Below, piece by piece: positions 1 to 64,000 of a stretch of 64,000 bases of DNA. A program made the position numbers and the translations under genes. The notes below the pieces were generated by a model that had not been told where the DNA came from, made no database searches, and worked only from the letters and a program-made list of their open reading frames with translations. This stretch comes from a virus (Duplodnaviria > Caudoviricetes), in IMG/VR virus record IMGVR_UViG_3300032092_000001; one strand, given 5' to 3'. Position 1 is the first letter of the stretch. Every line of letters starts with the position of its first letter.

Positions 1-1865
1 TGAGCTGGTTCTGTCATTTCATATGAACCTGTAATCTTTGCTGAAGACGCCACAGGCATTTGAGCCGTGAATAATGAGTTACAAACTCCATACTTACTAA
101 CATTCTGTTTAAGAATTCCCCAAGGCCATCTTGATGATAACTCATCTTCTTTCAATCCCCACATATCAAATTGGAATACTCCTTGTGACATTGGTGACCC
201 TTCAAAGTGAGCGTATGGTTCATACTTACCATCCATACACAATCTGTTACTTTCAGTGATTGCTGCGAAATAGATTGTTTCAAAAATCTCTTTATTCAAC
301 TTACGAGCCTCTTCAGATGTGAATATGTAGTCCATCAAGTAGAATACATCCGCAAGTCCTTGTGTTCCAATAGCAATTGCTCTTTGTTCCAATCCACCCT
401 TACGTCCCTTTTCAGTTGAGTAGTTATTGATGTTAACAACTTTGTTCAACGCTCTTACAACCTTACGTGTCTCTTCATATAACCCTTGGAAATCAAACTC
501 ACCATCTTTTACATAGTTTTTTAACACCATAGATGAAAGAGTACAGATTGCAGTTGTATTCTCGTCAGTATATTGGTAAATCTCATTACAAAGATTTGAT
601 TGTTTAATTACACCAATATTCTGATGATTTGTCTTTTTGTTAGCATTGTCTTTAGAACAAAGATATGGGACACCCGTTTCAATTTGAGATTCAATAATCT
701 TATTCCAAATTTCTTGAGCCTTAACTTTCTTACCAAGACCTAACTCAACTGCTTTATTGTAATTAGATTCATACTCATCACCATAAGACTCTTGTAATGG
801 TTTGATACCCGCTTTAACAATATCGTTAGGGCAGAACAAATACCAATCGTCATTGTTCTTAACCGCATTCATAAAGTTGTCAGGAATCCAAAGTGCCGTG
901 AACAAATCACGAGCTCTTAATTCCTCAGCACCTGTGTTCTTTTTAATATCCAATAAATCAAAGATATCTTTATGCCAAGGTTCCAAGTAAATTGCCGCAG
1001 AACCAGGTCTACGTCCTTGTTGGTTAAAGAAACGAAGTGACTCGTTAACAATCTTTAAGTATTTCAAAAGACCACCCGCATATCCACCTGATGATGTAAT
1101 ACGACTCTCCTTACTACGAATGTTAGACATTGATAGTCCGATACCCGCAGCATCTGATGAATAGGTTGAGATGTCTCTCATCGTATTTAACAAACCTTCA
1201 CGAGAATCCGAATCATTGTAATGAAGAACACAAGACGCCAATTGTGGAACCTTTGTACCCGCATTAATCATAATTGGAGTTGCCGGTGAAATTCTTTGGG
1301 TTGACAAAGCTTGGTAATATTCCATAGCTTCTTCAAATGTATTGGTCACCCAAAGAGCAACTCTCATATACATATGTTGAGGTCTTTCAACAACCTTACC
1401 ATCAGGTAATTTCAACAAGTACATTTCAGCAAGTGACCTCCAAGCGAAATAGTCAAAGTTATAATCATTATCGTGATTAATAACTTCATCAATCTTGTCA
1501 GGACCATAAGATTCAACAATCTCCATTAGTTCATTACTTACAATACCATCAACGTGTAAGGTGTGCATTGTATTTGAAAAACTTGGGTCTGTTTCTTTAT
1601 GGTAAGATGAAATTGCGACCGATGATGCTAAACGAGAATAGTCGTGATGACTACCTGTAAAAGCCGCGGCAATTTCATAAATCAACTTGTCCAAATCTTT
1701 AGTAGTAATAACCCCTTCAGTTGGAACTGATGTGATTACTTTGATAAAGATTTCGTCAGAATTAACACTCAACCCTTTGGAAGCTCTCTTAATTCTTTGA
1801 TAAATTTTTTGTGGGTTAAAGGACGCATCGTCCCCACCACGTTTTTTAATTCTTAATGACATCAT
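1..1865 (-). CDS. nrdA: Ribonucleotide reductase class Ia alpha subunit with N-terminal ATP cone; 3' end runs off the window
   Basis: Manual translation (not in ORF track) from ATG at 1865/1862: MSLRIKKRGG...KIYQRI (ATP cone), ERPQHMYMRVA, SPATPIMINAG, QLASCV, QQGRRPGSAAIYLEPWH, IKQSNLCNEI, ICTLSS, MPVASSAKITG. Adjacent to nrdB. Confidence 0.97.
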   Translation of the reverse strand, partial: MMSLRIKKRGGDDASFNPQKIYQRIKRASKGLSVNSDEIFIKVITSVPTEGVITTKDLDKLIYEIAAAFTGSHHDYSRLASSVAISSYHKETDPSFSNTMHTLHVDGIVSNELMEIVESYGPDKIDEVINHDNDYNFDYFAWRSLAEMYLLKLPDGKVVERPQHMYMRVALWVTNTFEEAMEYYQALSTQRISPATPIMINAGTKVPQLASCVLHYNDSDSREGLLNTMRDISTYSSDAAGIGLSMSNIRSKESRITSSGGYAGGLLKYLKIVNESLRFFNQQGRRPGSAAIYLEPWHKDIFDLLDIKKNTGAEELRARDLFTALWIPDNFMNAVKNNDDWYLFCPNDIVKAGIKPLQESYGDEYESNYNKAVELGLGKKVKAQEIWNKIIESQIETGVPYLCSKDNANKKTNHQNIGVIKQSNLCNEIYQYTDENTTAICTLSSMVLKNYVKDGEFDFQGLYEETRKVVRALNKVVNINNYSTEKGRKGGLEQRAIAIGTQGLADVFYLMDYIFTSEEARKLNKEIFETIYFAAITESNRLCMDGKYEPYAHFEGSPMSQGVFQFDMWGLKEDELSSRWPWGILKQNVSKYGVCNSLFTAQMPVASSAKITGSYEMTEPA

Positions 1866-1884
1866 AGTTTAAAAAGATAGTAAA

Positions 1885-2832
1885 TTAAAAGTCATCAGTA
1901 AAGGAGAGAGTCTCATTTAACTTAGCTTTTTGATATTCAACTGTACGTGACTCAAAGAAATTACCTTTTGTCTCAACGGCAATTTGTTCCATGAATTTGA
2001 ATGGTTGTTCTACATTAAATTGTTTTTTACAACCAAACTTAACCAATAATCCATCAACCACAAACTCAAGATATTGTTTCATAAGATTTGAGTTCATTCC
2101 AATAAGAGAAACAGGTAGTGATTCTGTGATAAATTCTTTTTCAATCTCAAGTGCTGACAATAAAATCTCTTTAATTCTCTTCTCACTTGGTTTGTCTTCA
2201 ACGTGATTATTCAACAAATGAATTGCGAAATCACAATGTAAGTTTTCATCTTTAAAGATTAAAGAATTAGCATTACACAAACCTTGCATAATACCACGAG
2301 ACTTTAACCAAAAGATTGAACAAAATGACCCTGAAAAGAAAATACCTTCAACTGCTGCAAATGCTACTAATCTTTCTTGGAAAGACGCATTCTCAATCCA
2401 ATCCAAAGCCCATTTAGCCTTCTTTTGAACTGCTGGAAGATTATCTAATGCTGTGAAACACTTTTGTTTTTCTTCCTCGTTTGACACGTATGTATCAATC
2501 AATAATGAATACATTAAACTATGAATGTTTTCCATAGCAAGTTGCATCCCGTAGAAAAATTTAGCCTCAGGGTATTGAACTTCACGATAGAAGTTCTCCG
2601 CTAAATTCTCATTTACGATACCATCAGAAGCCGCAAAAAATGATAAAATATTTTTAATAAAATATTGTTCATTCTCTGATAAATTCTCCCAATCTCTAAT
2701 GTCTCCACTTAAATCAATTTCTTCTGCGGTCCAAAATGCCGCTTGATGCATTTTATAATATTCCCATATATCATTATACTGAATAGGGAATATCACAAAT
2801 CTGTTAGGGTTTTCTACTAATATTTTTTCCAT
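1885..2832 (-). CDS. nrdB: Ribonucleotide reductase class Ia beta subunit
   Basis: [31 protein letters not shown] (radical Tyr), [24 protein letters not shown] motifs. Confidence 0.97.
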
Positions 2833-2859
2833 GTTTTTTTGTTTGTTATATTTTAATAA

Positions 2860-4230
2860 TTATGCCTGTTGTTGTTTTCTTTTCTCCATAATTTCTTTAA
2901 TTCTATTCTTATTTCTTTCTTCTTTTTGTTCTTCAAGACCTAAGAATGTTGTGGTACTTTCTGTATCAATTTCTAACATTTCATTGTTAAATTTACAGTT
3001 TTCAAAAACAACCCCATCTTTACCAATACGAGATTTTGTAATTGCAATTGTTGCGAGATTCAACTCTTTTTGTTGTAGTGATTTAGCTACGGTGATAATC
3101 ACGTGACCTACCTGAGCTTTCTTAATAGAACCACCCATTTGGTCTGTAGTCACTACATCAGATGAGATTGAACTTCTATTACCTTGTGTTGCCGTCCAAC
3201 CAACAATATCTAATTCATGACACATCGCCTCAAAAGCTCTCATAACTGAACCCTCAGATTTCCATTCGTCCTCTAACGCCTTTTCAGGTGTTACACAGTC
3301 AATATAATCCAAAATAATCATATCAATTCTTGTACCGTCAGCAATCATTTTACGAATTTGATTTTTAATCTGACCCATTGTCAATGTATCCGATGGTAAC
3401 TTTTTGAGAATTAATTTATTTGACATTGTCTCCTTAATTTCGTCAATCTTTTTAAACACCACATCTTTGTGATTACTTAAATCATCAGGAGCAATACCTG
3501 TCCAACATGTGAAATGTTTTCTTTGGATAACTTTTTTGTTGTCTTCAAAAAATACTTGTAACACATTAAATCCAAGGTTAAATGCATGATTCGCAATTTT
3601 GGTAGTTAGAGTTGATTTACCAACTCCTGTCGGAGCAAGTATTACCCCAATCTCACCCTTCGCCAATCCACCTTTAAGTAAGTTGTCAATACCAGGTATC
3701 CCCATAGGTATTGGATGTCTGTAATCTTCCGCTAATACATCGTCTAAGTTTTCAAACACTTCACCAGTCCCTCTATCAACATTACCAACTTGTAATGCTT
3801 CACGAACCATCTCTTCTAATGTGTCATAATTCTCAAATTCTCCGTGGTCAATGATTTTTTTAGCCTTATCCATCACCTTCTGTAACTCTTGTTGTTTACA
3901 GAATTTTAAAGCCTTTTCTTGAACGAATTGTGAACCGCTATCATCAACATTTTTAATCTCAGAAATTGTATCAAGAGTTATCTTTAACAATAACTCTTGA
4001 GCAATTTCACTTTTAGCAACTTGGTTTAAAGTATCAAAACTTGGCGAATGCTCAAACTTTAGATAATACTCTTTAACCATTTGAACAATAAGTTTAAAGT
4101 ATTTGTTTTCAAAATAGGACGGTTCTAAAACCTCAACGATGGAATGAGCAAAATCTTTGTCAACTATAATTTGATTCAATAATTGTAACTGAAATTCGTT
4201 ACCTAAGTATTCAAAATTTTTGTCCGCCAT
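2860..4230 (-). CDS. Replicative DNA helicase, DnaB/T4 gp41-like (SF4)
   Basis: Walker A ILAPTGVGKS, Walker B ILDYID, TATQGNR, KSRIG arginine finger. Confidence 0.93.
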   Translation of the reverse strand: MADKNFEYLGNEFQLQLLNQIIVDKDFAHSIVEVLEPSYFENKYFKLIVQMVKEYYLKFEHSPSFDTLNQVAKSEIAQELLLKITLDTISEIKNVDDSGSQFVQEKALKFCKQQELQKVMDKAKKIIDHGEFENYDTLEEMVREALQVGNVDRGTGEVFENLDDVLAEDYRHPIPMGIPGIDNLLKGGLAKGEIGVILAPTGVGKSTLTTKIANHAFNLGFNVLQVFFEDNKKVIQRKHFTCWTGIAPDDLSNHKDVVFKKIDEIKETMSNKLILKKLPSDTLTMGQIKNQIRKMIADGTRIDMIILDYIDCVTPEKALEDEWKSEGSVMRAFEAMCHELDIVGWTATQGNRSSISSDVVTTDQMGGSIKKAQVGHVIITVAKSLQQKELNLATIAITKSRIGKDGVVFENCKFNNEMLEIDTESTTTFLGLEEQKEERNKNRIKEIMEKRKQQQA

Positions 4231-4254
4231 AATTCCTTTTTTTAATTAAATATC

Positions 4255-4707
4255 TTAAACTAGTGAGTAACCCATATAAAACTGTGTTAACTTTTTTGAA
4301 GATAACACCTCAGTCAAACCAAACAAAATGTTCTTTAAATATGGACGTACATCAACGGTATATCTAACTTTTGGTGGGTATAATTTAGCGTCAAAAGTGT
4401 AATGACACAATAGGTTCTCCCCATTTCTAACAAAGATATTAAACGTTTCAGGACCATCAGTGAATGATGTATTTAAAATATCCGGGTCTTCAGTGATTTG
4501 GTATTGATTGTCCAACATATACCCCAAAGTTTTCATTTTGAAGTCTTGTTTTAAATCATCTACAAACCCCATCATTAGGTCTGTCATTTCAACAGAACGG
4601 TGAGCCTTTGGGTTATACCCTTTCACGTTGAAAAATCTTTGAACAATAAAATTGTTGTTCACTGTCATCAGAAACTCAAGTTTCGTAATGTCTTGTTGTT
4701 CTCTCAT
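4255..4707 (-). CDS. Hypothetical protein in replication operon
   Basis: 150-aa ORF tightly packed between helicase and exonuclease; no motif recognised. Confidence 0.8.
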   Translation of the reverse strand: MREQQDITKLEFLMTVNNNFIVQRFFNVKGYNPKAHRSVEMTDLMMGFVDDLKQDFKMKTLGYMLDNQYQITEDPDILNTSFTDGPETFNIFVRNGENLLCHYTFDAKLYPPKVRYTVDVRPYLKNILFGLTEVLSSKKLTQFYMGYSLV

Positions 4708-4715
4708 AATTTAAT

Positions 4716-5717
4716 TTACTTTTTGTTTTTGTTTTTTTCTTTTCTTGTTAATTTCATAAATGGTTTTAAAAAATACGTCCATGAATCATCCCCTTTTGGT
4801 AGGTACTTAAAAAGTCCATCGTCAACCATGTAACGAATTACATTCTTATAACTTCTACCCTCTTGTTCTAATGTTTCATTGACGATTTGGGATATTTCTT
4901 CTTTGTCCTCGTCTTTCAATAGTGGATTAGATAAATCCACAATTTGTTCGTTTACTACATAATATTCGTTTTCAAAAATACCTGACTTTGTTTTTCCTGT
5001 TAGTAAATTCTTTAGAGTCTGATTGTCTTTTTGCTCTTTCAAAAGTTCTTCAGCTCTTGTTAAAATATCGGTATAAGATATCGGTTTTTCAAGTATCTCA
5101 GGAAAAAATTTAACCAATGTCTTTTCTCCCAAAAGATAAATCCCATCAATGTTATCACTCTTATCACCAGTCATAATCTTTAATGTTTTAACATTATAGT
5201 GTGGGAAGGAAAAGTTATCAAATTTAATATTATCACCATTTCTAAATGTCTCTCTTAAAGATGGCGAATATACGGATACTTTTTCAGAAATCAGTTGTGT
5301 TAAATCTCTATCTGATGAAAAAATTAATTTTTCTTCGTTTTCAGATACTTGACAGTAGTAAGCAATTAAATCATCGGCTTCTCGTCCTGAGATTTCAATT
5401 TGTCTTACATAGATTTCCTCAAGATATTGTTTGATACGATTTTTTTGATTTAGGTAGGACATGAAGATTGCGTCCTCCATAACTAACTTTCGGTTTTGTT
5501 TATATTTGGGGTAAAGAACTCCACGAATACTTGTGGAGTCCTCACCATCCCAAAATACAACTACCTTATCTAAATTTTGTTCATCAATAAACTTTCGTAA
5601 AGTATTAATGAAGTGATAAATTGCTCCGATATGCTCTCCGTTGTGAAAGTAATCTTTCACCCCGTGAAACCCAATCTTCATCAAATTATTTCCGTCTACA
5701 AGGAGAGTTTTCTTCAC
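4716..5717 (-). CDS. 5'-3' exonuclease / flap endonuclease (T4 RNase H / PolA N-terminal-like)
   Basis: LLVDGNNL, EADDLIA, SSDRDLTQL, GDKSDNIDGI, GEKT helix-hairpin; GTG start. Confidence 0.93.
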   Translation of the reverse strand: MKKTLLVDGNNLMKIGFHGVKDYFHNGEHIGAIYHFINTLRKFIDEQNLDKVVVFWDGEDSTSIRGVLYPKYKQNRKLVMEDAIFMSYLNQKNRIKQYLEEIYVRQIEISGREADDLIAYYCQVSENEEKLIFSSDRDLTQLISEKVSVYSPSLRETFRNGDNIKFDNFSFPHYNVKTLKIMTGDKSDNIDGIYLLGEKTLVKFFPEILEKPISYTDILTRAEELLKEQKDNQTLKNLLTGKTKSGIFENEYYVVNEQIVDLSNPLLKDEDKEEISQIVNETLEQEGRSYKNVIRYMVDDGLFKYLPKGDDSWTYFLKPFMKLTRKEKNKNKK

Positions 5718-5727
5718 AAACTATTAA

Positions 5728-6726
5728 TTAAAATGGTTCGTTTTCGTTTGCAAAAGTTTCTTCAGTTTCATCAAGAGTAATCTCTCCTGTCCCTGAAAGA
5801 ATAGCGTTCCAATACTGAGAATACTCTTTTTTGTATTTTTCAAGAGCGTCTTTATCGTCAGCAATGTAACCTTGTGGGGTTGCGATAATCTTACCGTCTT
5901 TATACCCTAATCCGTTAATATGGTTCTTTAAAACTGATATCTTTGTTCTGATAGCATAAGATACCGTTCTACCATTTTTAGTTGCCGTAATGTGATTAAT
6001 ACCAGCATTTTTCTGATTGCCAAACAAGAATACAAGAGCTGATGCTAACCAAAGAGCTTCACCACCTTTCGCCTTAATTGTTGGTTGTCCGAATGGATTG
6101 TCAGGTAATTCAACCCAAGGTTGATTAACTACCACCATTGTGTTTGTATATGGATAATCTTCCTTACGTGATTTGGTAATACGAGCTTGGATACCCATAC
6201 CAATCTTATCCGCCAATACAGATGCGTTATGTTGTTTACCACCTTTACCGTCAAATGTCATCTTACAAGGAACTGAACCAACTGAATCCCAAAGGAAGCA
6301 AAGAGAATAAGGAATGTTACCTTTTTCTTGTTCGTCTAATAGTTCGTTGATGTAATCTGTAACTTGTTCAATGTAGTCAAAGTTATCGTTGAAGATAAAT
6401 TGTCCGTCCCATTCACCTTCATTCATTTCAGCCTTAAGACCAAGTTCTACTGCGTGGTCCCAGCTCCATTTTTTCTCGGTGATAATGAAAACAGGCAAAT
6501 GCCCCTTCTGCTGAGCAGACACAGCGGCTTTGACAAGCGCGGTCGTTTTTGAAGAGTTCGAATGACCGAGGAACATGTTGATGTTACCCAAAGCAGGACC
6601 AGGTAAACCGCAACTATTATGGAAAGCTTCACCGACTTCATAAAAGTCTGTTTCTTTATATTTTGTTTTTGTGGAGTATTTGTTCTTGATTGCATCAAGT
6701 GAGAATTCTTTTTTCTTTATCGCCAT
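5728..6726 (-). CDS. RecA/UvsX-like recombinase with atypical P-loop
   Basis: GHSNSSKTT at Walker A position, FIITEKK, WDSVGSV Walker B, VVVNQPW, KGGEALW; next to gp32-like SSB as in T4-like phages. Confidence 0.85.
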   Translation of the reverse strand: MAIKKKEFSLDAIKNKYSTKTKYKETDFYEVGEAFHNSCGLPGPALGNINMFLGHSNSSKTTALVKAAVSAQQKGHLPVFIITEKKWSWDHAVELGLKAEMNEGEWDGQFIFNDNFDYIEQVTDYINELLDEQEKGNIPYSLCFLWDSVGSVPCKMTFDGKGGKQHNASVLADKIGMGIQARITKSRKEDYPYTNTMVVVNQPWVELPDNPFGQPTIKAKGGEALWLASALVFLFGNQKNAGINHITATKNGRTVSYAIRTKISVLKNHINGLGYKDGKIIATPQGYIADDKDALEKYKKEYSQYWNAILSGTGEITLDETEETFANENEPF

Positions 6727-6769
6727 AAATGTCTATGCGTTTAAATTGTTTGTATTGAAATAAAATAGT

Positions 6770-6808
6770 AAAAGATGGACACTTTGTCTATATCAGTGCC
6801 CATCTTTT
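6770..6808 (-). terminator. Stem-loop / probable intrinsic terminator after SSB gene
   Basis: Minus strand AAAAGATGGGCACT-gatatagacaa-AGTGTCCATCTTTT followed by actatttt. Confidence 0.6.
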
Positions 6809-6814
6809 TATAAA

Positions 6815-7657
6815 TTAGAATGGTAAATCACCATCAGGTTCGTCACCTGCCTGTGGGTCAACATATGATGCTCCACCGATAGTACTTTCTTCAGATGAAC
6901 TATCACCATAAACATATTTACCTAAATCTGATGACCATCTTGGAGTCTCCCCACGAGCAATTGCTTCCAAATACTCAACAGGTTTTTTAGAGTAAACGTC
7001 TGCCCAAGTAAGTGGGTCTTCAGTCCAAGCTTTAGCTGTTTCAGATTCTGTGTGAACAGGTGATGGGTCGTCATGCATTACAGTCTGAATAACTGTGTAA
7101 GTAGCACCTTTAGGAGTTTTTGCTTTAGCCAACTCAATGATTAAATCACGTCCGTTAACAGGGTCAGTGATATCACCTTTAGCTTTCCAAATTGGAATGA
7201 TTTTGTCTAAGATACCTTCGTTTTTGTAGTTATGTTTGAATCTCCAAAACTTAACTCCATCCGCTTCGTTATCTCGGTCAATAACCTTAACGATGTAAAA
7301 CTTACGAGGTTTGTATGCCTTAGCAAGTTCCTTATCAGATTCTTTACCCGTAGACATCAATTCGTCATGAATCTCGGTAAGAGGTGAACGCTCATTGTCG
7401 TTTTTACCTGGGTCATAGATTTTATTCCATTTACCCTCAACTTGAACCTCATGATACCACACCTCTTTAAAAGGAGATGAACCGTCAGGAGTTGGTAAAA
7501 TACGAAGACGTTTTTGTCCCGATGTTTCATTTTGCGTTAGAATTGCCGCAAAATACTTTTTCATTCTGTCTTCTTGAGACATCTTGTTAGCTCCGTTTGA
7601 GCCACCTTTCGCTTTTTCATACTGAGCGAGAACAGCATCTAGTGAATTTGTCGCCAT
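6815..7657 (-). CDS. Single-stranded DNA-binding protein, T4 gp32-like
   Basis: RLRILP...PFKEVWYH, PRKFYIVKVIDRD, GVKFWRF, GDITDPVNGRDL, acidic tail ending DGDLPF. Confidence 0.88.
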   Translation of the reverse strand: MATNSLDAVLAQYEKAKGGSNGANKMSQEDRMKKYFAAILTQNETSGQKRLRILPTPDGSSPFKEVWYHEVQVEGKWNKIYDPGKNDNERSPLTEIHDELMSTGKESDKELAKAYKPRKFYIVKVIDRDNEADGVKFWRFKHNYKNEGILDKIIPIWKAKGDITDPVNGRDLIIELAKAKTPKGATYTVIQTVMHDDPSPVHTESETAKAWTEDPLTWADVYSKKPVEYLEAIARGETPRWSSDLGKYVYGDSSSEESTIGGASYVDPQAGDEPDGDLPF

Positions 7658-7684
7658 GATATATAAATTAATAGTTAATAAACA

Positions 7685-7713
7685 AGTATAAGTGTGTCAG
7701 CCGTAAATGTCAA
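7685..7713 (-). promoter_or_regulatory. Sigma70-type promoter driving SSB/recombination/replication operon
   Basis: Minus strand TTGACA-17 nt-TATACT, 27 nt upstream of the SSB ATG. Confidence 0.85.
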
Positions 7714-7722
7714 ATAGTACTT

Positions 7723-8385
7723 TTAGAACTTCAGTGGTTTGAAAGCGTTGTCGCTATTCATAGTGTAGTCATTAAAAGTGTTTTTGATTTCAGATGGTGA
7801 ATAATCTTCAACATCGTCAGTCGTTAAAACATATTCATTTTTTCCAGTCTTTTCAATATCTTCAGACTTATCCGTAAAGAAATCAGTCAATTTTTGATTA
7901 AATGGACCTGAATCTAAACTTCTAAGTTCAAGTTTTTCTTGTGGTGTCTTCTCTCTATATTTTTCAATCTTAGCTTCAATACTATTCAATTTTTCAAAAA
8001 CTGAATTCATTTCACCTAATTTACTTTCTAATGATGAAAGTTGTGTGAATAAATTATTAAAGTATTCTTCTTGCTTTGATTCAATATTTTTCTGAGATGT
8101 TACTAAATCAGTAATATCTAATTCTTCACTACCACTTTCTTCTGTTCCCTCATCCCCAATCTTTTCAACTTCAGCATCCGCTTCAACATCAATAACTTCA
8201 GGTTCAGTCGCAGCTGGTTCGGTTGTAGGTGCGGGTGTTTCCGCCGCAGCATCCGCAGGTGGTGGAGGTGGTGGGGTATCACCAGTGTCAGGTGCTGGCA
8301 ATTCAGTTGCCTCTTGTTCTAAGATATATTTGTTAATTTTATTATATCTTGTGATTTCTTCAATAATTCTTTCTGAAATTGCCAT
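7723..8385 (-). CDS. Hypothetical acidic/Pro-rich coiled-coil protein, possibly virion-internal or scaffold-like
   Basis: 220 aa; low-complexity acidic PA/E-rich middle, then heptad-like segment LFTQLSSLESKLGEMNSVFEKLNSIEAKIE. Confidence 0.75.
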   Translation of the reverse strand: MAISERIIEEITRYNKINKYILEQEATELPAPDTGDTPPPPPPADAAAETPAPTTEPAATEPEVIDVEADAEVEKIGDEGTEESGSEELDITDLVTSQKNIESKQEEYFNNLFTQLSSLESKLGEMNSVFEKLNSIEAKIEKYREKTPQEKLELRSLDSGPFNQKLTDFFTDKSEDIEKTGKNEYVLTTDDVEDYSPSEIKNTFNDYTMNSDNAFKPLKF

Positions 8386-8390
8386 TTTAA

Positions 8391-8615
8391 TTACCCGTTT
8401 AAAAGTTGCTTGAAACCGTTTTTAGTTTCAACATTTATTTTTTTATTTGAGAACATAGTATTATCTACTCTTTCAATTAGTCCGTCTTTCATTCTTACAG
8501 TGTAACAATCACCTGTATCTAAATCACAAACTTCTTTGAAACCGTTTCCTTTATCAGTTTCAGTTATTCTGGTATTTTTACCCAAATATCTATCTAATAA
8601 ATCTTTTGTTGTCAT
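8391..8615 (-). CDS. Hypothetical small protein
   Basis: 74 aa with CDLDTGDC; preceded by the TATTTATA element. Confidence 0.75.
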   Translation of the reverse strand: MTTKDLLDRYLGKNTRITETDKGNGFKEVCDLDTGDCYTVRMKDGLIERVDNTMFSNKKINVETKNGFKQLLNG

Positions 8616-8641
8616 AATTTCTTTTATTATAAATATATTAA

Positions 8642-11600
8642 TTAATGAAAAAGGTTATAATTCTTTCTTACAATACTTCTAAGGTACTCAACATCGTCAG
8701 GATATGTCGCTAAAAACTTATCATAAACATCACTATCTTTGACAAATTTATCATACGGGAAATACTTAATGTATGCTTCAACAAATTTATTAGCTAAACT
8801 CTGAGCATCTCCAAAATTATCTCCAATAACTTGTAAGAACGAATTTACGTATTTTGAATCAGAAAACTTTATTGAGTCTTCTAAATTTTTAAAAATAGCA
8901 ATTGGTACCTGTTCGTTTTTCTTATTTACCACACACAAATATCCGTTAAATAAGTAATCCTTTAGGTTACCTCCAAACTTAGTCGGAACGTCTAAACTAA
9001 CCTCCGCATAGTTAAACCATATTCCTTTGAACGAATTTCCGTTCCAAGAACCAATTGCAAATAAGTTGTAAATAATTTCTTGTTTTAATTTTGAAATGTT
9101 TAACTGTGTCATTCCACTTATTATTTCCTCTTTCGTACTAACAGTTTCGTTAGGATTTATCAATGGGAATTTAGAGTAAGCTGTTGGTGTTGGTTTACAA
9201 GTTTGTATGGATGATACAGGTTTGTTACCGGCAACATTAACCGCAGTTGATGCGTTATTTGTTATAGTATTTGTGTTTGGTAACGTTTGTAATGATTGTT
9301 CCTGACTTGTCTGAGATTTTATATTACTAATAATTTGTTTGTTAATTGATTGTAAAACATTATCAATTGTTGGGAATGTCGTAGTTTTAACTCTTACCCC
9401 TGAAAAAGTTGTCTTAAATGAATCAGGTGTCACCACATGGCTAACTTCTTGTATTTGGTAGGTACCTGCAAATAATGGTACCCCTCTTAATGCAAAAAAC
9501 ATAGTAGGTTGTATCATAGCATTACCCATACAACTTATAGTTGACGAATAACTTCTTTGTTTATATAAATTATATAAACTAACACTTTGGGTTGTTGTTG
9601 ATGTTCCATTCGCCAAATTTGCCATGTCATATTCAGCCTTTAATGACTCAGATGTTGGTTGTCCGATATCTTGACCCACCTGTATACCTTCAAATACACT
9701 TTGATTTTGTAAACCAAAATCAATTGCAAATCCACAGACTTTATTTGATAACGCCTTTTCAGTTTCTGTTTTCTTACCGTCATCAACCAATAAAGTATTA
9801 TTACCAGGTCTATCTAAATAAATTCCGTCGTCATTATATCCATAATTTGTGTCTTGAACGTCTAAATGTGTTGACGGTTCGTCCGAATACTGAAACAGAT
9901 ATTTGGTTCTTGAGTCTTGGTAATCAACTGTAGTGTAAGTCCCAAATAATGAATTGGCGAACTCATCAGGGTTATATGGTCTAGGTGTTGTACCAACTCT
10001 TTGTATATTATAAAAGTTAATATACGAAGGCATCATAAATGGTACGAAGTTAGCATTTCGCGCAATACTTTCAATTATTGTATATAGATTAGCTTCAGGT
10101 GAAGCATTTTTTAAATAATCTTTTATACCAAAAACATCTACATATATATCATTACCAACATCTCTATTCGCTCTGTCTAAAAATAAAAAGTCTTCAAACA
10201 ATAATTTATCATTATAATCATTACCAGCAACCCATTTATCATTTAACGCTTTAAACATGTCATAGTATTCAAATTTACTTTGCATACCTTCTGTAACATC
10301 TCGTTTTGATTTGTAGTTACCACCCTCACTATATGAAGGTAATTCTTTTTTCAATTTTAAATCTATTTTTTGAATTAGGTTATTTGCTAATATATCTTTA
10401 GATTCAAGATTGTTTGATATTATTGTTCTAAAAGATGTTGGTGTTTCTCCTTTATATTTTTGAGTCGCATAAATTTTAATTATACCACTAAATCTCTTAA
10501 TATTTTCTTCAGTAAATCCTATATTAAAATCAGGGAAAAAATCAGTTATATATGAACCACTATCACTATATTTAAACCCGTTAATATTTGAAAATCCTAC
10601 ATACAGTTCTAAAGCTTCCCAAGCTTTATTTTCATTTTCTTGTGATGTTTCTAATGTTATAGTATTTGCTGAAGTCGGAACAGAATTATTAATATAAGTT
10701 TCAATATTATCGTTTGAATATTTTAAAGGTGTGTTTGAAAAAATTGAGAAGTCCTTGTAACTAAAGTTCTCGGTATTCCCCTTTTTAATTATTAAATCAT
10801 AATTAATATTTGACGATATTGTGTTGACAAAGTTTTTAAGTTGGTCCGTTTGGATTTGAGCAATTTGTTTACCTGAGTCGGTTAAAGTGTCAGCATTAAA
10901 ATTTAAATCAACTGACAATGCATTAATCATTATCTTTTGGAAAGTTATCTCATCGGTAGTTTTTTTAGACGATTGACTAAATACATTAAAATATCCTTCA
11001 AAAATATCCAATTCCTCTTTGGTAAATACTGTAAAAATTTCTTCAATTGAACTGTAACTATCCGTTCCTCCGCTAGCCAATAAGTCAAATGGGTTTTGAT
11101 AGACCTCATCATCTTTAACTTTCTTCAAATACTCATTTGGTTGGTTAATCTTATATGATTTGGTATCAAAATATCCATAGTTTGGTGCACCCCATAATAA
11201 CCTAACAGACCCATTAAAAATTGCAGGGTTGTTAACAAAATCAAATTGAGACCTAACTGTAGATGGGGTTCCAGGAATTAAACTTTCATTAACTATTTGA
11301 GACACAACAGTTCCATAAGATGGGACAGGTGTGTAATATTTTTTAAGTGGAGTACTTTTAATCTCATTTTCAATTAAAATGGACCATCCTTTAAAATCAA
11401 CTATCCCCTCATTAACCGAGTCATTAGCAACCAAATTTGAAGAATTAGTGTTTTTAAATATAAGTTTACCAAACGAAACTTTTGTATTTATATTGTCTTC
11501 AATTGTTGAGTTATCTTGATAGATGTTTGAACCGTTGATAAAATAATTAAAGTCGTTGATTAGTTTCGGATAGAATCCTACATTTTGAGTCACTGCGGTC

Positions 11601-14600
11601 GTCGCATTTAATTGATTAGTTTGTATCCTTTGTAATGTAAATGTGTATGCACTACCATAGTAAACACCATCAATTTCATATTGTTTTGTTGGGTCGGAGT
11701 TAATTGGGTCGTAATTAAGGTTAGCATTGAAATCAGTAAAAACTGATGACATATAGTCGGTCTTATTATTTTCAATCCAATATTTGTATCGGCTCCAAAT
11801 TGAACCAATTTTAATTATCCATAATTTAGGTAAAGTATGAACCGCCCCAAATTTTCTAAATGTGGACGCGATGTAATCTAAATCAATACCTGTGGTACCA
11901 TCATCATTTCTATATTTCTCTCTTAATGTTGATAATGGTAAACTATTAATGAATAGATATGATGCCTTTTTATAAGCGTAACTTAACTCTTGTCTTTCAT
12001 TTTCAACCCCTTCTTGTAATGCATTTATGAAATATGGAGTATTGAGAATTGACGTAGTTTGTTTTGATTTGAATAAACTTCTAAGATTAGTTACTTGTCC
12101 TTCAGTAAAAACTTCATAAGTTTTTCTATTATCATAAAAAGTTTCTAAATTTGTTACATTAGTAATATCAATTAAATTCCTAAATGATTTAAAGTTGGTA
12201 AATGGTCGGTTTGATTTTTTATCACCGAATGAACCAACAACTGTAGGGTTAACATAGTTGGCAATTTTTTTAATATTTTTGTTATAAGCCAATGATTTAT
12301 TGGTGTTAAACACTTTGTCGGCGTCAAAATTTTCTTTACCATTTGACAAATTAACTTTGTTCCAATCAGGAATTACAAAAGGATAGGTTACTGTTGGAAG
12401 TATCAAATTATTTTTCTTTGACTCAATATATTTTTGAATTACTGACTCTTCAGGTATCTCTGTTGAGACAATAGGTAAGTCTTTATCATAAATGTCAAAA
12501 GTATTATTTATCTCGGACGCCAAATATTCTGTCACAATATTACCATAAATGTAATTTAAATATTTTGGATTTGACTCCCCAAATTTAGATTTAAGTAGGT
12601 CTTCTAAAATTGTAATCGTGTTTATTTGATTATTTTTAAAGAAATTAGGTATCTCAATAGAATTGGAAATAACTCCCTCTAAAAAGTTTTTAGCTTCGGA
12701 TGCGGATAAATAATTTAAAAGATTTTCATCGTTAGTATCAATAAAATTATTATATTGACTAATCAATCTTAATCTTTCAGCATACTCCATTATAAAGTTA
12801 GTCAATATAACATTACTATATGGATTATTATTTGAAGGGGTTTCAAATCCGCTTATTAATATTCGGGTAACTAAATCTAAATTGGTTTTTTTCTGTAGGA
12901 TAACCGGTGGAAAACTTCTCTGTATAAATCCTTTAACAAACTCCTCAACAAACTCAATTTCAGGCCAAACTTTATAATTATTACCATTAGATTGTTTAAT
13001 GTATTTAGGGTCACCAGGGTATTGTTGCTCAACTTTTTTATTACCTTTCTTATCAACATATTCAACCGCAAACTGAGGCCATGGGTAAACTGGGAAACTT
13101 TGTCCTTTAATATCTAATGGAACTCCTTGTTTTTTTTGTGAATTATCTCTTTCTTTAAATGCATTTTCATGTACCTCATTCATTAATCTCAAAAACCCTT
13201 CACAAGAGGCCATAATTACCGCAATAATATTACGGATTGTCGGACTGAATCCAATACCATTTGAGGACTTTAATATATCAGTCAATTTTTCAGAAACATC
13301 ATCTTGGATTTCTTCTTCTCTCTCGGATAATTTTGTTTCAAGATTTGATATCTTTTCATTAAATTCCTTAGGGCCTTCCCAAGAAAAAAATAAAGGAGGA
13401 GTGGGTGTTGATTGATTTGATGTTTGCGAACCTACAACATTGTTAGCAATACCATTTAAAGTTACTTTCGGTATATTATCTTCTTCCTCATTACCACTTG
13501 GGAACAAATTTTTAATCTCATTGATAATTGTTTCTAATTGGTCCTGAGTAGGTTTGACCCCCCCATTTCGTTTTTCAAAAGTCAATTGAGCATAATCAAT
13601 GAAGGTTTGAGGATTAACATCCAGTTTGGAAATACTTAAAACATTCACATCGTTAATAATTGCGTATTTACCAATACTAAAAGTCTTTATCTCAGATAAT
13701 TTTAAAGAATACTTTGTAAAAATTGCAACTAACTCCGCATAGGCAGTAATCTTTTCTTCATCTTTGACAGTATTTTTAAATGTGTAAACGGGTATTTCTT
13801 CATTGTATTGAGCTCCGTTTGCAGATTCAATAACATAATAATAAGGATTAGTTAAATCCAAATATTTGTTAACCCAAGACTGAGGGGTCACCGCAGTTAA
13901 AACATCTTTTCTAAAGCTGTCAATAACATCCTTATAAGTAGGAATGTCATTTAATATACTCATTGAAATTGAACCAAAGCTTTTTAACTTGGTTGCAACA
14001 AAATTATCTAAAGTGGTTATTAATTGGTTAATTGTTAATTCTGGAAAATCAGAGCTTATCAACCCTTTAGACTTATACTCTTTATATACCTGAACTATTT
14101 TCTCATATCCTTTTTGACTGAATTTACTAGTTGTTGTCTTAAATGGGTTTGGTAAATTTGTAGTTTGCCCTCCTGAGTTTTCTGTAGTTCTTTCAACATA
14201 CATTTGAGGCAACGCCAATATTTCTCCCATGTTAATATCATTAAGTACCCCGAATTGGAACCCTGTAAAATTTAAAGTGATTTCAAAATTGCTTGTACTT
14301 GAATTAAAACTACTTGCAAATTTTGTTAGTAACAAAGGGTATCTAACTGCCTTTCCATAATAACCTTTAAGAGTTAGGTAAAACGTTGGGTAGGGTAGAT
14401 TAAAAAATACTGAGTAAATACTTTCGTTACCCGCCTCAAATAAGGCTCTTCCCTTACTATCCTCTAAACTGACAGTAACTACAGGGACTTGTGAATTACT
14501 TACCTTAAAATTAATTGCAGTTATACCTAATAATTCTCCATTTACAACATTAATATCATTAACATCCAATTGTGATTTAGTCCAATTTGTAGTTAAATAA

Positions 14601-14845
14601 TCTTGATTATTTGGTTTTAAAAAATTAATTGATGAAGAACCTATTTGTCTAATATTTGTAGAGTCCGAACCACTAATTAATCTACTTCTTGGTTGTAGGT
14701 CACACTCTAAGTTAGCATACATTATTAACTCTTCGTGAGCAACATTCCTATCTTCAACCTTACCATCAACACCAAAAACTTTATTAGGATTAATGATAAA
14801 AATATTATTGTAATCTGATTCAATATATATGTTTTTATCTGCCAT
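8642..14845 (-). CDS. Very large virion protein, probable baseplate hub (gp27/late-control-D-like N- and C-terminal domains)
   Basis: 2067 aa; N-terminal LLGITAINFKV...VTVSLEDSKGRALF and C-terminal CMGNAMIQPTMFFALRGVP-FAGTYQIQEVSHVV...FKTTFSG are hub-like; downstream of gp53-like gene. Confidence 0.65.
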   Translation of the reverse strand: MADKNIYIESDYNNIFIINPNKVFGVDGKVEDRNVAHEELIMYANLECDLQPRSRLISGSDSTNIRQIGSSSINFLKPNNQDYLTTNWTKSQLDVNDINVVNGELLGITAINFKVSNSQVPVVTVSLEDSKGRALFEAGNESIYSVFFNLPYPTFYLTLKGYYGKAVRYPLLLTKFASSFNSSTSNFEITLNFTGFQFGVLNDINMGEILALPQMYVERTTENSGGQTTNLPNPFKTTTSKFSQKGYEKIVQVYKEYKSKGLISSDFPELTINQLITTLDNFVATKLKSFGSISMSILNDIPTYKDVIDSFRKDVLTAVTPQSWVNKYLDLTNPYYYVIESANGAQYNEEIPVYTFKNTVKDEEKITAYAELVAIFTKYSLKLSEIKTFSIGKYAIINDVNVLSISKLDVNPQTFIDYAQLTFEKRNGGVKPTQDQLETIINEIKNLFPSGNEEEDNIPKVTLNGIANNVVGSQTSNQSTPTPPLFFSWEGPKEFNEKISNLETKLSEREEEIQDDVSEKLTDILKSSNGIGFSPTIRNIIAVIMASCEGFLRLMNEVHENAFKERDNSQKKQGVPLDIKGQSFPVYPWPQFAVEYVDKKGNKKVEQQYPGDPKYIKQSNGNNYKVWPEIEFVEEFVKGFIQRSFPPVILQKKTNLDLVTRILISGFETPSNNNPYSNVILTNFIMEYAERLRLISQYNNFIDTNDENLLNYLSASEAKNFLEGVISNSIEIPNFFKNNQINTITILEDLLKSKFGESNPKYLNYIYGNIVTEYLASEINNTFDIYDKDLPIVSTEIPEESVIQKYIESKKNNLILPTVTYPFVIPDWNKVNLSNGKENFDADKVFNTNKSLAYNKNIKKIANYVNPTVVGSFGDKKSNRPFTNFKSFRNLIDITNVTNLETFYDNRKTYEVFTEGQVTNLRSLFKSKQTTSILNTPYFINALQEGVENERQELSYAYKKASYLFINSLPLSTLREKYRNDDGTTGIDLDYIASTFRKFGAVHTLPKLWIIKIGSIWSRYKYWIENNKTDYMSSVFTDFNANLNYDPINSDPTKQYEIDGVYYGSAYTFTLQRIQTNQLNATTAVTQNVGFYPKLINDFNYFINGSNIYQDNSTIEDNINTKVSFGKLIFKNTNSSNLVANDSVNEGIVDFKGWSILIENEIKSTPLKKYYTPVPSYGTVVSQIVNESLIPGTPSTVRSQFDFVNNPAIFNGSVRLLWGAPNYGYFDTKSYKINQPNEYLKKVKDDEVYQNPFDLLASGGTDSYSSIEEIFTVFTKEELDIFEGYFNVFSQSSKKTTDEITFQKIMINALSVDLNFNADTLTDSGKQIAQIQTDQLKNFVNTISSNINYDLIIKKGNTENFSYKDFSIFSNTPLKYSNDNIETYINNSVPTSANTITLETSQENENKAWEALELYVGFSNINGFKYSDSGSYITDFFPDFNIGFTEENIKRFSGIIKIYATQKYKGETPTSFRTIISNNLESKDILANNLIQKIDLKLKKELPSYSEGGNYKSKRDVTEGMQSKFEYYDMFKALNDKWVAGNDYNDKLLFEDFLFLDRANRDVGNDIYVDVFGIKDYLKNASPEANLYTIIESIARNANFVPFMMPSYINFYNIQRVGTTPRPYNPDEFANSLFGTYTTVDYQDSRTKYLFQYSDEPSTHLDVQDTNYGYNDDGIYLDRPGNNTLLVDDGKKTETEKALSNKVCGFAIDFGLQNQSVFEGIQVGQDIGQPTSESLKAEYDMANLANGTSTTTQSVSLYNLYKQRSYSSTISCMGNAMIQPTMFFALRGVPLFAGTYQIQEVSHVVTPDSFKTTFSGVRVKTTTFPTIDNVLQSINKQIISNIKSQTSQEQSLQTLPNTNTITNNASTAVNVAGNKPVSSIQTCKPTPTAYSKFPLINPNETVSTKEEIISGMTQLNISKLKQEIIYNLFAIGSWNGNSFKGIWFNYAEVSLDVPTKFGGNLKDYLFNGYLCVVNKKNEQVPIAIFKNLEDSIKFSDSKYVNSFLQVIGDNFGDAQSLANKFVEAYIKYFPYDKFVKDSDVYDKFLATYPDDVEYLRSIVRKNYNLFH

Positions 14846-15158
14846 AATAATAGTAGTGGGTATCCAACGCTGAATTATAATCTAATAATGAACTGTTTAA
14901 AGGAAATGGTATATTTAACACCGAATTATTTGGTATTGACAATTCCGAACCGCCGTATTGAGGATTCGCTTGTAAAATTAACCATCCAAAAAATGGTGTT
15001 TCGTAATAAAACTGAGATATTTTATCTAATCTAGAAACCCCTAATTTATAGATATACTTTTTATCCGTTGATTTGACAGGTAATTTAACATATGGGATAT
15101 ATGTTTGAATGTCTCCAGTAATCAATTTTTGATATCTATTCAAATATTCATTTGCCAT
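14835..15158 (-). CDS. Baseplate wedge protein, T4 gp53/LysM-like
   Basis: YKLGVSRLDKISQFYY...GWLILQANP...LNIP LysM-like signature; typical position in tail module. Confidence 0.8.
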   Translation of the reverse strand: MANEYLNRYQKLITGDIQTYIPYVKLPVKSTDKKYIYKLGVSRLDKISQFYYETPFFGWLILQANPQYGGSELSIPNNSVLNIPFPLNSSLLDYNSALDTHYYYYGR

Positions 15159-15160
15159 TA

Positions 15161-18100
15161 TTATAAAAATTTCTTTTTGTCATTAAATTTATCATCACTT
15201 CCAGTATTCTCACTTGAGTATATTTTTTTAATTCTGTTTTTCTGCTCGTCGGTACCGTTTGATGTTGTAAAATTAACGGTCCTTTCTTTACCTTTAATTG
15301 ATTTCCCATCATTGTCTAATGGGTTATAATTCAGATATATATCATAACCAGGTCCAGATAAAATAGAATTAATCTTTTCCATTTCTTTTGTTTTTTCTTC
15401 TTGGAAAGCGTCTACAAGTTGCTTAATTACAGTATCAATACCATCTATTGATTGTTGGGTATTAATGTTTTTTATCAAGTCATCTCTAAATTTCTGTTTC
15501 TTTCCCTCATCCAATAAATCAGACGCAAATAAAGTGTAAATCAAATTAACATTATTGTTTGATTGTAACACATTACTATTAACAAATGGGGTAAAATAAA
15601 ATCCTGCAGAATCTTCAATATATTTATTATCACCTGAAGGATATAAATCATTGTCTGACAACAAAGTAGAAAAGTTATTTAAATTATCTGAAATCACCCC
15701 ATAATCACTTGTCATAGCTGTCAATGTTGTAGTACCTGATAAATCATATATCTTTGGGCTATTATTATTTAATATTTTACCATCAGTAGAACTTAATATA
15801 AAATCCATTTTTCTGAAGAACTGTATGTAATTCGCTTGTTTATTTGCAAAATCATTCATACTTGACGATAAGTCAGAAAATCCTCCCTTTGATTTGTTCT
15901 GAATTAAAGTATTAAAATTGGTAGTTAGTGCCAATCTATCTGAAATTGGTGAATTTATTTTTGTTAACTCCTCGTGAAATACGTCGTTACCCGCAGTTAC
16001 TATCCCCTGTAATAACAGAGAAAGAGCTCCGATATTACCCTCATAACTAGTTTTACCATATATTTTAGTAGGATATTTTGACACATTAAAATCATTCAAA
16101 TCACCTTCAAAATATTTTCTATATGTTGAGAATTGTTTAAATAACCCATATCCATACTGATTAACAGTTGATGTTATAAATTTATTTGTTTCGTCAAAAT
16201 ATTCTTTGGTTTGATTAACGACTTCATCAACAAATGTGGTGTAACTAATAGTCCCTGTCTGAGTACCTCCTGTATTAGGAGTTATAGTCAGTATTTTACC
16301 AATAGTGTCCCCTCCATCATTTTCAATAATGTTTGACACGTCATTAATTGTCGCAATTGGTTCGTTATTAAAAATTGCACTAACTAATTCATTATCAATT
16401 GCAGTAGTATCTTCAGTAACATCCGCTCTATCGTCATACATTTCAGTATTAGCATAGAAATTAAATGACAATGCGTTTTGTAATTTTTCAACCGGCTCTT
16501 TTAACCCATGACCCCCAATCATTTTAAAATTAATCTGAACTGACGCAATCATTGGTTGTACTCCAATTCCCTCAGGATTGATATCCAAATTTTCATAAGT
16601 AAATGTTACCCCATCAGGAATAATCTTAGTATTATAAAAATCACCAATTCTTAATATTAAAACCGGAGGTGTACCAAAATTAGTATTAAACGAATCATTC
16701 GCGATTAAATCATTACCTCTTTCAGTTGGTATTGTTCTTCCAGGTCTAACACATTGGTTTAAAAATGTAATCCTTGAGTTTAACCCTTCGGGAGTAATTG
16801 AGTGGAATGCAGGATGAAAATATTTTATTTTTTGTTTTATTGAGTCGTATAAAAATGGGGTATCCTGTTTTATCATTTCAAAGTAGTCCGACTCAACTAA
16901 TAATTCTCTTAATATTTTTTTACTAATATTTTTAGTTTTGTCTATTATATCAGTGTTTGGTTGTGTTGGTAACCCATTGTTTACATTTTGATTAGCTCTA
17001 TTCTGATTATTTTGATTTTCACCTTGAGCGGTTGGTTGACTTGGGGTCACTGTGATATTTTTAATTAGTGCCGAACTACATGCAAAGGAATCAATTGAAC
17101 TTGGGTCATATTGATTATTAGGACAATTATATGTTCCTCCGTTTCCTGACGAATTTTTTGGTATTATTGTAGTTGATGGTGAAGTCAATACATTAATTTT
17201 AATGTCTCCATTTTCAAATGACTTTTCACCAATTTCAGTAATGTCAGTAAAATATTTTGTAACTGATAACTCAATGTCACTCGCATTTATTGATGAAAGA
17301 CCAGGTTCAAGCTCAATACTAATTTTACCTTTTTTATCAGTAATAATTGAAGTAATTTGTTGTCTAATATCTTCAATGGTTACATTATTATATTCCACTA
17401 TTTGTGAACCGAATGTATCAAAATTATCTCCTTTAGTTGTTAGTAAAGTACTTAAAGCAAGACTAACCTCGGAAAAATTTTGTGAGTTATCAAACGGGGG
17501 TTCAGGATTAAAGAAAAATCTTATTCCGGCCCATCCATCAACCTGAATATTTTCAGAGTTATTAATTTCAGAAGGTCCACTTAATCCGTTGGCAACTCCT
17601 TGTATATCTTCTCTTGTCGCATTTGGATTTTCTAATATTGACTGATATGCCTGTTCTATTGTAGGTAGACTTAAAGAATTGAATTTTTTAGCAATTTCAT
17701 ATATGTCATATTTTTTTAATCCAGCAAAAAATGAATTAATTACTTGTTGGGTTGTGTAGTTATCCTCTTTATTTAATTCTTTATTAACAATTAAATTTAA
17801 TACTGATGGGTGGTCCACAATAACTTTAAATCCAATACTACCAGTTCTAGTTGTATTTTGATAAGTGTAAATTGGTTCGGGTCTACCCAAAAAATTGGTT
17901 GGGTTCCATCCGGCAGCAGATGAATCTGAAAAAGTTAAGTCGTATGGGGGGAACCACATGATTCTACCACCATTAGGACCTTTTTCACAAGCAGGTAAAT
18001 CGTCATATTCAGGAGAACCTTTCCACGCCAAGTTCTCAATTGACACCATGTATTTTTTTACCTTACCGTCTTTAACACTAGTTCCTCCATTTTTAAATGG

Positions 18101-19801
18101 AGTAATATTCAAGTTGTACGTACTATCAAGGACTGAATATGAAAATCTTCTAATATTACCATTAGTTTCACTTCCTGAAGTATTTGCAATCGTACCTTGT
18201 AGGTTTGAATAGGTAAAATATGGATTGTCTTTCGCAAACACTCTACCGTATTCTTTTCCAACTTCCTTACCTTTTTCATTAACATAAGTTCTAACTTTAG
18301 AACCTTTAGTTATTTCTTTATATCCATCCCAAAATACTTTAGAAACCTGATTAATAGCGTTACCAACGTGAGCCAATCTATCAACACCTCTATTTGGGGT
18401 TGCATCAATTAATCTCTGAGTAGCATCTAATATTGAGCCAGGTCTGAATTCGTAATCAGTTGATAATACTTGGTCGTAAGCTGACCTAAGTGAGTTTGAA
18501 GCATCGTTCTTACCAAACTTTTCACCACCAGGTCCGACCTTCTTAAACTCATCACTTTTCTTTCCTTTTTGAACCCAAACAAATCCTCCGTCAAAAACAG
18601 GACGTTCATCGTATGTTTTGGAAGCCATTCCAAATTGATACTGAACGTTCCCATCAAATAATGTCGCTAACTTATCGGGTCCATAAACTGTTGTAGTTGT
18701 AACTAAACCTTCCGCAGTTTTTGGTACATCATCAGCAGGTGAAGCAACTAACGCTCCTGCCAAATTCTCATTACCAACATAATAATTTAATTTACCACTA
18801 TAACCTGGTTTATATTTGTTATAATCTAAATTTGCAAATAAAGTGGATTTTTGTCCGCTACCTGTATTTGCTATAAATTTTTGTGAAGGAGAATTATTAT
18901 TAGATAAATTTCTTATTCCTTTTTGTAATAACTGTCCCGCTTTTGTTGACCTTCTTTGTGGTGTTTCAAAATACTCACCCTCAATAGGTGACTGTGGATA
19001 ATACGTTCCAGTAACTCTTTGAGTTAACGCAACTAAATTATCTAATAAACCGTCAGGTACGGTAATAGTCCAATTCTTATCTGTCAATGGAACTTGTCCT
19101 GTGACAAATAATGATAAATCAGGCTGATTTAATATGTTAACTCTACCTAATGTGTTTTTTCTAATTTCCTCAAAAACTCTCTCCTCAAAAGAAAATTTCA
19201 ATCTGTCCGCTCCGATTCTTTGGATATATGAATCATTACTGGTTGCTTCATTGTTAGATATTATATCTAAAATACTATAAGTACCTTGTACGAACTCAGG
19301 ATAAACACCATTAAATTTTACGTCTTTTTGAACGATGGTGTCAGTTACAATATACATATCTTCGTAACCTTCATTAGGTACGAAACGATTTATAACCTCA
19401 GAATTATCAATAAAAAATTCACTAACTAAATCCAGTTTGCTGTCCGAATAGTTATACTCAACTCTTGGTGGAAATGCCGGTGTTATTGATTCATTATCAG
19501 TAACGACATTAACAGGGTTTGCAAGTGTAACGTCTTGGATTAACTCAGCTCCGTCAATAAAATTACCATCATCCGCACCATATTTGTTAGGGATTGTTTT
19601 ATTTTTAGCAGGAAAAGTAATGTTAGTACTGATATTCTCACTATCACGTACTGTACCATCAACAGTTAATTCTGTTTCATAATTTATAGGTTCTTGGGCC
19701 GGTGTAAAATTACCTGAAACATTATAAGGTTTCAAATTTTTGACTAAAATAGAATTTCTAAATTGCTCGGAACCAATTAAACTAAGTTTGTTTTCGGACA
19801 T
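15161..19801 (-). CDS. Large baseplate/tail-tube initiator protein (gp48/gp54-like halves split by an insertion)
   Basis: WFPPYDLTFSDSSAAGWNPTNFLGRPEPIYTYQNTTRTGSIGF and PPVLILRIGDFYNTKII...TFTYE...QPMIASVQINFKMIG resemble tube-initiator segments; lies between tape measure and gp53-like gene. Confidence 0.7.
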   Translation of the reverse strand: MSENKLSLIGSEQFRNSILVKNLKPYNVSGNFTPAQEPINYETELTVDGTVRDSENISTNITFPAKNKTIPNKYGADDGNFIDGAELIQDVTLANPVNVVTDNESITPAFPPRVEYNYSDSKLDLVSEFFIDNSEVINRFVPNEGYEDMYIVTDTIVQKDVKFNGVYPEFVQGTYSILDIISNNEATSNDSYIQRIGADRLKFSFEERVFEEIRKNTLGRVNILNQPDLSLFVTGQVPLTDKNWTITVPDGLLDNLVALTQRVTGTYYPQSPIEGEYFETPQRRSTKAGQLLQKGIRNLSNNNSPSQKFIANTGSGQKSTLFANLDYNKYKPGYSGKLNYYVGNENLAGALVASPADDVPKTAEGLVTTTTVYGPDKLATLFDGNVQYQFGMASKTYDERPVFDGGFVWVQKGKKSDEFKKVGPGGEKFGKNDASNSLRSAYDQVLSTDYEFRPGSILDATQRLIDATPNRGVDRLAHVGNAINQVSKVFWDGYKEITKGSKVRTYVNEKGKEVGKEYGRVFAKDNPYFTYSNLQGTIANTSGSETNGNIRRFSYSVLDSTYNLNITPFKNGGTSVKDGKVKKYMVSIENLAWKGSPEYDDLPACEKGPNGGRIMWFPPYDLTFSDSSAAGWNPTNFLGRPEPIYTYQNTTRTGSIGFKVIVDHPSVLNLIVNKELNKEDNYTTQQVINSFFAGLKKYDIYEIAKKFNSLSLPTIEQAYQSILENPNATREDIQGVANGLSGPSEINNSENIQVDGWAGIRFFFNPEPPFDNSQNFSEVSLALSTLLTTKGDNFDTFGSQIVEYNNVTIEDIRQQITSIITDKKGKISIELEPGLSSINASDIELSVTKYFTDITEIGEKSFENGDIKINVLTSPSTTIIPKNSSGNGGTYNCPNNQYDPSSIDSFACSSALIKNITVTPSQPTAQGENQNNQNRANQNVNNGLPTQPNTDIIDKTKNISKKILRELLVESDYFEMIKQDTPFLYDSIKQKIKYFHPAFHSITPEGLNSRITFLNQCVRPGRTIPTERGNDLIANDSFNTNFGTPPVLILRIGDFYNTKIIPDGVTFTYENLDINPEGIGVQPMIASVQINFKMIGGHGLKEPVEKLQNALSFNFYANTEMYDDRADVTEDTTAIDNELVSAIFNNEPIATINDVSNIIENDGGDTIGKILTITPNTGGTQTGTISYTTFVDEVVNQTKEYFDETNKFITSTVNQYGYGLFKQFSTYRKYFEGDLNDFNVSKYPTKIYGKTSYEGNIGALSLLLQGIVTAGNDVFHEELTKINSPISDRLALTTNFNTLIQNKSKGGFSDLSSSMNDFANKQANYIQFFRKMDFILSSTDGKILNNNSPKIYDLSGTTTLTAMTSDYGVISDNLNNFSTLLSDNDLYPSGDNKYIEDSAGFYFTPFVNSNVLQSNNNVNLIYTLFASDLLDEGKKQKFRDDLIKNINTQQSIDGIDTVIKQLVDAFQEEKTKEMEKINSILSGPGYDIYLNYNPLDNDGKSIKGKERTVNFTTSNGTDEQKNRIKKIYSSENTGSDDKFNDKKKFL

Positions 19802-19856
19802 TACGTTAATTTCTATATAAATAGAATAAAATGTAATTTTTTAAAATTAAGGAAGG

Positions 19857-21818
19857 TTACTTCTTATCATTAGATGTAAAGTTCAAGGCTTTCTTAAACT
19901 CATCTTGGAGGTCGGGTCTACTTTTAAGTGCCGCAGCAACTCTCTCTCCAATAATATTTGCTTCACTTATTGTAATATTTTTACTTGTAGATGAATCAAC
20001 AACAACTTTTAGAGTAATCTCACCACCAACAGTTGATTCGGTTTTATTAGTTAAGGTAGTGTTATTATTCTGAATGATATTTTTATTTTCAGGTTCAGTA
20101 ATAACTGGTTTATTAACCTTTTGATTAACTAAGTTAGTTCCTCCAATTATTAAATCGTCTTGTTTGAATTTTTGAATTTTACCACCAGGTCTCCAAATAA
20201 AGTCCTCAGCCTCCCCAGCATTACCAAAAAAATCAGTAATAGTTTGTTTAAGAGTTTCAGGTAGATTTTTCATTAATGTCTCCATTAATGGTGTTGCAAT
20301 TTGTGCTCCAATAACTTTACCAAATTCTCCAGGTAAATTTTTAAACTCCTCAGCGGCCTTTTTAAATTCCCCATCACTCATTAATTCAGAAATTTTAATC
20401 AAAGAATCCGTAACAGGGGTAATTGTTTTTGACAAATTATCAAATTTATTTGCCGACAAAAATGACTCTAATTGTTTTTGATTAATTTCAAATGATTTTT
20501 GTAGTAAATCCTCACCTCCTTTACCACCAGCAACCGCCAACTGAGGCGCCATTTGTAATGCAGATAATTTAGCAATCATAGTGTCAGCTCTACCTAATTG
20601 TTCTTTAGCCAAATCAACCATCTGTTTTTGGGGGTCATCACTTACCGTTTCAGTTTGTTTTTGTAAATATTCCTTTAAACTTACTTCCTGCTCATCAGTT
20701 AAATTTTTTAATTCTTCTAATGTTTTTGTTATAGTCGTACCATCCTTATCTTTAAATTCAATTTGATATTTACCACCTTTTAAATTTGCCAAATTAGTAA
20801 TTTGTTCTTGTTGTTCTTTATTAAAATCAAGCCCATCAAAACTAATTTCAGACATTTTCTTTTTTAGTTTTGCACCTTCAATACCCATCTTAGTTAGAGT
20901 CTCAACACTAACCCCTAAACTATCACTTACCGCTTTCAATTCTCTTCTTGCGCCTGGCATAATTTGAAATGACTTAGTTTCTTCGTTAAAGAAAGTATAT
21001 TTTTCAACAAGTTTTCCAAGTTGATTTTGTAATTCGGGTACATTATTTTGAGCCAAATCCATTAATCTTAATGGACTAGCCAATTGACTTGTTGCGCCAC
21101 CTAATCTTTGTAATGCGGATGCAACTTCAATTGCATTTTCAGGACTTAATAACTTATCCGCCAAACTAAATGTTTCAGACATGTCAATTCTAAACATTGC
21201 TGCTTTAGCAGCCATTTTAGCCAATCCATCAACACCATCTTTAAAAGTAAATTTATTTAATTTATCTAAGTTTGACAATACCATTGAAGATACCGCCTGA
21301 GAACTAATCCCCATAGAATTTGCGGTTTTTTGGACTCGTAACATATTTTCAGCAATGTTATCAGCCTCATATCCCGCATCTAAGAAACCTGTTACTAATG
21401 CATCTGCAGCTTGTCCCGTAACTTTAGAAGTCGCATATAGTGATTTTGCAATATCCGCATTTAATAACGCGGCTCTATTTGTAACATTTAAATAATCTTC
21501 CTGTATTTTAACCGCATCTTCAAATTTACCTCCCATCAAAATTATTTCCTCAGTAGTCTTTGCAAAGTTTTCTTTCATCAAAGAAGACATTTGTTCTCCA
21601 ACACCCATCTTTTGTGCTAATTTTGCAAAAGTTTGGTCCATCTCTATGACAAATTTTAAAGAGTCATTTAGTCCTGAAGCTAATGCGGATGCACCAGCTG
21701 TTGGAATCATACTTTTTAAAATTTTATCTAAATCGGTCAGACCTTCCTGTGTAGGGTCAAGAGTTTTTATCACATCTTTACCCACACCTAATACTTTTTT
21801 AATTCCTTCTCCAGCCAT
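19857..21818 (-). CDS. Tape measure protein
   Basis: 653 aa, Ala/Leu/Lys-rich helical character; directly after the tail chaperone pair. Confidence 0.75.
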   Translation of the reverse strand: MAGEGIKKVLGVGKDVIKTLDPTQEGLTDLDKILKSMIPTAGASALASGLNDSLKFVIEMDQTFAKLAQKMGVGEQMSSLMKENFAKTTEEIILMGGKFEDAVKIQEDYLNVTNRAALLNADIAKSLYATSKVTGQAADALVTGFLDAGYEADNIAENMLRVQKTANSMGISSQAVSSMVLSNLDKLNKFTFKDGVDGLAKMAAKAAMFRIDMSETFSLADKLLSPENAIEVASALQRLGGATSQLASPLRLMDLAQNNVPELQNQLGKLVEKYTFFNEETKSFQIMPGARRELKAVSDSLGVSVETLTKMGIEGAKLKKKMSEISFDGLDFNKEQQEQITNLANLKGGKYQIEFKDKDGTTITKTLEELKNLTDEQEVSLKEYLQKQTETVSDDPQKQMVDLAKEQLGRADTMIAKLSALQMAPQLAVAGGKGGEDLLQKSFEINQKQLESFLSANKFDNLSKTITPVTDSLIKISELMSDGEFKKAAEEFKNLPGEFGKVIGAQIATPLMETLMKNLPETLKQTITDFFGNAGEAEDFIWRPGGKIQKFKQDDLIIGGTNLVNQKVNKPVITEPENKNIIQNNNTTLTNKTESTVGGEITLKVVVDSSTSKNITISEANIIGERVAAALKSRPDLQDEFKKALNFTSNDKK

Positions 21819-21836
21819 AACTATAAATAACTAAAA

Positions 21837-21962
21837 TTACGTTTTTGGAGTGTTAAATTCTACAATTTTATTTAAAAGGTATTTTCTTTGGAACGTTGGT
21901 ATTACCATAAAATCACTATATGATGTCCCTAAAAAATGGGCCATAGTATAGTAATCATCCAT
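21837..21962 (-). CDS. Small tail-assembly ORF (T4 gp51-like / lambda gpT-equivalent), missed by ORF track
   Basis: MDDYYTMAHFLGTSYSDFMVIPTFQRKYLLNKIVEFNTPKT*; fills the gap between chaperone and tape measure; its frame is open upstream across the chaperone stop. Confidence 0.75.
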   Translation of the reverse strand: MDDYYTMAHFLGTSYSDFMVIPTFQRKYLLNKIVEFNTPKT

Positions 21963-21978
21963 TAAAATTGTTGCGTGA

Positions 21979-22758
21979 TTAGAAGAAAGGGCGAAAAAAC
22001 TCCACCCCAAAAGATATTCTAACGAATACTCTTTCTCCGGACGGGGCGATAATTTCTTTTCTTAAATCAAGACCTGGCTCATTTTTAGATATAAAATTAG
22101 AAATATATTTAGAGTCAGCGATTGGCATTTTATTTATAAATTTTGAAATTTCTTCTTTGGAGTTTTGACCGTCAATTTCAACAATCTGTTTCATTAATCT
22201 CCACGTTACTTTAGGGGCAACCATACCTCTAGGATATTCATCTTCCATTTTTTGGAGTTCCATGATTTCACCGTAAGTTAATAATTTAAGTTTAACTTTA
22301 GAATTTGTTTTCGGTAACACGGTTTCAAAAAGACCATCGGAATTAGGTTCAACCTCTAATTTTACAAAATTTAACTCTTCTAAATTAATCGTAGTATTAA
22401 ACTCTTTATTAGACTTAGGGTCAACTAAAGATAGTTCATATTCAGTACCAAATGATGTGTTTCTTAAAAAGACTAAGATTGCCTGCATATCACCTTCTAA
22501 CATATCATCAATTTTTATGTCAGGTTCATACATTTTTGAACGAATAAGATTTTTAATCATCTCAGTCGCCCCAATATTAGATGCACTTGCAATAACATTT
22601 TCATCTGCAGCAGTTAAATAACCAACTTTAACTGATTTTTTTTTGTTTTTATAGAAAATACCTTGACTTGGTAACTGAACCACGTCATGAGGTAAATTAA
22701 AATTTTCTTGTCCGGCAATTCTTTCGTCCATAATTAAATTAGTTTTTGTTAAAAACAA
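21979..22758 (-). CDS. Baseplate hub/tail assembly chaperone, T4 gp26-like
   Basis: HDVVQLPSQGIFY, VGYLTAADEN, DMQAILVFLRNTSFG, ends GVEFFRPFF; between tube and tape measure. Confidence 0.8.
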   Translation of the reverse strand: MFLTKTNLIMDERIAGQENFNLPHDVVQLPSQGIFYKNKKKSVKVGYLTAADENVIASASNIGATEMIKNLIRSKMYEPDIKIDDMLEGDMQAILVFLRNTSFGTEYELSLVDPKSNKEFNTTINLEELNFVKLEVEPNSDGLFETVLPKTNSKVKLKLLTYGEIMELQKMEDEYPRGMVAPKVTWRLMKQIVEIDGQNSKEEISKFINKMPIADSKYISNFISKNEPGLDLRKEIIAPSGERVFVRISFGVEFFRPFF

Positions 22759-22783
22759 TAATCATTATAATAACTATGTAAAT

Positions 22784-22808
22784 AAAAAACCCACATAAAG
22801 TGGGTTTT
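22784..22808 (-). terminator. Intrinsic terminator after tail tube gene
   Basis: AAAACCCAC-5 nt loop-GTGGGTTTT inverted repeat with T-run on minus strand. Confidence 0.7.
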
Positions 22809-22831
22809 GAAAAAAAATAATATGTAAAAAA

Positions 22832-23320
22832 TTAGTATAACAATACACAATAATCAGGACGAAGTGTAACTGTAATATTAGCCAATCCATCTTCACCATA
22901 ACCTAAAGAACCAAAATCAACATCCGTTAAGAAAGTGTCAACTAATTGCCATTTTTCAATAACAACACCTGTTGGGTCTAACATGTCTAACTCAATAGTC
23001 TTTTTATAACCCGCAGCATATCCCATACGTCCTGTTACAGACTCAGCGTGTAAACGAACCCATTCCATCAATGCTTGAGCGGCAGAAGGTCCAATTGGGT
23101 CACGGAAAGTAACACTTATTGTTCCCCATGTATACTTACCAGCAACATACTTTTCAGTATTTAAGAACGGTATTGCAGTTGAACCGATTGTAATTTTTGG
23201 TCTACTTGTAGATTCAACAAACCATTCGTTGATACCTAATTCTGAAGGGAATCTTAAAATGAACCTGTTTTTTCTTTTGGGCTCATAAGGTATCGGCATT
23301 TTCATTAATAAATCAGCCAT
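22832..23320 (-). CDS. Tail tube protein (T4 gp19-like)
   Basis: EPKRKNRFILRF, IPFLNTEKYVAGKYTWGTISVTFRD, EWVRLH, LDPTGVVIEKW, ITVTLRPD. Confidence 0.92.
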   Translation of the reverse strand: MADLLMKMPIPYEPKRKNRFILRFPSELGINEWFVESTSRPKITIGSTAIPFLNTEKYVAGKYTWGTISVTFRDPIGPSAAQALMEWVRLHAESVTGRMGYAAGYKKTIELDMLDPTGVVIEKWQLVDTFLTDVDFGSLGYGEDGLANITVTLRPDYCVLLY

Positions 23321-23430
23321 ATTTTTTTCTTTTTAATTTCTTTTAGTTTATTATAAATAGTACCAAAATAAAATTTTTCTATTTACTTTGGATTTTTTTA
23401 TGTCAAATTTGCAATAAGACCAGTTATTAA

Positions 23431-24246
23431 TTAATAATCTTTCTTAACTCCTCCATGAGTTGAAATTGTTTTAATAATATTTTCTGGGTCTTTTCCTAAT
23501 TCTGTTTTAACTTTCTCTAAATTTCTTAAATCGTCATCTGAAAATCCTATTTGTGGTATAAAACGGTTAGAAATGTCATTTTTAAACATTCCAGGTTTTT
23601 GTAATTGTTTTGCCAAATATTTTACGTATTGTTGAAACTCTTTTAAAGCCTCAACCTTTCCTTTTTCAGGACTTTGTGCTGAACCGGCTCCGAATGTTAC
23701 AGGATAGTACTTATTCATATCCATATATGTCTCAATTAATTCACTGTCTGACATATCCTCTTCACCAGCAATATCTCTAAACTTTCTAAGGTTTTTAACC
23801 AATTCTTTTTTGGAAATCCCTTTGAAGTTTGTATTAATCATATTTTCAATTGCTCTCCTAATAACAAGTGGAGAGTGTCCTCTTGCAGTTACTATAGAGA
23901 ATATTGAACCTCCATTAATCGCTTCCACAAAGTCTCCCCATGCTGGACCTGGTTCAGCTAACATTGAATCAACTATAAATCTCTTATCACCTTTAGTTGA
24001 GAAGTATCTAAATGGGTCCTCAGCAAACCCAACAATCTGTTTTCCCTTATAGTCAAATGGTTTAACTCCAATATTAACTCTATATTCTGCAAAATCCTCT
24101 GTAGACATCCCAACCTCTTCACCATTTTCGTCTTTTAAAATGATTTTAGTCGGCATCATCATAATATTATCGTCCCAATCAAATGCATAATATTTTAATT
24201 CAGGAGTAATCTCTTCTTTAAAATTTTCAACTAAATAAACTTTCAT
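23431..24246 (-). CDS. HAD-superfamily phosphatase-like protein
   Basis: Motif I AFDWDDNI, motif II IVTARG, motif III Lys (KGKVEAL), motif IV GFSDDD. Confidence 0.75.
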   Translation of the reverse strand: MKVYLVENFKEEITPELKYYAFDWDDNIMMMPTKIILKDENGEEVGMSTEDFAEYRVNIGVKPFDYKGKQIVGFAEDPFRYFSTKGDKRFIVDSMLAEPGPAWGDFVEAINGGSIFSIVTARGHSPLVIRRAIENMINTNFKGISKKELVKNLRKFRDIAGEEDMSDSELIETYMDMNKYYPVTFGAGSAQSPEKGKVEALKEFQQYVKYLAKQLQKPGMFKNDISNRFIPQIGFSDDDLRNLEKVKTELGKDPENIIKTISTHGGVKKDY

Positions 24247-24268
24247 ATAACATAAATATCATATAAAT

Positions 24269-24298
24269 AAAAAACCCCCACATATCTGTGAGGGTTTT
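24269..24298 (-). terminator. Intrinsic terminator after sheath gene
   Basis: Minus strand AAAACCCTCAC-AGATAT-GTGGGGGTTTTTT. Confidence 0.7.
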
Positions 24299-24316
24299 AA
24301 AATTATTTACTCTTAA

Positions 24317-27300
24317 TTAGATATCTTCAAATGAAGCCCCTGTTGGAGTAATTAAGAATTCAATGTCAATAAATTCTAACGCTTTAGTTGGTTTGATATA
24401 AATCTTACCTACTAATTGATTAGCATCTAAGTCCTCAGGACTATTAGAAACTGTTACACGGAAATCGTATAAACCTCTATCTCTACGAATAGCGTCTAAG
24501 ATAGGATTAACTTGACTCAAGAACTGTTGTCTAACTAAGTTATCGTTTTGCTCAAACAATAATCTTACAGCCACCGCTGAAATCAACTTACGAGCTTGTA
24601 ATAACAATCTTCTAACGTTAATTCTGTCAAGAGCTGACTCTCTAACTTGAAGTGTTTTATTACCCCAAATTACAGTTCCAACGTCGTTGAAAGTTGCGAT
24701 TGGGTTAATTCTACCTTTGTAAAGAGTATCTCTATCTTCTTGAGTTAATCTCTTACGAGCTCTGATGGCATTTACCAAACCTCTTGTGTAACCCGCAGTT
24801 GCGAACCATGGGAAGGCAATGTTATCTGTTAATGCTAAGTTTCTTGTTACCTCAGCAGTTGCTGGTAAGTAAATTTGTGTATTGTTAACAGTATCACGAG
24901 TCAACACCCAAGGGTAGTAAGTTGCTGTGTAGTTAGAGTCAATTCCAGTCTCTTCTAACGCATCTACCGCTTCTTGAGGATAAATTAAGTTATCCATAGA
25001 TGTTGATGATTGTAACAAATTAAAGTCAGGTGCAGTTACGATGTAAACTGAGTCAGCTCTTTCATTCTCAATCATATTGATACTTTCCTCAACCAATCCA
25101 CTATTATTAACATAATCAATACCAGGTGTTACAAACACGTTAATGTTAGTTACCTCAGGGTTTGCAAATGTTCTAATACCCATTAAGTATGCGTAATAGT
25201 CAGAGTTACCGTATTCAATACTTCCATCCTCAACCGCAATTTTCTTAAAGTTACCTTGGCCTGTTGATGTTGGATATGGGTCAACTCCTGCGCAGAATCC
25301 AGCTTTAAATCCTGATTGTCCCAATGCATATGTGTCACCATTTGTACGTCTTTCTTCATAGATATCCCATCCATCAAATCCGCCCTGAACTAATAAAGTA
25401 AACTTACGTGCGAACAATCTGTAATATGGATTCTCAGTGTCAGTTGGTTCACTTGAGAATGACGCCACACCACAATCAAATGCTTGATTACCTGTTGATG
25501 CAGTATAGACTGCTGATGAGATTGTGATTGCAGTTGCCCCGCTATCCATGTGGAAACCTCTAGTTAATCTTGGCCAGTTGTCGTAAGAACCTTCTTCACA
25601 GATATCACCTACAGGTCTAACTTTTCCTTTATATTCATAGAAATCGTTATCCACACCTATTGAAGTTGAAATACCTAAGTAAGTTCTTCTTACGTTGTCT
25701 CCTGCTGCTGGTAATGCATCATCACCTCCCGCAAGTGAACCAAATGGTGGGTTGTAAATAATTTCACCAGGTGTGTTATATTTTGTCTTAATAACAGGAA
25801 ACGCAGATGAGTTGGATAATACACCATAAACTCTTGTAACAAAACCTTCAAAACCACAAGGTAATGCGTCTATCGGAGCTTCGTAATTAACTTCAACCAT
25901 TACAAGTTTTGATTTAATCTCAAACTCACCATCTGAAGTACCAATTTTCTTAGCCACATAATTGTTAAGACTTGGGTCCATAGAACAATTAGTGAACTTC
26001 TCAAGTACTACAGGATTAGAATCTGTATCGTAAAAATCTCTAACAATTACGTCAAATGTTTGGTTAACGAATGACATGTTAGCTAAAGATACTTTAACTT
26101 GTCTGTTTGCAGCGTTACCATCAGATATTGTTGTAAATTTGAATAGTCTGTAAACAACGTTACCACGTAATTCAGAAACAACCCATGGAGACTCAGGTGT
26201 TTGATATCTTTGTAGATAAAAACCTGTTGTTGCAAAACCAGTATTCAAAGAATTTCTTGAGTCACCTAAACCAACGATATTACTATTAATACCTCTAACA
26301 TAACCTTTGTTATATCCATAAGATAATAAAGTATCATATCTTTCCTCTAAGAATAATGGAACTTCAGTTCTTTCTTTTGCAAAGTTTTCAGTTCCAAACA
26401 CACTTGCCAAATAATTTGACTGAGATGTTAAGAATGAAGTTTCAAACTCAAAAGAACTACTATCAACAGTAATACCTGAAACTTTAAATGTTGCATATGG
26501 GTTCTTTGTAATTGCCGAATACGCAGTTCCTGAACCTAATAAGGATACGTCGGTAGTACCTGTTACTTGGTATTGTTGTCCGTCTAAAGTTGTTGAATAT
26601 TGTGTAATACCTCTTGAACGTAAAGTTGCAACAACTAAGTTAGTGTAATCACTGTAAGATGTACCTGTCAAAGTATAGTAAGTACCTGAAACAGTACCTG
26701 TATAAGTTCCTGCAGTAGCACCTGTTACTAAATTTGTAACTACACTATAGAAAGAGTATCCTGTATATGCACTTGTTTGTAGAACACCATTCATTGTTGG
26801 GTCAAATGCCGAGTAGAACCAAGCATCGTTATTACGAGAACTTAAACTTGCCCCTGATAAAGACTCGACACCATATACGTTAGTTCTATTTGTGTACGAA
26901 CTTAATGCTGAATAATTAGCTCCAGGTATTGAACCGAAATAATCAATTGTTGTTGCTGAATTTGCAGGTGTTGTAAAAATACCTGACAACATTGTTGTTA
27001 AATCAGTTTTGATTGTTGAAGTACCCTTGTTAAATGTTGTATAAGTTGACGTAAATACATTATACATTGGTGATGCCGTCCATGACGCAATATTTGTATA
27101 GTTAACAGTACCACCTGTATTACCTGAGAATTGTAAAGTATATACTGTTGGTTGTCCTGTACTTCCTGAAAATCCTATAGTATCAGGGTTAACGTTTGCA
27201 ATTGTTTTGATGGACCAAGATGGACCTGCATCATAACCATTAAGACCTAATATTCTTGTAACAAACAATTGGTTAGATTGTTGTAAATAAGACTTTGCGA

Positions 27301-27538
27301 TATACGCCGCCTCGTATTTAGGAATTTGTGTATTCACAAATTTTTCAGGTGTAGTACCACCGAAGTATGTTTGAAACTCGTCATAACTACCAATAAAGAT
27401 AGGTTCAAAAGCAGGACCTTTTAAAGTTTCACCAACAATACCTAAAGTTGTAACACCAACACTTTGTGAAACAAATGATAAATCGGTCTCGGATGTGTAT
27501 ACACCCGGAGAAACGAATACTTTGTTTGCTGTTGCCAT
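24317..27538 (-). CDS. Contractile tail sheath protein (T4 gp18-like) with large insertion
   Basis: VFVSPGVYTSETDLS, GIVGETLKGPAFEP, YTATYYPWV, PWFATAGYTRG, RINVRRLL, FIDIEFLITPTG. Confidence 0.95.
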   Translation of the reverse strand: MATANKVFVSPGVYTSETDLSFVSQSVGVTTLGIVGETLKGPAFEPIFIGSYDEFQTYFGGTTPEKFVNTQIPKYEAAYIAKSYLQQSNQLFVTRILGLNGYDAGPSWSIKTIANVNPDTIGFSGSTGQPTVYTLQFSGNTGGTVNYTNIASWTASPMYNVFTSTYTTFNKGTSTIKTDLTTMLSGIFTTPANSATTIDYFGSIPGANYSALSSYTNRTNVYGVESLSGASLSSRNNDAWFYSAFDPTMNGVLQTSAYTGYSFYSVVTNLVTGATAGTYTGTVSGTYYTLTGTSYSDYTNLVVATLRSRGITQYSTTLDGQQYQVTGTTDVSLLGSGTAYSAITKNPYATFKVSGITVDSSSFEFETSFLTSQSNYLASVFGTENFAKERTEVPLFLEERYDTLLSYGYNKGYVRGINSNIVGLGDSRNSLNTGFATTGFYLQRYQTPESPWVVSELRGNVVYRLFKFTTISDGNAANRQVKVSLANMSFVNQTFDVIVRDFYDTDSNPVVLEKFTNCSMDPSLNNYVAKKIGTSDGEFEIKSKLVMVEVNYEAPIDALPCGFEGFVTRVYGVLSNSSAFPVIKTKYNTPGEIIYNPPFGSLAGGDDALPAAGDNVRRTYLGISTSIGVDNDFYEYKGKVRPVGDICEEGSYDNWPRLTRGFHMDSGATAITISSAVYTASTGNQAFDCGVASFSSEPTDTENPYYRLFARKFTLLVQGGFDGWDIYEERRTNGDTYALGQSGFKAGFCAGVDPYPTSTGQGNFKKIAVEDGSIEYGNSDYYAYLMGIRTFANPEVTNINVFVTPGIDYVNNSGLVEESINMIENERADSVYIVTAPDFNLLQSSTSMDNLIYPQEAVDALEETGIDSNYTATYYPWVLTRDTVNNTQIYLPATAEVTRNLALTDNIAFPWFATAGYTRGLVNAIRARKRLTQEDRDTLYKGRINPIATFNDVGTVIWGNKTLQVRESALDRINVRRLLLQARKLISAVAVRLLFEQNDNLVRQQFLSQVNPILDAIRRDRGLYDFRVTVSNSPEDLDANQLVGKIYIKPTKALEFIDIEFLITPTGASFEDI

Positions 27539-27635
27539 TTATTTTTTGATGTTTTTAAAAATTTATTTATTCATAAATATTATCGTTTTTTCCAAAAACT
27601 TATTGTTTTTTAAACTATTTATCAGGAAGTATGAT

Positions 27636-27657
27636 TTAATTCTGCCTTAATTCTGCC
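27636..27657 (+). repeat. Perfect 11-bp tandem direct repeat, operator-like
   Basis: TTAATTCTGCC TTAATTCTGCC ending immediately before ATG at 27658. Confidence 0.85.
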
Positions 27658-27807
27658 ATGAAAATCAAGAACTTAAAAATATCTGAAGACAGTCATTCAA
27701 TACTTAAAAAGTATTGCATGAAGAATGGATTGAAAATTCATAAATTTTTAGAAAAGTTAATTGAAGATAATTGTCAGGAAAAAAAGGATATATACGGAGA
27801 ACGTTAA
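27658..27807 (+). CDS. Small ribbon-helix-helix-type DNA-binding protein (49 aa), missed by ORF track
   Basis: MKIKNLKISEDSHSILKKYCMKNGLKIHKFLEKLIEDNCQEKKDIYGER*; alternating beta pattern then two helices; TATTTAT element at 27616. Confidence 0.7.
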   Translation: MKIKNLKISEDSHSILKKYCMKNGLKIHKFLEKLIEDNCQEKKDIYGER

Positions 27808-28859
27808 AGTAATATTGATGTAAACTCAAAATTTGATTCCAATGAACCGTTATCTTTTACAATTTCAATCCTAAGGGTGTCATTAGAGTTCAATTGTATT
27901 TTACCTGTCAAAAACTGAGATATATTGTTACCGTAATATAGATTGTTAATATACACTTCATATGACGCAATATTATCAGAACTATTTAAAGTTAAGTTAG
28001 TATTATATTCAAAAGTCTTACTATAAGTTGTGGTCCCAACAGGGTAAGAAAATGTTAATGGAATACTGTCAGGATTTTTAGGAAACTTATTTATTTTCTT
28101 AGGTTTTTTTTGAGATTGGGTTTCAACTAACATTAATACTCTACTAATTGCGGGTTTCACTTCAAACTCGTTCTCATCTATCAAAAATCCTTGTAATGTA
28201 AATCCATATGATTGAATATAATATCTTCGTTTTTCTAAATCCATTACTGATTCATCAGATATATCATCTAATTGGATTGGGATATAGTGTCCTTTTATTT
28301 GTGTATACGCTTGCCTTGATGCGAACTTTTCAATCACAGTTTGATTAAATAAATTCAACTCCCTCATACGGTTACAAATTATTTTAACCGTATATTTTAT
28401 ATCAACAGGGACAGGTTGTGGGATTGTGTAAATGTCTAAACCCTTTCTTGTTCCGTCCCAAGTAGGTACCGCTGCGTAGTAATATTGTTTTCTATTCGGT
28501 ATGTTATACCTAAGAGAAGGAATTGTCCCAAATTTAACTTCAGGTTGTCTAATTGTAGTAATGAATGGAGGTTTAGAATTTTTATCTAAGTCATTGAAAT
28601 CCCAAGTTTGTGTAAACTGAGCCCAGTTTTGAGATGTTAATAAAATATTAACAACAGGAATTACTTTACCATTTATTGTGGTTTTTAAATCTTCTTTCAC
28701 AAAATTTAGAAATCCCCCATCTAAATCTTCATGTAATAATGATTTAGGTAAAAATGTACCATTGTCGTTAATATCATCAAGTAACTGATATCTACGAGCC
28801 AACCCTGTTTTTTCAGGTGTTAAATTAATGTTCTTTTTTATTTTTTTAGGTAACGCCAT
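27804..28859 (-). CDS. Tail terminator / sheath stabiliser (T4 gp15-like) with C-terminal beta domain
   Basis: PQPVPVDIKYTVKI, YIQSYGFTLQGF; adjacent to neck gene and sheath. Confidence 0.7.
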   Translation of the reverse strand: MALPKKIKKNINLTPEKTGLARRYQLLDDINDNGTFLPKSLLHEDLDGGFLNFVKEDLKTTINGKVIPVVNILLTSQNWAQFTQTWDFNDLDKNSKPPFITTIRQPEVKFGTIPSLRYNIPNRKQYYYAAVPTWDGTRKGLDIYTIPQPVPVDIKYTVKIICNRMRELNLFNQTVIEKFASRQAYTQIKGHYIPIQLDDISDESVMDLEKRRYYIQSYGFTLQGFLIDENEFEVKPAISRVLMLVETQSQKKPKKINKFPKNPDSIPLTFSYPVGTTTYSKTFEYNTNLTLNSSDNIASYEVYINNLYYGNNISQFLTGKIQLNSNDTLRIEIVKDNGSLESNFEFTSILL

Positions 28860-29374
28860 TATAATCCTCTAAATTCATTTTCATTAACAGGAGACGCATT
28901 AATTGTCCTGTAAAATGGTTTATATCCACCATACGTATGTTTGTTATCGGAAACAACTCTACCATCATTATTCACAACATAATATCTAACTCTTGTCTCC
29001 GTCTCATAATACCCAATATAATCACCATACTCAATATCAATTTCCAATTCATCCAAGTGTGATTGATAAACCGATATTCTTAAATTACCTGGCTCAATTT
29101 GATTTATCTTACTATTACCTAAAAATTTATTTTCAGGTGCGACAATCTGCACAAATGCCCTAAATTCTATTGGTGGTAAAAATTTAATACCGTCATCTAA
29201 AGCTTCACCATAAACACTATCAATATTTGTTTTACCTTTATCAACACGGTATAAAACAAGTGTGAAGTTCATATCTCCCTCCAGCCATTCACGCCCCATA
29301 TTAACGTCTAAGTTAAAATCTTCAGCCCCAAAAAATTTTGATAATCTTGTTATTGGTACACTTCTATTTGACAT
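28859..29374 (-). CDS. Head closure / neck protein (T4 gp14-like)
   Basis: LVLYRVD...VYGEA...FLPPIEF, LDELEIDIEYGDYIGY. Confidence 0.7.
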   Translation of the reverse strand: MSNRSVPITRLSKFFGAEDFNLDVNMGREWLEGDMNFTLVLYRVDKGKTNIDSVYGEALDDGIKFLPPIEFRAFVQIVAPENKFLGNSKINQIEPGNLRISVYQSHLDELEIDIEYGDYIGYYETETRVRYYVVNNDGRVVSDNKHTYGGYKPFYRTINASPVNENEFRGL

Positions 29375-29375
29375 A

Positions 29376-29404
29376 TTGATAAATATCTATTTTTTACTTA
29401 TTAT
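29376..29404 (+). promoter_or_regulatory. Sigma70-type promoter for SNF2 helicase
   Basis: TTGATA-17 nt-TATTAT, 23 nt upstream of the TTG start at 29428. Confidence 0.6.
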
Positions 29405-29427
29405 TACGATAATGTAATTTTGGAATT

Positions 29428-31188
29428 TTGGAAACAGGAAAACAACATTTAAGTATTGAGCAAGAAGCAATTGACCTTTTAGAAAAATATGAAGGGTCAA
29501 ACAACTATATACTTAGAATTAAAAAACAATGTGAGTCTAATAAAAAACACATTCCCACAAGGGCTCAATGTGAATATGTTATAACGTATTATAAAACAAC
29601 ACCTAAAGTTGCAAAAAAATGGGTTGACATTGATTCATACTTTTCAAAAAAACTTGTGGAAGATAATCCATTCATTAAGGAACCTGATAAAATCTATATT
29701 GAGAAATTACTCGTTGAGAAAGATAAGTCTTATCATATATGGGGTAAGGTTTTTAGTGGTGACACTATTCACGATTTTTGGGTACCTAAAGCTGCGGTAA
29801 TTAAGGAGTATAAAGAAAACATTGTTAATGTTGATTATTCAAAATACGATAATCGTCCCCCACTGTTTCACCAAAAGGAAGCAATTGAAAAGTTATTGAA
29901 GAATGATAAGTTCATATTGGCAGATGATATGGGACTAGGAAAGACAACTTCAACTGTTATCGCATCGTTGGAGAGTGGGTCTAAAAAAACTTTAATTATC
30001 TGTCCGGCATCTTTGAAGATAAATTGGGAGAGGGAGATTAAGAACTACACTGATAAGACGGTTTATATTTGTGAGGGTAAGAAATTTGAAGACGCTGACT
30101 ATATCATTACAAACTATGATATATTAAAAAACTTTCACGACCCGAAAGATAAAGAAAACTCAATACTTTTAAAATCAAAATTTGATTTGGTGGTTATTGA
30201 CGAAGCCCATTATGTGTCTAACGCTCAGGCTCAGAGGACAAAAATCATTATGGACCTAACCAAGAATATTAAAAAACTTTGGTTGTTAACAGGTACTCCG
30301 ATGACCTCACGTCCAATGAATTATTATAACATACTGAAGTTAATTGATAGTCCTGTTAGTCAGAATTGGATGGCATACGCAATCCGTTATTGTAATGGAT
30401 ATCAATTTAGAGTTGGTAGTAAAAAAGTTTGGAATGTCACAGGAGCGTCTAATTTAGAAGAATTACGAGATAGAACCTCAAGACAAATTCTTCGTAGATT
30501 AAAGACGGATGTTTTGGATTTACCCGATAAAATTATGACACCCGTTTACCTTCGTTTAAAATCTCGTTTATATGAAGGACTTATGGGTGAGTATTATGAT
30601 TGGTATAATAATCGTCAAGACGAATCAAAATCATTGTCCGTACAGTTTACAAAATTGATGAAAGTTAGACAGGTTCTTGCCGAAGAGAAAATATCTCACA
30701 CAATTGAGCTTGCTGAAAACATTATTGAGCAAGGTAAGAAAGTTATTATTTTTAGTAACTTCACTGAACCTTTAAAAAAGATACACGAACATTTTGGTAA
30801 AAAATCAGTTTATTTAGACGGGTCAACCACAAAACCTGCAAGACAAGATGCTGTTGATAAATTTCAAGAAAGTGATAAGATACAGGTGTTTTGTGGAAAT
30901 ATTAAAGCAGCGGGGGTTGGTTTAACATTAACCGCGGCTGAAGCATGTATCATGAATGACTTATCATTTGTACCTGCGGAACACAGTCAGGCAGAGGACC
31001 GAGCGTATCGTTACGGACAAAAAAACACAGTTTCAATCTACTATCCAATTTTTGAGAATACGATTGAAGGGGTAATTTACGATATTTTAGATAGAAAAAA
31101 GAAAATCATCGGAACTGTTATGGGGGACTTACAAGAAACTGATGCAGACATTGTGGAACAAATCTTGAAAGAAATCAATAATAGGTAA
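29428..31188 (+). CDS. SNF2/SWI2-family (SF2) helicase-like ATPase
   Basis: ILADDMGLGKT, IICPASLKINW, VIDEAHY, LTGTPM, ILRRLK, QAEDRAYRYGQ. Confidence 0.93.
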   Translation: METGKQHLSIEQEAIDLLEKYEGSNNYILRIKKQCESNKKHIPTRAQCEYVITYYKTTPKVAKKWVDIDSYFSKKLVEDNPFIKEPDKIYIEKLLVEKDKSYHIWGKVFSGDTIHDFWVPKAAVIKEYKENIVNVDYSKYDNRPPLFHQKEAIEKLLKNDKFILADDMGLGKTTSTVIASLESGSKKTLIICPASLKINWEREIKNYTDKTVYICEGKKFEDADYIITNYDILKNFHDPKDKENSILLKSKFDLVVIDEAHYVSNAQAQRTKIIMDLTKNIKKLWLLTGTPMTSRPMNYYNILKLIDSPVSQNWMAYAIRYCNGYQFRVGSKKVWNVTGASNLEELRDRTSRQILRRLKTDVLDLPDKIMTPVYLRLKSRLYEGLMGEYYDWYNNRQDESKSLSVQFTKLMKVRQVLAEEKISHTIELAENIIEQGKKVIIFSNFTEPLKKIHEHFGKKSVYLDGSTTKPARQDAVDKFQESDKIQVFCGNIKAAGVGLTLTAAEACIMNDLSFVPAEHSQAEDRAYRYGQKNTVSIYYPIFENTIEGVIYDILDRKKKIIGTVMGDLQETDADIVEQILKEINNR

Positions 31189-31198
31189 GTATTTATTA

Positions 31199-32734
31199 TT
31201 GATGAAATCGTTAAATTTATTATCAGAATCTTTAATACAAAAAATAACGGGGGAAAAAAGTTTACCTGAAACTAAGTTTTTTATCAATGAGATGAAAACA
31301 ATTGGTATTGAGAAATTACCATACGGGTATGCATCTTTACGAAGATTTATTGACCCTGAGACTATGAAATTCCACTATCAAAAACATTATAAGGGTTACG
31401 TTAATAAATTAAACTCAGCTCTACGTAAAAAAGAATATGGTGATGTTGAGTTAGAAAAAATTGTTAAACAAATCTCAAAATATAACACAACCATTAGAAA
31501 TAATGCGGGTGGAGCATTTAACCACGCATTGTTTTGGAAAATGTTATCACCAACACCTCAAAAACCAACAGGAGAAATTTTAGACAAAATAAAAAAAGAT
31601 TTTGGAAGTTATAGAGAATTTAAAGAAAGATTTGAATCAGTTGCTAAAAAGAGATTTGGTTCAGGGTGGGTTTGGTTAGTAATAACTAAAGGTGGTAGAT
31701 TAAAGGTGATGTCAACTCAAAATCAAGACAACCCATTAATGAATATTTTTGATAAAGGTGGATTCCCTGTTTTAGGTTTAGATTTATGGGAACACGCTTA
31801 TTACTTAAAATATCAAAACAAAAGAGACGAATACATTCAAAATTTTTGGGATGCAATTAACTGGAAATTTGTTAACGAATTATTTTTATCAAAAACAAAA
31901 AAAGAAGAAACAATTACCGAATCATTTATGATTAACGAACAAAAAGAGTCATACACTCCAATAGGTAAGGCGATTCAAAATTACATGTTTATTTTGAGTA
32001 ACAACAAAAACTTATTGTGGACCTTTAGAAAATGTATTGATTCAGTACTTTCTGATGTTTACGGTGAAAACTATTATGAAAAAGGAGAATATGCACCAGG
32101 TGAAATGTCAGGTGTATATGATATTGATGGAATTAAGGGACGTTCAGTTTTAAATAAATTAAATACAAACATTATTGGTTTTGTAATTTTACTTCATGAT
32201 ATTAATAAAGCAGTTGTAAAAATGGGTGAACCTGAAATAACTTTAGTTGGGAAAACACCAAAAGAACAAATTAATGAGGTTTATAGATTTTGTAATTACA
32301 TAAAAAAATACAAAAATAGAATTTTCCCATCATCTAATACTTTAACAAATATTATGAATATTTTAACTAAAACTCATAATAAAGGTGAAAGTAATGAATC
32401 ATTTGTTAACACATTACTAAAGAAAAAATTAGGTGATGAAAATGTTAAAACTGTAGGTAAATTGGGTAGTGAGCAAGATATGAGTGGAGGTGTTGATATC
32501 ATTTTAACAATTGACGGTGTGGATAAGACAGGACAAGTTAAACCCATTTATTCAATAACACAATCTGAAGGTGAATACGTAATCAAAATAAAAGGATTTG
32601 TAAAAGATTATAAAACCGATTTATTAATTTTCACCGACAATAAAAAAGTTTATGTATTTGATAATAAAAATGTAGACGCTTCAGGGGACCATTTTAAAAT
32701 ACCATCAGACAATTTAATTTATGAACTAGTTTGA
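31199..32734 (+). CDS. Fe/Mn superoxide dismutase (Mn-type signatures) fused to C-terminal PD-(D/E)xK-like domain; likely start ATG 31202
   Basis: LPYGY, HYQKH..YV, NNAGGAFNH..FW, FGSGWVWL, NQDNP, DLWEHAYY; about 280 extra C-terminal residues including GESNE...GGVD...GQVK. Confidence 0.9.
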   Translation: MMKSLNLLSESLIQKITGEKSLPETKFFINEMKTIGIEKLPYGYASLRRFIDPETMKFHYQKHYKGYVNKLNSALRKKEYGDVELEKIVKQISKYNTTIRNNAGGAFNHALFWKMLSPTPQKPTGEILDKIKKDFGSYREFKERFESVAKKRFGSGWVWLVITKGGRLKVMSTQNQDNPLMNIFDKGGFPVLGLDLWEHAYYLKYQNKRDEYIQNFWDAINWKFVNELFLSKTKKEETITESFMINEQKESYTPIGKAIQNYMFILSNNKNLLWTFRKCIDSVLSDVYGENYYEKGEYAPGEMSGVYDIDGIKGRSVLNKLNTNIIGFVILLHDINKAVVKMGEPEITLVGKTPKEQINEVYRFCNYIKKYKNRIFPSSNTLTNIMNILTKTHNKGESNESFVNTLLKKKLGDENVKTVGKLGSEQDMSGGVDIILTIDGVDKTGQVKPIYSITQSEGEYVIKIKGFVKDYKTDLLIFTDNKKVYVFDNKNVDASGDHFKIPSDNLIYELV

Positions 32735-32758
32735 TATTTATAGATAAAATATCATACT

Positions 32759-33880
32759 ATGGGAGTTATTGCAGAACCTGAAAGAAGTGATTTATTCACA
32801 AAGGTCAGACACATTTTAGGAGCCCCTCTACGTTCAATTGAACTTGAGGACGAACAAATGGATACACTATTGGAATTTTCAATTGGTGATTATTCTCAAT
32901 ACGTTCAGGATTGGTTAATTCAATCACAATGGTCTAATTTATACAATCTTAATATTGAGACTCAATCAGTCGCACAAGCTTTTTTAAGTAGAGATTTTGA
33001 CTATACCAACAGATATATGCAAGCATATTCTAAAATTGTTGGTTTACAAACAAATGGAGACGCCGTACTTAAAAAAGATTTTATTACATTAGTGCCCGGA
33101 CAACAAATTTATGAAATACCTGCGGGTAGAGAAGTTAATGAATTATTATGGTTTACACCAGCGGCACAAAATAACATTTTATTTGACCCTTGGAGTTTTG
33201 GGTCTTTAGGAGGATATGGTTTAGGTGGTCCAGCAGGTTATTCACAAATGGGTTACACCGGCTCATATTTCATGATGCCAGGTTTTGATATGTTATTAAG
33301 AATGCAAGAAATTAATATACAAAGAAGAATTATTGCAGGTGATTTAACATATAGAATGACAGCATTACCTGAAGGTAAAAAGGCAATACATTTAATGCAA
33401 ACACCAGGTGGAAAATTTGACTTTGGTAATTCCGAATTAAAAAATATGCAAGTTTGGTATTGGTATTATGAAGTTGAAGTCGGAAATGCCGACCAACAAA
33501 ATGCTTGTTATAACGCCAATCCTGAAATTATTAAATTACCATCTGATGTACCATTGGCACCTTTAAGATGGGAAGACTTAAACAATCCCGCAAAACAATT
33601 TGTTAGAAGGTGGTTTATTGCGAGTTGTAAAGAAACTTTATCGAAAGTAAGAGGAAAATATTCAGGTAATTTAAAAACTCCTGATTCTGAACTTACAATG
33701 GACTATCAATCCTTAGCAACTGAAGGTAAAGATGAAAAGGCTAAATTAGAAGAAAACTTAAAATTAAGACTTGATGGATTAGCACCTAAGACATTCAGTG
33801 AAACTAACGCAGCAATTACTGAAAACCTAAATAAAGAACTTAAACTAAGAGCATTCCCAAGAGGATTGTATGTAATCTAA
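32759..33880 (+). CDS. Head-tail adaptor / neck protein (T4 gp13-like)
   Basis: ILGAPLRSIELEDEQMD, WFIASCKETLSKVRGKYSG, LATEGKDEKAKLE. Confidence 0.75.
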   Translation: MGVIAEPERSDLFTKVRHILGAPLRSIELEDEQMDTLLEFSIGDYSQYVQDWLIQSQWSNLYNLNIETQSVAQAFLSRDFDYTNRYMQAYSKIVGLQTNGDAVLKKDFITLVPGQQIYEIPAGREVNELLWFTPAAQNNILFDPWSFGSLGGYGLGGPAGYSQMGYTGSYFMMPGFDMLLRMQEINIQRRIIAGDLTYRMTALPEGKKAIHLMQTPGGKFDFGNSELKNMQVWYWYYEVEVGNADQQNACYNANPEIIKLPSDVPLAPLRWEDLNNPAKQFVRRWFIASCKETLSKVRGKYSGNLKTPDSELTMDYQSLATEGKDEKAKLEENLKLRLDGLAPKTFSETNAAITENLNKELKLRAFPRGLYVI

Positions 33881-34215
33881 TGCCAATACAAAAATCAATA
33901 CCGATGGAACGGGTAATTTCAGGTGTTGTACTTAAAACATCTGAAATTTGTATTGTATCTGATAACCAATATACAACTGAAGGTGAATCAGTAATTGTAA
34001 CTAAAGTAGTTGACAACTGTGAAGTTATAATTAATCACAATAACACCGACCACGTAATAATTAAGGCTCTTACAAACACAAAAATCAAACCCATTGAGGG
34101 TTTGATTGATGAGGAGTTTAATGAAATTAATATTGAAAAGGGAGCTTGTGTTGAATTGTACTATGCATTTGGTTCTTGGTACGTAGTCTCATCAGACGGT
34201 ATTAAATCTAATTAA
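33880..34215 (+). CDS. Hypothetical small beta-rich protein, probably structural
   Basis: 111 aa, overlapping start/stop with neck gene; C-terminal GACVELYY...WYVVS loosely resembles segments of the fibre proteins at 37-40 kb. Confidence 0.7.
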   Translation: MPIQKSIPMERVISGVVLKTSEICIVSDNQYTTEGESVIVTKVVDNCEVIINHNNTDHVIIKALTNTKIKPIEGLIDEEFNEINIEKGACVELYYAFGSWYVVSSDGIKSN

Positions 34216-36992
34216 ACCATCTCCTCCCACCCTTCTTCAGCAAGTTTGTAAATATATTCAGGGTCAATACCTCGTTTACCCCAGTACACCTTCTCTTGTT
34301 CTGTAATAGTTAATAAGTCTTCAATACTATCTTGGTCTGCAGGTTCAAAAGGGACACCATTAATTAATTTACATTGGTCTTTGGTGAATAAACCTCTGTC
34401 TTTAGGGTCAGTAACGATTAGATTGTTTCTTACTTCCTCACCAAATACAATTAACAATGGTTCAATTCTTTTATTAAATGTGACAATTGCTCTTGCCACG
34501 TTGTATTCACCTGTCATATTAGGATTTGACTCCAATTCAGATGGGTTAAGACGGTAACAGTTAAGTTGAATTGTTGAACCTAAAACAGGAGGTTTTCCGT
34601 GAAGAGCGGTGTAAGCGTCTTTATCTTTCTTACTCATCTTATCATTAACTTTCTGAACGTCTCCGTGAGAAGCTTTCACACCGTTATTAACATAGAATAT
34701 TACATCACCTAAACTCACTGCAATACCATCACGGATTGCCAATTCCATATGAGCCATACGAGACATCTCATTACCAGCTTTGGTCTTTTCCTTTGAACGT
34801 TTTTTATAATCGTCAATTGATAACTTAACCTTTGCTCTTTGGGCAATCTTCATTAATGGAATTTGTTGGTTAAAAATTACTTCCAAGTATTCGTAATACC
34901 ATTCAACAAATGATTGACCGTCACCTTCTAACAACATCTTAATTCCCTTATCCAAAAAGTCCTCAATATAAAGTGGTAGTTTCTTACTCTTGATTGAGTT
35001 ACCTGTAAGTTTAATCTTCCCATTATGTTCCATTGTTGCATAGTTCTTACGAGCAATATTCATACAAGATTTCCAAGTACCATCGCAATCAAGACCCATC
35101 GCACCTTTCATAAACATATCGTTAAATTCGGCAACATCAGCATCATAACCTGTATATTCCTTACCGGCTTTAACCAACCAATTGTTACCCTTACCGATAT
35201 ATCTTCTATCACCCACACCACCTTCAGGTAATGAGAAGTTCATACCATCCGTATCACACACAAGTGGAGTATAACCTCGTTTCATAAAGAAACGTAACAT
35301 CTGACGGAGATACTGTCTACCGGTACATGTAATCTGTTCACCCATATACATATCACCCCAGTGATATACCTGTGGAGCTGATAGAGCTCCAAACATACTA
35401 TTAATGAATATCTTAATCGGTAATTGTTTTCTATCGTAAGAGGTTGCTTGTTTTTTATCAATATCCTGATATTCCTTAGCCAAGTTTTTATACTTAATAC
35501 GAGTATTACGGAAGTAATTTAACATTCCCTTCATTGCACCTGTGATATCACAAGTTGGGAATACGTCATGTACCAACTGTATTGAAGGATAAAGTGACGA
35601 GAAGTCAAGTTTCAATACATCGGTTGAATAACCTACTTTAAGTAGTCGTGATAAACCCCCGACAAACTCTGTTTTCTCATTCTTTGCAGGAATGGCCAAT
35701 TTGTGTTTGTAGGACCATGCTCTCATTTGGATTTCCCACAATGTCGCAGTTCCCATAGTAGAAACCCTTTCATATGTTGTTGGGACCAATGATGCAAGTA
35801 GGAATGAACCTTGGTTGAATTCTTCATCCACAGTTAATGTTTCCTCCAAGTCATCGTCAAGATATCTCTCAACCAAATCGTCACCTGTTGTTTTAATATA
35901 GACGTTTGAGTGTTTAGAACATGCTTCGTCAATTGCAGGGTCAACACCCACTTTCTTATATTTTCCGTTTTGGATGTTTAACCAATACTCTTCTTTCTTT
36001 GCATAGAATGGACCAATATCTGTGTGGTCTATATAAACACGGTCAGGAGCTTCAGCTTTAATATATTGGGTGATGTACTTCAAACCCGCAGATTTAATTG
36101 ATGAATTGATTGCCTGAGCTCTTCTAACTGCATGTAATGTATCCACAACGTTATACCCCCACATAGATGTCTGATTGAATCTCTCAACCTCGTTTGCAAG
36201 TTTCAACATACTTTCAGATTGTTTGATGGGGTTGATTGGATTAAGGGTTTTGGCAACTTTCTTAATATCCAACTTTAAAGCTTTAGCCCTTTCAAATATC
36301 CAAAACCAGTCAAAGTTAAATCCGTTGTAAGAAGCGATAATACTTGGTTTGAGTTCATCTATGGTATTAAAGAATTTGATAATACCTTCTCTTTCTTGTT
36401 CTTCAGTTGAGCATTCAATAACTTGACTAAAACCTTTATTGGTCTTCATCCCTATCATAAAAATACGACCATCCTTTGGTTCTAATGCGGTCGTCTCCAA
36501 GTCAAATACAAACCTCGTGATACTATTGTAATCGTCAAACCCTTTGAATAGACGTTTCTCTTTTGTAACCAAGAATTGCTCAACTGGTGGTAGAATAAGA
36601 ATCAATCCTTTGGTTTTTTCACCCCAAGGGTCTACACCACCATCTCTAAAGAATTGTATCAAGGAACGATATCCATTTAAAGATTTAACCATAAATGTTA
36701 ATCCTTTCTCTAATCTCTCATTACCATCAGTACGTAATTTTTCAATGACAATCTTATGTTTTGTCATCGCTTCTTTTTGTAATGCTTTTGATGATTGATA
36801 GAAGTTTAATCCACGTAAGTCACCAACCCAAGCAAATGGGACAAAGGTGTCTTTTTTAATTTGTTTTCCGTGAATTGGGTGTTCTATAATTTTCCAAACA
36901 CAATCTTTGACGTAATCGTATTCTACTCCGATGATGTATTTTTCATCGTCATTTCCTTGTAGGAAATTCTCAATTTCTTCATTTGATATCAT
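34212..36992 (-). CDS. DNA polymerase family B
   Basis: ExoI FDLETT, ExoII YNGFNFDW, Pol A LDFSSLYPS, Pol B KIFINSMFG, Pol C CDTDG, ARKNYA. Confidence 0.96.
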   Translation of the reverse strand: MISNEEIENFLQGNDDEKYIIGVEYDYVKDCVWKIIEHPIHGKQIKKDTFVPFAWVGDLRGLNFYQSSKALQKEAMTKHKIVIEKLRTDGNERLEKGLTFMVKSLNGYRSLIQFFRDGGVDPWGEKTKGLILILPPVEQFLVTKEKRLFKGFDDYNSITRFVFDLETTALEPKDGRIFMIGMKTNKGFSQVIECSTEEQEREGIIKFFNTIDELKPSIIASYNGFNFDWFWIFERAKALKLDIKKVAKTLNPINPIKQSESMLKLANEVERFNQTSMWGYNVVDTLHAVRRAQAINSSIKSAGLKYITQYIKAEAPDRVYIDHTDIGPFYAKKEEYWLNIQNGKYKKVGVDPAIDEACSKHSNVYIKTTGDDLVERYLDDDLEETLTVDEEFNQGSFLLASLVPTTYERVSTMGTATLWEIQMRAWSYKHKLAIPAKNEKTEFVGGLSRLLKVGYSTDVLKLDFSSLYPSIQLVHDVFPTCDITGAMKGMLNYFRNTRIKYKNLAKEYQDIDKKQATSYDRKQLPIKIFINSMFGALSAPQVYHWGDMYMGEQITCTGRQYLRQMLRFFMKRGYTPLVCDTDGMNFSLPEGGVGDRRYIGKGNNWLVKAGKEYTGYDADVAEFNDMFMKGAMGLDCDGTWKSCMNIARKNYATMEHNGKIKLTGNSIKSKKLPLYIEDFLDKGIKMLLEGDGQSFVEWYYEYLEVIFNQQIPLMKIAQRAKVKLSIDDYKKRSKEKTKAGNEMSRMAHMELAIRDGIAVSLGDVIFYVNNGVKASHGDVQKVNDKMSKKDKDAYTALHGKPPVLGSTIQLNCYRLNPSELESNPNMTGEYNVARAIVTFNKRIEPLLIVFGEEVRNNLIVTDPKDRGLFTKDQCKLINGVPFEPADQDSIEDLLTITEQEKVYWGKRGIDPEYIYKLAEEGWEEMV

Positions 36993-37058
36993 AAATTAAA
37001 CTTTAATTGGTGTATTAGCTTCCGCAGTTATAGGTCGGAGTTTACCTTAATTGGATTA

Positions 37059-37087
37059 AGTTTAATAAATGAAAAAGGTTAAGTCAA
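37059..37087 (-). promoter_or_regulatory. Sigma70-type promoter of DNA polymerase
   Basis: Minus strand TTGACT-17 nt-TAAACT; implies about a 60-nt leader. Confidence 0.65.
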
Positions 37088-38626
37088 ATCCGTCAAAGAC
37101 ATGCCTATCCAGTCAGTTCTTAAATTGGCGGCATTGTCAGTATTTAAGGCCGCGCTTGAGTTATATGCAGTGTAAAATGAATTACCCGGAATTCCAATTA
37201 CATCATTACCTGAATAATAAATTCTATCATGTATTACATAATTATCTTCAGTAGTACCTCCTGTATTAAAAAAGAAAGTCACATTTCCTTGTGTATCACC
37301 TGAAGGGGATTTAGAATATAACCCTAAATAAACATAATTAGAAGATTGTACTATGGTATTTGTTAATGTGGATGAACTTATAGTTGTAGTACCTCCACTA
37401 TTCTGTACCATGTATCTTACGTTAGTTGGATTACCACTGTAATCAATTAACCAAAATGTTCCCCCTCCAACATTCGGAGGGTTTAATGGATTTGATGAAG
37501 TTGTTGCAGAATACGCTAAATTACAATTATTCATATCTGTACCAATAATAGTTGCAGTATTAGATGTGGGTGAAAATGATTGTTGTGATGATACGTATAT
37601 TTTTGAAACGTATGAAAAACTAGTTCCTGTTTGGTTTTGAAATCCTCCACTAAAAATATCGCATCCGACTTTTATCCTTCCATTAACATTTGACACTCTA
37701 TTTGTAAAAAACCTTAAAATACCTGTATTTCCATCACCTCTCCACCCTGCAGAACCTGATGTTGTAGTTCCAGTGTTAGCATTTGCGGTACCAGTTATTA
37801 TAAATTTATTTGTGCTATATGGAGCTGTTTGAGGAACTGGAAAATCGGCACCTGCCTGTTGTATACCAGGTATTCCATATAAGTCATCAAATACACTAAA
37901 TCCCATATTTAATGTTAAATCAACCATTCTCCAAACGCCAGTAAATGAATCATACATAAATGTGATTGTTTGCTTTGGGTGTAAAAAATATGAACGATTA
38001 TTATTTAATAAAAATCTGTTTGTTAAACTACTACTATTCCCGTTATTTTCAAGTATAATTAAGTAATCACCCACATTTGTTATTTTTGCGATTCTTCCTG
38101 AGGTACCTCCTGATAACCCTGATATTTTTATAACATTTGTAGGATTTATTCTAATTTGTGTTGCTCTATTAGGGTATTCTTCAGACCACCCATTAGGGTT
38201 TAAATTATTTAATGAATAATTTGCATCTCCACCCGTAGTCAAAGAAATAACCCCCACCTCAAGAGCCCCAATTACCGCAGAAATTGTAAATTGAGTTGAT
38301 GAAGATGATGTAACAATGTTTGTTCCTGCGGATATAACTCTTTCATTAGATAACAATGAACTCGCACTATAAACTATTAATGGAGAATTAGTTGGTACTT
38401 TAGTATTAATTTGAGTTTGTACATTACCAGTCAAACCACTTAAATATGAAAATTCAGTGTTACTAACAAAATTTGGTATTTCTCCTAATGTTGACCCTGT
38501 ACCAATATATTTAGCATCAATTACCCCAAAAAAAGTTGATGCCGTAATAGTTGATGAGGATATTGAATTACTTATTGAATTTCCATCAACATTCAAATTA
38601 CCGTAAATATTATAAATTTGTCCCAT
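37079..38626 (-). CDS. Tail fibre / receptor-binding-like protein (paralogue 1)
   Basis: S/T/G/N-rich; shares LSNERVISAG, NPNGW..RATQI, ISGLSGGTSGRIA-ITN...IILE modules with next gene. Confidence 0.65.
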   Translation of the reverse strand: MGQIYNIYGNLNVDGNSISNSISSSTITASTFFGVIDAKYIGTGSTLGEIPNFVSNTEFSYLSGLTGNVQTQINTKVPTNSPLIVYSASSLLSNERVISAGTNIVTSSSSTQFTISAVIGALEVGVISLTTGGDANYSLNNLNPNGWSEEYPNRATQIRINPTNVIKISGLSGGTSGRIAKITNVGDYLIILENNGNSSSLTNRFLLNNNRSYFLHPKQTITFMYDSFTGVWRMVDLTLNMGFSVFDDLYGIPGIQQAGADFPVPQTAPYSTNKFIITGTANANTGTTTSGSAGWRGDGNTGILRFFTNRVSNVNGRIKVGCDIFSGGFQNQTGTSFSYVSKIYVSSQQSFSPTSNTATIIGTDMNNCNLAYSATTSSNPLNPPNVGGGTFWLIDYSGNPTNVRYMVQNSGGTTTISSSTLTNTIVQSSNYVYLGLYSKSPSGDTQGNVTFFFNTGGTTEDNYVIHDRIYYSGNDVIGIPGNSFYTAYNSSAALNTDNAANLRTDWIGMSLTDLT

Positions 38627-38638
38627 ACTAATATATAA

Positions 38639-40054
38639 TTATCTTGAACCTTGATTTCCCAACCAGTCTACGAATAATTTAGGTTCATGTCCTGGAGTTG
38701 AAGTACTTACTGATAAATTTAATCCTGACTTTTCATATCCTACATTAGAACTAACATAAAAATCCCATATGTAATGTCTACCATCAAAAGAATGAAAAAA
38801 CCATACTTGTCCATTGGCATTAACGTAGATACCTAAATAAATCCAATTATTAACAGTGTAACTTAAAGGTATTGAAGATACTAATGTCACAATATCTGAA
38901 ATATTACTTGAACTTGTGTAATACGCACAATACCAATTTGTGGTATTTGTGACAGTAGTTGATGTAATTGGTGTTACCCATTTAGGTGATGTGTCTGTTA
39001 TAATATATTGTCCCGCACTACTATTTCTAAATTCCGATTTAAAAGATAAATTTATTGAATTTAATTGTAATCCAAATCCAGTATCTTTATTTATTCTTAT
39101 TTTTGCAACCCCACAAGATTGGGAATATGGTAAAAAATTTCTTCCAGGTCTAATTGTTACTGAATTTGGAATCGATAACGGAGCCGCCGGGTTATTTACC
39201 GAGACACTTGCAACACCATCTGAATTTGAAAATCCCGTACTAGTTATTGTACCATTTAATGTTTGTATAGCAAATGGCCCTAAATTACCCCAAGTTGAAA
39301 ATCTTGGGATTAAATTAGGTCTGACAAAAAAATCTGAAAATTCGTTAAACCCTTTGTCTTCTGATATGTCGTCAATATTTCTCCACCCAAATAAATCATC
39401 ATATATTAAACTAATCGTTCTGTTTTTTACAAGAAAATATGCTAAATTAGAATTAAAATAAAATTGGTTTCCGATTGTAGTTGCAGTTGAGTTGTGCTCT
39501 AAAATGATTAACCCATTACTTAAATTTGTTAAAACCGCAATTCTACCGTTTTGACCTCCGTACAACCCTGATATAATTGAATTTTGATTTCCTGTAAATA
39601 TAATTTGAGTTGACCGATTATTAACATTAGATTCCCAATTAGTTGGATTAAAATTAGTAATTGCGCTTTGCGCAGAAGTTAAAGTAACGGTAATTGCACT
39701 AACCTCAACCGAAGGGAAACTTGCAGAAATACCTAAATGTGAATTGGTATATTCAAAATTTATATTATTCCCACTTGAGATAACTCTATCATTTGTTAAA
39801 AAATCGTCAGATTGGAATGTTAATAGTCTTTCTGTTCTATTAACTAAATTATTTAATTGAGTTTGTGTGTTTGAAGTTAAACCACTAACATAACTAAATT
39901 CTTGATTTGTAACATTTTGATTTCCAACATAAGTTGCCGATAAACTACCACCATAAAAAGTCCCTGCAGATATTGTTGTTGCAGATACAGACTGAGAAGT
40001 CCAACCTGAATTAACAATTAATGGATGATATATGTTGTGAGTATTAAATGACAT
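38639..40054 (-). CDS. Tail fibre / receptor-binding-like protein (paralogue 2)
   Basis: LTNDRVISSG, NPTNW..RSTQI, ISGLYGGQNGRIAVLTN...IILE; divergent C-terminal head. Confidence 0.65.
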   Translation of the reverse strand: MSFNTHNIYHPLIVNSGWTSQSVSATTISAGTFYGGSLSATYVGNQNVTNQEFSYVSGLTSNTQTQLNNLVNRTERLLTFQSDDFLTNDRVISSGNNINFEYTNSHLGISASFPSVEVSAITVTLTSAQSAITNFNPTNWESNVNNRSTQIIFTGNQNSIISGLYGGQNGRIAVLTNLSNGLIILEHNSTATTIGNQFYFNSNLAYFLVKNRTISLIYDDLFGWRNIDDISEDKGFNEFSDFFVRPNLIPRFSTWGNLGPFAIQTLNGTITSTGFSNSDGVASVSVNNPAAPLSIPNSVTIRPGRNFLPYSQSCGVAKIRINKDTGFGLQLNSINLSFKSEFRNSSAGQYIITDTSPKWVTPITSTTVTNTTNWYCAYYTSSSNISDIVTLVSSIPLSYTVNNWIYLGIYVNANGQVWFFHSFDGRHYIWDFYVSSNVGYEKSGLNLSVSTSTPGHEPKLFVDWLGNQGSR

Positions 40055-42963
40055 TATAACAAAACTCTATACGCCTTTAATGTGTAAGAACCTCCACCAC
40101 AATCAACAATTACATTTATTCCGCCAGTAACCGCCGAGAAATAAATACTGTTAATAATAGCATTAAACCCATCAGTAATTTGAGTTGGACCAACGTCGGA
40201 ATAACTAACGTATGGGGTGGCACCTGAAGTCCAAAGTCCTTGTAGTGTTCCCATTCTTGTTGTTGGGAAATTATTTGCGGTTATTAAATATTGATATGAT
40301 ACACCTCTATATAATTCAGTAGTTCCACTAGGAATAAAATCAATAACCGGATTAAATGAGTTAGATAAATTTGATGTGAATCCTGTAATATAAATTGATA
40401 TACCAGTTGTTGGAGTTACGTTATTCCAAAATACAACGTCATTATTATCAATCATTAAGAATTTTGTTGACGATTGAGTTTGAGCTGACTGTTGTATTCC
40501 TTGAATTCTTAACGGATTAGTTGATGCTGAGATATGTAATTTATTAGTCACACTAGCACCTGTAACACCAATACCAACATTTGTTCCGTTATCAAATATT
40601 TGACTGACAGTTAACGCACTTGTTCCCGACCACTTTGTAACGAAGTTATCAGTACCACCTGTCACAGTTGCACTACCGGTTCCAAATCCCGTAATACCTG
40701 ATAAAATATTACCTGTACCTGAGAACAATAAAGTTCCATTTGAAAATGAACCACCTGTAATTGAGTTGATTGTTCCACCATAAGCAACTGTTACCCCACT
40801 AATATTAGTATAACCACTAATTGTGTTTAACGAGCTCACAGTAAATCCTGTAACATAATTAAACCCTGTTGCTGAGTAAGCTGGTTGTAAATCAGTTCTG
40901 TTAAACGTTACAATACCTGTCGATGGATTATATGTTGACCCTGTAGTATAATAATTTCTATAGTCAACTAAAAATCCGCTAACATTAAAAGTACCTCCTG
41001 AGTTATTTGTAAATGTGGCAACTCCAGTTCCTGAGTCATATGTTCCACCAGTAACCCTCATGTCACTGGATAGTATAGATAAACTTCTAGTATATGATTG
41101 ATTATTATTATCAGTTAAAGTTAAATCATAAGTTCCGGTATTAAATGTAAATGCCGAAATACCTGTTCCTGATAATACATTAAAACCTGTTATAGTCCCT
41201 AATTGGCCAGTACCTGATAAACTTATAGTACCATTAGAGTATGTACCTCCTGTTGCTGCATTATGTGTAAATCCCGTTACAGTAAATGTGCCACCGGTAT
41301 TATTAGTAAATGTTGAGGTACCTGAAGAATAAGTACCTCCTGTAACTCTAATATCTGTTGGTAAATTAAAATAAGTTGTTGCAGATATTGTATTTGCAGT
41401 TAGACCATTTGTAAAATTAGTCGCTCCTGTTACTGTCCCTCCAGTAAATGTTGTTGTGGTATTTAAACCCGTTACTGTAAATGTACCTCCAGTATTGTTT
41501 GTGAAAGTAATTGTGCCTGAAGAGTAGGTACCTCCAGTTACTCTAATATCTGTCGGTAAATTAAAATAAGTTGTTGCAGATATCGTATTTGCAGTTAGAC
41601 CATTTGTAAAATTAGTCGCTCCTGTTACAGTACCTCCGGTAAATTGAGATGGAATACCTGTTACCGTAAATGTGCCTCCCGTATTGTTTGTAAACGTAAT
41701 TGTTCCGTTATTAAATGTACCACCTGTCACTCTAATATCTGTTGGTAAATTAAAATAAGTTGTTGCAGATATTGTATTAGATGTTAAACCATTTGTGAAG
41801 TTTGTTGACCCTGTTACAGTTCCACCTGTAAATGTTGTTGAGATACTAAATCCTGTAATGGATATTGTTTGTCCCGTATTTGTTACAAGACTTAAAGTAC
41901 CATTGGTATAAGAACCTCCTGTCACATAATTAAACCCTGTTGCGGAATATTGAGGTTGGGAACCTACCCCACTAAAATTTATAATACCTGTTAATGGATT
42001 ATATGTTGAACCTGTTGTATAATTGTCAGTAAGTCCTGTAATAGTAACCCCTGAAAGAATGTTTCCACTACCTGAAAATAATAAGGTACCATTTGTGTAA
42101 GAACCTCCAGTAACTGCATTAATTACTCCTCCGTAAGCAACTGACGCCCCACTAATGTTAGTGTACCCACTAATTGTATTTGAAGGGTTTACAGTAAATC
42201 CTGTTACATAGTTAAAACCTGTTGCGGAATATGCTGGTTGTAAATCAGTTCTGTTGAAAGTGATAATTCCAGTTGACTGATTGTAAGTGGAAGCGGTTGT
42301 ATAAAAGTTAGTATAATTAATTAAAAATCCGTTAACATTAAAAGTGCCTCCTGAGTTATTTGTAAATGTGGCAACTCCAGTACCTGAATCATATGTACCA
42401 CCGGTCACTCTCAAGTCGGAAGCTAATATTGATAAATTTCTAGTATACGAGGTATTGTTATTATCGGTTAAAGTCAAATCATAATTTGAATTGTTAAATG
42501 TAAACGCTGAGATACCTGTTCCTGATAGAACATTAAACCCTGTAATATTAGACAAACTCCCACTACCTGATAAAGTTATTGTACCATTACTATATGACCC
42601 ACCTGTAACCGCAACTACTTCCCCAAAATAAGAAGTGAATCCACTATTTGTTGCTCCTGATATACGATTATTAACAACCGTACCACCAGTTAATGTTCCG
42701 TCTCCACCTCCAGCTCTAACCCATTCAGATGTACCATCAGCAAACTCAATATTACCACCTTTATTAGAACAATAGTATATACCATTTTTAGTTTCATCAC
42801 TATCATTATAAACGGTGACAACCATACCGGCATATGGATATGGTAATGTTTCATTATCTGTAAGACCACTAAAATAAGGTATAATGGACCTAGCATCCCA
42901 TGGGCCTGAGGCTAAAACGTCAACGTTAAGTGATATTGTAGTACTTCCTGTTATTCTATTCAT
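40054..42963 (-). CDS. Repetitive Thr/Gly-rich tail fibre protein
   Basis: Many TGG(T/S)Y..GT-TF repeats; C-terminal NVGIG...KLHI fibre motif. Confidence 0.75.
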   Translation of the reverse strand: MNRITGSTTISLNVDVLASGPWDARSIIPYFSGLTDNETLPYPYAGMVVTVYNDSDETKNGIYYCSNKGGNIEFADGTSEWVRAGGGDGTLTGGTVVNNRISGATNSGFTSYFGEVVAVTGGSYSNGTITLSGSGSLSNITGFNVLSGTGISAFTFNNSNYDLTLTDNNNTSYTRNLSILASDLRVTGGTYDSGTGVATFTNNSGGTFNVNGFLINYTNFYTTASTYNQSTGIITFNRTDLQPAYSATGFNYVTGFTVNPSNTISGYTNISGASVAYGGVINAVTGGSYTNGTLLFSGSGNILSGVTITGLTDNYTTGSTYNPLTGIINFSGVGSQPQYSATGFNYVTGGSYTNGTLSLVTNTGQTISITGFSISTTFTGGTVTGSTNFTNGLTSNTISATTYFNLPTDIRVTGGTFNNGTITFTNNTGGTFTVTGIPSQFTGGTVTGATNFTNGLTANTISATTYFNLPTDIRVTGGTYSSGTITFTNNTGGTFTVTGLNTTTTFTGGTVTGATNFTNGLTANTISATTYFNLPTDIRVTGGTYSSGTSTFTNNTGGTFTVTGFTHNAATGGTYSNGTISLSGTGQLGTITGFNVLSGTGISAFTFNTGTYDLTLTDNNNQSYTRSLSILSSDMRVTGGTYDSGTGVATFTNNSGGTFNVSGFLVDYRNYYTTGSTYNPSTGIVTFNRTDLQPAYSATGFNYVTGFTVSSLNTISGYTNISGVTVAYGGTINSITGGSFSNGTLLFSGTGNILSGITGFGTGSATVTGGTDNFVTKWSGTSALTVSQIFDNGTNVGIGVTGASVTNKLHISASTNPLRIQGIQQSAQTQSSTKFLMIDNNDVVFWNNVTPTTGISIYITGFTSNLSNSFNPVIDFIPSGTTELYRGVSYQYLITANNFPTTRMGTLQGLWTSGATPYVSYSDVGPTQITDGFNAIINSIYFSAVTGGINVIVDCGGGSYTLKAYRVLL
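41272..41832 (-). repeat. Three tandem coding repeats (periods 189 and 195 bp) within fibre gene
   Basis: FTGGTVTG(S/A)TNFTNGLT(S/A)NTISATTYFNLPTDIRVTGGT...TFTNNTGGTFTVTG x3; near-identical DNA such as atctgttggtaaattaaaataagttgttgcagatat. Confidence 0.9.
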
Positions 42964-42970
42964 GTCATTA

Positions 42971-44482
42971 TTAGAAAACTAATCTTATTTTTCTAGCCCC
43001 AACATTAATTTGGGAATTATATGTATATCTAGTGTACGATACTGACTCGCCTTGTATAGTATTAGATACTGAACTTTGTGACCAGTAAGGGTCAGTAGTC
43101 CATTGAGTAACTGTTGAAAACTGCTCAATTCTTACCAAAGGTCTATCATTCGTCCATGCGGTCGGGATTTCAAAATATTGTCTACCACTATTATTTTCAC
43201 CCACAGTGAATACGATTTCAACATTATTTGCGGTTATCATTGATTTTAGTGACTGTTTAGTGTTTGTAGTCATTGATACGGTATTTGCAAATAACGGATA
43301 CACTCCTTCAAAACTTAGTGTATTAGTTTTAGTACCTGAATTTGTAAATAATGAGTCATAATATGGTGACCCTGTGTCATATAGTGGAATATCCCCACTG
43401 TCGTACTGAACGCTAACATTAAATGTGTTATATCCTTGGTACGTAATAATAGAAACTGAATCTGTTGATTGTGTCAAGTTACTTGTTGAGAATACTTGGT
43501 CGTCAAATCCTACAGGACCCGTAAAATTATATAGATTTGGTAATCCCATTCTTTTTACAGTTTGTGGAGGAGCAGTTGAGGTCCCTCTATTAAATGTTGC
43601 ATTTAATGTTATATTACCAACAAACCCTATCTCGTATAATGAATTTGCCGCAAAATCTTGACTTGCAGTAAACGGGGAAACTGTACTATATACAATCGTT
43701 GGTTTGTCTGCGGGATAAAAAATGTCATCAATTATCTGTTGCATTGTTTTACCTCCAGTGAATGGATTACTATTGTCAATTATACCCCCAACAGTTCTTT
43801 TAACTGGTTCGTCGTTATAATAAGTCAAAGCTGGTGACATATCAATTGTGACACCTGATGACTGATTATTTGCCGATAATGTCATTGTGATTGCGGTAGT
43901 CGCTCCCGTACCGGCAGTAGTTGTACCACCTGTAATAGTTGAACCTCCCCCATCACCTTGATAGATTATCCATTTTGCATCGTCTTTTGTATACCCACTA
44001 ACCCCCTCAATAGTGGTTGCGGTCCAAGCATTTACAAATGCCACCCCTCCTGTACCTAATTGTGTAACAGAAGTCCCAAATTCAGTCTCAACAATGTCTC
44101 CAGTTAATTGAGCATTGTTCCATAGAGTGTCATAGTCACGTATTCTTAATTGATATGTTAAACTATTTTCATAGACATATACTAACATCCCTAATCTCTG
44201 TCTACCTGTTGATATGTTATCAGAATTTAAGGTAAGAATGTTAGGAACTGTTTGTGGTGTGGGTGAAACATTAAATTGAATTGGTATGGTGTTACCACTA
44301 TCCTGAATTAATCCAGTTGTGTTTGCAGGTATTGTGTAGTATAAATCTTGTAGAGAATATACTTCCATGTATCCCCCTGTCTGTAAAACAGAAAAATTGG
44401 TGCCAAATACTGAAGTTCTTCTTACTGAATTAGAACCGTCTAATTGGGATGATGTTAGTGGATTTTTATAATTTAAACTCAT
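42971..44482 (-). CDS. Virion structural / fibre-associated protein
   Basis: RQRLGMLVYV motif seen in fibre N-termini, TVGGI, beta-rich C-terminus; in the fibre operon. Confidence 0.6.
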   Translation of the reverse strand: MSLNYKNPLTSSQLDGSNSVRRTSVFGTNFSVLQTGGYMEVYSLQDLYYTIPANTTGLIQDSGNTIPIQFNVSPTPQTVPNILTLNSDNISTGRQRLGMLVYVYENSLTYQLRIRDYDTLWNNAQLTGDIVETEFGTSVTQLGTGGVAFVNAWTATTIEGVSGYTKDDAKWIIYQGDGGGSTITGGTTTAGTGATTAITMTLSANNQSSGVTIDMSPALTYYNDEPVKRTVGGIIDNSNPFTGGKTMQQIIDDIFYPADKPTIVYSTVSPFTASQDFAANSLYEIGFVGNITLNATFNRGTSTAPPQTVKRMGLPNLYNFTGPVGFDDQVFSTSNLTQSTDSVSIITYQGYNTFNVSVQYDSGDIPLYDTGSPYYDSLFTNSGTKTNTLSFEGVYPLFANTVSMTTNTKQSLKSMITANNVEIVFTVGENNSGRQYFEIPTAWTNDRPLVRIEQFSTVTQWTTDPYWSQSSVSNTIQGESVSYTRYTYNSQINVGARKIRLVF

Positions 44483-44483
44483 T

Positions 44484-45494
44484 TTATTCTACTGTGTTAC
44501 CTTTAAAATAAATATACTTAACATTATTATTTAAACTAAAATTATGAGCTTGGAAGGTGGTATATAGTGAATATTTACTTGGTGTGAAATTTAAACCTGT
44601 ATAAACTGCCTCATAATTGTATATCGTATTATTCATGTTTTGAACCAATAAATCACCTTCAGATACTGTAGAACCTGTTTTTGCAACATAAGATATTTTG
44701 GTTTGTTTACCGTCATTGATTGAGTCGGTGGGTATTACCCAAGTATACCAAGCAGGCCCTGTAACTGTTCCCACAGGTACTCTTGTTGTTTTAAAATTAT
44801 ACTGTACTATTGGTAATCCGTATTCGTCTACCCCACCACTTTCTTGTGGTATTGATTGTTTAATTACTGATGGTAGGAAATTACCACCATATAATGCAAA
44901 CATTTCCATGTAGTTGATAATGTCAGCGTTACTTTGTGGAGGGATTCCATTTGAAAATCCGTAAAAAGTTGCGTCTTTACTTGTTAAATAATTTGATATG
45001 AATTCTGCAGACCCTAATGGTTCTATAAACAATAACGCTTCTGCGAAAGATTCAGGTAATGCTGGTAGACCTGTTTCATTATTACAACAGGGAGGAGTTA
45101 ATTCGTAATTGTTGATGAATGTATTGTTTTTAAGACTAAAACTCTCAATTATATTGACATATAATTTTTCAGATAATGGTAAAATTAAATCATTAAATGT
45201 ATCAACTAATGATAACTCAACCTCAAATCTACCTATTTTTTCAGTCTCTCTATTTGTAAATTGATAATTAGCATAATAGATGGTTTCATCAGGATTAACA
45301 TCTGATATTTCAGATGTTACATAACATTCTTTTGATGTAACTCTATAAGTTTTAGAAATTGGGTCAAATAATGAAATGTATATTTTGTTAATTTCAGTCA
45401 AATTTTGATTTGCGTTAAAATCAGACCTACCATTTTTAGAAATCTCCACCTGAAATATCGGTAAAGTTGAGTTTTGTTTAATAAACCATTCCAT
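44484..45494 (-). CDS. Virion protein with BppU-like N-terminal domain
   Basis: MEWFIKQNSTLPIFQVEI...YQFTNRETEKIGRFEVE...ILP; paralogous to next ORF. Confidence 0.55.
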   Translation of the reverse strand: MEWFIKQNSTLPIFQVEISKNGRSDFNANQNLTEINKIYISLFDPISKTYRVTSKECYVTSEISDVNPDETIYYANYQFTNRETEKIGRFEVELSLVDTFNDLILPLSEKLYVNIIESFSLKNNTFINNYELTPPCCNNETGLPALPESFAEALLFIEPLGSAEFISNYLTSKDATFYGFSNGIPPQSNADIINYMEMFALYGGNFLPSVIKQSIPQESGGVDEYGLPIVQYNFKTTRVPVGTVTGPAWYTWVIPTDSINDGKQTKISYVAKTGSTVSEGDLLVQNMNNTIYNYEAVYTGLNFTPSKYSLYTTFQAHNFSLNNNVKYIYFKGNTVE

Positions 45495-45496
45495 AA

Positions 45497-45868
45497 TTAA
45501 TTTCTTACGTGACTTTCACCAACTCTTATAAATAGTTTATTCGCAATTGGTAATACTTGAACTCCTGAATCATCTCTGAGAACAAATTCACCTTCATATA
45601 AACCTGGACGATTTGTATTACCTTCCTTAAACTTATAAAAAAGATAATATTCAGGTTTGGTATTGTTTTTATCAACAAATATTTTGTCAGTAAAACCTGC
45701 CTTAGCGTTTAATATCTTATACGCACCTGTATTTACATCTCTCATAGAGAAATAAATTGCAGAATCACCGATTAACGACATGAACTCTTCATAGTCGGCA
45801 ATACCATCCTTAACAACTTGCATTTTTAAAATAGGCAAAGTTGCCCCTTTATTAATAAAAAACTCCAT
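45497..45868 (-). CDS. Small BppU-N-like virion protein
   Basis: MEFFINKGATLPILKMQV...YKFKEGNTNRPGLYEGEF...VLPI; TATTTAT element at 45885. Confidence 0.55.
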   Translation of the reverse strand: MEFFINKGATLPILKMQVVKDGIADYEEFMSLIGDSAIYFSMRDVNTGAYKILNAKAGFTDKIFVDKNNTKPEYYLFYKFKEGNTNRPGLYEGEFVLRDDSGVQVLPIANKLFIRVGESHVRN

Positions 45869-45897
45869 GTAAATGTTTTTTTAGATAAATATCTAAT

Positions 45898-47565
45898 CTA
45901 ACATTCTTTCCTTAAATTACTTGGATAATGCTCAAATCTATCGTGTTCTGTCGGAGTCATTAATAAAATCGCAGGATTAAGTTCTCCTTTAACGGTTTGT
46001 TGAAAATTGTGGGACATTATAGTTTGCTCAAATGGACTTTGGAATCGTGTTTCTAAATAACATTTATAACTACCTCTTTTACTTAGGACTATCGGCCAAT
46101 TACATAAAAATATTTCACCGATGGCATATGGGACTCCCTTATGAATTTTTATTTCGTTAAATTTTGTTCTTGGTGAGTTTTCAGAAATACCTTGTGTCGG
46201 AAGTTTTTTATTGTTCGGCCAATGTTGTTCTCTAAAACTTTGTGGAACATTGTACCAACTCCATTGTGTACTATTATCTCCGTAAAATTCTGTAAAATTT
46301 AATTTTAAGAAATCAAAATTTTCCTTATGTATTATTTCTAAACTTTTTTGATATAATTTTTCAGTGAATCTTGGAAACCCGTTTTTACAGACTTCACCTT
46401 TTTTTGAGTAAAAAAACATATCATCTTCAAAAAACCACATGAAATCTAAATTAGTTTCATCAAAGTGCTCTGCAATAAATTGTCTTCCTCCTGTAATTCC
46501 AATATTATCTTTCTTAATATGCTCAAATCCATATTCTTCACACAACTCCACATACCTTGGTGTTGTTGACAAATCCACTGAATTGTCTAAAAGATATTTT
46601 TTAGGTCTCTCAATAAAGTCGCTATCGTACTCCAACATTGAATTTATTAATGTCTCAAACTGATTAGGACTATTAAAGGTAATAACATACAGAGCAACCT
46701 TACTTAAATCCAAAGGTTCTATCACTTTAACAAATTCAGTTTTTTTATTTAGGTTATCATTTTTTAAATCTTCAAAGAATTTACCAAATAAACCATTTGA
46801 TTCAATTTCAAAATAGTTAATTTTTTCAGGGTACTTATACACCATAATAGAGAATATTGATTCTTCAGTGCCCATAAAACCTTTAGATAAAGTATCATTT
46901 AATAAATGATAATAGTTTGAATTTATTTCACCTATTGTGTCTTTGGGTCCTCCAAAAAATCCACCTCTCGCAACTTTTTTAACATCACTTTCAGCCCATT
47001 CATTTATTATAGGATAAGTAAAACCATGTATTTCATTTTCAGCATCATAAGAAAAACAAACAAATGTAAATTTATCAATATATTTCTCTAACTTATTAAT
47101 AACTTTATCATGAGTGAAATATCCTGGATGAACCGTATTTGTTAATCCAGCATCAATCCAAAATAAATTATCTGAGTTAAATTTGTCTAAAATTCTGGCA
47201 TCATTAAGTAAAAACATTTTAGACATAACCAAAGGGTTATACATTTCTAATTTCGCCTGAGTTGAGTCTTTTAACCACCCTGATTGATTATACCAATTTT
47301 CATTATTTCTAATTAGTTGGATTTTTTCATAAAATTCGTTATTAGTAAACCAAGACTTATCACGAATAATAAACTGAGTATTCTCAGGACTTCTTCTTTC
47401 CCAAACAAATTCTTCAAGTTCTTTTTCTCCAAAAATTATTAAATTTTCACTAACAGTTAACAACTGCTCAAATTTTGATAGGTAGTAATCAAACCCCCTA
47501 TTCCACCCCTCTGTCAAATTACCTCTTCCAATATCCCAAAGACCTGTAACTAATGTTGTACTCAT
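45898..47565 (-). CDS. Two-domain glycosyltransferase: HtrL/YibB(WlaTC)-like N-domain plus GT-A C-domain
   Basis: TTLVTGLWDIGR, LFWIDAGL, GGFFGG, GTEESIF; second half YVITFNSP...LLDNS...FFEDDMF. Confidence 0.75.
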   Translation of the reverse strand: MSTTLVTGLWDIGRGNLTEGWNRGFDYYLSKFEQLLTVSENLIIFGEKELEEFVWERRSPENTQFIIRDKSWFTNNEFYEKIQLIRNNENWYNQSGWLKDSTQAKLEMYNPLVMSKMFLLNDARILDKFNSDNLFWIDAGLTNTVHPGYFTHDKVINKLEKYIDKFTFVCFSYDAENEIHGFTYPIINEWAESDVKKVARGGFFGGPKDTIGEINSNYYHLLNDTLSKGFMGTEESIFSIMVYKYPEKINYFEIESNGLFGKFFEDLKNDNLNKKTEFVKVIEPLDLSKVALYVITFNSPNQFETLINSMLEYDSDFIERPKKYLLDNSVDLSTTPRYVELCEEYGFEHIKKDNIGITGGRQFIAEHFDETNLDFMWFFEDDMFFYSKKGEVCKNGFPRFTEKLYQKSLEIIHKENFDFLKLNFTEFYGDNSTQWSWYNVPQSFREQHWPNNKKLPTQGISENSPRTKFNEIKIHKGVPYAIGEIFLCNWPIVLSKRGSYKCYLETRFQSPFEQTIMSHNFQQTVKGELNPAILLMTPTEHDRFEHYPSNLRKEC

Positions 47566-48158
47566 TCCGTGTCTCTAACTTTATAAATTATGTGGTCCAC
47601 AAACTCACTTTCAAACATTTTACCGATTTCTTCATAAAAATAAACATCTCCAAAAACATCTTCTCTAAAATTAGGTAACTTATGAGTATTAGGAATTACC
47701 CCCATACATTTCCCAACATTACCAATTGTAAAATCTTGTAATTTCCAATTAATATCCCCACCCCATTTATGTTTGAAGATATAAAGTTTATTTGGGTTAT
47801 TTACTGTTTGTTTAATAACTGAAAAGGCATCAGGTGTGTACCTATCATCATCGTCGGCAAACATTAAAAAATTACCTTCCAGATTATTCATGTGTTGATT
47901 TAATAATGGGTGTCCGTATTTCCAAACTCTCTCACCTTCATTTCTAATGTGATTAACTTTAAATTTAAAGTCATATAAATTTAAAACTTCTGAGACGTAA
48001 GAATGATTAATATCTGAGATAATTGTAAAAACATCATTTTCACTTAATTGGTCTTTAAATGATTCTATCAATCTTGGTAATGTGGTTCTACCAATAGAAG
48101 TACAAACTATATTAATACTATACATAACATCTTTCTCTAACGTATTTTGATTCATCAT
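47562..48158 (-). CDS. GT2-like (GT-A) glycosyltransferase; true start may be Met at 48125
   Basis: IVCTSIGRTTL.RLIES, IISD, MFADDDDRY, GDVYFY. Confidence 0.75.
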   Translation of the reverse strand: MMNQNTLEKDVMYSINIVCTSIGRTTLPRLIESFKDQLSENDVFTIISDINHSYVSEVLNLYDFKFKVNHIRNEGERVWKYGHPLLNQHMNNLEGNFLMFADDDDRYTPDAFSVIKQTVNNPNKLYIFKHKWGGDINWKLQDFTIGNVGKCMGVIPNTHKLPNFREDVFGDVYFYEEIGKMFESEFVDHIIYKVRDTE

Positions 48159-48981
48159 AAATGTCTAAAATATCTAAAAATGATTTTTGTAAATCTAACC
48201 AATCACCAAATTCAAATGAGTAGCACTCTTCATTTTTTCTACCTGTAAGTACTGTGAGAACCTCTTGTTCACTAATTAATTGGTTATGGTTTTCAAGATA
48301 GCTTGTGAAAATGTCTAAATATCCATCTAAAACATGTCTAACTTTTTCAGATTGACCACCAAATAGACATCCAGGTACCACCTTTAATTCAACACCAAAC
48401 AAAGATTGAAATCTATCTTTCATTTCATAGTTCATAACTATTGAATTTCCTTTTAGATGAATAAATCCGTATTGACTAATTTTATCAACTACCTTATCTA
48501 AAAAGTTTTTAGAGTTAATTAATGGAGCCATATAATCTCTCCATCCATCATGACATGAGGTACCTATCAATCCAGCATCAATCCAAAATATGTTTTCACA
48601 ATCTAACGACTCATCAATTAAAAACTTTAATTTATTTAATACAACTTCCAAATAGTTGTTTACACAATAAATTCTATCATAGTTCATTCCACCTGAAAGT
48701 TCCTGAGTTCTAATCCTATCAATTAATTCACAACTTTCTGAAGTGTTTAATTCTTTGAATTTAAACTCCACATTTGGGAAATTGAACTCATGTTTTAAAT
48801 TAAATTTATCGTAGGAATTTTGGTCAGTGTAAATTACGTATTGATATTCGGGGAATATGATATTCTTAATTGTTGCAACAAGTAATGGGTAATTTTTATA
48901 CCTTTCACCATTTCTTTCTTGAACATAATTTAATTCGTATATTGAACTAACTATTTTAGTACCATTTGTCATGTTGTGCAT
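48118..48981 (-). CDS. HtrL/YibB-like glycosyltransferase
   Basis: VIYTD, IFWIDAGL, VPGCLFGG, ISEQEVL; parallels N-domain of 45898..47565. Confidence 0.7.
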   Translation of the reverse strand: MHNMTNGTKIVSSIYELNYVQERNGERYKNYPLLVATIKNIIFPEYQYVIYTDQNSYDKFNLKHEFNFPNVEFKFKELNTSESCELIDRIRTQELSGGMNYDRIYCVNNYLEVVLNKLKFLIDESLDCENIFWIDAGLIGTSCHDGWRDYMAPLINSKNFLDKVVDKISQYGFIHLKGNSIVMNYEMKDRFQSLFGVELKVVPGCLFGGQSEKVRHVLDGYLDIFTSYLENHNQLISEQEVLTVLTGRKNEECYSFEFGDWLDLQKSFLDILDIYDESKYVRERCYV

Positions 48982-49666
48982 ATATAATATTTAATGATTT
49001 ATCAGAATTATTTCCGACTTCAATACCATTGATTAGTGAGGAAAAACACATCTCATCTATGTTTCCTGCGGGTATATTTCTTAAAGGTTTGGTTTGTTTA
49101 TAACTAATACACCTATCCCAAGATGATAAAAAATGAGAAAATTTATCCTCATCAATACTAATATATTGAATACAATCTTCAGGCATAAAGTTTAATTTTT
49201 CTTTATCTACTGAAATATTGAAATGTCTTTCGTACTCTAATAATCTATTACCTAGTTCACTATTTGTATTAATTTGTTCTGAAAAATTATACGTGACAGG
49301 TCCTAAAATAGAGTTAGGTTTAAATGAATTAATTATATTTTCTTCGTTAAATAAACCATAGTTAACTCTCATATCCGCGTCAATTAAAATAACGTTTGTA
49401 AACCCTAATTTAAATGCCGCTAAAACAGAATATCTTTTAACTGAGAAGTCAAAATCATAGTAGTTATTTGCGTAATTAGAATACTCAGGGTTAAAATCCT
49501 TTATATTAAATGTTGTAACAAAACATTCATTCTTAATCATTTCAGGGTTATCAGTCATTACGATTAAATTAGCATGAAAATCAGATTTTGAAATGTCCTC
49601 AATAAATCTGTTTACCTGTTCGTAATATCTTTCCCCAAAACAAAAAGTTGCAAAACAAAATTTCAT
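48956..49666 (-). CDS. GT-A fold glycosyltransferase
   Basis: FATFCFGERY, IVMTDNP, VILIDADM (DxD), DEMCFS. Confidence 0.7.
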   Translation of the reverse strand: MKFCFATFCFGERYYEQVNRFIEDISKSDFHANLIVMTDNPEMIKNECFVTTFNIKDFNPEYSNYANNYYDFDFSVKRYSVLAAFKLGFTNVILIDADMRVNYGLFNEENIINSFKPNSILGPVTYNFSEQINTNSELGNRLLEYERHFNISVDKEKLNFMPEDCIQYISIDEDKFSHFLSSWDRCISYKQTKPLRNIPAGNIDEMCFSSLINGIEVGNNSDKSLNIIYAQHDKWY

Positions 49667-49670
49667 AATC

Positions 49671-50915
49671 TTATAATTTACCTGTTAATCTGTCACACCA
49701 ACCTTTAGATTTAGAATGTGGCCAAACTACCCAATATGTTGGTTTTTCATCTGTATTAAACTCTCTCCATATCTTACAATACCCATCAGGGTCGTTCATA
49801 ACTCTACGTATTTCATTTTCATCCGCATCCTGTCGGTGTAACGTATCATCCTTATCGTTATGAAATGCAACAACCCAAAAATCATAATCAGTTTCAGGTA
49901 CCTGTGAGTAAGCAACATCAATGCAGTGTTTAAAAACAACTGTAAATGAATTAATCCATTCGGTATCATTCTGGTATGGATATGGATTTGGTGGATAATT
50001 TTTATCTATTGTATATTTTTGTACAGCTCTTTTTGAAAATAACAAACCTGAATATTTTTCATAATCTCTTAATGTCCTTTCTTTGCCAAATCCATATTTT
50101 CCAAAATCAAGTTCGTCTTCATTATCCATACCAAAGAGGGAACGATTTTTCTTATGGGCTTTGTTATTTTTATTAACCCAATCACCATCATCATCCCATT
50201 GTTTAACTCTACCCTTTCTTGTGTATTCGTGCCAAATTAAAACTTTATGGGGATGGAATAAATCATAACCATGAGTATATGCTCTAGCTGCTATTGATAT
50301 TTCTTCTCCATGAAAATAAAATTCAGGGTCATGTTGTACTTCTACTGAAAATTTACCTAAAGTAAAACAAAAATGTGCCGAGTAAAATCTGGCAGTCACC
50401 GGCTCAGTCAGATTATTCCAATTTGGTATTGTTTCAGGTAAAAAGAATACCGCCCCCTCAGGAATAAACCTATCAAATACCATTCTCCAAGGCTCCATAG
50501 TTCTACCGTTTGGGTCGTTGTCAGGGTCAAATGAAGACACATACCCCGTCAATAGAGGTTTCTCATATCCTTTAGATTGTAAATCAACAATCATTTTAAT
50601 AAATTCATCATCCCAATTTTTGTCAAATCTCATATGAGAATCTATTTGAAGAGTATATTCTTCATTTTGATAAAGTTGTTGTATCTGATTTCTCGCCCAA
50701 CACGCACCTTTTGACTCGGTATATGGTATGTCAATAATTCTAAATCTATTATCATTACGATATTCATCTAAATTATCAAACCCATCGGTTTCACTAAATT
50801 GTCTGGCGATACCAAAAATTAAATTTTCAGGATTTTTGGCATTATCTAATGCGGAAATAATTGTAGGTATTAATTGTGGGTCTCGGTAAGAAGCTACTTG
50901 AATAAAGATTTTCAT
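49671..50915 (-). CDS. Polypeptide N-acetylglucosaminyltransferase-like (GT60 / Gnt1 family)
   Basis: IFIQVASYRDPQL, GACWARN, LQIDSHMRF (DxH), LLTGY, FYSAHFCF, FHGEEISIAARAYTHGYDLF, WHEYTR. Confidence 0.85.
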   Translation of the reverse strand: MKIFIQVASYRDPQLIPTIISALDNAKNPENLIFGIARQFSETDGFDNLDEYRNDNRFRIIDIPYTESKGACWARNQIQQLYQNEEYTLQIDSHMRFDKNWDDEFIKMIVDLQSKGYEKPLLTGYVSSFDPDNDPNGRTMEPWRMVFDRFIPEGAVFFLPETIPNWNNLTEPVTARFYSAHFCFTLGKFSVEVQHDPEFYFHGEEISIAARAYTHGYDLFHPHKVLIWHEYTRKGRVKQWDDDGDWVNKNNKAHKKNRSLFGMDNEDELDFGKYGFGKERTLRDYEKYSGLLFSKRAVQKYTIDKNYPPNPYPYQNDTEWINSFTVVFKHCIDVAYSQVPETDYDFWVVAFHNDKDDTLHRQDADENEIRRVMNDPDGYCKIWREFNTDEKPTYWVVWPHSKSKGWCDRLTGKL

Positions 50916-50996
50916 TTTAACATTTTACATTAAAAATATTAAAATAAGTTTTAAATTAAACACATCAAACAAGTTTTTATTTTAAACAATTAAAAT

Positions 50997-53900
50997 TTAT
51001 TGGCGACAAGGTTGATTTAATGAGAACATGTTGATTCTGCTTACACCTCCATTAGTAAATGATATATCACCAACAAATATTATGTTATTTTGACTTTCTA
51101 TAACGTATATTGAGGTATCTCCTTGGGATGTGTTATATCTATTGTTGTCTGCACCGGTTGTATTATTTACCACAAACCAACCTCCTGTACCCGCACCATT
51201 ATAGATATTAAAATCGCCAGCAATTAAATAATCGCCACTACTTAGTTGTAAAACTTTGTTAATCTGAGCAGTGTTTCCTGATACGTAATAAGTTCCAAAT
51301 GTGTTGTCAATGGTTCCAGTATTGTCAAATTTAACATATTGGTACGGCCAACCTGCTCCAAACGCACCCCCCATTAAATAATTTCCATCACTATCAGCAA
51401 TAATTGTTGTTGGATTGTAAGGTGTACTACCTGTAAATGATGGGTCAATTATAAACGTGTCCAAATATATACAAGCGTAACCCCTACCACCGCATAAGTC
51501 ACCATTACCATCAGTAAAGTCAAGAAAATCACCAACAAAAACTAACTGATTATAAGTAGGATTAATTACAAAATCAGAGAAAGTTCTATTTGTACCTGAA
51601 TATTCCAAATCAATTCCCATTAACACATTACCTGATGTGTCATATTTTAACAATCTTGAGGTTGTTCCAATTCTATTTAGAGCAACATAAATCTCATCAT
51701 TGTATATCTCAACTTTACTAATTGAATTACCTGAAATTATGGGTCCAAATATGTTAAACGATGAGTCAAAAGTCCATCCACCTAATCCATCACTTAAATA
51801 TCTACCAAGGGAACCATAATTAGGGCGACTATCAAATCCGGTAAATTCACCCGCAACATAGACATCATTAGTAGTTGAATCTTGACTAATTGATAGTACG
51901 GAACCTCCAACCGGATACCTGTCTAAAACATTTAATATTCTGTTATCATTATCAATTATTGCCAAATAATCATTTGATTTAGTATCAAAATTACCCCCAA
52001 CCCAATATTGGATTGTTGCGGACACTGGTTCATTTACGGCTTTAATTGTGTAATTGATACCAGAGTCAACGGTAAACCCTGTAAAAGAAGTATTTAAAAT
52101 TCCGCATGGACCCAATGAGGTAGTTGTTTGTGTAGGTGTTGGTGTTGGAGTATTTGTAGAAGTCATTGTTTGAGTAACTGTTGGAGTAGGTGTTTTAGTA
52201 CTTGTAGGTGTAATTGTGTTTGTAACCGAAGGAGTTGGGGTCGGGGTTGTTATTGGCGTTGGGGTATCACAAGAGCTAACAATTAAAATAGTGTATGCAG
52301 GCATTGAGAATACAGGTATTGTAACATTAGTGTATGGACTTGTTACATTACCAATTGATATTGGAGTGTTAGTGTTGTTTGTTATTGTAAATTGATTACC
52401 GCTACAAACAGTTGGGGTTGGCTGCCCTTCACAATAATTTAAAGCAGTAATAACCCCAATTGAGTTGGTAGTAAAATTAAAGGTGTCCGCAGTTGTTGTA
52501 TAGTTTACGGTTAAGTTATTTATTAACTCACCATTTAAATACCTCACAACGACTCCGTTAGTTAATGTATTGGCGGTAGATATTGTTAGACCACTTAAAA
52601 TTGGGTTACATGTTGAAATATTTGAAAAATCACTCCATATACCATAATAAGTTCTAAGTTGAATTGAATCTGTAGTTGGAGTTGGTGTTTTAGTACTTGT
52701 AGGTGTAATTGTATTTGTTACTGAAGGTGTCGGTGTTTTGGTATTTGTAGGAGTTAATGTTGGAGTTGGGGTTGGAGTTGGGGTTGGAGGTATTAAGTTT
52801 TTAACCTGTTGATACCCGTAAATAGTATACCCAATTAAGTTAATTCCATTTTTAGAAGTCCCTGACCAAGAATTATATACCGATAAGAAATTATTATACG
52901 CAGTTTCAAATGTATTATTTTGGAAATATGAATTCATATAAGAACTTCCTCCATGATATATTATTGCAACGTCCGCAACAGTTGATGCAGAAATTGCAGA
53001 ATCACCGATTAATGTTAATTCATCAACAATTCTATTAAACCCGTAATTTGTACTTCCTGTAAATTGATTTGTGGTTAGATAACATGCTAATAATATTCTA
53101 TCTAAATTACCAACTAAAAAGTCAGAAACTTGACTTTGGGTATTTGCCGATGTTGGGTCCTCAATTTGACCAATATACGTATCAAATTTAGTTGTAGTAC
53201 CCGATATTGTCTGATTAACTTGGTTTACGTACACTTTCCAAGTATTAAATTGGACAGTCCCCGCATTTGGGTAATTCCAAAACTCATTCTCTAAATTGAA
53301 ATAATCATACTTTTGAGAGTTGGTTGTACAACCTGTGTTATAACTTAATCTTGAGTTTGAAAGTGAACTAATTAAAGAATTAGAACTTCCTCCAATACCC
53401 CCAATAATATCTACTCCGTAATATCTAACATTAGTATTAAATGCCCTTACCGCAGTTCTACCTGAACTTGTTGATAATATCCCATTTAAATCATAACAAT
53501 AGATTGTATTGAATCCTTGTGATTGGATAAAGTTATAAAGTGTTATTTCTTCAGTATTATTACCAATAATTGTATTAAAATCATTGATATATAACGCTCT
53601 AACTAAATCTAAAGGAGTACTTGTTGATGACGGAGTCACTGTTGGTGTAGGTGTTGCAGTTGGGGTTGGATTAGAAGTAGTTGTAGGAGTGATTGACGGT
53701 GTTGGAGTATTTGTTGCGGTTGGTGTTGGCGTTGGAGTCCTTGTTTGTGATGGTGTCGGTGGTATAACCTCAAATATTAACTTGGTATCACCAGTTTGAT
53801 TAAATCCTGAAAGATTTAATCCAAATTCCCCATTAAATAAGTTATAATCAACATCATATACTTGTGTAGTAGACGCTGAGAATGAACCAGGTGGTATGTT

Positions 53901-56144
53901 TAATACCGACGTACCTGTATATGTTATTCCTGATATGGTATTAATTGAACCACTAAACGTTACGTCAAAATTAATTGGGAACACAATATCTGAAACAACT
54001 GTGTAGTTCGCAATAACAGAGCCTGGTTCAAAATCAACTGTAATATCTAAGTCAACTCCTGTAATTGTATCAATATACAAACTCAAAGTTTGGTCTATGT
54101 CAGGGAAATAAAAATAATAAGTACCATTACCATCATTTGTTGGACTATACGAATATGGGAATTCGTTATTTTCACTTTGTCCTACTCTATATATTTCACC
54201 ATTGGGTAAAGCTGAGAAATCAAATGTATAACCTGATAATAACTCAGAATCAAATATTATTGTATTATCACTTACAGTAAAAGATATGTCATTAACCAAT
54301 GTATCGTCACAACTAGGACATCTATGGTTAAACATATTAAACTTATTTACATTAAGTTCAAAGTTATGAACCACTTCAGGATAACTAATTGGTTTAGTAT
54401 ACATTCTAAATTGTGAGATAGCCCCATCAAATGTGCCGGCAAATGTTGGTTCTAATAATATGTCAGTTGTCAATCCTGAATATGATGAATTTTCTAATAA
54501 CCAATCAGGCATAACCTGAGGTACTTGTACGTAGTCAGTTGTACCGGCTGAGAATGATAAACTTTCTCTTAATCCTTGTGTTCCACCTCCCCAAGAAATA
54601 TTAAACGGTGCTCCGATTTGTTTTTCTTTTTCAGTGTGTAACGCTCTTGGGATTACTTCTTCAAACCCATTGATTACAAAAAACAATCTACCATTAATGT
54701 AAATTTTAAGAGAACCTAATCTAAAATCTTTCTCAACTATCCACGCTTCATTAATTCCCAATACTGTAACACTCTGGTCACAATATCCCGGAGTCTTACC
54801 TGAGGTGTTAATTAATTCCAAATCAGGTAATACGTACGTATCATTAGTTATTGAGCCCAACCCTCCAAATTTTTCAATGTCGGCATCGTCATAAAAATTA
54901 TTTCTCTCCCATATGCAGTCAACTTGGAACCAGTGTTCTTTATTTAGATAATCAGGATTTTCTTCTGCACAATAATCAAATATTTTATTTGTTGAACAAT
55001 ACTCCTCAATTGTATATCCACTCAATATCTTTGTTAAATCAGTCTCACATGGTAAAATACCATCAACAGTTGTTGTTGCAGTAACAGTTTCAACAATGGT
55101 TTGCGCGGTGAGTTTTAAAACTTTAACACAAACATTTGGATTTGACATATCCCCTTTTAACCTTAATGCGAAGTTATTTGACATTGAGTCCAATAACGGA
55201 GTACCACTAACACTCATACTAAATGTTCCTGCAGTGCTTGCAGTTAAAACAACCTCACTTGGATTAAATTTTGTGGTTTGGGTGTAAACATCCACACATC
55301 TTGAATTTGTATTGCCCGTTTCAGAACAACTGCAACTAGTTATACCTGTTAAACTACTATCATTATAATAGAACTTGTTTTCCGCTCTGGCACCAAAATA
55401 GAAAAATATGTTTGAATTATCAGGATAAACATCATTTAATGTGACCTGACCTGGCTCAGGAGAATACTGATTTTGTTGACGAGCTTTTAATATCATTTCA
55501 ACCGACCATCCTTTGTTAGTTCGGTTCGGAAATGCTTCGTAATCGTATCCAAATAATTGGAAGAACCCTTGGTAAAACCCTCCATACAAATGATGGTATT
55601 CCCCAAATATATTACTATTTTTTGAAACCACTTCATATACTGTTTGAGCAGTATTCGCCGAAAATCTGACATTTGGAGAGTTAGTATACCCAGTTACTTG
55701 AAATAATTTTAATCTTCTATCAAATGTGTATCTATCAAATGCTAACGCAGAATTTGTTAATCCATTAGTGTATGAAATTGTCATACCTGTCATTTCAGGT
55801 ACTAATCCATTATCAATCCCTGTTAACCCAATATCGCACAATGTTTGAGCAGTAATTAAATATAAATTTTCATTGTTTGGATTATAATAATTCTTTGAAA
55901 TTAGAGTATTTCCAGAATTAAACGTTCCGTAATTTAAATCCAATTTTTGGTTGCAATAATATGAATCCAAATCAAAATAGATTGGTAAAACATTTCCATC
56001 GTTTTCACCAATGATATAGGGGGATAAAGCAACCTCTTCATTAAAACTTTTCTCATCTGAGGCAATTGACACATCAAATAATCTTGGGACAGATTTGACA
56101 TACCATTTCTTAAAATTATATTGATTAATATTCTGTTGGGTCAT
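50997..56144 (-). CDS. Large modular virion protein: LamG-like region, PT linkers, GH18-like barrel, beta-propeller repeats
   Basis: GWSVE...FDGAISQFRMYTKPIS (LamG-like); three PT-rich tracts; YDYFNLENE; repeated (V/A)GG/GDF propeller blades; TATTTAT element at 56152. Confidence 0.7.
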   Translation of the reverse strand: MTQQNINQYNFKKWYVKSVPRLFDVSIASDEKSFNEEVALSPYIIGENDGNVLPIYFDLDSYYCNQKLDLNYGTFNSGNTLISKNYYNPNNENLYLITAQTLCDIGLTGIDNGLVPEMTGMTISYTNGLTNSALAFDRYTFDRRLKLFQVTGYTNSPNVRFSANTAQTVYEVVSKNSNIFGEYHHLYGGFYQGFFQLFGYDYEAFPNRTNKGWSVEMILKARQQNQYSPEPGQVTLNDVYPDNSNIFFYFGARAENKFYYNDSSLTGITSCSCSETGNTNSRCVDVYTQTTKFNPSEVVLTASTAGTFSMSVSGTPLLDSMSNNFALRLKGDMSNPNVCVKVLKLTAQTIVETVTATTTVDGILPCETDLTKILSGYTIEEYCSTNKIFDYCAEENPDYLNKEHWFQVDCIWERNNFYDDADIEKFGGLGSITNDTYVLPDLELINTSGKTPGYCDQSVTVLGINEAWIVEKDFRLGSLKIYINGRLFFVINGFEEVIPRALHTEKEKQIGAPFNISWGGGTQGLRESLSFSAGTTDYVQVPQVMPDWLLENSSYSGLTTDILLEPTFAGTFDGAISQFRMYTKPISYPEVVHNFELNVNKFNMFNHRCPSCDDTLVNDISFTVSDNTIIFDSELLSGYTFDFSALPNGEIYRVGQSENNEFPYSYSPTNDGNGTYYFYFPDIDQTLSLYIDTITGVDLDITVDFEPGSVIANYTVVSDIVFPINFDVTFSGSINTISGITYTGTSVLNIPPGSFSASTTQVYDVDYNLFNGEFGLNLSGFNQTGDTKLIFEVIPPTPSQTRTPTPTPTATNTPTPSITPTTTSNPTPTATPTPTVTPSSTSTPLDLVRALYINDFNTIIGNNTEEITLYNFIQSQGFNTIYCYDLNGILSTSSGRTAVRAFNTNVRYYGVDIIGGIGGSSNSLISSLSNSRLSYNTGCTTNSQKYDYFNLENEFWNYPNAGTVQFNTWKVYVNQVNQTISGTTTKFDTYIGQIEDPTSANTQSQVSDFLVGNLDRILLACYLTTNQFTGSTNYGFNRIVDELTLIGDSAISASTVADVAIIYHGGSSYMNSYFQNNTFETAYNNFLSVYNSWSGTSKNGINLIGYTIYGYQQVKNLIPPTPTPTPTPTLTPTNTKTPTPSVTNTITPTSTKTPTPTTDSIQLRTYYGIWSDFSNISTCNPILSGLTISTANTLTNGVVVRYLNGELINNLTVNYTTTADTFNFTTNSIGVITALNYCEGQPTPTVCSGNQFTITNNTNTPISIGNVTSPYTNVTIPVFSMPAYTILIVSSCDTPTPITTPTPTPSVTNTITPTSTKTPTPTVTQTMTSTNTPTPTPTQTTTSLGPCGILNTSFTGFTVDSGINYTIKAVNEPVSATIQYWVGGNFDTKSNDYLAIIDNDNRILNVLDRYPVGGSVLSISQDSTTNDVYVAGEFTGFDSRPNYGSLGRYLSDGLGGWTFDSSFNIFGPIISGNSISKVEIYNDEIYVALNRIGTTSRLLKYDTSGNVLMGIDLEYSGTNRTFSDFVINPTYNQLVFVGDFLDFTDGNGDLCGGRGYACIYLDTFIIDPSFTGSTPYNPTTIIADSDGNYLMGGAFGAGWPYQYVKFDNTGTIDNTFGTYYVSGNTAQINKVLQLSSGDYLIAGDFNIYNGAGTGGWFVVNNTTGADNNRYNTSQGDTSIYVIESQNNIIFVGDISFTNGGVSRINMFSLNQPCRQ
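52121..53763 (-). repeat. Three Pro/Thr-rich mucin-like coding tracts (about 52121-52265, 52671-52790, 53613-53763)
   Basis: PTPTPTATNTPTPSITPTTTSNPTPTATPTPT; PTPSVTNTITPTSTKTPTPT occurs in two tracts. Confidence 0.9.
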
Positions 56145-56191
56145 TTGTATGATAAATAGTTAAATAGGAGTATTTATATATAAAAACTAAA

Positions 56192-57022
56192 ATGGATTTT
56201 TCAAAAGAGTATTTTAATTCTCCGTACTACTTCTACATTAAGGAGGGTAAGAATGATATTTACGTATATTTTAATGTTAGTAATACTTTAACTGAAGCAA
56301 GAAAAAAAGATGAAGTGGTGAAATTTGATAAAAAATATAAAAAGGAAGTTGAGGGGGAGTTATCAAAAATTCAAAAAGATAAAAAGTTGAAAACAACAAA
56401 AGATGTTAAAAACAAATTATCTAAAAAGAAAAATGAATTAGAGGAGTTAGTGGATTACGATGGAACATTTTTAAGTTCTAAAATACCAATTCACAATCCT
56501 TATTTATCACCAAAGGGCACTACGGACCAAGAAATTGTAATGAATAGACAAACTAATAATCCTGTAACAAGAGGATATAGAGTTTATTGGGGTGAGGGTA
56601 CTGAAAATGAAGAAGATGTTATTAGTGAGATTGATTTCTCAGACGCATTTGGGTATGAGGAAACAGAAGATAAAGATTATAAAGACACTGTAAAAACACT
56701 TAAAGATATGGGTGTTGAGAATGCGCCTGAAAGAGCCAAGGAATTTGGTAAAATACCAAAAGTGAAAAAGCATAATGGTAAATTAAAACAAAGATTGTCA
56801 GAGAAGGAACAAATTGAAGAGACTAAAAAAGAAAAGATGAAGAAAATGGTTGAGGATATTGTTTTAAATAAAAAATCTTCAAACAAAGACATAGGTAAAA
56901 AAAATACAAATAAAGGATTAAGTAAAATTCTTTCAAAAAATATTGAAAACATTAAAAAATTGGCAGATAAAGAGGGTATCAAAATAACTGATTTAATTAA
57001 AATTTTGAAAGGAAGTGAATAG
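56192..57022 (+). CDS. Hypothetical Lys/Glu-rich protein
   Basis: 276-aa ORF, divergent from fibre operon, TATTTATA at 56171. Confidence 0.75.
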   Translation: MDFSKEYFNSPYYFYIKEGKNDIYVYFNVSNTLTEARKKDEVVKFDKKYKKEVEGELSKIQKDKKLKTTKDVKNKLSKKKNELEELVDYDGTFLSSKIPIHNPYLSPKGTTDQEIVMNRQTNNPVTRGYRVYWGEGTENEEDVISEIDFSDAFGYEETEDKDYKDTVKTLKDMGVENAPERAKEFGKIPKVKKHNGKLKQRLSEKEQIEETKKEKMKKMVEDIVLNKKSSNKDIGKKNTNKGLSKILSKNIENIKKLADKEGIKITDLIKILKGSE

Positions 57023-57428
57023 TAAATTATACGGAAAAACTTACGAAATCCCAAGTGATGTTTTGTCAAAACTTGAACCATTCAAGTCTGAAAAAACTAT
57101 TGCGAATTTATTATCTAAGGGTACCATCACATATCAGAATATTAAAAAGATTATTCATGATATGGAAAATGGAGAATTGGATAAATTAGGTGGAAATGAC
57201 TTTAAATCTTGGTTAGACCTAACTCTTACGTCTGATAAAGACAGAGTTCATGGTTCTAAAGAAATTAGAAAAAATGGTGGAATGGAAAACCAATTCATCA
57301 AACCACACGAGAAAAAAGAAGTTAATGTACGACCAAGTCAAAGACATGAAAAATCAATAAACAAATACGATAGCTCGGTTATTGAGAGTTTACAAAGAAT
57401 AAACGAAATAATGAAAAAAACATTATAA
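57015..57428 (+). CDS. Hypothetical protein; GTG start
   Basis: 137-aa ORF overlapping the previous stop. Confidence 0.7.
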   Translation: MNSKLYGKTYEIPSDVLSKLEPFKSEKTIANLLSKGTITYQNIKKIIHDMENGELDKLGGNDFKSWLDLTLTSDKDRVHGSKEIRKNGGMENQFIKPHEKKEVNVRPSQRHEKSINKYDSSVIESLQRINEIMKKTL

Positions 57429-57430
57429 TT

Positions 57431-57721
57431 ATGGCACAATACGAACCTTTAAATTACGAACAACCTGAAAATAAATTAACAGCAATTGCTGATAAGATTA
57501 GAAAGGATTTGATTACTAAAAATGATTTCACTCAAAGAAAAAATGAATATGGAGTCACCAACTCAGACGCAATTTCTGACGGAGACTTACAAGGTAAAGG
57601 TACTGGAATATTCTTAGATACCTTCAATGGTGGTAATTCAGTGGATAAAGTTGAAAGGGTTGATGATATTAAAATTAACCAATATAACTCATCTAAACCT
57701 TACAATATTAATCCCCAGTAA
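57431..57721 (+). CDS. Hypothetical protein
   Basis: 96-aa ORF in packed operon. Confidence 0.7.
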   Translation: MAQYEPLNYEQPENKLTAIADKIRKDLITKNDFTQRKNEYGVTNSDAISDGDLQGKGTGIFLDTFNGGNSVDKVERVDDIKINQYNSSKPYNINPQ

Positions 57722-58122
57722 TGAAACTTTACAACGTCATAAAACAACTTATATTTGAAGCAAGTGCTGACGATATTTCTAATTCTATAAGAAATAGAAA
57801 TGTTGTAACCATTTACTACGATGGTGATGACGATGGGAAGTATACTGGTAAAGGATTACGTGTGATTGAACCATTCTGTTACGGTAAATCCAAAAAAGGA
57901 AATATGGTAATTAGAGCGTGGGAAAGAGAAGGGGCATCTTATACAGGTTCAAAAGGAGAACAACCATTACCTGGTTGGAGATTATTTAGGGTTGATAGAA
58001 TTGGTAACTATTCTGTGGACCCAAGAGAAACTTTTAATGAACCTAAACCAAATTATAATCCTGATGACAAAGGTATGGTAGGACTAAAAAAATGTGTAAA
58101 ATTTGATATAGAAAATGAATGA
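57721..58122 (+). CDS. Stand-alone WYL-domain protein
   Basis: VTIYY...RVIEPFCYG...VIRAW...WRLFRVDRI. Confidence 0.8.
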   Translation: MKLYNVIKQLIFEASADDISNSIRNRNVVTIYYDGDDDGKYTGKGLRVIEPFCYGKSKKGNMVIRAWEREGASYTGSKGEQPLPGWRLFRVDRIGNYSVDPRETFNEPKPNYNPDDKGMVGLKKCVKFDIENE

Positions 58123-58705
58123 TTTAATGCAAAAATTAATGATATCCAAACAGATAATGGATAGACATGATACTATGGGTAGAGGACAAAATAGTTCGGG
58201 TAACTACAACACTCAGATTTCTGAAAGTACTGTTCCCCAATCATTTAATGAGACTCCAATTCCCGCAACATATAATATACCACAAGAATTTTTACAAACG
58301 ACTCAATCGGTACAACCAAAACAAGTTCCAATAACCGAAGATAGAATTAAAAATTCAAAATTACCAGATGCAATAAAAAAATTGATGATGGAACACCCAA
58401 TACAACAACCTCAATCTTATCAACCAACAATTTCAAATGATATCATTGAGAAAGCATCAAGACTAATGGGTGAAAATAAACAAATTACTCAAACATCTCA
58501 AACAGTTAATACCAAACAACCACAACAATCTTTTGGATTAAGTGCTTCTGATATTAAACAAATTGTTAGAGAGACTGTTGAGGAGGTTTTAACTGAGAAT
58601 GGATTAATGGTGGAATCAACTCAAAAGACTAATGAAACAATGACAATTAGAGTTGGTAAACATATTTTTGAAGGAAAAATATCTAAAATTAAAAAGACAT
58701 CGTAA
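58115..58705 (+). CDS. Hypothetical Gln/Pro/Thr-rich protein
   Basis: 196-aa ORF ending just before terminator. Confidence 0.7.
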   Translation: MNDLMQKLMISKQIMDRHDTMGRGQNSSGNYNTQISESTVPQSFNETPIPATYNIPQEFLQTTQSVQPKQVPITEDRIKNSKLPDAIKKLMMEHPIQQPQSYQPTISNDIIEKASRLMGENKQITQTSQTVNTKQPQQSFGLSASDIKQIVRETVEEVLTENGLMVESTQKTNETMTIRVGKHIFEGKISKIKKTS

Positions 58706-58726
58706 GAAATTACATTTAATTTATTT

Positions 58727-58750
58727 AAAGTCCCTTTTTGGGACTTTTTT
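58727..58750 (+). terminator. Intrinsic terminator
   Basis: AAAGTCCC-TTTTT-GGGACTTT followed by a T-run. Confidence 0.8.
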
Positions 58751-58759
58751 ATTTTATAG

Positions 58760-58788
58760 TTGAATTATTAATAGTGTTTAACTATTAT
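58760..58788 (+). promoter_or_regulatory. Sigma70-type promoter of second glycosyltransferase cluster
   Basis: TTGAAT-17 nt-TATTAT directly after terminator, 7 nt before ATG 58796. Confidence 0.6.
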
Positions 58789-58795
58789 TATTCCT

Positions 58796-60010
58796 ATGAA
58801 AGAAAAAATTAAAGTTTTAGTTATTCCATCAGACACAACAGGTGTTGGTAGATTCCGTTCTATAAATCCACACACGTTTTTGCAAGAAAAATACTTTGAG
58901 GATTTTCACATTGATATTGAATTTAATCCTGATTTAAACAATCTAAATTATTTTAAAGACTATCAAATAATTCATTTCCATCGTTCAGTTGGACCTGATT
59001 TGGACCGTTCAATTCAAGTAATACCTATTCTAAATTCAATGGGGATTATCACTATTTGTGATATTGATGATTATTGGTCTCCAACTAAAGAACATCCTTT
59101 ACATGACATTATTGTTACTCAAAAGATTAACGAGAAGATTGTTGCAAATTTAAAATTAGCAAAGTATGTTACAACAACAACGGAAGTATTTGCGGACGAG
59201 ATTAAAAAAATTAATCCAAATGTCGTAATTTTCCCAAATGCCATTGACCCAACGGAACCTCAGTTTAATGAACAATTAGTTGAGTCTGACAAAGTTAGGG
59301 TTGGTTGGTTAGGTGGCTCAAGTCACTTACATGATTTGAGACTTTTAGACGGAATGGTTGCAAAACTTTCTGACGTTCAAAAAGACATTCAATTTGTTCT
59401 TTGTGGTTTTGATACAAGAGGTATGATGACCGAAATTAATCAACAAACAGGTGAGCAAAAACGTAGACCGATTAAACCTCATGAGACCGTATGGTATGAG
59501 TATGAAAAAATATTCACAAATAACTATTCAATCGTAACACCTGAGTATAAAAAACATTTGGAGTTGTTTAGTCAAACAGAATTCTCAAATGAAATTAATG
59601 AATCGTATTTGAGAGTGTGGACGAAACCTGTTACATCATATGCTCGGAACTATTCAAAATTTGATATATCTTTGGCACCAATTAAACAACATATCTTTAA
59701 TAAGGTTAAATCACAATTAAAGGTAATTGAAGCGGGTTTCTATAAGAAAGCGTTAATTGCAACTGACTTCGGACCATATACCATTGATTTAAAACACGCT
59801 TTAAAGAATGGTGAGTTCACTGATGGTAACGCATTACTTGTTAAAGAAAGTAGAAACCACAGTGATTGGGCTAAGTACATTAAGAAATTGGTACAAAACC
59901 CAAACATGAGAATTGACATGGGTGAGAGACTTTACGAACACGTATCACAAAGATATGATTTAAATATTGTAACAAAAAACAGAGCAGAATTCTATAAATC
60001 AATTGTATGA
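58796..60010 (+). CDS. GT-B (GT4-like) glycosyltransferase
   Basis: GVGRFRS..P, ICDIDDYW, VTTTT..FA, PNAID, VGWLGGSSHLHDL, DISLAP...KSQLKVIEAG. Confidence 0.85.
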   Translation: MKEKIKVLVIPSDTTGVGRFRSINPHTFLQEKYFEDFHIDIEFNPDLNNLNYFKDYQIIHFHRSVGPDLDRSIQVIPILNSMGIITICDIDDYWSPTKEHPLHDIIVTQKINEKIVANLKLAKYVTTTTEVFADEIKKINPNVVIFPNAIDPTEPQFNEQLVESDKVRVGWLGGSSHLHDLRLLDGMVAKLSDVQKDIQFVLCGFDTRGMMTEINQQTGEQKRRPIKPHETVWYEYEKIFTNNYSIVTPEYKKHLELFSQTEFSNEINESYLRVWTKPVTSYARNYSKFDISLAPIKQHIFNKVKSQLKVIEAGFYKKALIATDFGPYTIDLKHALKNGEFTDGNALLVKESRNHSDWAKYIKKLVQNPNMRIDMGERLYEHVSQRYDLNIVTKNRAEFYKSIV

Positions 60011-60705
60011 TAAAACATCCATTACATAAAATCTTATTCCTTGACATTGAGACCGTCGGAATATCAAGTAATTTTGAAAATTTTCAAAAGGACCATCCTT
60101 CTCTTTCTTACCAATTTGAAAACTATTTGGATTGGTTTAAAAAAAGGTTTCCTGAAGAAGAAAGTAACACAAAGGAACAAATATTTGTTAATAGAGCAGC
60201 TTTGGTGCCTGAGTTTTCAAAAATTGTTTGTGTTTCGGTCGGATTTGTTGACCCAAAAGGTGAAGTTAAGAAACAAACATTCTTTAATTCAGACGAGACT
60301 CAATTATTAAGAGATGTGAACGCTCTTCTAAACCGTGTAGATAAATTAGGGTTTATTTTGTGCGGACATAACTTGAAGAATTTTGATATTCCCGTACTTG
60401 CAAAAAGAATGATGATAAATGGAATTTTACCATCGTCAATTTTACCGACATATGACACAAAACCATGGGAGATTAAAGCAATTGATACAAAAGAGATTTG
60501 GCAATACGGACAATTCGGAGCGATATCGTCACTTGAATTAATGTGTATTTCATTGGGTATTGAAAGTTCAAAAAATATGGAGGTTACTGGCAATAAAGTT
60601 CATGACTCATTTTGGAATGAAAATAAGTACCAAGAAATTCAAGATTATTGTGAGAAAGATGTTGAGGTGTTAATAAATGTTGTTAGTAAATTAGTGTCAT
60701 TATGA
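60007..60705 (+). CDS. DEDD 3'-5' exonuclease (stand-alone PolB-exonuclease-like)
   Basis: FLDIETV, CGHNLKNFDIP, IDTKEIW, YCEKDV. Confidence 0.85.
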   Translation: MIKHPLHKILFLDIETVGISSNFENFQKDHPSLSYQFENYLDWFKKRFPEEESNTKEQIFVNRAALVPEFSKIVCVSVGFVDPKGEVKKQTFFNSDETQLLRDVNALLNRVDKLGFILCGHNLKNFDIPVLAKRMMINGILPSSILPTYDTKPWEIKAIDTKEIWQYGQFGAISSLELMCISLGIESSKNMEVTGNKVHDSFWNENKYQEIQDYCEKDVEVLINVVSKLVSL

Positions 60706-61298
60706 GTCAAAACAAAGAAATAAGTGATGATGAGTTTGTAAAACAAATCAATGAAATGAGAAAAGTTTTACAATCTTTAGTAGATGGGGAATCTGTAAAT
60801 GAATTAAGTGACGAATTGGGTACTGACTTTTCAGAATTCAATGAGTTAGTCTTTAACCCTCCTATTACAAAAATAGAGTTAAAATACAAGTCACCATTTA
60901 AGTTATTTTATAATTATGAATCCGATAGTGGATTTGATTTATATTCAACTGAAGAGATTACCATACCCGCTTTTGGTAGAGTATTAGTTCCAACAGGAAC
61001 TTACTTTGACATACCGTCAGGACATGAAATACAGGTTAGAACAAAAAGTGGATTAGCAATTAAAGAAGGATTAATGGTATTAAACAGTCCCGGAACTGTA
61101 GACGAAGGATATACAGGTGAAGTTAAAGTAATTATTTTTAATGTTAACAACCACGAATACACAATTAAAAAAGGTATGAAAGTTGCTCAAGCCGTATTGG
61201 CGAGATGTCACCAAGGGATTTCAGTTGATTTAGTCTCGGTAAGTGGGATTGATGAGAAGGATAGAAATGAAAACGGTTTTGGGAGTACGGGGATATGA
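60702..61298 (+). CDS. dut: Trimeric dUTPase with N-terminal extension
   Basis: All five motifs: SGFDL, RTKSGLA, GTVDEGYTGE, AQAV, RNENGFGSTG. Confidence 0.93.
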   Translation: MSQNKEISDDEFVKQINEMRKVLQSLVDGESVNELSDELGTDFSEFNELVFNPPITKIELKYKSPFKLFYNYESDSGFDLYSTEEITIPAFGRVLVPTGTYFDIPSGHEIQVRTKSGLAIKEGLMVLNSPGTVDEGYTGEVKVIIFNVNNHEYTIKKGMKVAQAVLARCHQGISVDLVSVSGIDEKDRNENGFGSTGI

Positions 61299-62929
61299 TT
61301 ACGATAGGATATAGTACAAGAGAATCTAAACCTGAGTTTCAAGAGTATTTAAGAAAATCTGCAGGACACCCCAAGGTTCAGATTATTGAAAAGGTTAATA
61401 ATGGAGAAAAAAACTTATCTCAAGTTTATAATGAAATTATATCTGAATCTAACCACGATATTATAGTTTTATGTCACGACGACATTTATTTTGATACAAA
61501 TAATTGGGCTAACAAGTTATCCAAAGTTTTTGATAAAAATTCAGAATATGGAATACTCGGAATGGCAGGTACTACTCACATGCCAAAAAGTGGTATGTGG
61601 TGGGAAGATAGAACAAAAATGTACGGAATTGTTAATCACGAACATGATGGAAAAAAATGGGAGTCAAAATATGCCGATTCATTAGGTAATGACGTTAAAG
61701 AAGTTGTAGTAGTTGATGGTGTATTTATTGCCATTCATAAAAACAAGATTAAAAGTAATTTTGATGAATCCGTTAGTGGATTTCATATGTACGATATAAA
61801 TTTTTGTTTTAAGAACTTCTTAGATGGAGTTAAAATTGGAGTCATAACAAACATACGTCTTACTCACAAATCCATTGGAATGACAAACGAACAATGGGAA
61901 ACCAATAAGAATTTGTTTGCTGAAAAATACAAAGACAACCTACCAACAAAAGTTAAATTTAACGAAAACTCAAATTTAAAAGTTTTAATATCTTGTTTGT
62001 TTTTTCAAAAATTTACAGGTTCAGAAATGTACGTTTTTGAATTAGCTAAAAATTTAGTTAAACAAAATTGTGATGTCACTGTTGTCGCATCTGAGACCAA
62101 CGGACCATTAGTATTGATGGCAACTAAATTAGGTATTAAAGTTAAGAATATAAAAGAAACTCCTGGATTTAAAATGGGTGATGGTAAATGGATGATTAAT
62201 ACAGACAAAGGACCACAACCATCAATTCCAAATAATTTTTATCAAGTAGACACTCCGCATTTTGATATTATTCATTGTCAACACAAACCAATTGTTGAGA
62301 TTATGAATACACTATATCCAACAGTTGATAAAATTTGTACGATTCATTCTGAAGTAATTGCACTTGAGAATCCTGTAGTACATAATAGTATTAAAAGATA
62401 CATCGCAATCCGTCCTGAGATTAAAGAACATATTGTGAATAATTTTAATATATCTGAAGATATTGTAGATGTCATCTATAACCCAATTGATGAAACCAAA
62501 TTTTATAACAAAAATATAAAGTCTGAGAATTATATTTTATTTGTCGGCTCAATTGATTACTTGAGGAAAAATACAATATTAGATTTGATAGAAGTTTCTA
62601 AAAATGAGAATAAAGAACTTTGGTTGGTTGGTGAAAATAAATCAGATTACCTAACTGAAATTTTAAAAAACTCACATGTAAAATATTTTCCACCCACATT
62701 AGAAGTTGATAAATACATTCATAAATGTAGTGAGACTGCGGGTATACTTTTAGGTAGAACAACAATTGAGGGGTGGATGTGCGGAAAACCAGGTTGGATT
62801 TATAATGTTGATGGTACAGGTAAAATAATAAATAAAGAATTTCATGATGTTCCGTCAAATATTGATAGATTTTATTCGTCAAATGTGTCAATAGAAATAA
62901 AACGTAAGTATTGTTTAATAATATCTTAA
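61295..62929 (+). CDS. Two-domain glycosyltransferase (GT-A N-domain plus GT4-like C-domain)
   Basis: VYNEII..S..DIIVLCHDDIY, VVDGVFIA, FHMYD; second half TGSEMYVFELAK, IHCQH, TIHSE, YNPID, GRTTIEGWMCGKP. Confidence 0.8.
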   Translation: MITIGYSTRESKPEFQEYLRKSAGHPKVQIIEKVNNGEKNLSQVYNEIISESNHDIIVLCHDDIYFDTNNWANKLSKVFDKNSEYGILGMAGTTHMPKSGMWWEDRTKMYGIVNHEHDGKKWESKYADSLGNDVKEVVVVDGVFIAIHKNKIKSNFDESVSGFHMYDINFCFKNFLDGVKIGVITNIRLTHKSIGMTNEQWETNKNLFAEKYKDNLPTKVKFNENSNLKVLISCLFFQKFTGSEMYVFELAKNLVKQNCDVTVVASETNGPLVLMATKLGIKVKNIKETPGFKMGDGKWMINTDKGPQPSIPNNFYQVDTPHFDIIHCQHKPIVEIMNTLYPTVDKICTIHSEVIALENPVVHNSIKRYIAIRPEIKEHIVNNFNISEDIVDVIYNPIDETKFYNKNIKSENYILFVGSIDYLRKNTILDLIEVSKNENKELWLVGENKSDYLTEILKNSHVKYFPPTLEVDKYIHKCSETAGILLGRTTIEGWMCGKPGWIYNVDGTGKIINKEFHDVPSNIDRFYSSNVSIEIKRKYCLIIS

Positions 62930-62998
62930 AATACTGAAAATTATAATAAGTGTTTTATTTATTTTTATTCAAAAATTAGTACTTTTTAGTATAAAAAT

Positions 62999-63706
62999 AT
63001 GGAAATAAGAGTTTTAGTTATCAATATAAACAATAAAAATTATACTAAAAATTGTATAAATTTACTTTTAAATCAAAGATTTAAAAAATTTAAAATTACT
63101 TTATTCGACCAAAGTTCTACCGAAGAGGGTACCGAAGAAATATTAAATTATTTCATCAATCTTGGGGTTGACGTAATAAAGAGTGATTCTAATGTTCCTG
63201 TAAATTCTGTTTGGAATTGGTTTTATGAAAATTATAATGAAGATATATTATGTTTTTTAAATAATGATGTACTTATTTATGATAATTTTATTTCAGACAT
63301 TATTAATGTTTTTAAAAAGGAGCCGACCGTTGGTGTTGTCGTACATTCAACTAATCATGATAATTTTACAGAAAAAAAAGAAATTACCGAGTATACCGTA
63401 GTAGAACCAAAAATATTTATGCAAGGGTGGGATTTTAGTATTAGGAGAGATGCATATACTATAGTTCCAACAGAATTAAAAACTTATTGCGGTGATGATT
63501 TTATTTTCCATAACTTATACGAAAAGGGGTATAATTTAGCATATATTACAAGCTCTCCGATGATTCATTTTGAAGGTCAATCAAAACCATTCCTTTCTCA
63601 TGGAGGGGTTATTGATATCATTACGTATAAAAATATGGGATATCCTCATTATTTAAGAATTAATAATGAATTTTCAAATTTAAGACCAAATAAAATCTTT
63701 ATATAA
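62999..63706 (+). CDS. GT2-like glycosyltransferase
   Basis: VININNKNYT..CI, FDQSS, CFLNNDV, GWDFSIRR, YCGDDF, HFEGQS. Confidence 0.8.
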   Translation: MEIRVLVININNKNYTKNCINLLLNQRFKKFKITLFDQSSTEEGTEEILNYFINLGVDVIKSDSNVPVNSVWNWFYENYNEDILCFLNNDVLIYDNFISDIINVFKKEPTVGVVVHSTNHDNFTEKKEITEYTVVEPKIFMQGWDFSIRRDAYTIVPTELKTYCGDDFIFHNLYEKGYNLAYITSSPMIHFEGQSKPFLSHGGVIDIITYKNMGYPHYLRINNEFSNLRPNKIFI

Positions 63707-63714
63707 AATTACCA

Positions 63715-64000
63715 ATGAAAATTTTAATAACAGGAGTTGCAGGACTATTAGGTAGCCGATTATCAGACTGGATAATTGAAAATAAAACAGATGTTGAGGT
63801 TATTGGAATTGATAACCTAAGTGGGGGATATATAGAAAATATAAATAATAAGGTAAGATTTTACAATATGGACCTTAAAGATTTTAATTTAAGTAATATC
63901 TTTGAAGATGAAAAACCTGATTATGTTTTTCATTTCGCCGCATATGCCGCGGAAGGTCTTTCTCCATTTATTAGACAATATAACTACGAAAATAATCTAG
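63715..64000 (+). CDS. NAD-dependent nucleotide-sugar epimerase/dehydratase; 3' end runs off the window
   Basis: Manual translation MKILITGVAGLLGSRL...GIDNLSGG...DYVFHFAAYAAEG (GxxGxxG Rossmann motif). Confidence 0.88.
   Translation, partial: MKILITGVAGLLGSRLSDWIIENKTDVEVIGIDNLSGGYIENINNKVRFYNMDLKDFNLSNIFEDEKPDYVFHFAAYAAEGLSPFIRQYNYENNL

Follow-up and report, generated by a model that had tools for sequence, protein, structure and literature searches.

A GT60 glycosyltransferase cassette beside a Pro/Thr-tract protein of an uncultured jumbo myophage and its probable role in glycosylating the phage's own proteins

The window analysed here is a whole stretch of 64,000 nucleotides (IMG/VR record IMGVR_UViG_3300032092_000001), in which a giant protein with Pro/Thr (PT) tracts is followed by a packed set of glycosyltransferase genes. 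This raises the question of what these enzymes glycosylate: phage proteins, a polysaccharide or the phage DNA. We lean towards the reading that a probably late-expressed operon of this uncultured, low-GC jumbo myophage couples mucin-like PT-linker proteins to cytoplasmic, lipid-carrier-independent O-glycosylation. The freshwater phage would thus decorate late or virion proteins of its own with sugars, which is probable because GT60 was found only alongside Pro/Thr linkers in the genomes examined.

The PT-tract protein and the cassette enzymes

The 1715-aa protein is encoded on the minus strand (50997-56144) and is modular. Its N-terminal part is a conserved module of about 690 aa, followed in order by PT tract 1 (aa 795-844; 53613-53762), a 274-aa domain, tract 2 (aa 1119-1158; 52671-52790), a 135-aa domain, tract 3 (aa 1294-1343; 52116-52265) and a repeat/propeller-like C-terminal domain. 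The three tracts announced by the sequence-only reading are therefore borne out by the ORF and tract coordinates. Tracts 2 and 3 have an 81-nt repeat in common (81% identity), and the (Thr-Pro)3 codon pattern occurs five times in the 64-kb window, each time within the three tracts, and not once in 100 shuffles. Pfam and PHROGs searches with the protein and with its four sub-domains led to no structural family, the only match being that of the PT tract to phrog_38031. The AF2 model of the N-terminal module was poor (pLDDT 47) and had no Foldseek match at E ≤ 0.001. Among the weaker matches are jelly-roll binding domains, lectin-like in kind, from assorted proteins; we take them, in agreement with an Atlas score of 0.89, as a lead only towards a LamG/ConA-like module, with no bearing on function. 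Tblastn of the module against isolated phages gave no match. The 1715-aa protein is a putative virion protein.

The next gene on the minus strand (49671-50915) encodes a 414-aa soluble glycosyltransferase of the GT60 family, with a DSH (DxH) motif. An HMM search against PF11397 confirmed this family as first suspected (230.1 bits, cut-off 21, E-value = 7.1e-68). The match falls into two parts that together span most of the profile, the better one running over positions 92-349 of 352. The motifs on which the suspicion rested are in place: ASYRDP at aa 8-13, QIDSHMRF at aa 90-97 and GEE at aa 203-205. The GT-A metal-binding DxH/DxD motif (D92-S93-H94) is unchanged in 18 homologues, which have over 150 invariant positions in common. 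The phage enzyme is longer at the C-terminus by some 110 conserved residues and has no membrane anchor. Orthologues in XacN1, Xoo-sp13, CM1 and two complete relatives (G001 and G002) score 198-257 bits against PF11397. Searches of the PDB with the 414-aa enzyme, by sequence and by profile, returned nothing, that is, no solved GT60 structure by sequence profile. Characterised GT60 enzymes form GlcNAc-alpha-1-O-Thr on mucin-like proteins (PMC9472816), and by analogy we propose that the 414-aa enzyme is an initiating polypeptide HexNAc transferase.

Four further genes are packed behind it, on the same strand. Between the five genes the junctions measure +4, -26, -41 and -4 nt, so the tight packing described in the sequence-only reading holds, while its count of five glycosyltransferases holds in part: the first and fifth genes are clear, the third is an HtrL paralogue, the fourth falls below threshold and the second is a lead only. 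The second gene (48956-49666) encodes a 236-aa protein with an ILIDADM motif; no family match was found for it, and an Atlas lead makes it a candidate GT-A transferase. The third (48118-48981; 287 aa) is HtrL-like and paralogous to the N-terminal half of what the fifth gene encodes (BLAST E-value = 1e-6; Atlas score 0.97). The 198-aa product of the fourth (47562-48158) has a DDDD motif and appears GT2-like, outside formal membership of the family (PF00535, 21.0 bits, E-value = 3e-4, below the cut-off of 23.3).

The fifth gene (45898-47565) encodes a 555-aa tandem transferase, with an HtrL fold at aa 1-270 and a GT-A domain at aa 285-550. Residues 2-251 match PF09612 (HtrL_YibB) with 61.4 bits (cut-off 24.1, E-value = 1e-16), and the AF2 model (pLDDT 82) superposes on E. 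coli HtrL (P25666) with a TM of 0.71 (E-value = 1.6e-15). Its top structural match is mimivirus R699. The whole tandem model also matches LARGE1, LH3, COLGALT1, K4CP and Dictyostelium PgtA, which are bifunctional protein- or glycan-extending transferases. PgtA, a bifunctional glycosyltransferase according to its Swiss-Prot entry, is a tandem two-domain enzyme that extends the product of the GT60 enzyme Gnt1 on Skp1. The model resembles polymerases of free polysaccharides too (K4CP, heparosan synthase and hyaluronan synthase). The C-terminal domain further shows weak matches to TAGT (E-value = 0.009-0.024, 15-16 bits against a cut-off of 27.5) and to phrog_842, a beta-glucosyl-HMC alpha-glucosyltransferase (E-value = 4e-4).

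In the five enzymes, Kyte-Doolittle means over 19 residues nowhere rise above 1.4 (maxima near 1.6-1.7 in the neighbouring Thr/Ser-rich proteins), and no flippase, polymerase or polyprenyl-phosphate transferase is present among the annotated genes of the unit. All cassette proteins are predicted to be soluble and to work with no lipid-carrier machinery.

Transcription unit and genomic setting

The 1715-aa gene and the five-gene cassette lie together on the minus strand. The gap between the 1715-aa and GT60 genes (50916-50996) is exactly 81 bp long, as first noticed, and neither a terminator-like hairpin nor a TATTTAT motif was found in it. Upstream, the divergent intergenic region of 47 bp (56145-56191) carries TATTTAT on each strand (minus strand, 56152-56158; plus strand, 56171-56177). 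The motif is under-represented in total (34 copies against 48.8 in shuffles), and 15 sense-oriented copies lie within 60 nt 5' of ORF starts, at 14 of 45 starts. It stands upstream of the tail-sheath, adaptor-like, 1715-aa and post-cassette genes and was not found upstream of DNA polymerase, DnaB or helicase. A scan for sigma-70 promoters did at best as well as on shuffled sequence. TATTTAT may be a late-promoter-like motif, and late expression is suggested by the motif itself. Between 56152 and 45891 there is no copy on the coding strand, i.e. the cassette is free of internal ones; since the 81-bp gap holds no terminator either, a late-type motif appears to drive the PT-tract gene and the cassette as one transcript. 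Soluble phage glycosyltransferases that appear to be expressed alongside structural genes are what a virion glycosylation system would present.

Past the cassette, still on the minus strand, lies a gene for a conserved 123-aa domain protein with its own TATTTAT (45497-45868). Its counterparts in relatives are joined to a PT tract and to variable C-terminal domains; PDB sequence and profile searches with it gave nothing. The 336-aa protein encoded next (44484-45494) has a paralogue of the same domain at its N-terminus, and four Thr/Ser-rich proteins of 503, 969, 471 and 515 aa (37079-44482, minus strand) close the operon. The 969-aa protein has 19.5% Thr and fibre-like GGT/TISATTY repeats. For none of these six proteins did Pfam and PHROGs return anything usable or a known tail-fibre family. 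The downstream genes look like fibres because they are Thr/Ser-rich and repeat-rich, and to that extent the 'tail-fibre region' of the sequence-only reading stands; the name is at odds with the missing family match and with the unit's non-structural borders, which are DNA polymerase on one side, adjoining the operon end past the four Thr/Ser-rich genes, and a glycosyltransferase/exonuclease/dUTPase cluster on the other. The nearby DNA polymerase, dUTPase and exonuclease, together with the weak TAGT and phrog_842 matches, would suit enzymes that act on DNA, and glycans on phage DNA can be complex, according to work cited in PMC12619734. The same paper mentions core glycosyltransferases in the 'moraphage' lineage and gave no tie to the window.

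Synteny and co-variation among relatives

Relatives of the cassette were identified on 21 viral contigs (IMG/VR) and in four isolated jumbo phages (XacN1, Xoo-sp13, CM1 and RAS14). At the 21 IMG/VR loci, identity is 67-80% for GT60 and 50-70% for the tandem enzyme, which accompanies GT60 in every relative. There, the two genes enclose 0-9 variable genes, and those with a family match fall into GT25, GT10, GT11, GT2, GT7, GT32 and RXYLT1, as well as into methyltransferase, UDP-GlcNAc 2-epimerase, DegT and GNAT families. Thr/Pro-rich genes adjoin the cassette at most of the loci; the products of some exceed 3300 aa and consist of Thr to 22-29%. The four isolated phages likewise have a variable set of glycan enzymes between GT60 and the tandem enzyme, with Pro/Thr-rich proteins alongside. 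The DNA polymerases of close relatives share 96-99% identity as protein and just 87-91% as DNA, so these genomes are not near-identical; a recent swap of the whole cassette between close relatives was considered and dropped on this ground. No near-identical DNA was found among isolated phages.

The sequence-only reading had suggested looking for co-occurrence of GT60 with PT-tract proteins across phage genomes, and such a pattern emerged. With GT60 presence decided by HMM, (Thr-Pro)3 tracts number 29 in XacN1, 26 in Xoo-sp13, 19 in CM1, 34 in G001, 18 in G003, 16 in G004, 18 in G005 and 1 in G002, i.e. 1-34 in eight GT60-positive genomes, against 0 in each of five GT60-negative jumbo phages (RsoM2USA, Atu_ph07, SCTP-2, RaK2 and CBB), in a sample of few independent lineages, as G003 and G005 are nearly one phage and XacN1, Xoo-sp13, CM1 and RAS14 are mutually related. 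RsoM2USA, which lacks both GT60 and the tracts, is a clade-mate of XacN1. Relative G002 carries the cassette and one strict (Thr-Pro)3 tract, yet has several Thr/Pro-rich proteins.

The closest experimental counterpart is XacN1, the virions of which contain at least two Schiff-positive proteins, credited by the authors to the phage's ORF334 and ORF328 (Yoshikawa et al., 2018; PMC5852040). A phage glycosyltransferase for virion proteins was thus already proposed in 2018, which limits the novelty claimed for the present system; the GT60 family, the cassette and the PT link were not recognised there (PMC5852040). ORF334 is the GT60 orthologue (47% identity), and ORF334-ORF330 keep the order of the window, with GT60, then an HtrL-like gene at 24% identity, then the tandem enzyme at 43%. 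XacN1 differs from the window by an additional NodU-type carbamoyltransferase and by the absence of both small genes. The XacN1 cassette adjoins a giant PT-tract protein and baseplate genes. For the remaining XacN1 proteins, among them DNA polymerase, tblastn found no match at E ≤ 1e-3.

Candidate acceptors and known systems

In the pathway that we favour, the soluble GT60 enzyme would put the first sugar on hydroxyl groups of Thr or Ser within the PT tracts of late phage proteins, and the product of the adjoining upstream gene, the 1715-aa protein, would be one substrate. By family precedent, this sugar would be an alpha-HexNAc taken from a UDP-sugar. The invariant tandem HtrL/GT-A enzyme would add the next sugars or a repeating disaccharide, and the phage-specific genes between the two would complete a lineage-specific glycan. 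On modular, probably virion-associated proteins, the glycosylated stalks could stiffen and protect the linkers and alter surface recognition. A bolder version, rather unlikely in our judgement, has the GT60 primer and the tandem enzyme build a repeating matriglycan- or glycosaminoglycan-like polymer on the Pro/Thr stalks, with the swappable genes defining virion 'glyco-serotypes'. In this freshwater jumbo-phage lineage, which is very abundant, the modular virion appendages would then be true mucins or proteoglycans, and the glyco-serotype genes would evolve like bacterial O-antigen loci.

The acceptor could also be Ser/Thr of capsid, sheath or fibre among the phage's late or virion proteins, the PT tracts being mere linkers. 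We consider this unlikely: PT tracts are abundant in GT60-positive and missing from the five GT60-negative jumbo phages, the characterised GT60 mucin enzyme acts on Thr in a Thr/Pro-rich mucin-like sequence, and the PT-tract gene and the enzymes appear to be co-transcribed. Such an acceptor would nevertheless agree with the position of about half of the PT-rich genes of the complete relative G001, more than 80 kb away from the cassette, with the Schiff-positive bands of XacN1, which were not assigned to proteins, with the 10-20% Thr without Pro of the neighbouring fibre-like proteins and with the mycobacteriophage precedent discussed below. Glycosylation of the sheath, which the sequence-only reading had included, found no support.

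Distinctly improbable is a cassette that makes or remodels a polysaccharide or a host-envelope glycan (for example capsule, EPS or LPS), be it to exclude superinfecting phages or as an auxiliary metabolic function. HtrL_YibB proteins do occur in bacterial LOS/LPS core loci (PMC4172580), synthases of chondroitin, heparosan and hyaluronan are similar to the tandem model, and members of the GT25 'LPS' family are found among the variable genes; however, membrane-spanning or lipid-carrier enzymes were not found, polypeptides are the only known acceptors of the GT60 family, the late-type motif is common to structural genes, and GT60 co-varies with PT tracts.

Hypermodification of the phage DNA with glycosylated hydroxymethyl-pyrimidines against restriction is highly improbable, as the TAGT and phrog_842 matches are sub-threshold and confined to a generic nucleotide-binding part, the best 50 fold matches are protein and polysaccharide transferases with no DNA transferase among them, TATTTAT is common to structural genes and absent from replication genes, and a hydroxymethylase or TET/JBP enzyme paired with a DNA glycosyltransferase was not found, the acceptor-base enzymes having been searched for in the complete cassette-bearing relative G002, which has no PF00303 thymidylate-synthase-type hydroxymethylase and no PF12851 (TET/JBP) match, the latter carrying little weight since that search had no positive control.

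To our knowledge, self-encoded virion glycosylation has been established experimentally in few actinobacteriophages only. Virion glycosylation of mycobacteriophages Che8, Corndog and Myrna was reportedly described by Freeman et al. in 2023, as summarised in PMC12619734. As proposed here for PT linkers, soluble phage-encoded glycosyltransferases O-glycosylate the mycobacteriophages' own virion proteins in the host cytoplasm, and in an F1-cluster mycobacteriophage an HtrL_YibB protein is annotated near glycosyltransferase genes. We know of no GT60 initiator reported in these systems. Their acceptors are the C-termini of capsid and tail-tube subunits, whereas internal PT linkers are the candidates here, and the mycobacteriophages are small siphophages of actinobacteria, unlike the present jumbo myophage.

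Among eukaryotes, Trypanosoma cruzi TcOGNT1 and the Dictyostelium GT60 enzyme belong to the same Pfam/CAZy family as the phage enzyme and have Thr-rich mucin-like acceptors. Eukaryotic GT60s are Golgi type-II membrane proteins or specific for Skp1 hydroxyproline, whereas the phage enzyme, with its predicted activity, has no anchor. Chlorovirus PBCV-1 and mimivirus also encode sets of soluble multi-domain glycosyltransferases that are independent of ER/Golgi or lipid carriers and act on capsid and fibril proteins; they differ as eukaryotic giant viruses with other enzyme families, acceptors and N- or O-linkages.

Should O-glycosylation of PT linkers be the function of the cassette, virion self-glycosylation would extend to jumbo myophages of Gram-negative hosts, with a eukaryote-type mucin initiator in a phage system, PT linkers as a defined candidate acceptor and a hypervariable glycan island as part of the system. 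Aquatic metagenomes abound in the GT60 enzyme, which forms at least 7,311 clusters at 90% identity, and glycan-coated appendages could therefore influence how phages adsorb, how stable their particles are, and how they are grazed and recognised in natural waters.

Cassette layout and enzymes

According to the ORF map of the window, all genes of the unit lie on the minus strand. The 5' end of the unit is a divergent intergenic region of 47 bp (56,145-56,191), followed by an ORF of 1715 aa (50,997-56,144), a gap of 81 bp and a cassette of five genes which encode, in order from 50,915 down to 45,898, proteins of 414, 236, 287, 198 and 555 aa, with junctions of +4, -26, -41 and -4 nt. A hairpin scan found no terminator-like hairpin in the 81-bp gap, so that the arrangement proposed in the sequence-only reading (a Pro/Thr-tract protein, a gap without terminator and five packed genes) was confirmed. 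Its placement in a tail-fiber region and the suggested glycosylation of the sheath found no support in any test run. Six further minus-strand genes (123, 336, 503, 969, 471 and 515 aa; spacing -1 to 12 nt) start 29 bp past the cassette, and a family-B DNA polymerase (34,212-36,992, minus strand) lies 86 bp beyond the 515-aa gene. The 969-aa protein (40,054-42,963, minus strand) contains 19.5% Thr and long near-identical repeats with GGT..T and TISATTY motifs. The gene that follows the 123-aa domain (45,497-45,868, minus strand) opens with a paralogue of this domain (44,484-45,494, minus strand).

The 414-aa protein (49,671-50,915) is a clear member of PF11397 (GT60), scoring 230 bits against a cut-off of 21 in the Pfam HMM search. 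The family assignment made earlier is thus upheld, and all motifs quoted for this protein were found. It belongs over its full length to phrog_24687 as well, and 18 homologues share without exception its DSH metal-binding motif along with more than 150 further positions. The 555-aa protein (45,898-47,565), hereafter the tandem enzyme, carries an HtrL_YibB domain (61 bits against 24, Pfam HMM) and a second domain with sub-threshold matches only. Its AlphaFold model (14 sequences, pLDDT 82) has two Rossmann-like transferase domains, the first of which fits E. coli HtrL (TM 0.71, E = 1.6e-15). Taken as a whole, the model is similar to bifunctional transferases of tandem build, namely mimivirus R699, LARGE1, LH3, COLGALT1, chondroitin and heparosan synthases and Dictyostelium PgtA. 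The claim of five glycosyltransferase genes holds for the GT60 and the tandem HtrL/GT-A enzyme; the 287-aa protein is a diverged paralogue of the HtrL domain (BLAST E = 1e-6; Atlas score 0.97) and the 198-aa protein, with a DDDD motif, is GT2-like below threshold (21.0 vs 23.3 bits). For the 236-aa protein there is a GT-A lead only (Atlas neighbors with GT8, GT6 and Nucleotid_trans families; ILIDADM motif). None of the five cassette proteins has transmembrane-like segments, and no resemblance to a flippase, polymerase or polyprenyl-phosphate transferase was seen among the annotated proteins of the unit. From these sequences, the cassette product is predicted to be built in the cytoplasm, straight onto a soluble acceptor.

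The 1715-aa protein and a putative late motif

Three Pro/Thr (PT) tracts are located at aa 795-844, 1119-1158 and 1294-1343 of the 1715-aa protein, and none was found in any other scanned ORF of the window. Five matches to the (Thr-Pro)3 codon pattern were counted in the 64 kb, all of them inside these tracts, and none in 100 shuffles; tracts 2 and 3 have a common 81-nt DNA repeat (81% identity). The N-terminal ~690 residues belong to a family that is highly abundant among metagenomic phages, with over 1,262 relatives found at ~50% identity; elsewhere (P0072-P0125) they are fused to a papain-like peptidase, DUF4874+DUF4832, the Fibrobacter "major" domain or beta-propellers. In a strain variant that is 97% identical (P0007; 1290 aa), this module and PT tract 1 are kept, both middle domains are missing, and PT tract 1 leads directly into a propeller domain with only 37% identity, which identifies the PT tracts as module junctions. 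For the ~690-aa module, we found no Pfam or PHROG family, no relatives in isolated phages and, with a poor model (pLDDT 47), no significant fold match; a ConA/LamG-like jelly roll can be named as a lead at most. By analogy, the constant N-terminus with swappable C-termini looks like that of receptor-binding or decoration proteins.

The window contains fewer copies of the heptamer TATTTAT than shuffles do (34 vs 48.8), and 15 of them lie in sense orientation within 60 nt upstream of 14 of the 45 ORF starts, where ~0.65 would be expected (examples are 27,573-27,579, 45,885-45,891 and 56,152-56,158 on the minus strand and 32,735-32,741 on the plus strand). Genes bearing it include the tail sheath, a head-tail adaptor-like gene and two large proteins adjoining the sheath, as well as the 1715-aa gene and the 123-, 336- and 503-aa genes; no copy precedes the DNA polymerase, DnaB or helicase. 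Judging by this distribution, the motif behaves like a late-promoter core. Since it is present before the 1715-aa gene and absent inside the cassette (no copy on the coding strand between 56,152 and 45,891), the five enzyme genes seem to share the transcript of the 1715-aa gene, driven by a promoter class that structural genes also have. TATTTAT also precedes the gene of a 511-aa protein (31,199-32,734, plus strand), whose first 230 residues make up a complete Fe/Mn superoxide dismutase, followed by a C-terminal extension of ~280 aa.

Relatives, variable island and co-variation with PT tracts

Only four of 50,697 isolated phage records contain GT60 relatives, namely the jumbo phages XacN1, Xoo-sp13, CM1 and RAS14 (47-49% identity), and these four, with no others, also contain full-length relatives of the tandem enzyme. 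GT60 is very frequent in metagenomes, where at least 7,311 clusters were counted, almost all of them 414-418 aa long. Both enzymes were found in 21 IMG/VR loci wherever the flank allows, directly adjacent in one and otherwise separated by up to nine genes that differ by phage. Middle genes with a Pfam match comprise transferases (GT25, GT10, GT11, GT2, GT7, GT32, RXYLT1, TcdA/B-type and GT-D), sugar O-methyltransferases, a UDP-GlcNAc 2-epimerase, a DegT aminotransferase and GNAT acetyltransferases; XacN1 carries a NodU-type carbamoyltransferase in this position. The layout is that of two conserved enzymes around a variable tailoring set, without a lipid-carrier step. The genes at the cassette flanks of relatives are strikingly rich in Thr and Pro. 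They include open-ended ORFs that exceed 3,300 aa (22-29% Thr, 10% Pro), sets of 180-585-aa proteins (up to 33% Thr, 19% Pro) and, downstream, a homologue of the 123-aa protein fused to a PT tract and variable domains. PT tracts also occur in XacN1, at aa 3088-3160 of the giant ORF325, a cassette neighbor that adjoins baseplate wedge genes.

Concerning the related loci L003 and L005, the DNA polymerase is 96-99% identical to that of the window in protein and 87-91% in DNA, compared with 78-79% for GT60 and 64-67% for the tandem enzyme, and the genes between bear no relation to those of the window. Polymerase and GT60 are each ~70% identical in loci further removed, and the cassette may depart from the polymerase tree. 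The 123-aa domain takes different forms in relatives (L012, L015, L017 and L018): in several it stands alone and ends in a conserved Cys-Cys, and others have it joined to PT tracts and variable domains or to a 996-aa protein. A second sugar-enzyme cluster is located on the plus strand (58,796-63,999), with a GT4-like gene, DEDD exonuclease, dUTPase, GT2+GT4 fusion, GT2 and, truncated at the end of the window, an NDP-sugar epimerase/dehydratase. Parts of it are kept in L003, L005 and L012, and the GT60-positive viral genome G001 has equivalent transferase genes at 138-156 kb.

The suggested co-occurrence of GT60 (presence by Pfam HMM) with PT tracts was examined by counting (Thr-Pro)3 as a codon-degenerate pattern on both strands of whole records. 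Eight GT60-positive records contain 1-34 tracts: XacN1 29, Xoo-sp13 26, CM1 19, and the related viral genomes G001 (complete, 322 kb) 34, G002 (complete, 226 kb) 1, G003 18, G004 16 and G005 18. The five GT60-negative jumbo phages RsoM2USA, Atu_ph07, SCTP-2, RaK2 and CBB (~2.0 Mb in total) contain none, and a reversed-pattern control gave 0-1 matches in every record. The sharpest contrast is that of XacN1 with RsoM2USA, as published trees place the two in one clade (PMC8504454). A naive Fisher test gives p ~8e-4, ignoring the kinship of lineages, and we regard the co-variation as suggestive, not conclusive, because the lineages are few and related, G003 and G005 being almost one phage. G002 has few strict tracts, yet several Thr/Pro-rich proteins. 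In G001, one PT-rich block (162-208 kb) surrounds the cassette, which lies centrally in it (181-189 kb); a second block (267-294 kb) gave no match to GT2, HtrL or GT25, the three transferase families searched.

Probable acceptor and published links

The best reading of these data, which we hold to be somewhat better than an even bet, is that the phage encodes a mucin-type O-glycosylation, carried out in the cytoplasm, of the PT linkers in modular late proteins which are probably virion-associated. GT60 would prime the PT linker, the tandem enzyme would then add the next sugars or polymerize, and the variable genes would complete the glycan. It is unlikely that the acceptor consists of other virion sites instead of the PT tracts. 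A polysaccharide or host-envelope glycan as the cassette product, to which the LOS context of HtrL and the polymerase-like fold could point, is quite improbable in view of the soluble enzymes, the late motif and the co-variation with PT tracts. DNA glycosylation, suggested by sub-threshold TAGT and phrog_842 matches only, is very improbable given the fold matches, the promoter class and the complete relative G002, which lacks a thymidylate-synthase-type hydroxymethylase and gave no TET/JBP match in a search run without a positive control. The rest of the probability is given to no particular reading.

Within the GT60 family, the enzyme TcOGNT1 of T. cruzi makes GlcNAc-alpha-1-O-Thr on mucin-like proteins (PMC9472816). 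Virion glycosylation by phage enzymes is already known; mycobacteriophages offer the established phage precedent, as summarized in PMC12619734, and it has been suggested for XacN1 with ORF334 itself, the orthologue of the GT60 gene of the window. At least two XacN1 virion proteins are stained by Schiff's reagent, and the phage's own glycosyltransferases ORF328 and ORF334 were proposed as their makers; GT family, cassette and PT tracts are not part of that discussion, and the stained bands are not assigned to proteins (PMC5852040). What is new here is the identification of GT60 as the first enzyme, the conserved pair of GT60 and tandem transferase around a hypervariable tailoring island, the genomic and phyletic link to Pro/Thr mucin-like linkers and the great abundance of the system in aquatic jumbo phages. 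In XacN1, most of one PT-tract cluster falls within the adjacent hypothetical genes ORF232-237 (124,048-133,104; ~400-750 aa each), whose products are candidates for the Schiff-positive virion proteins.
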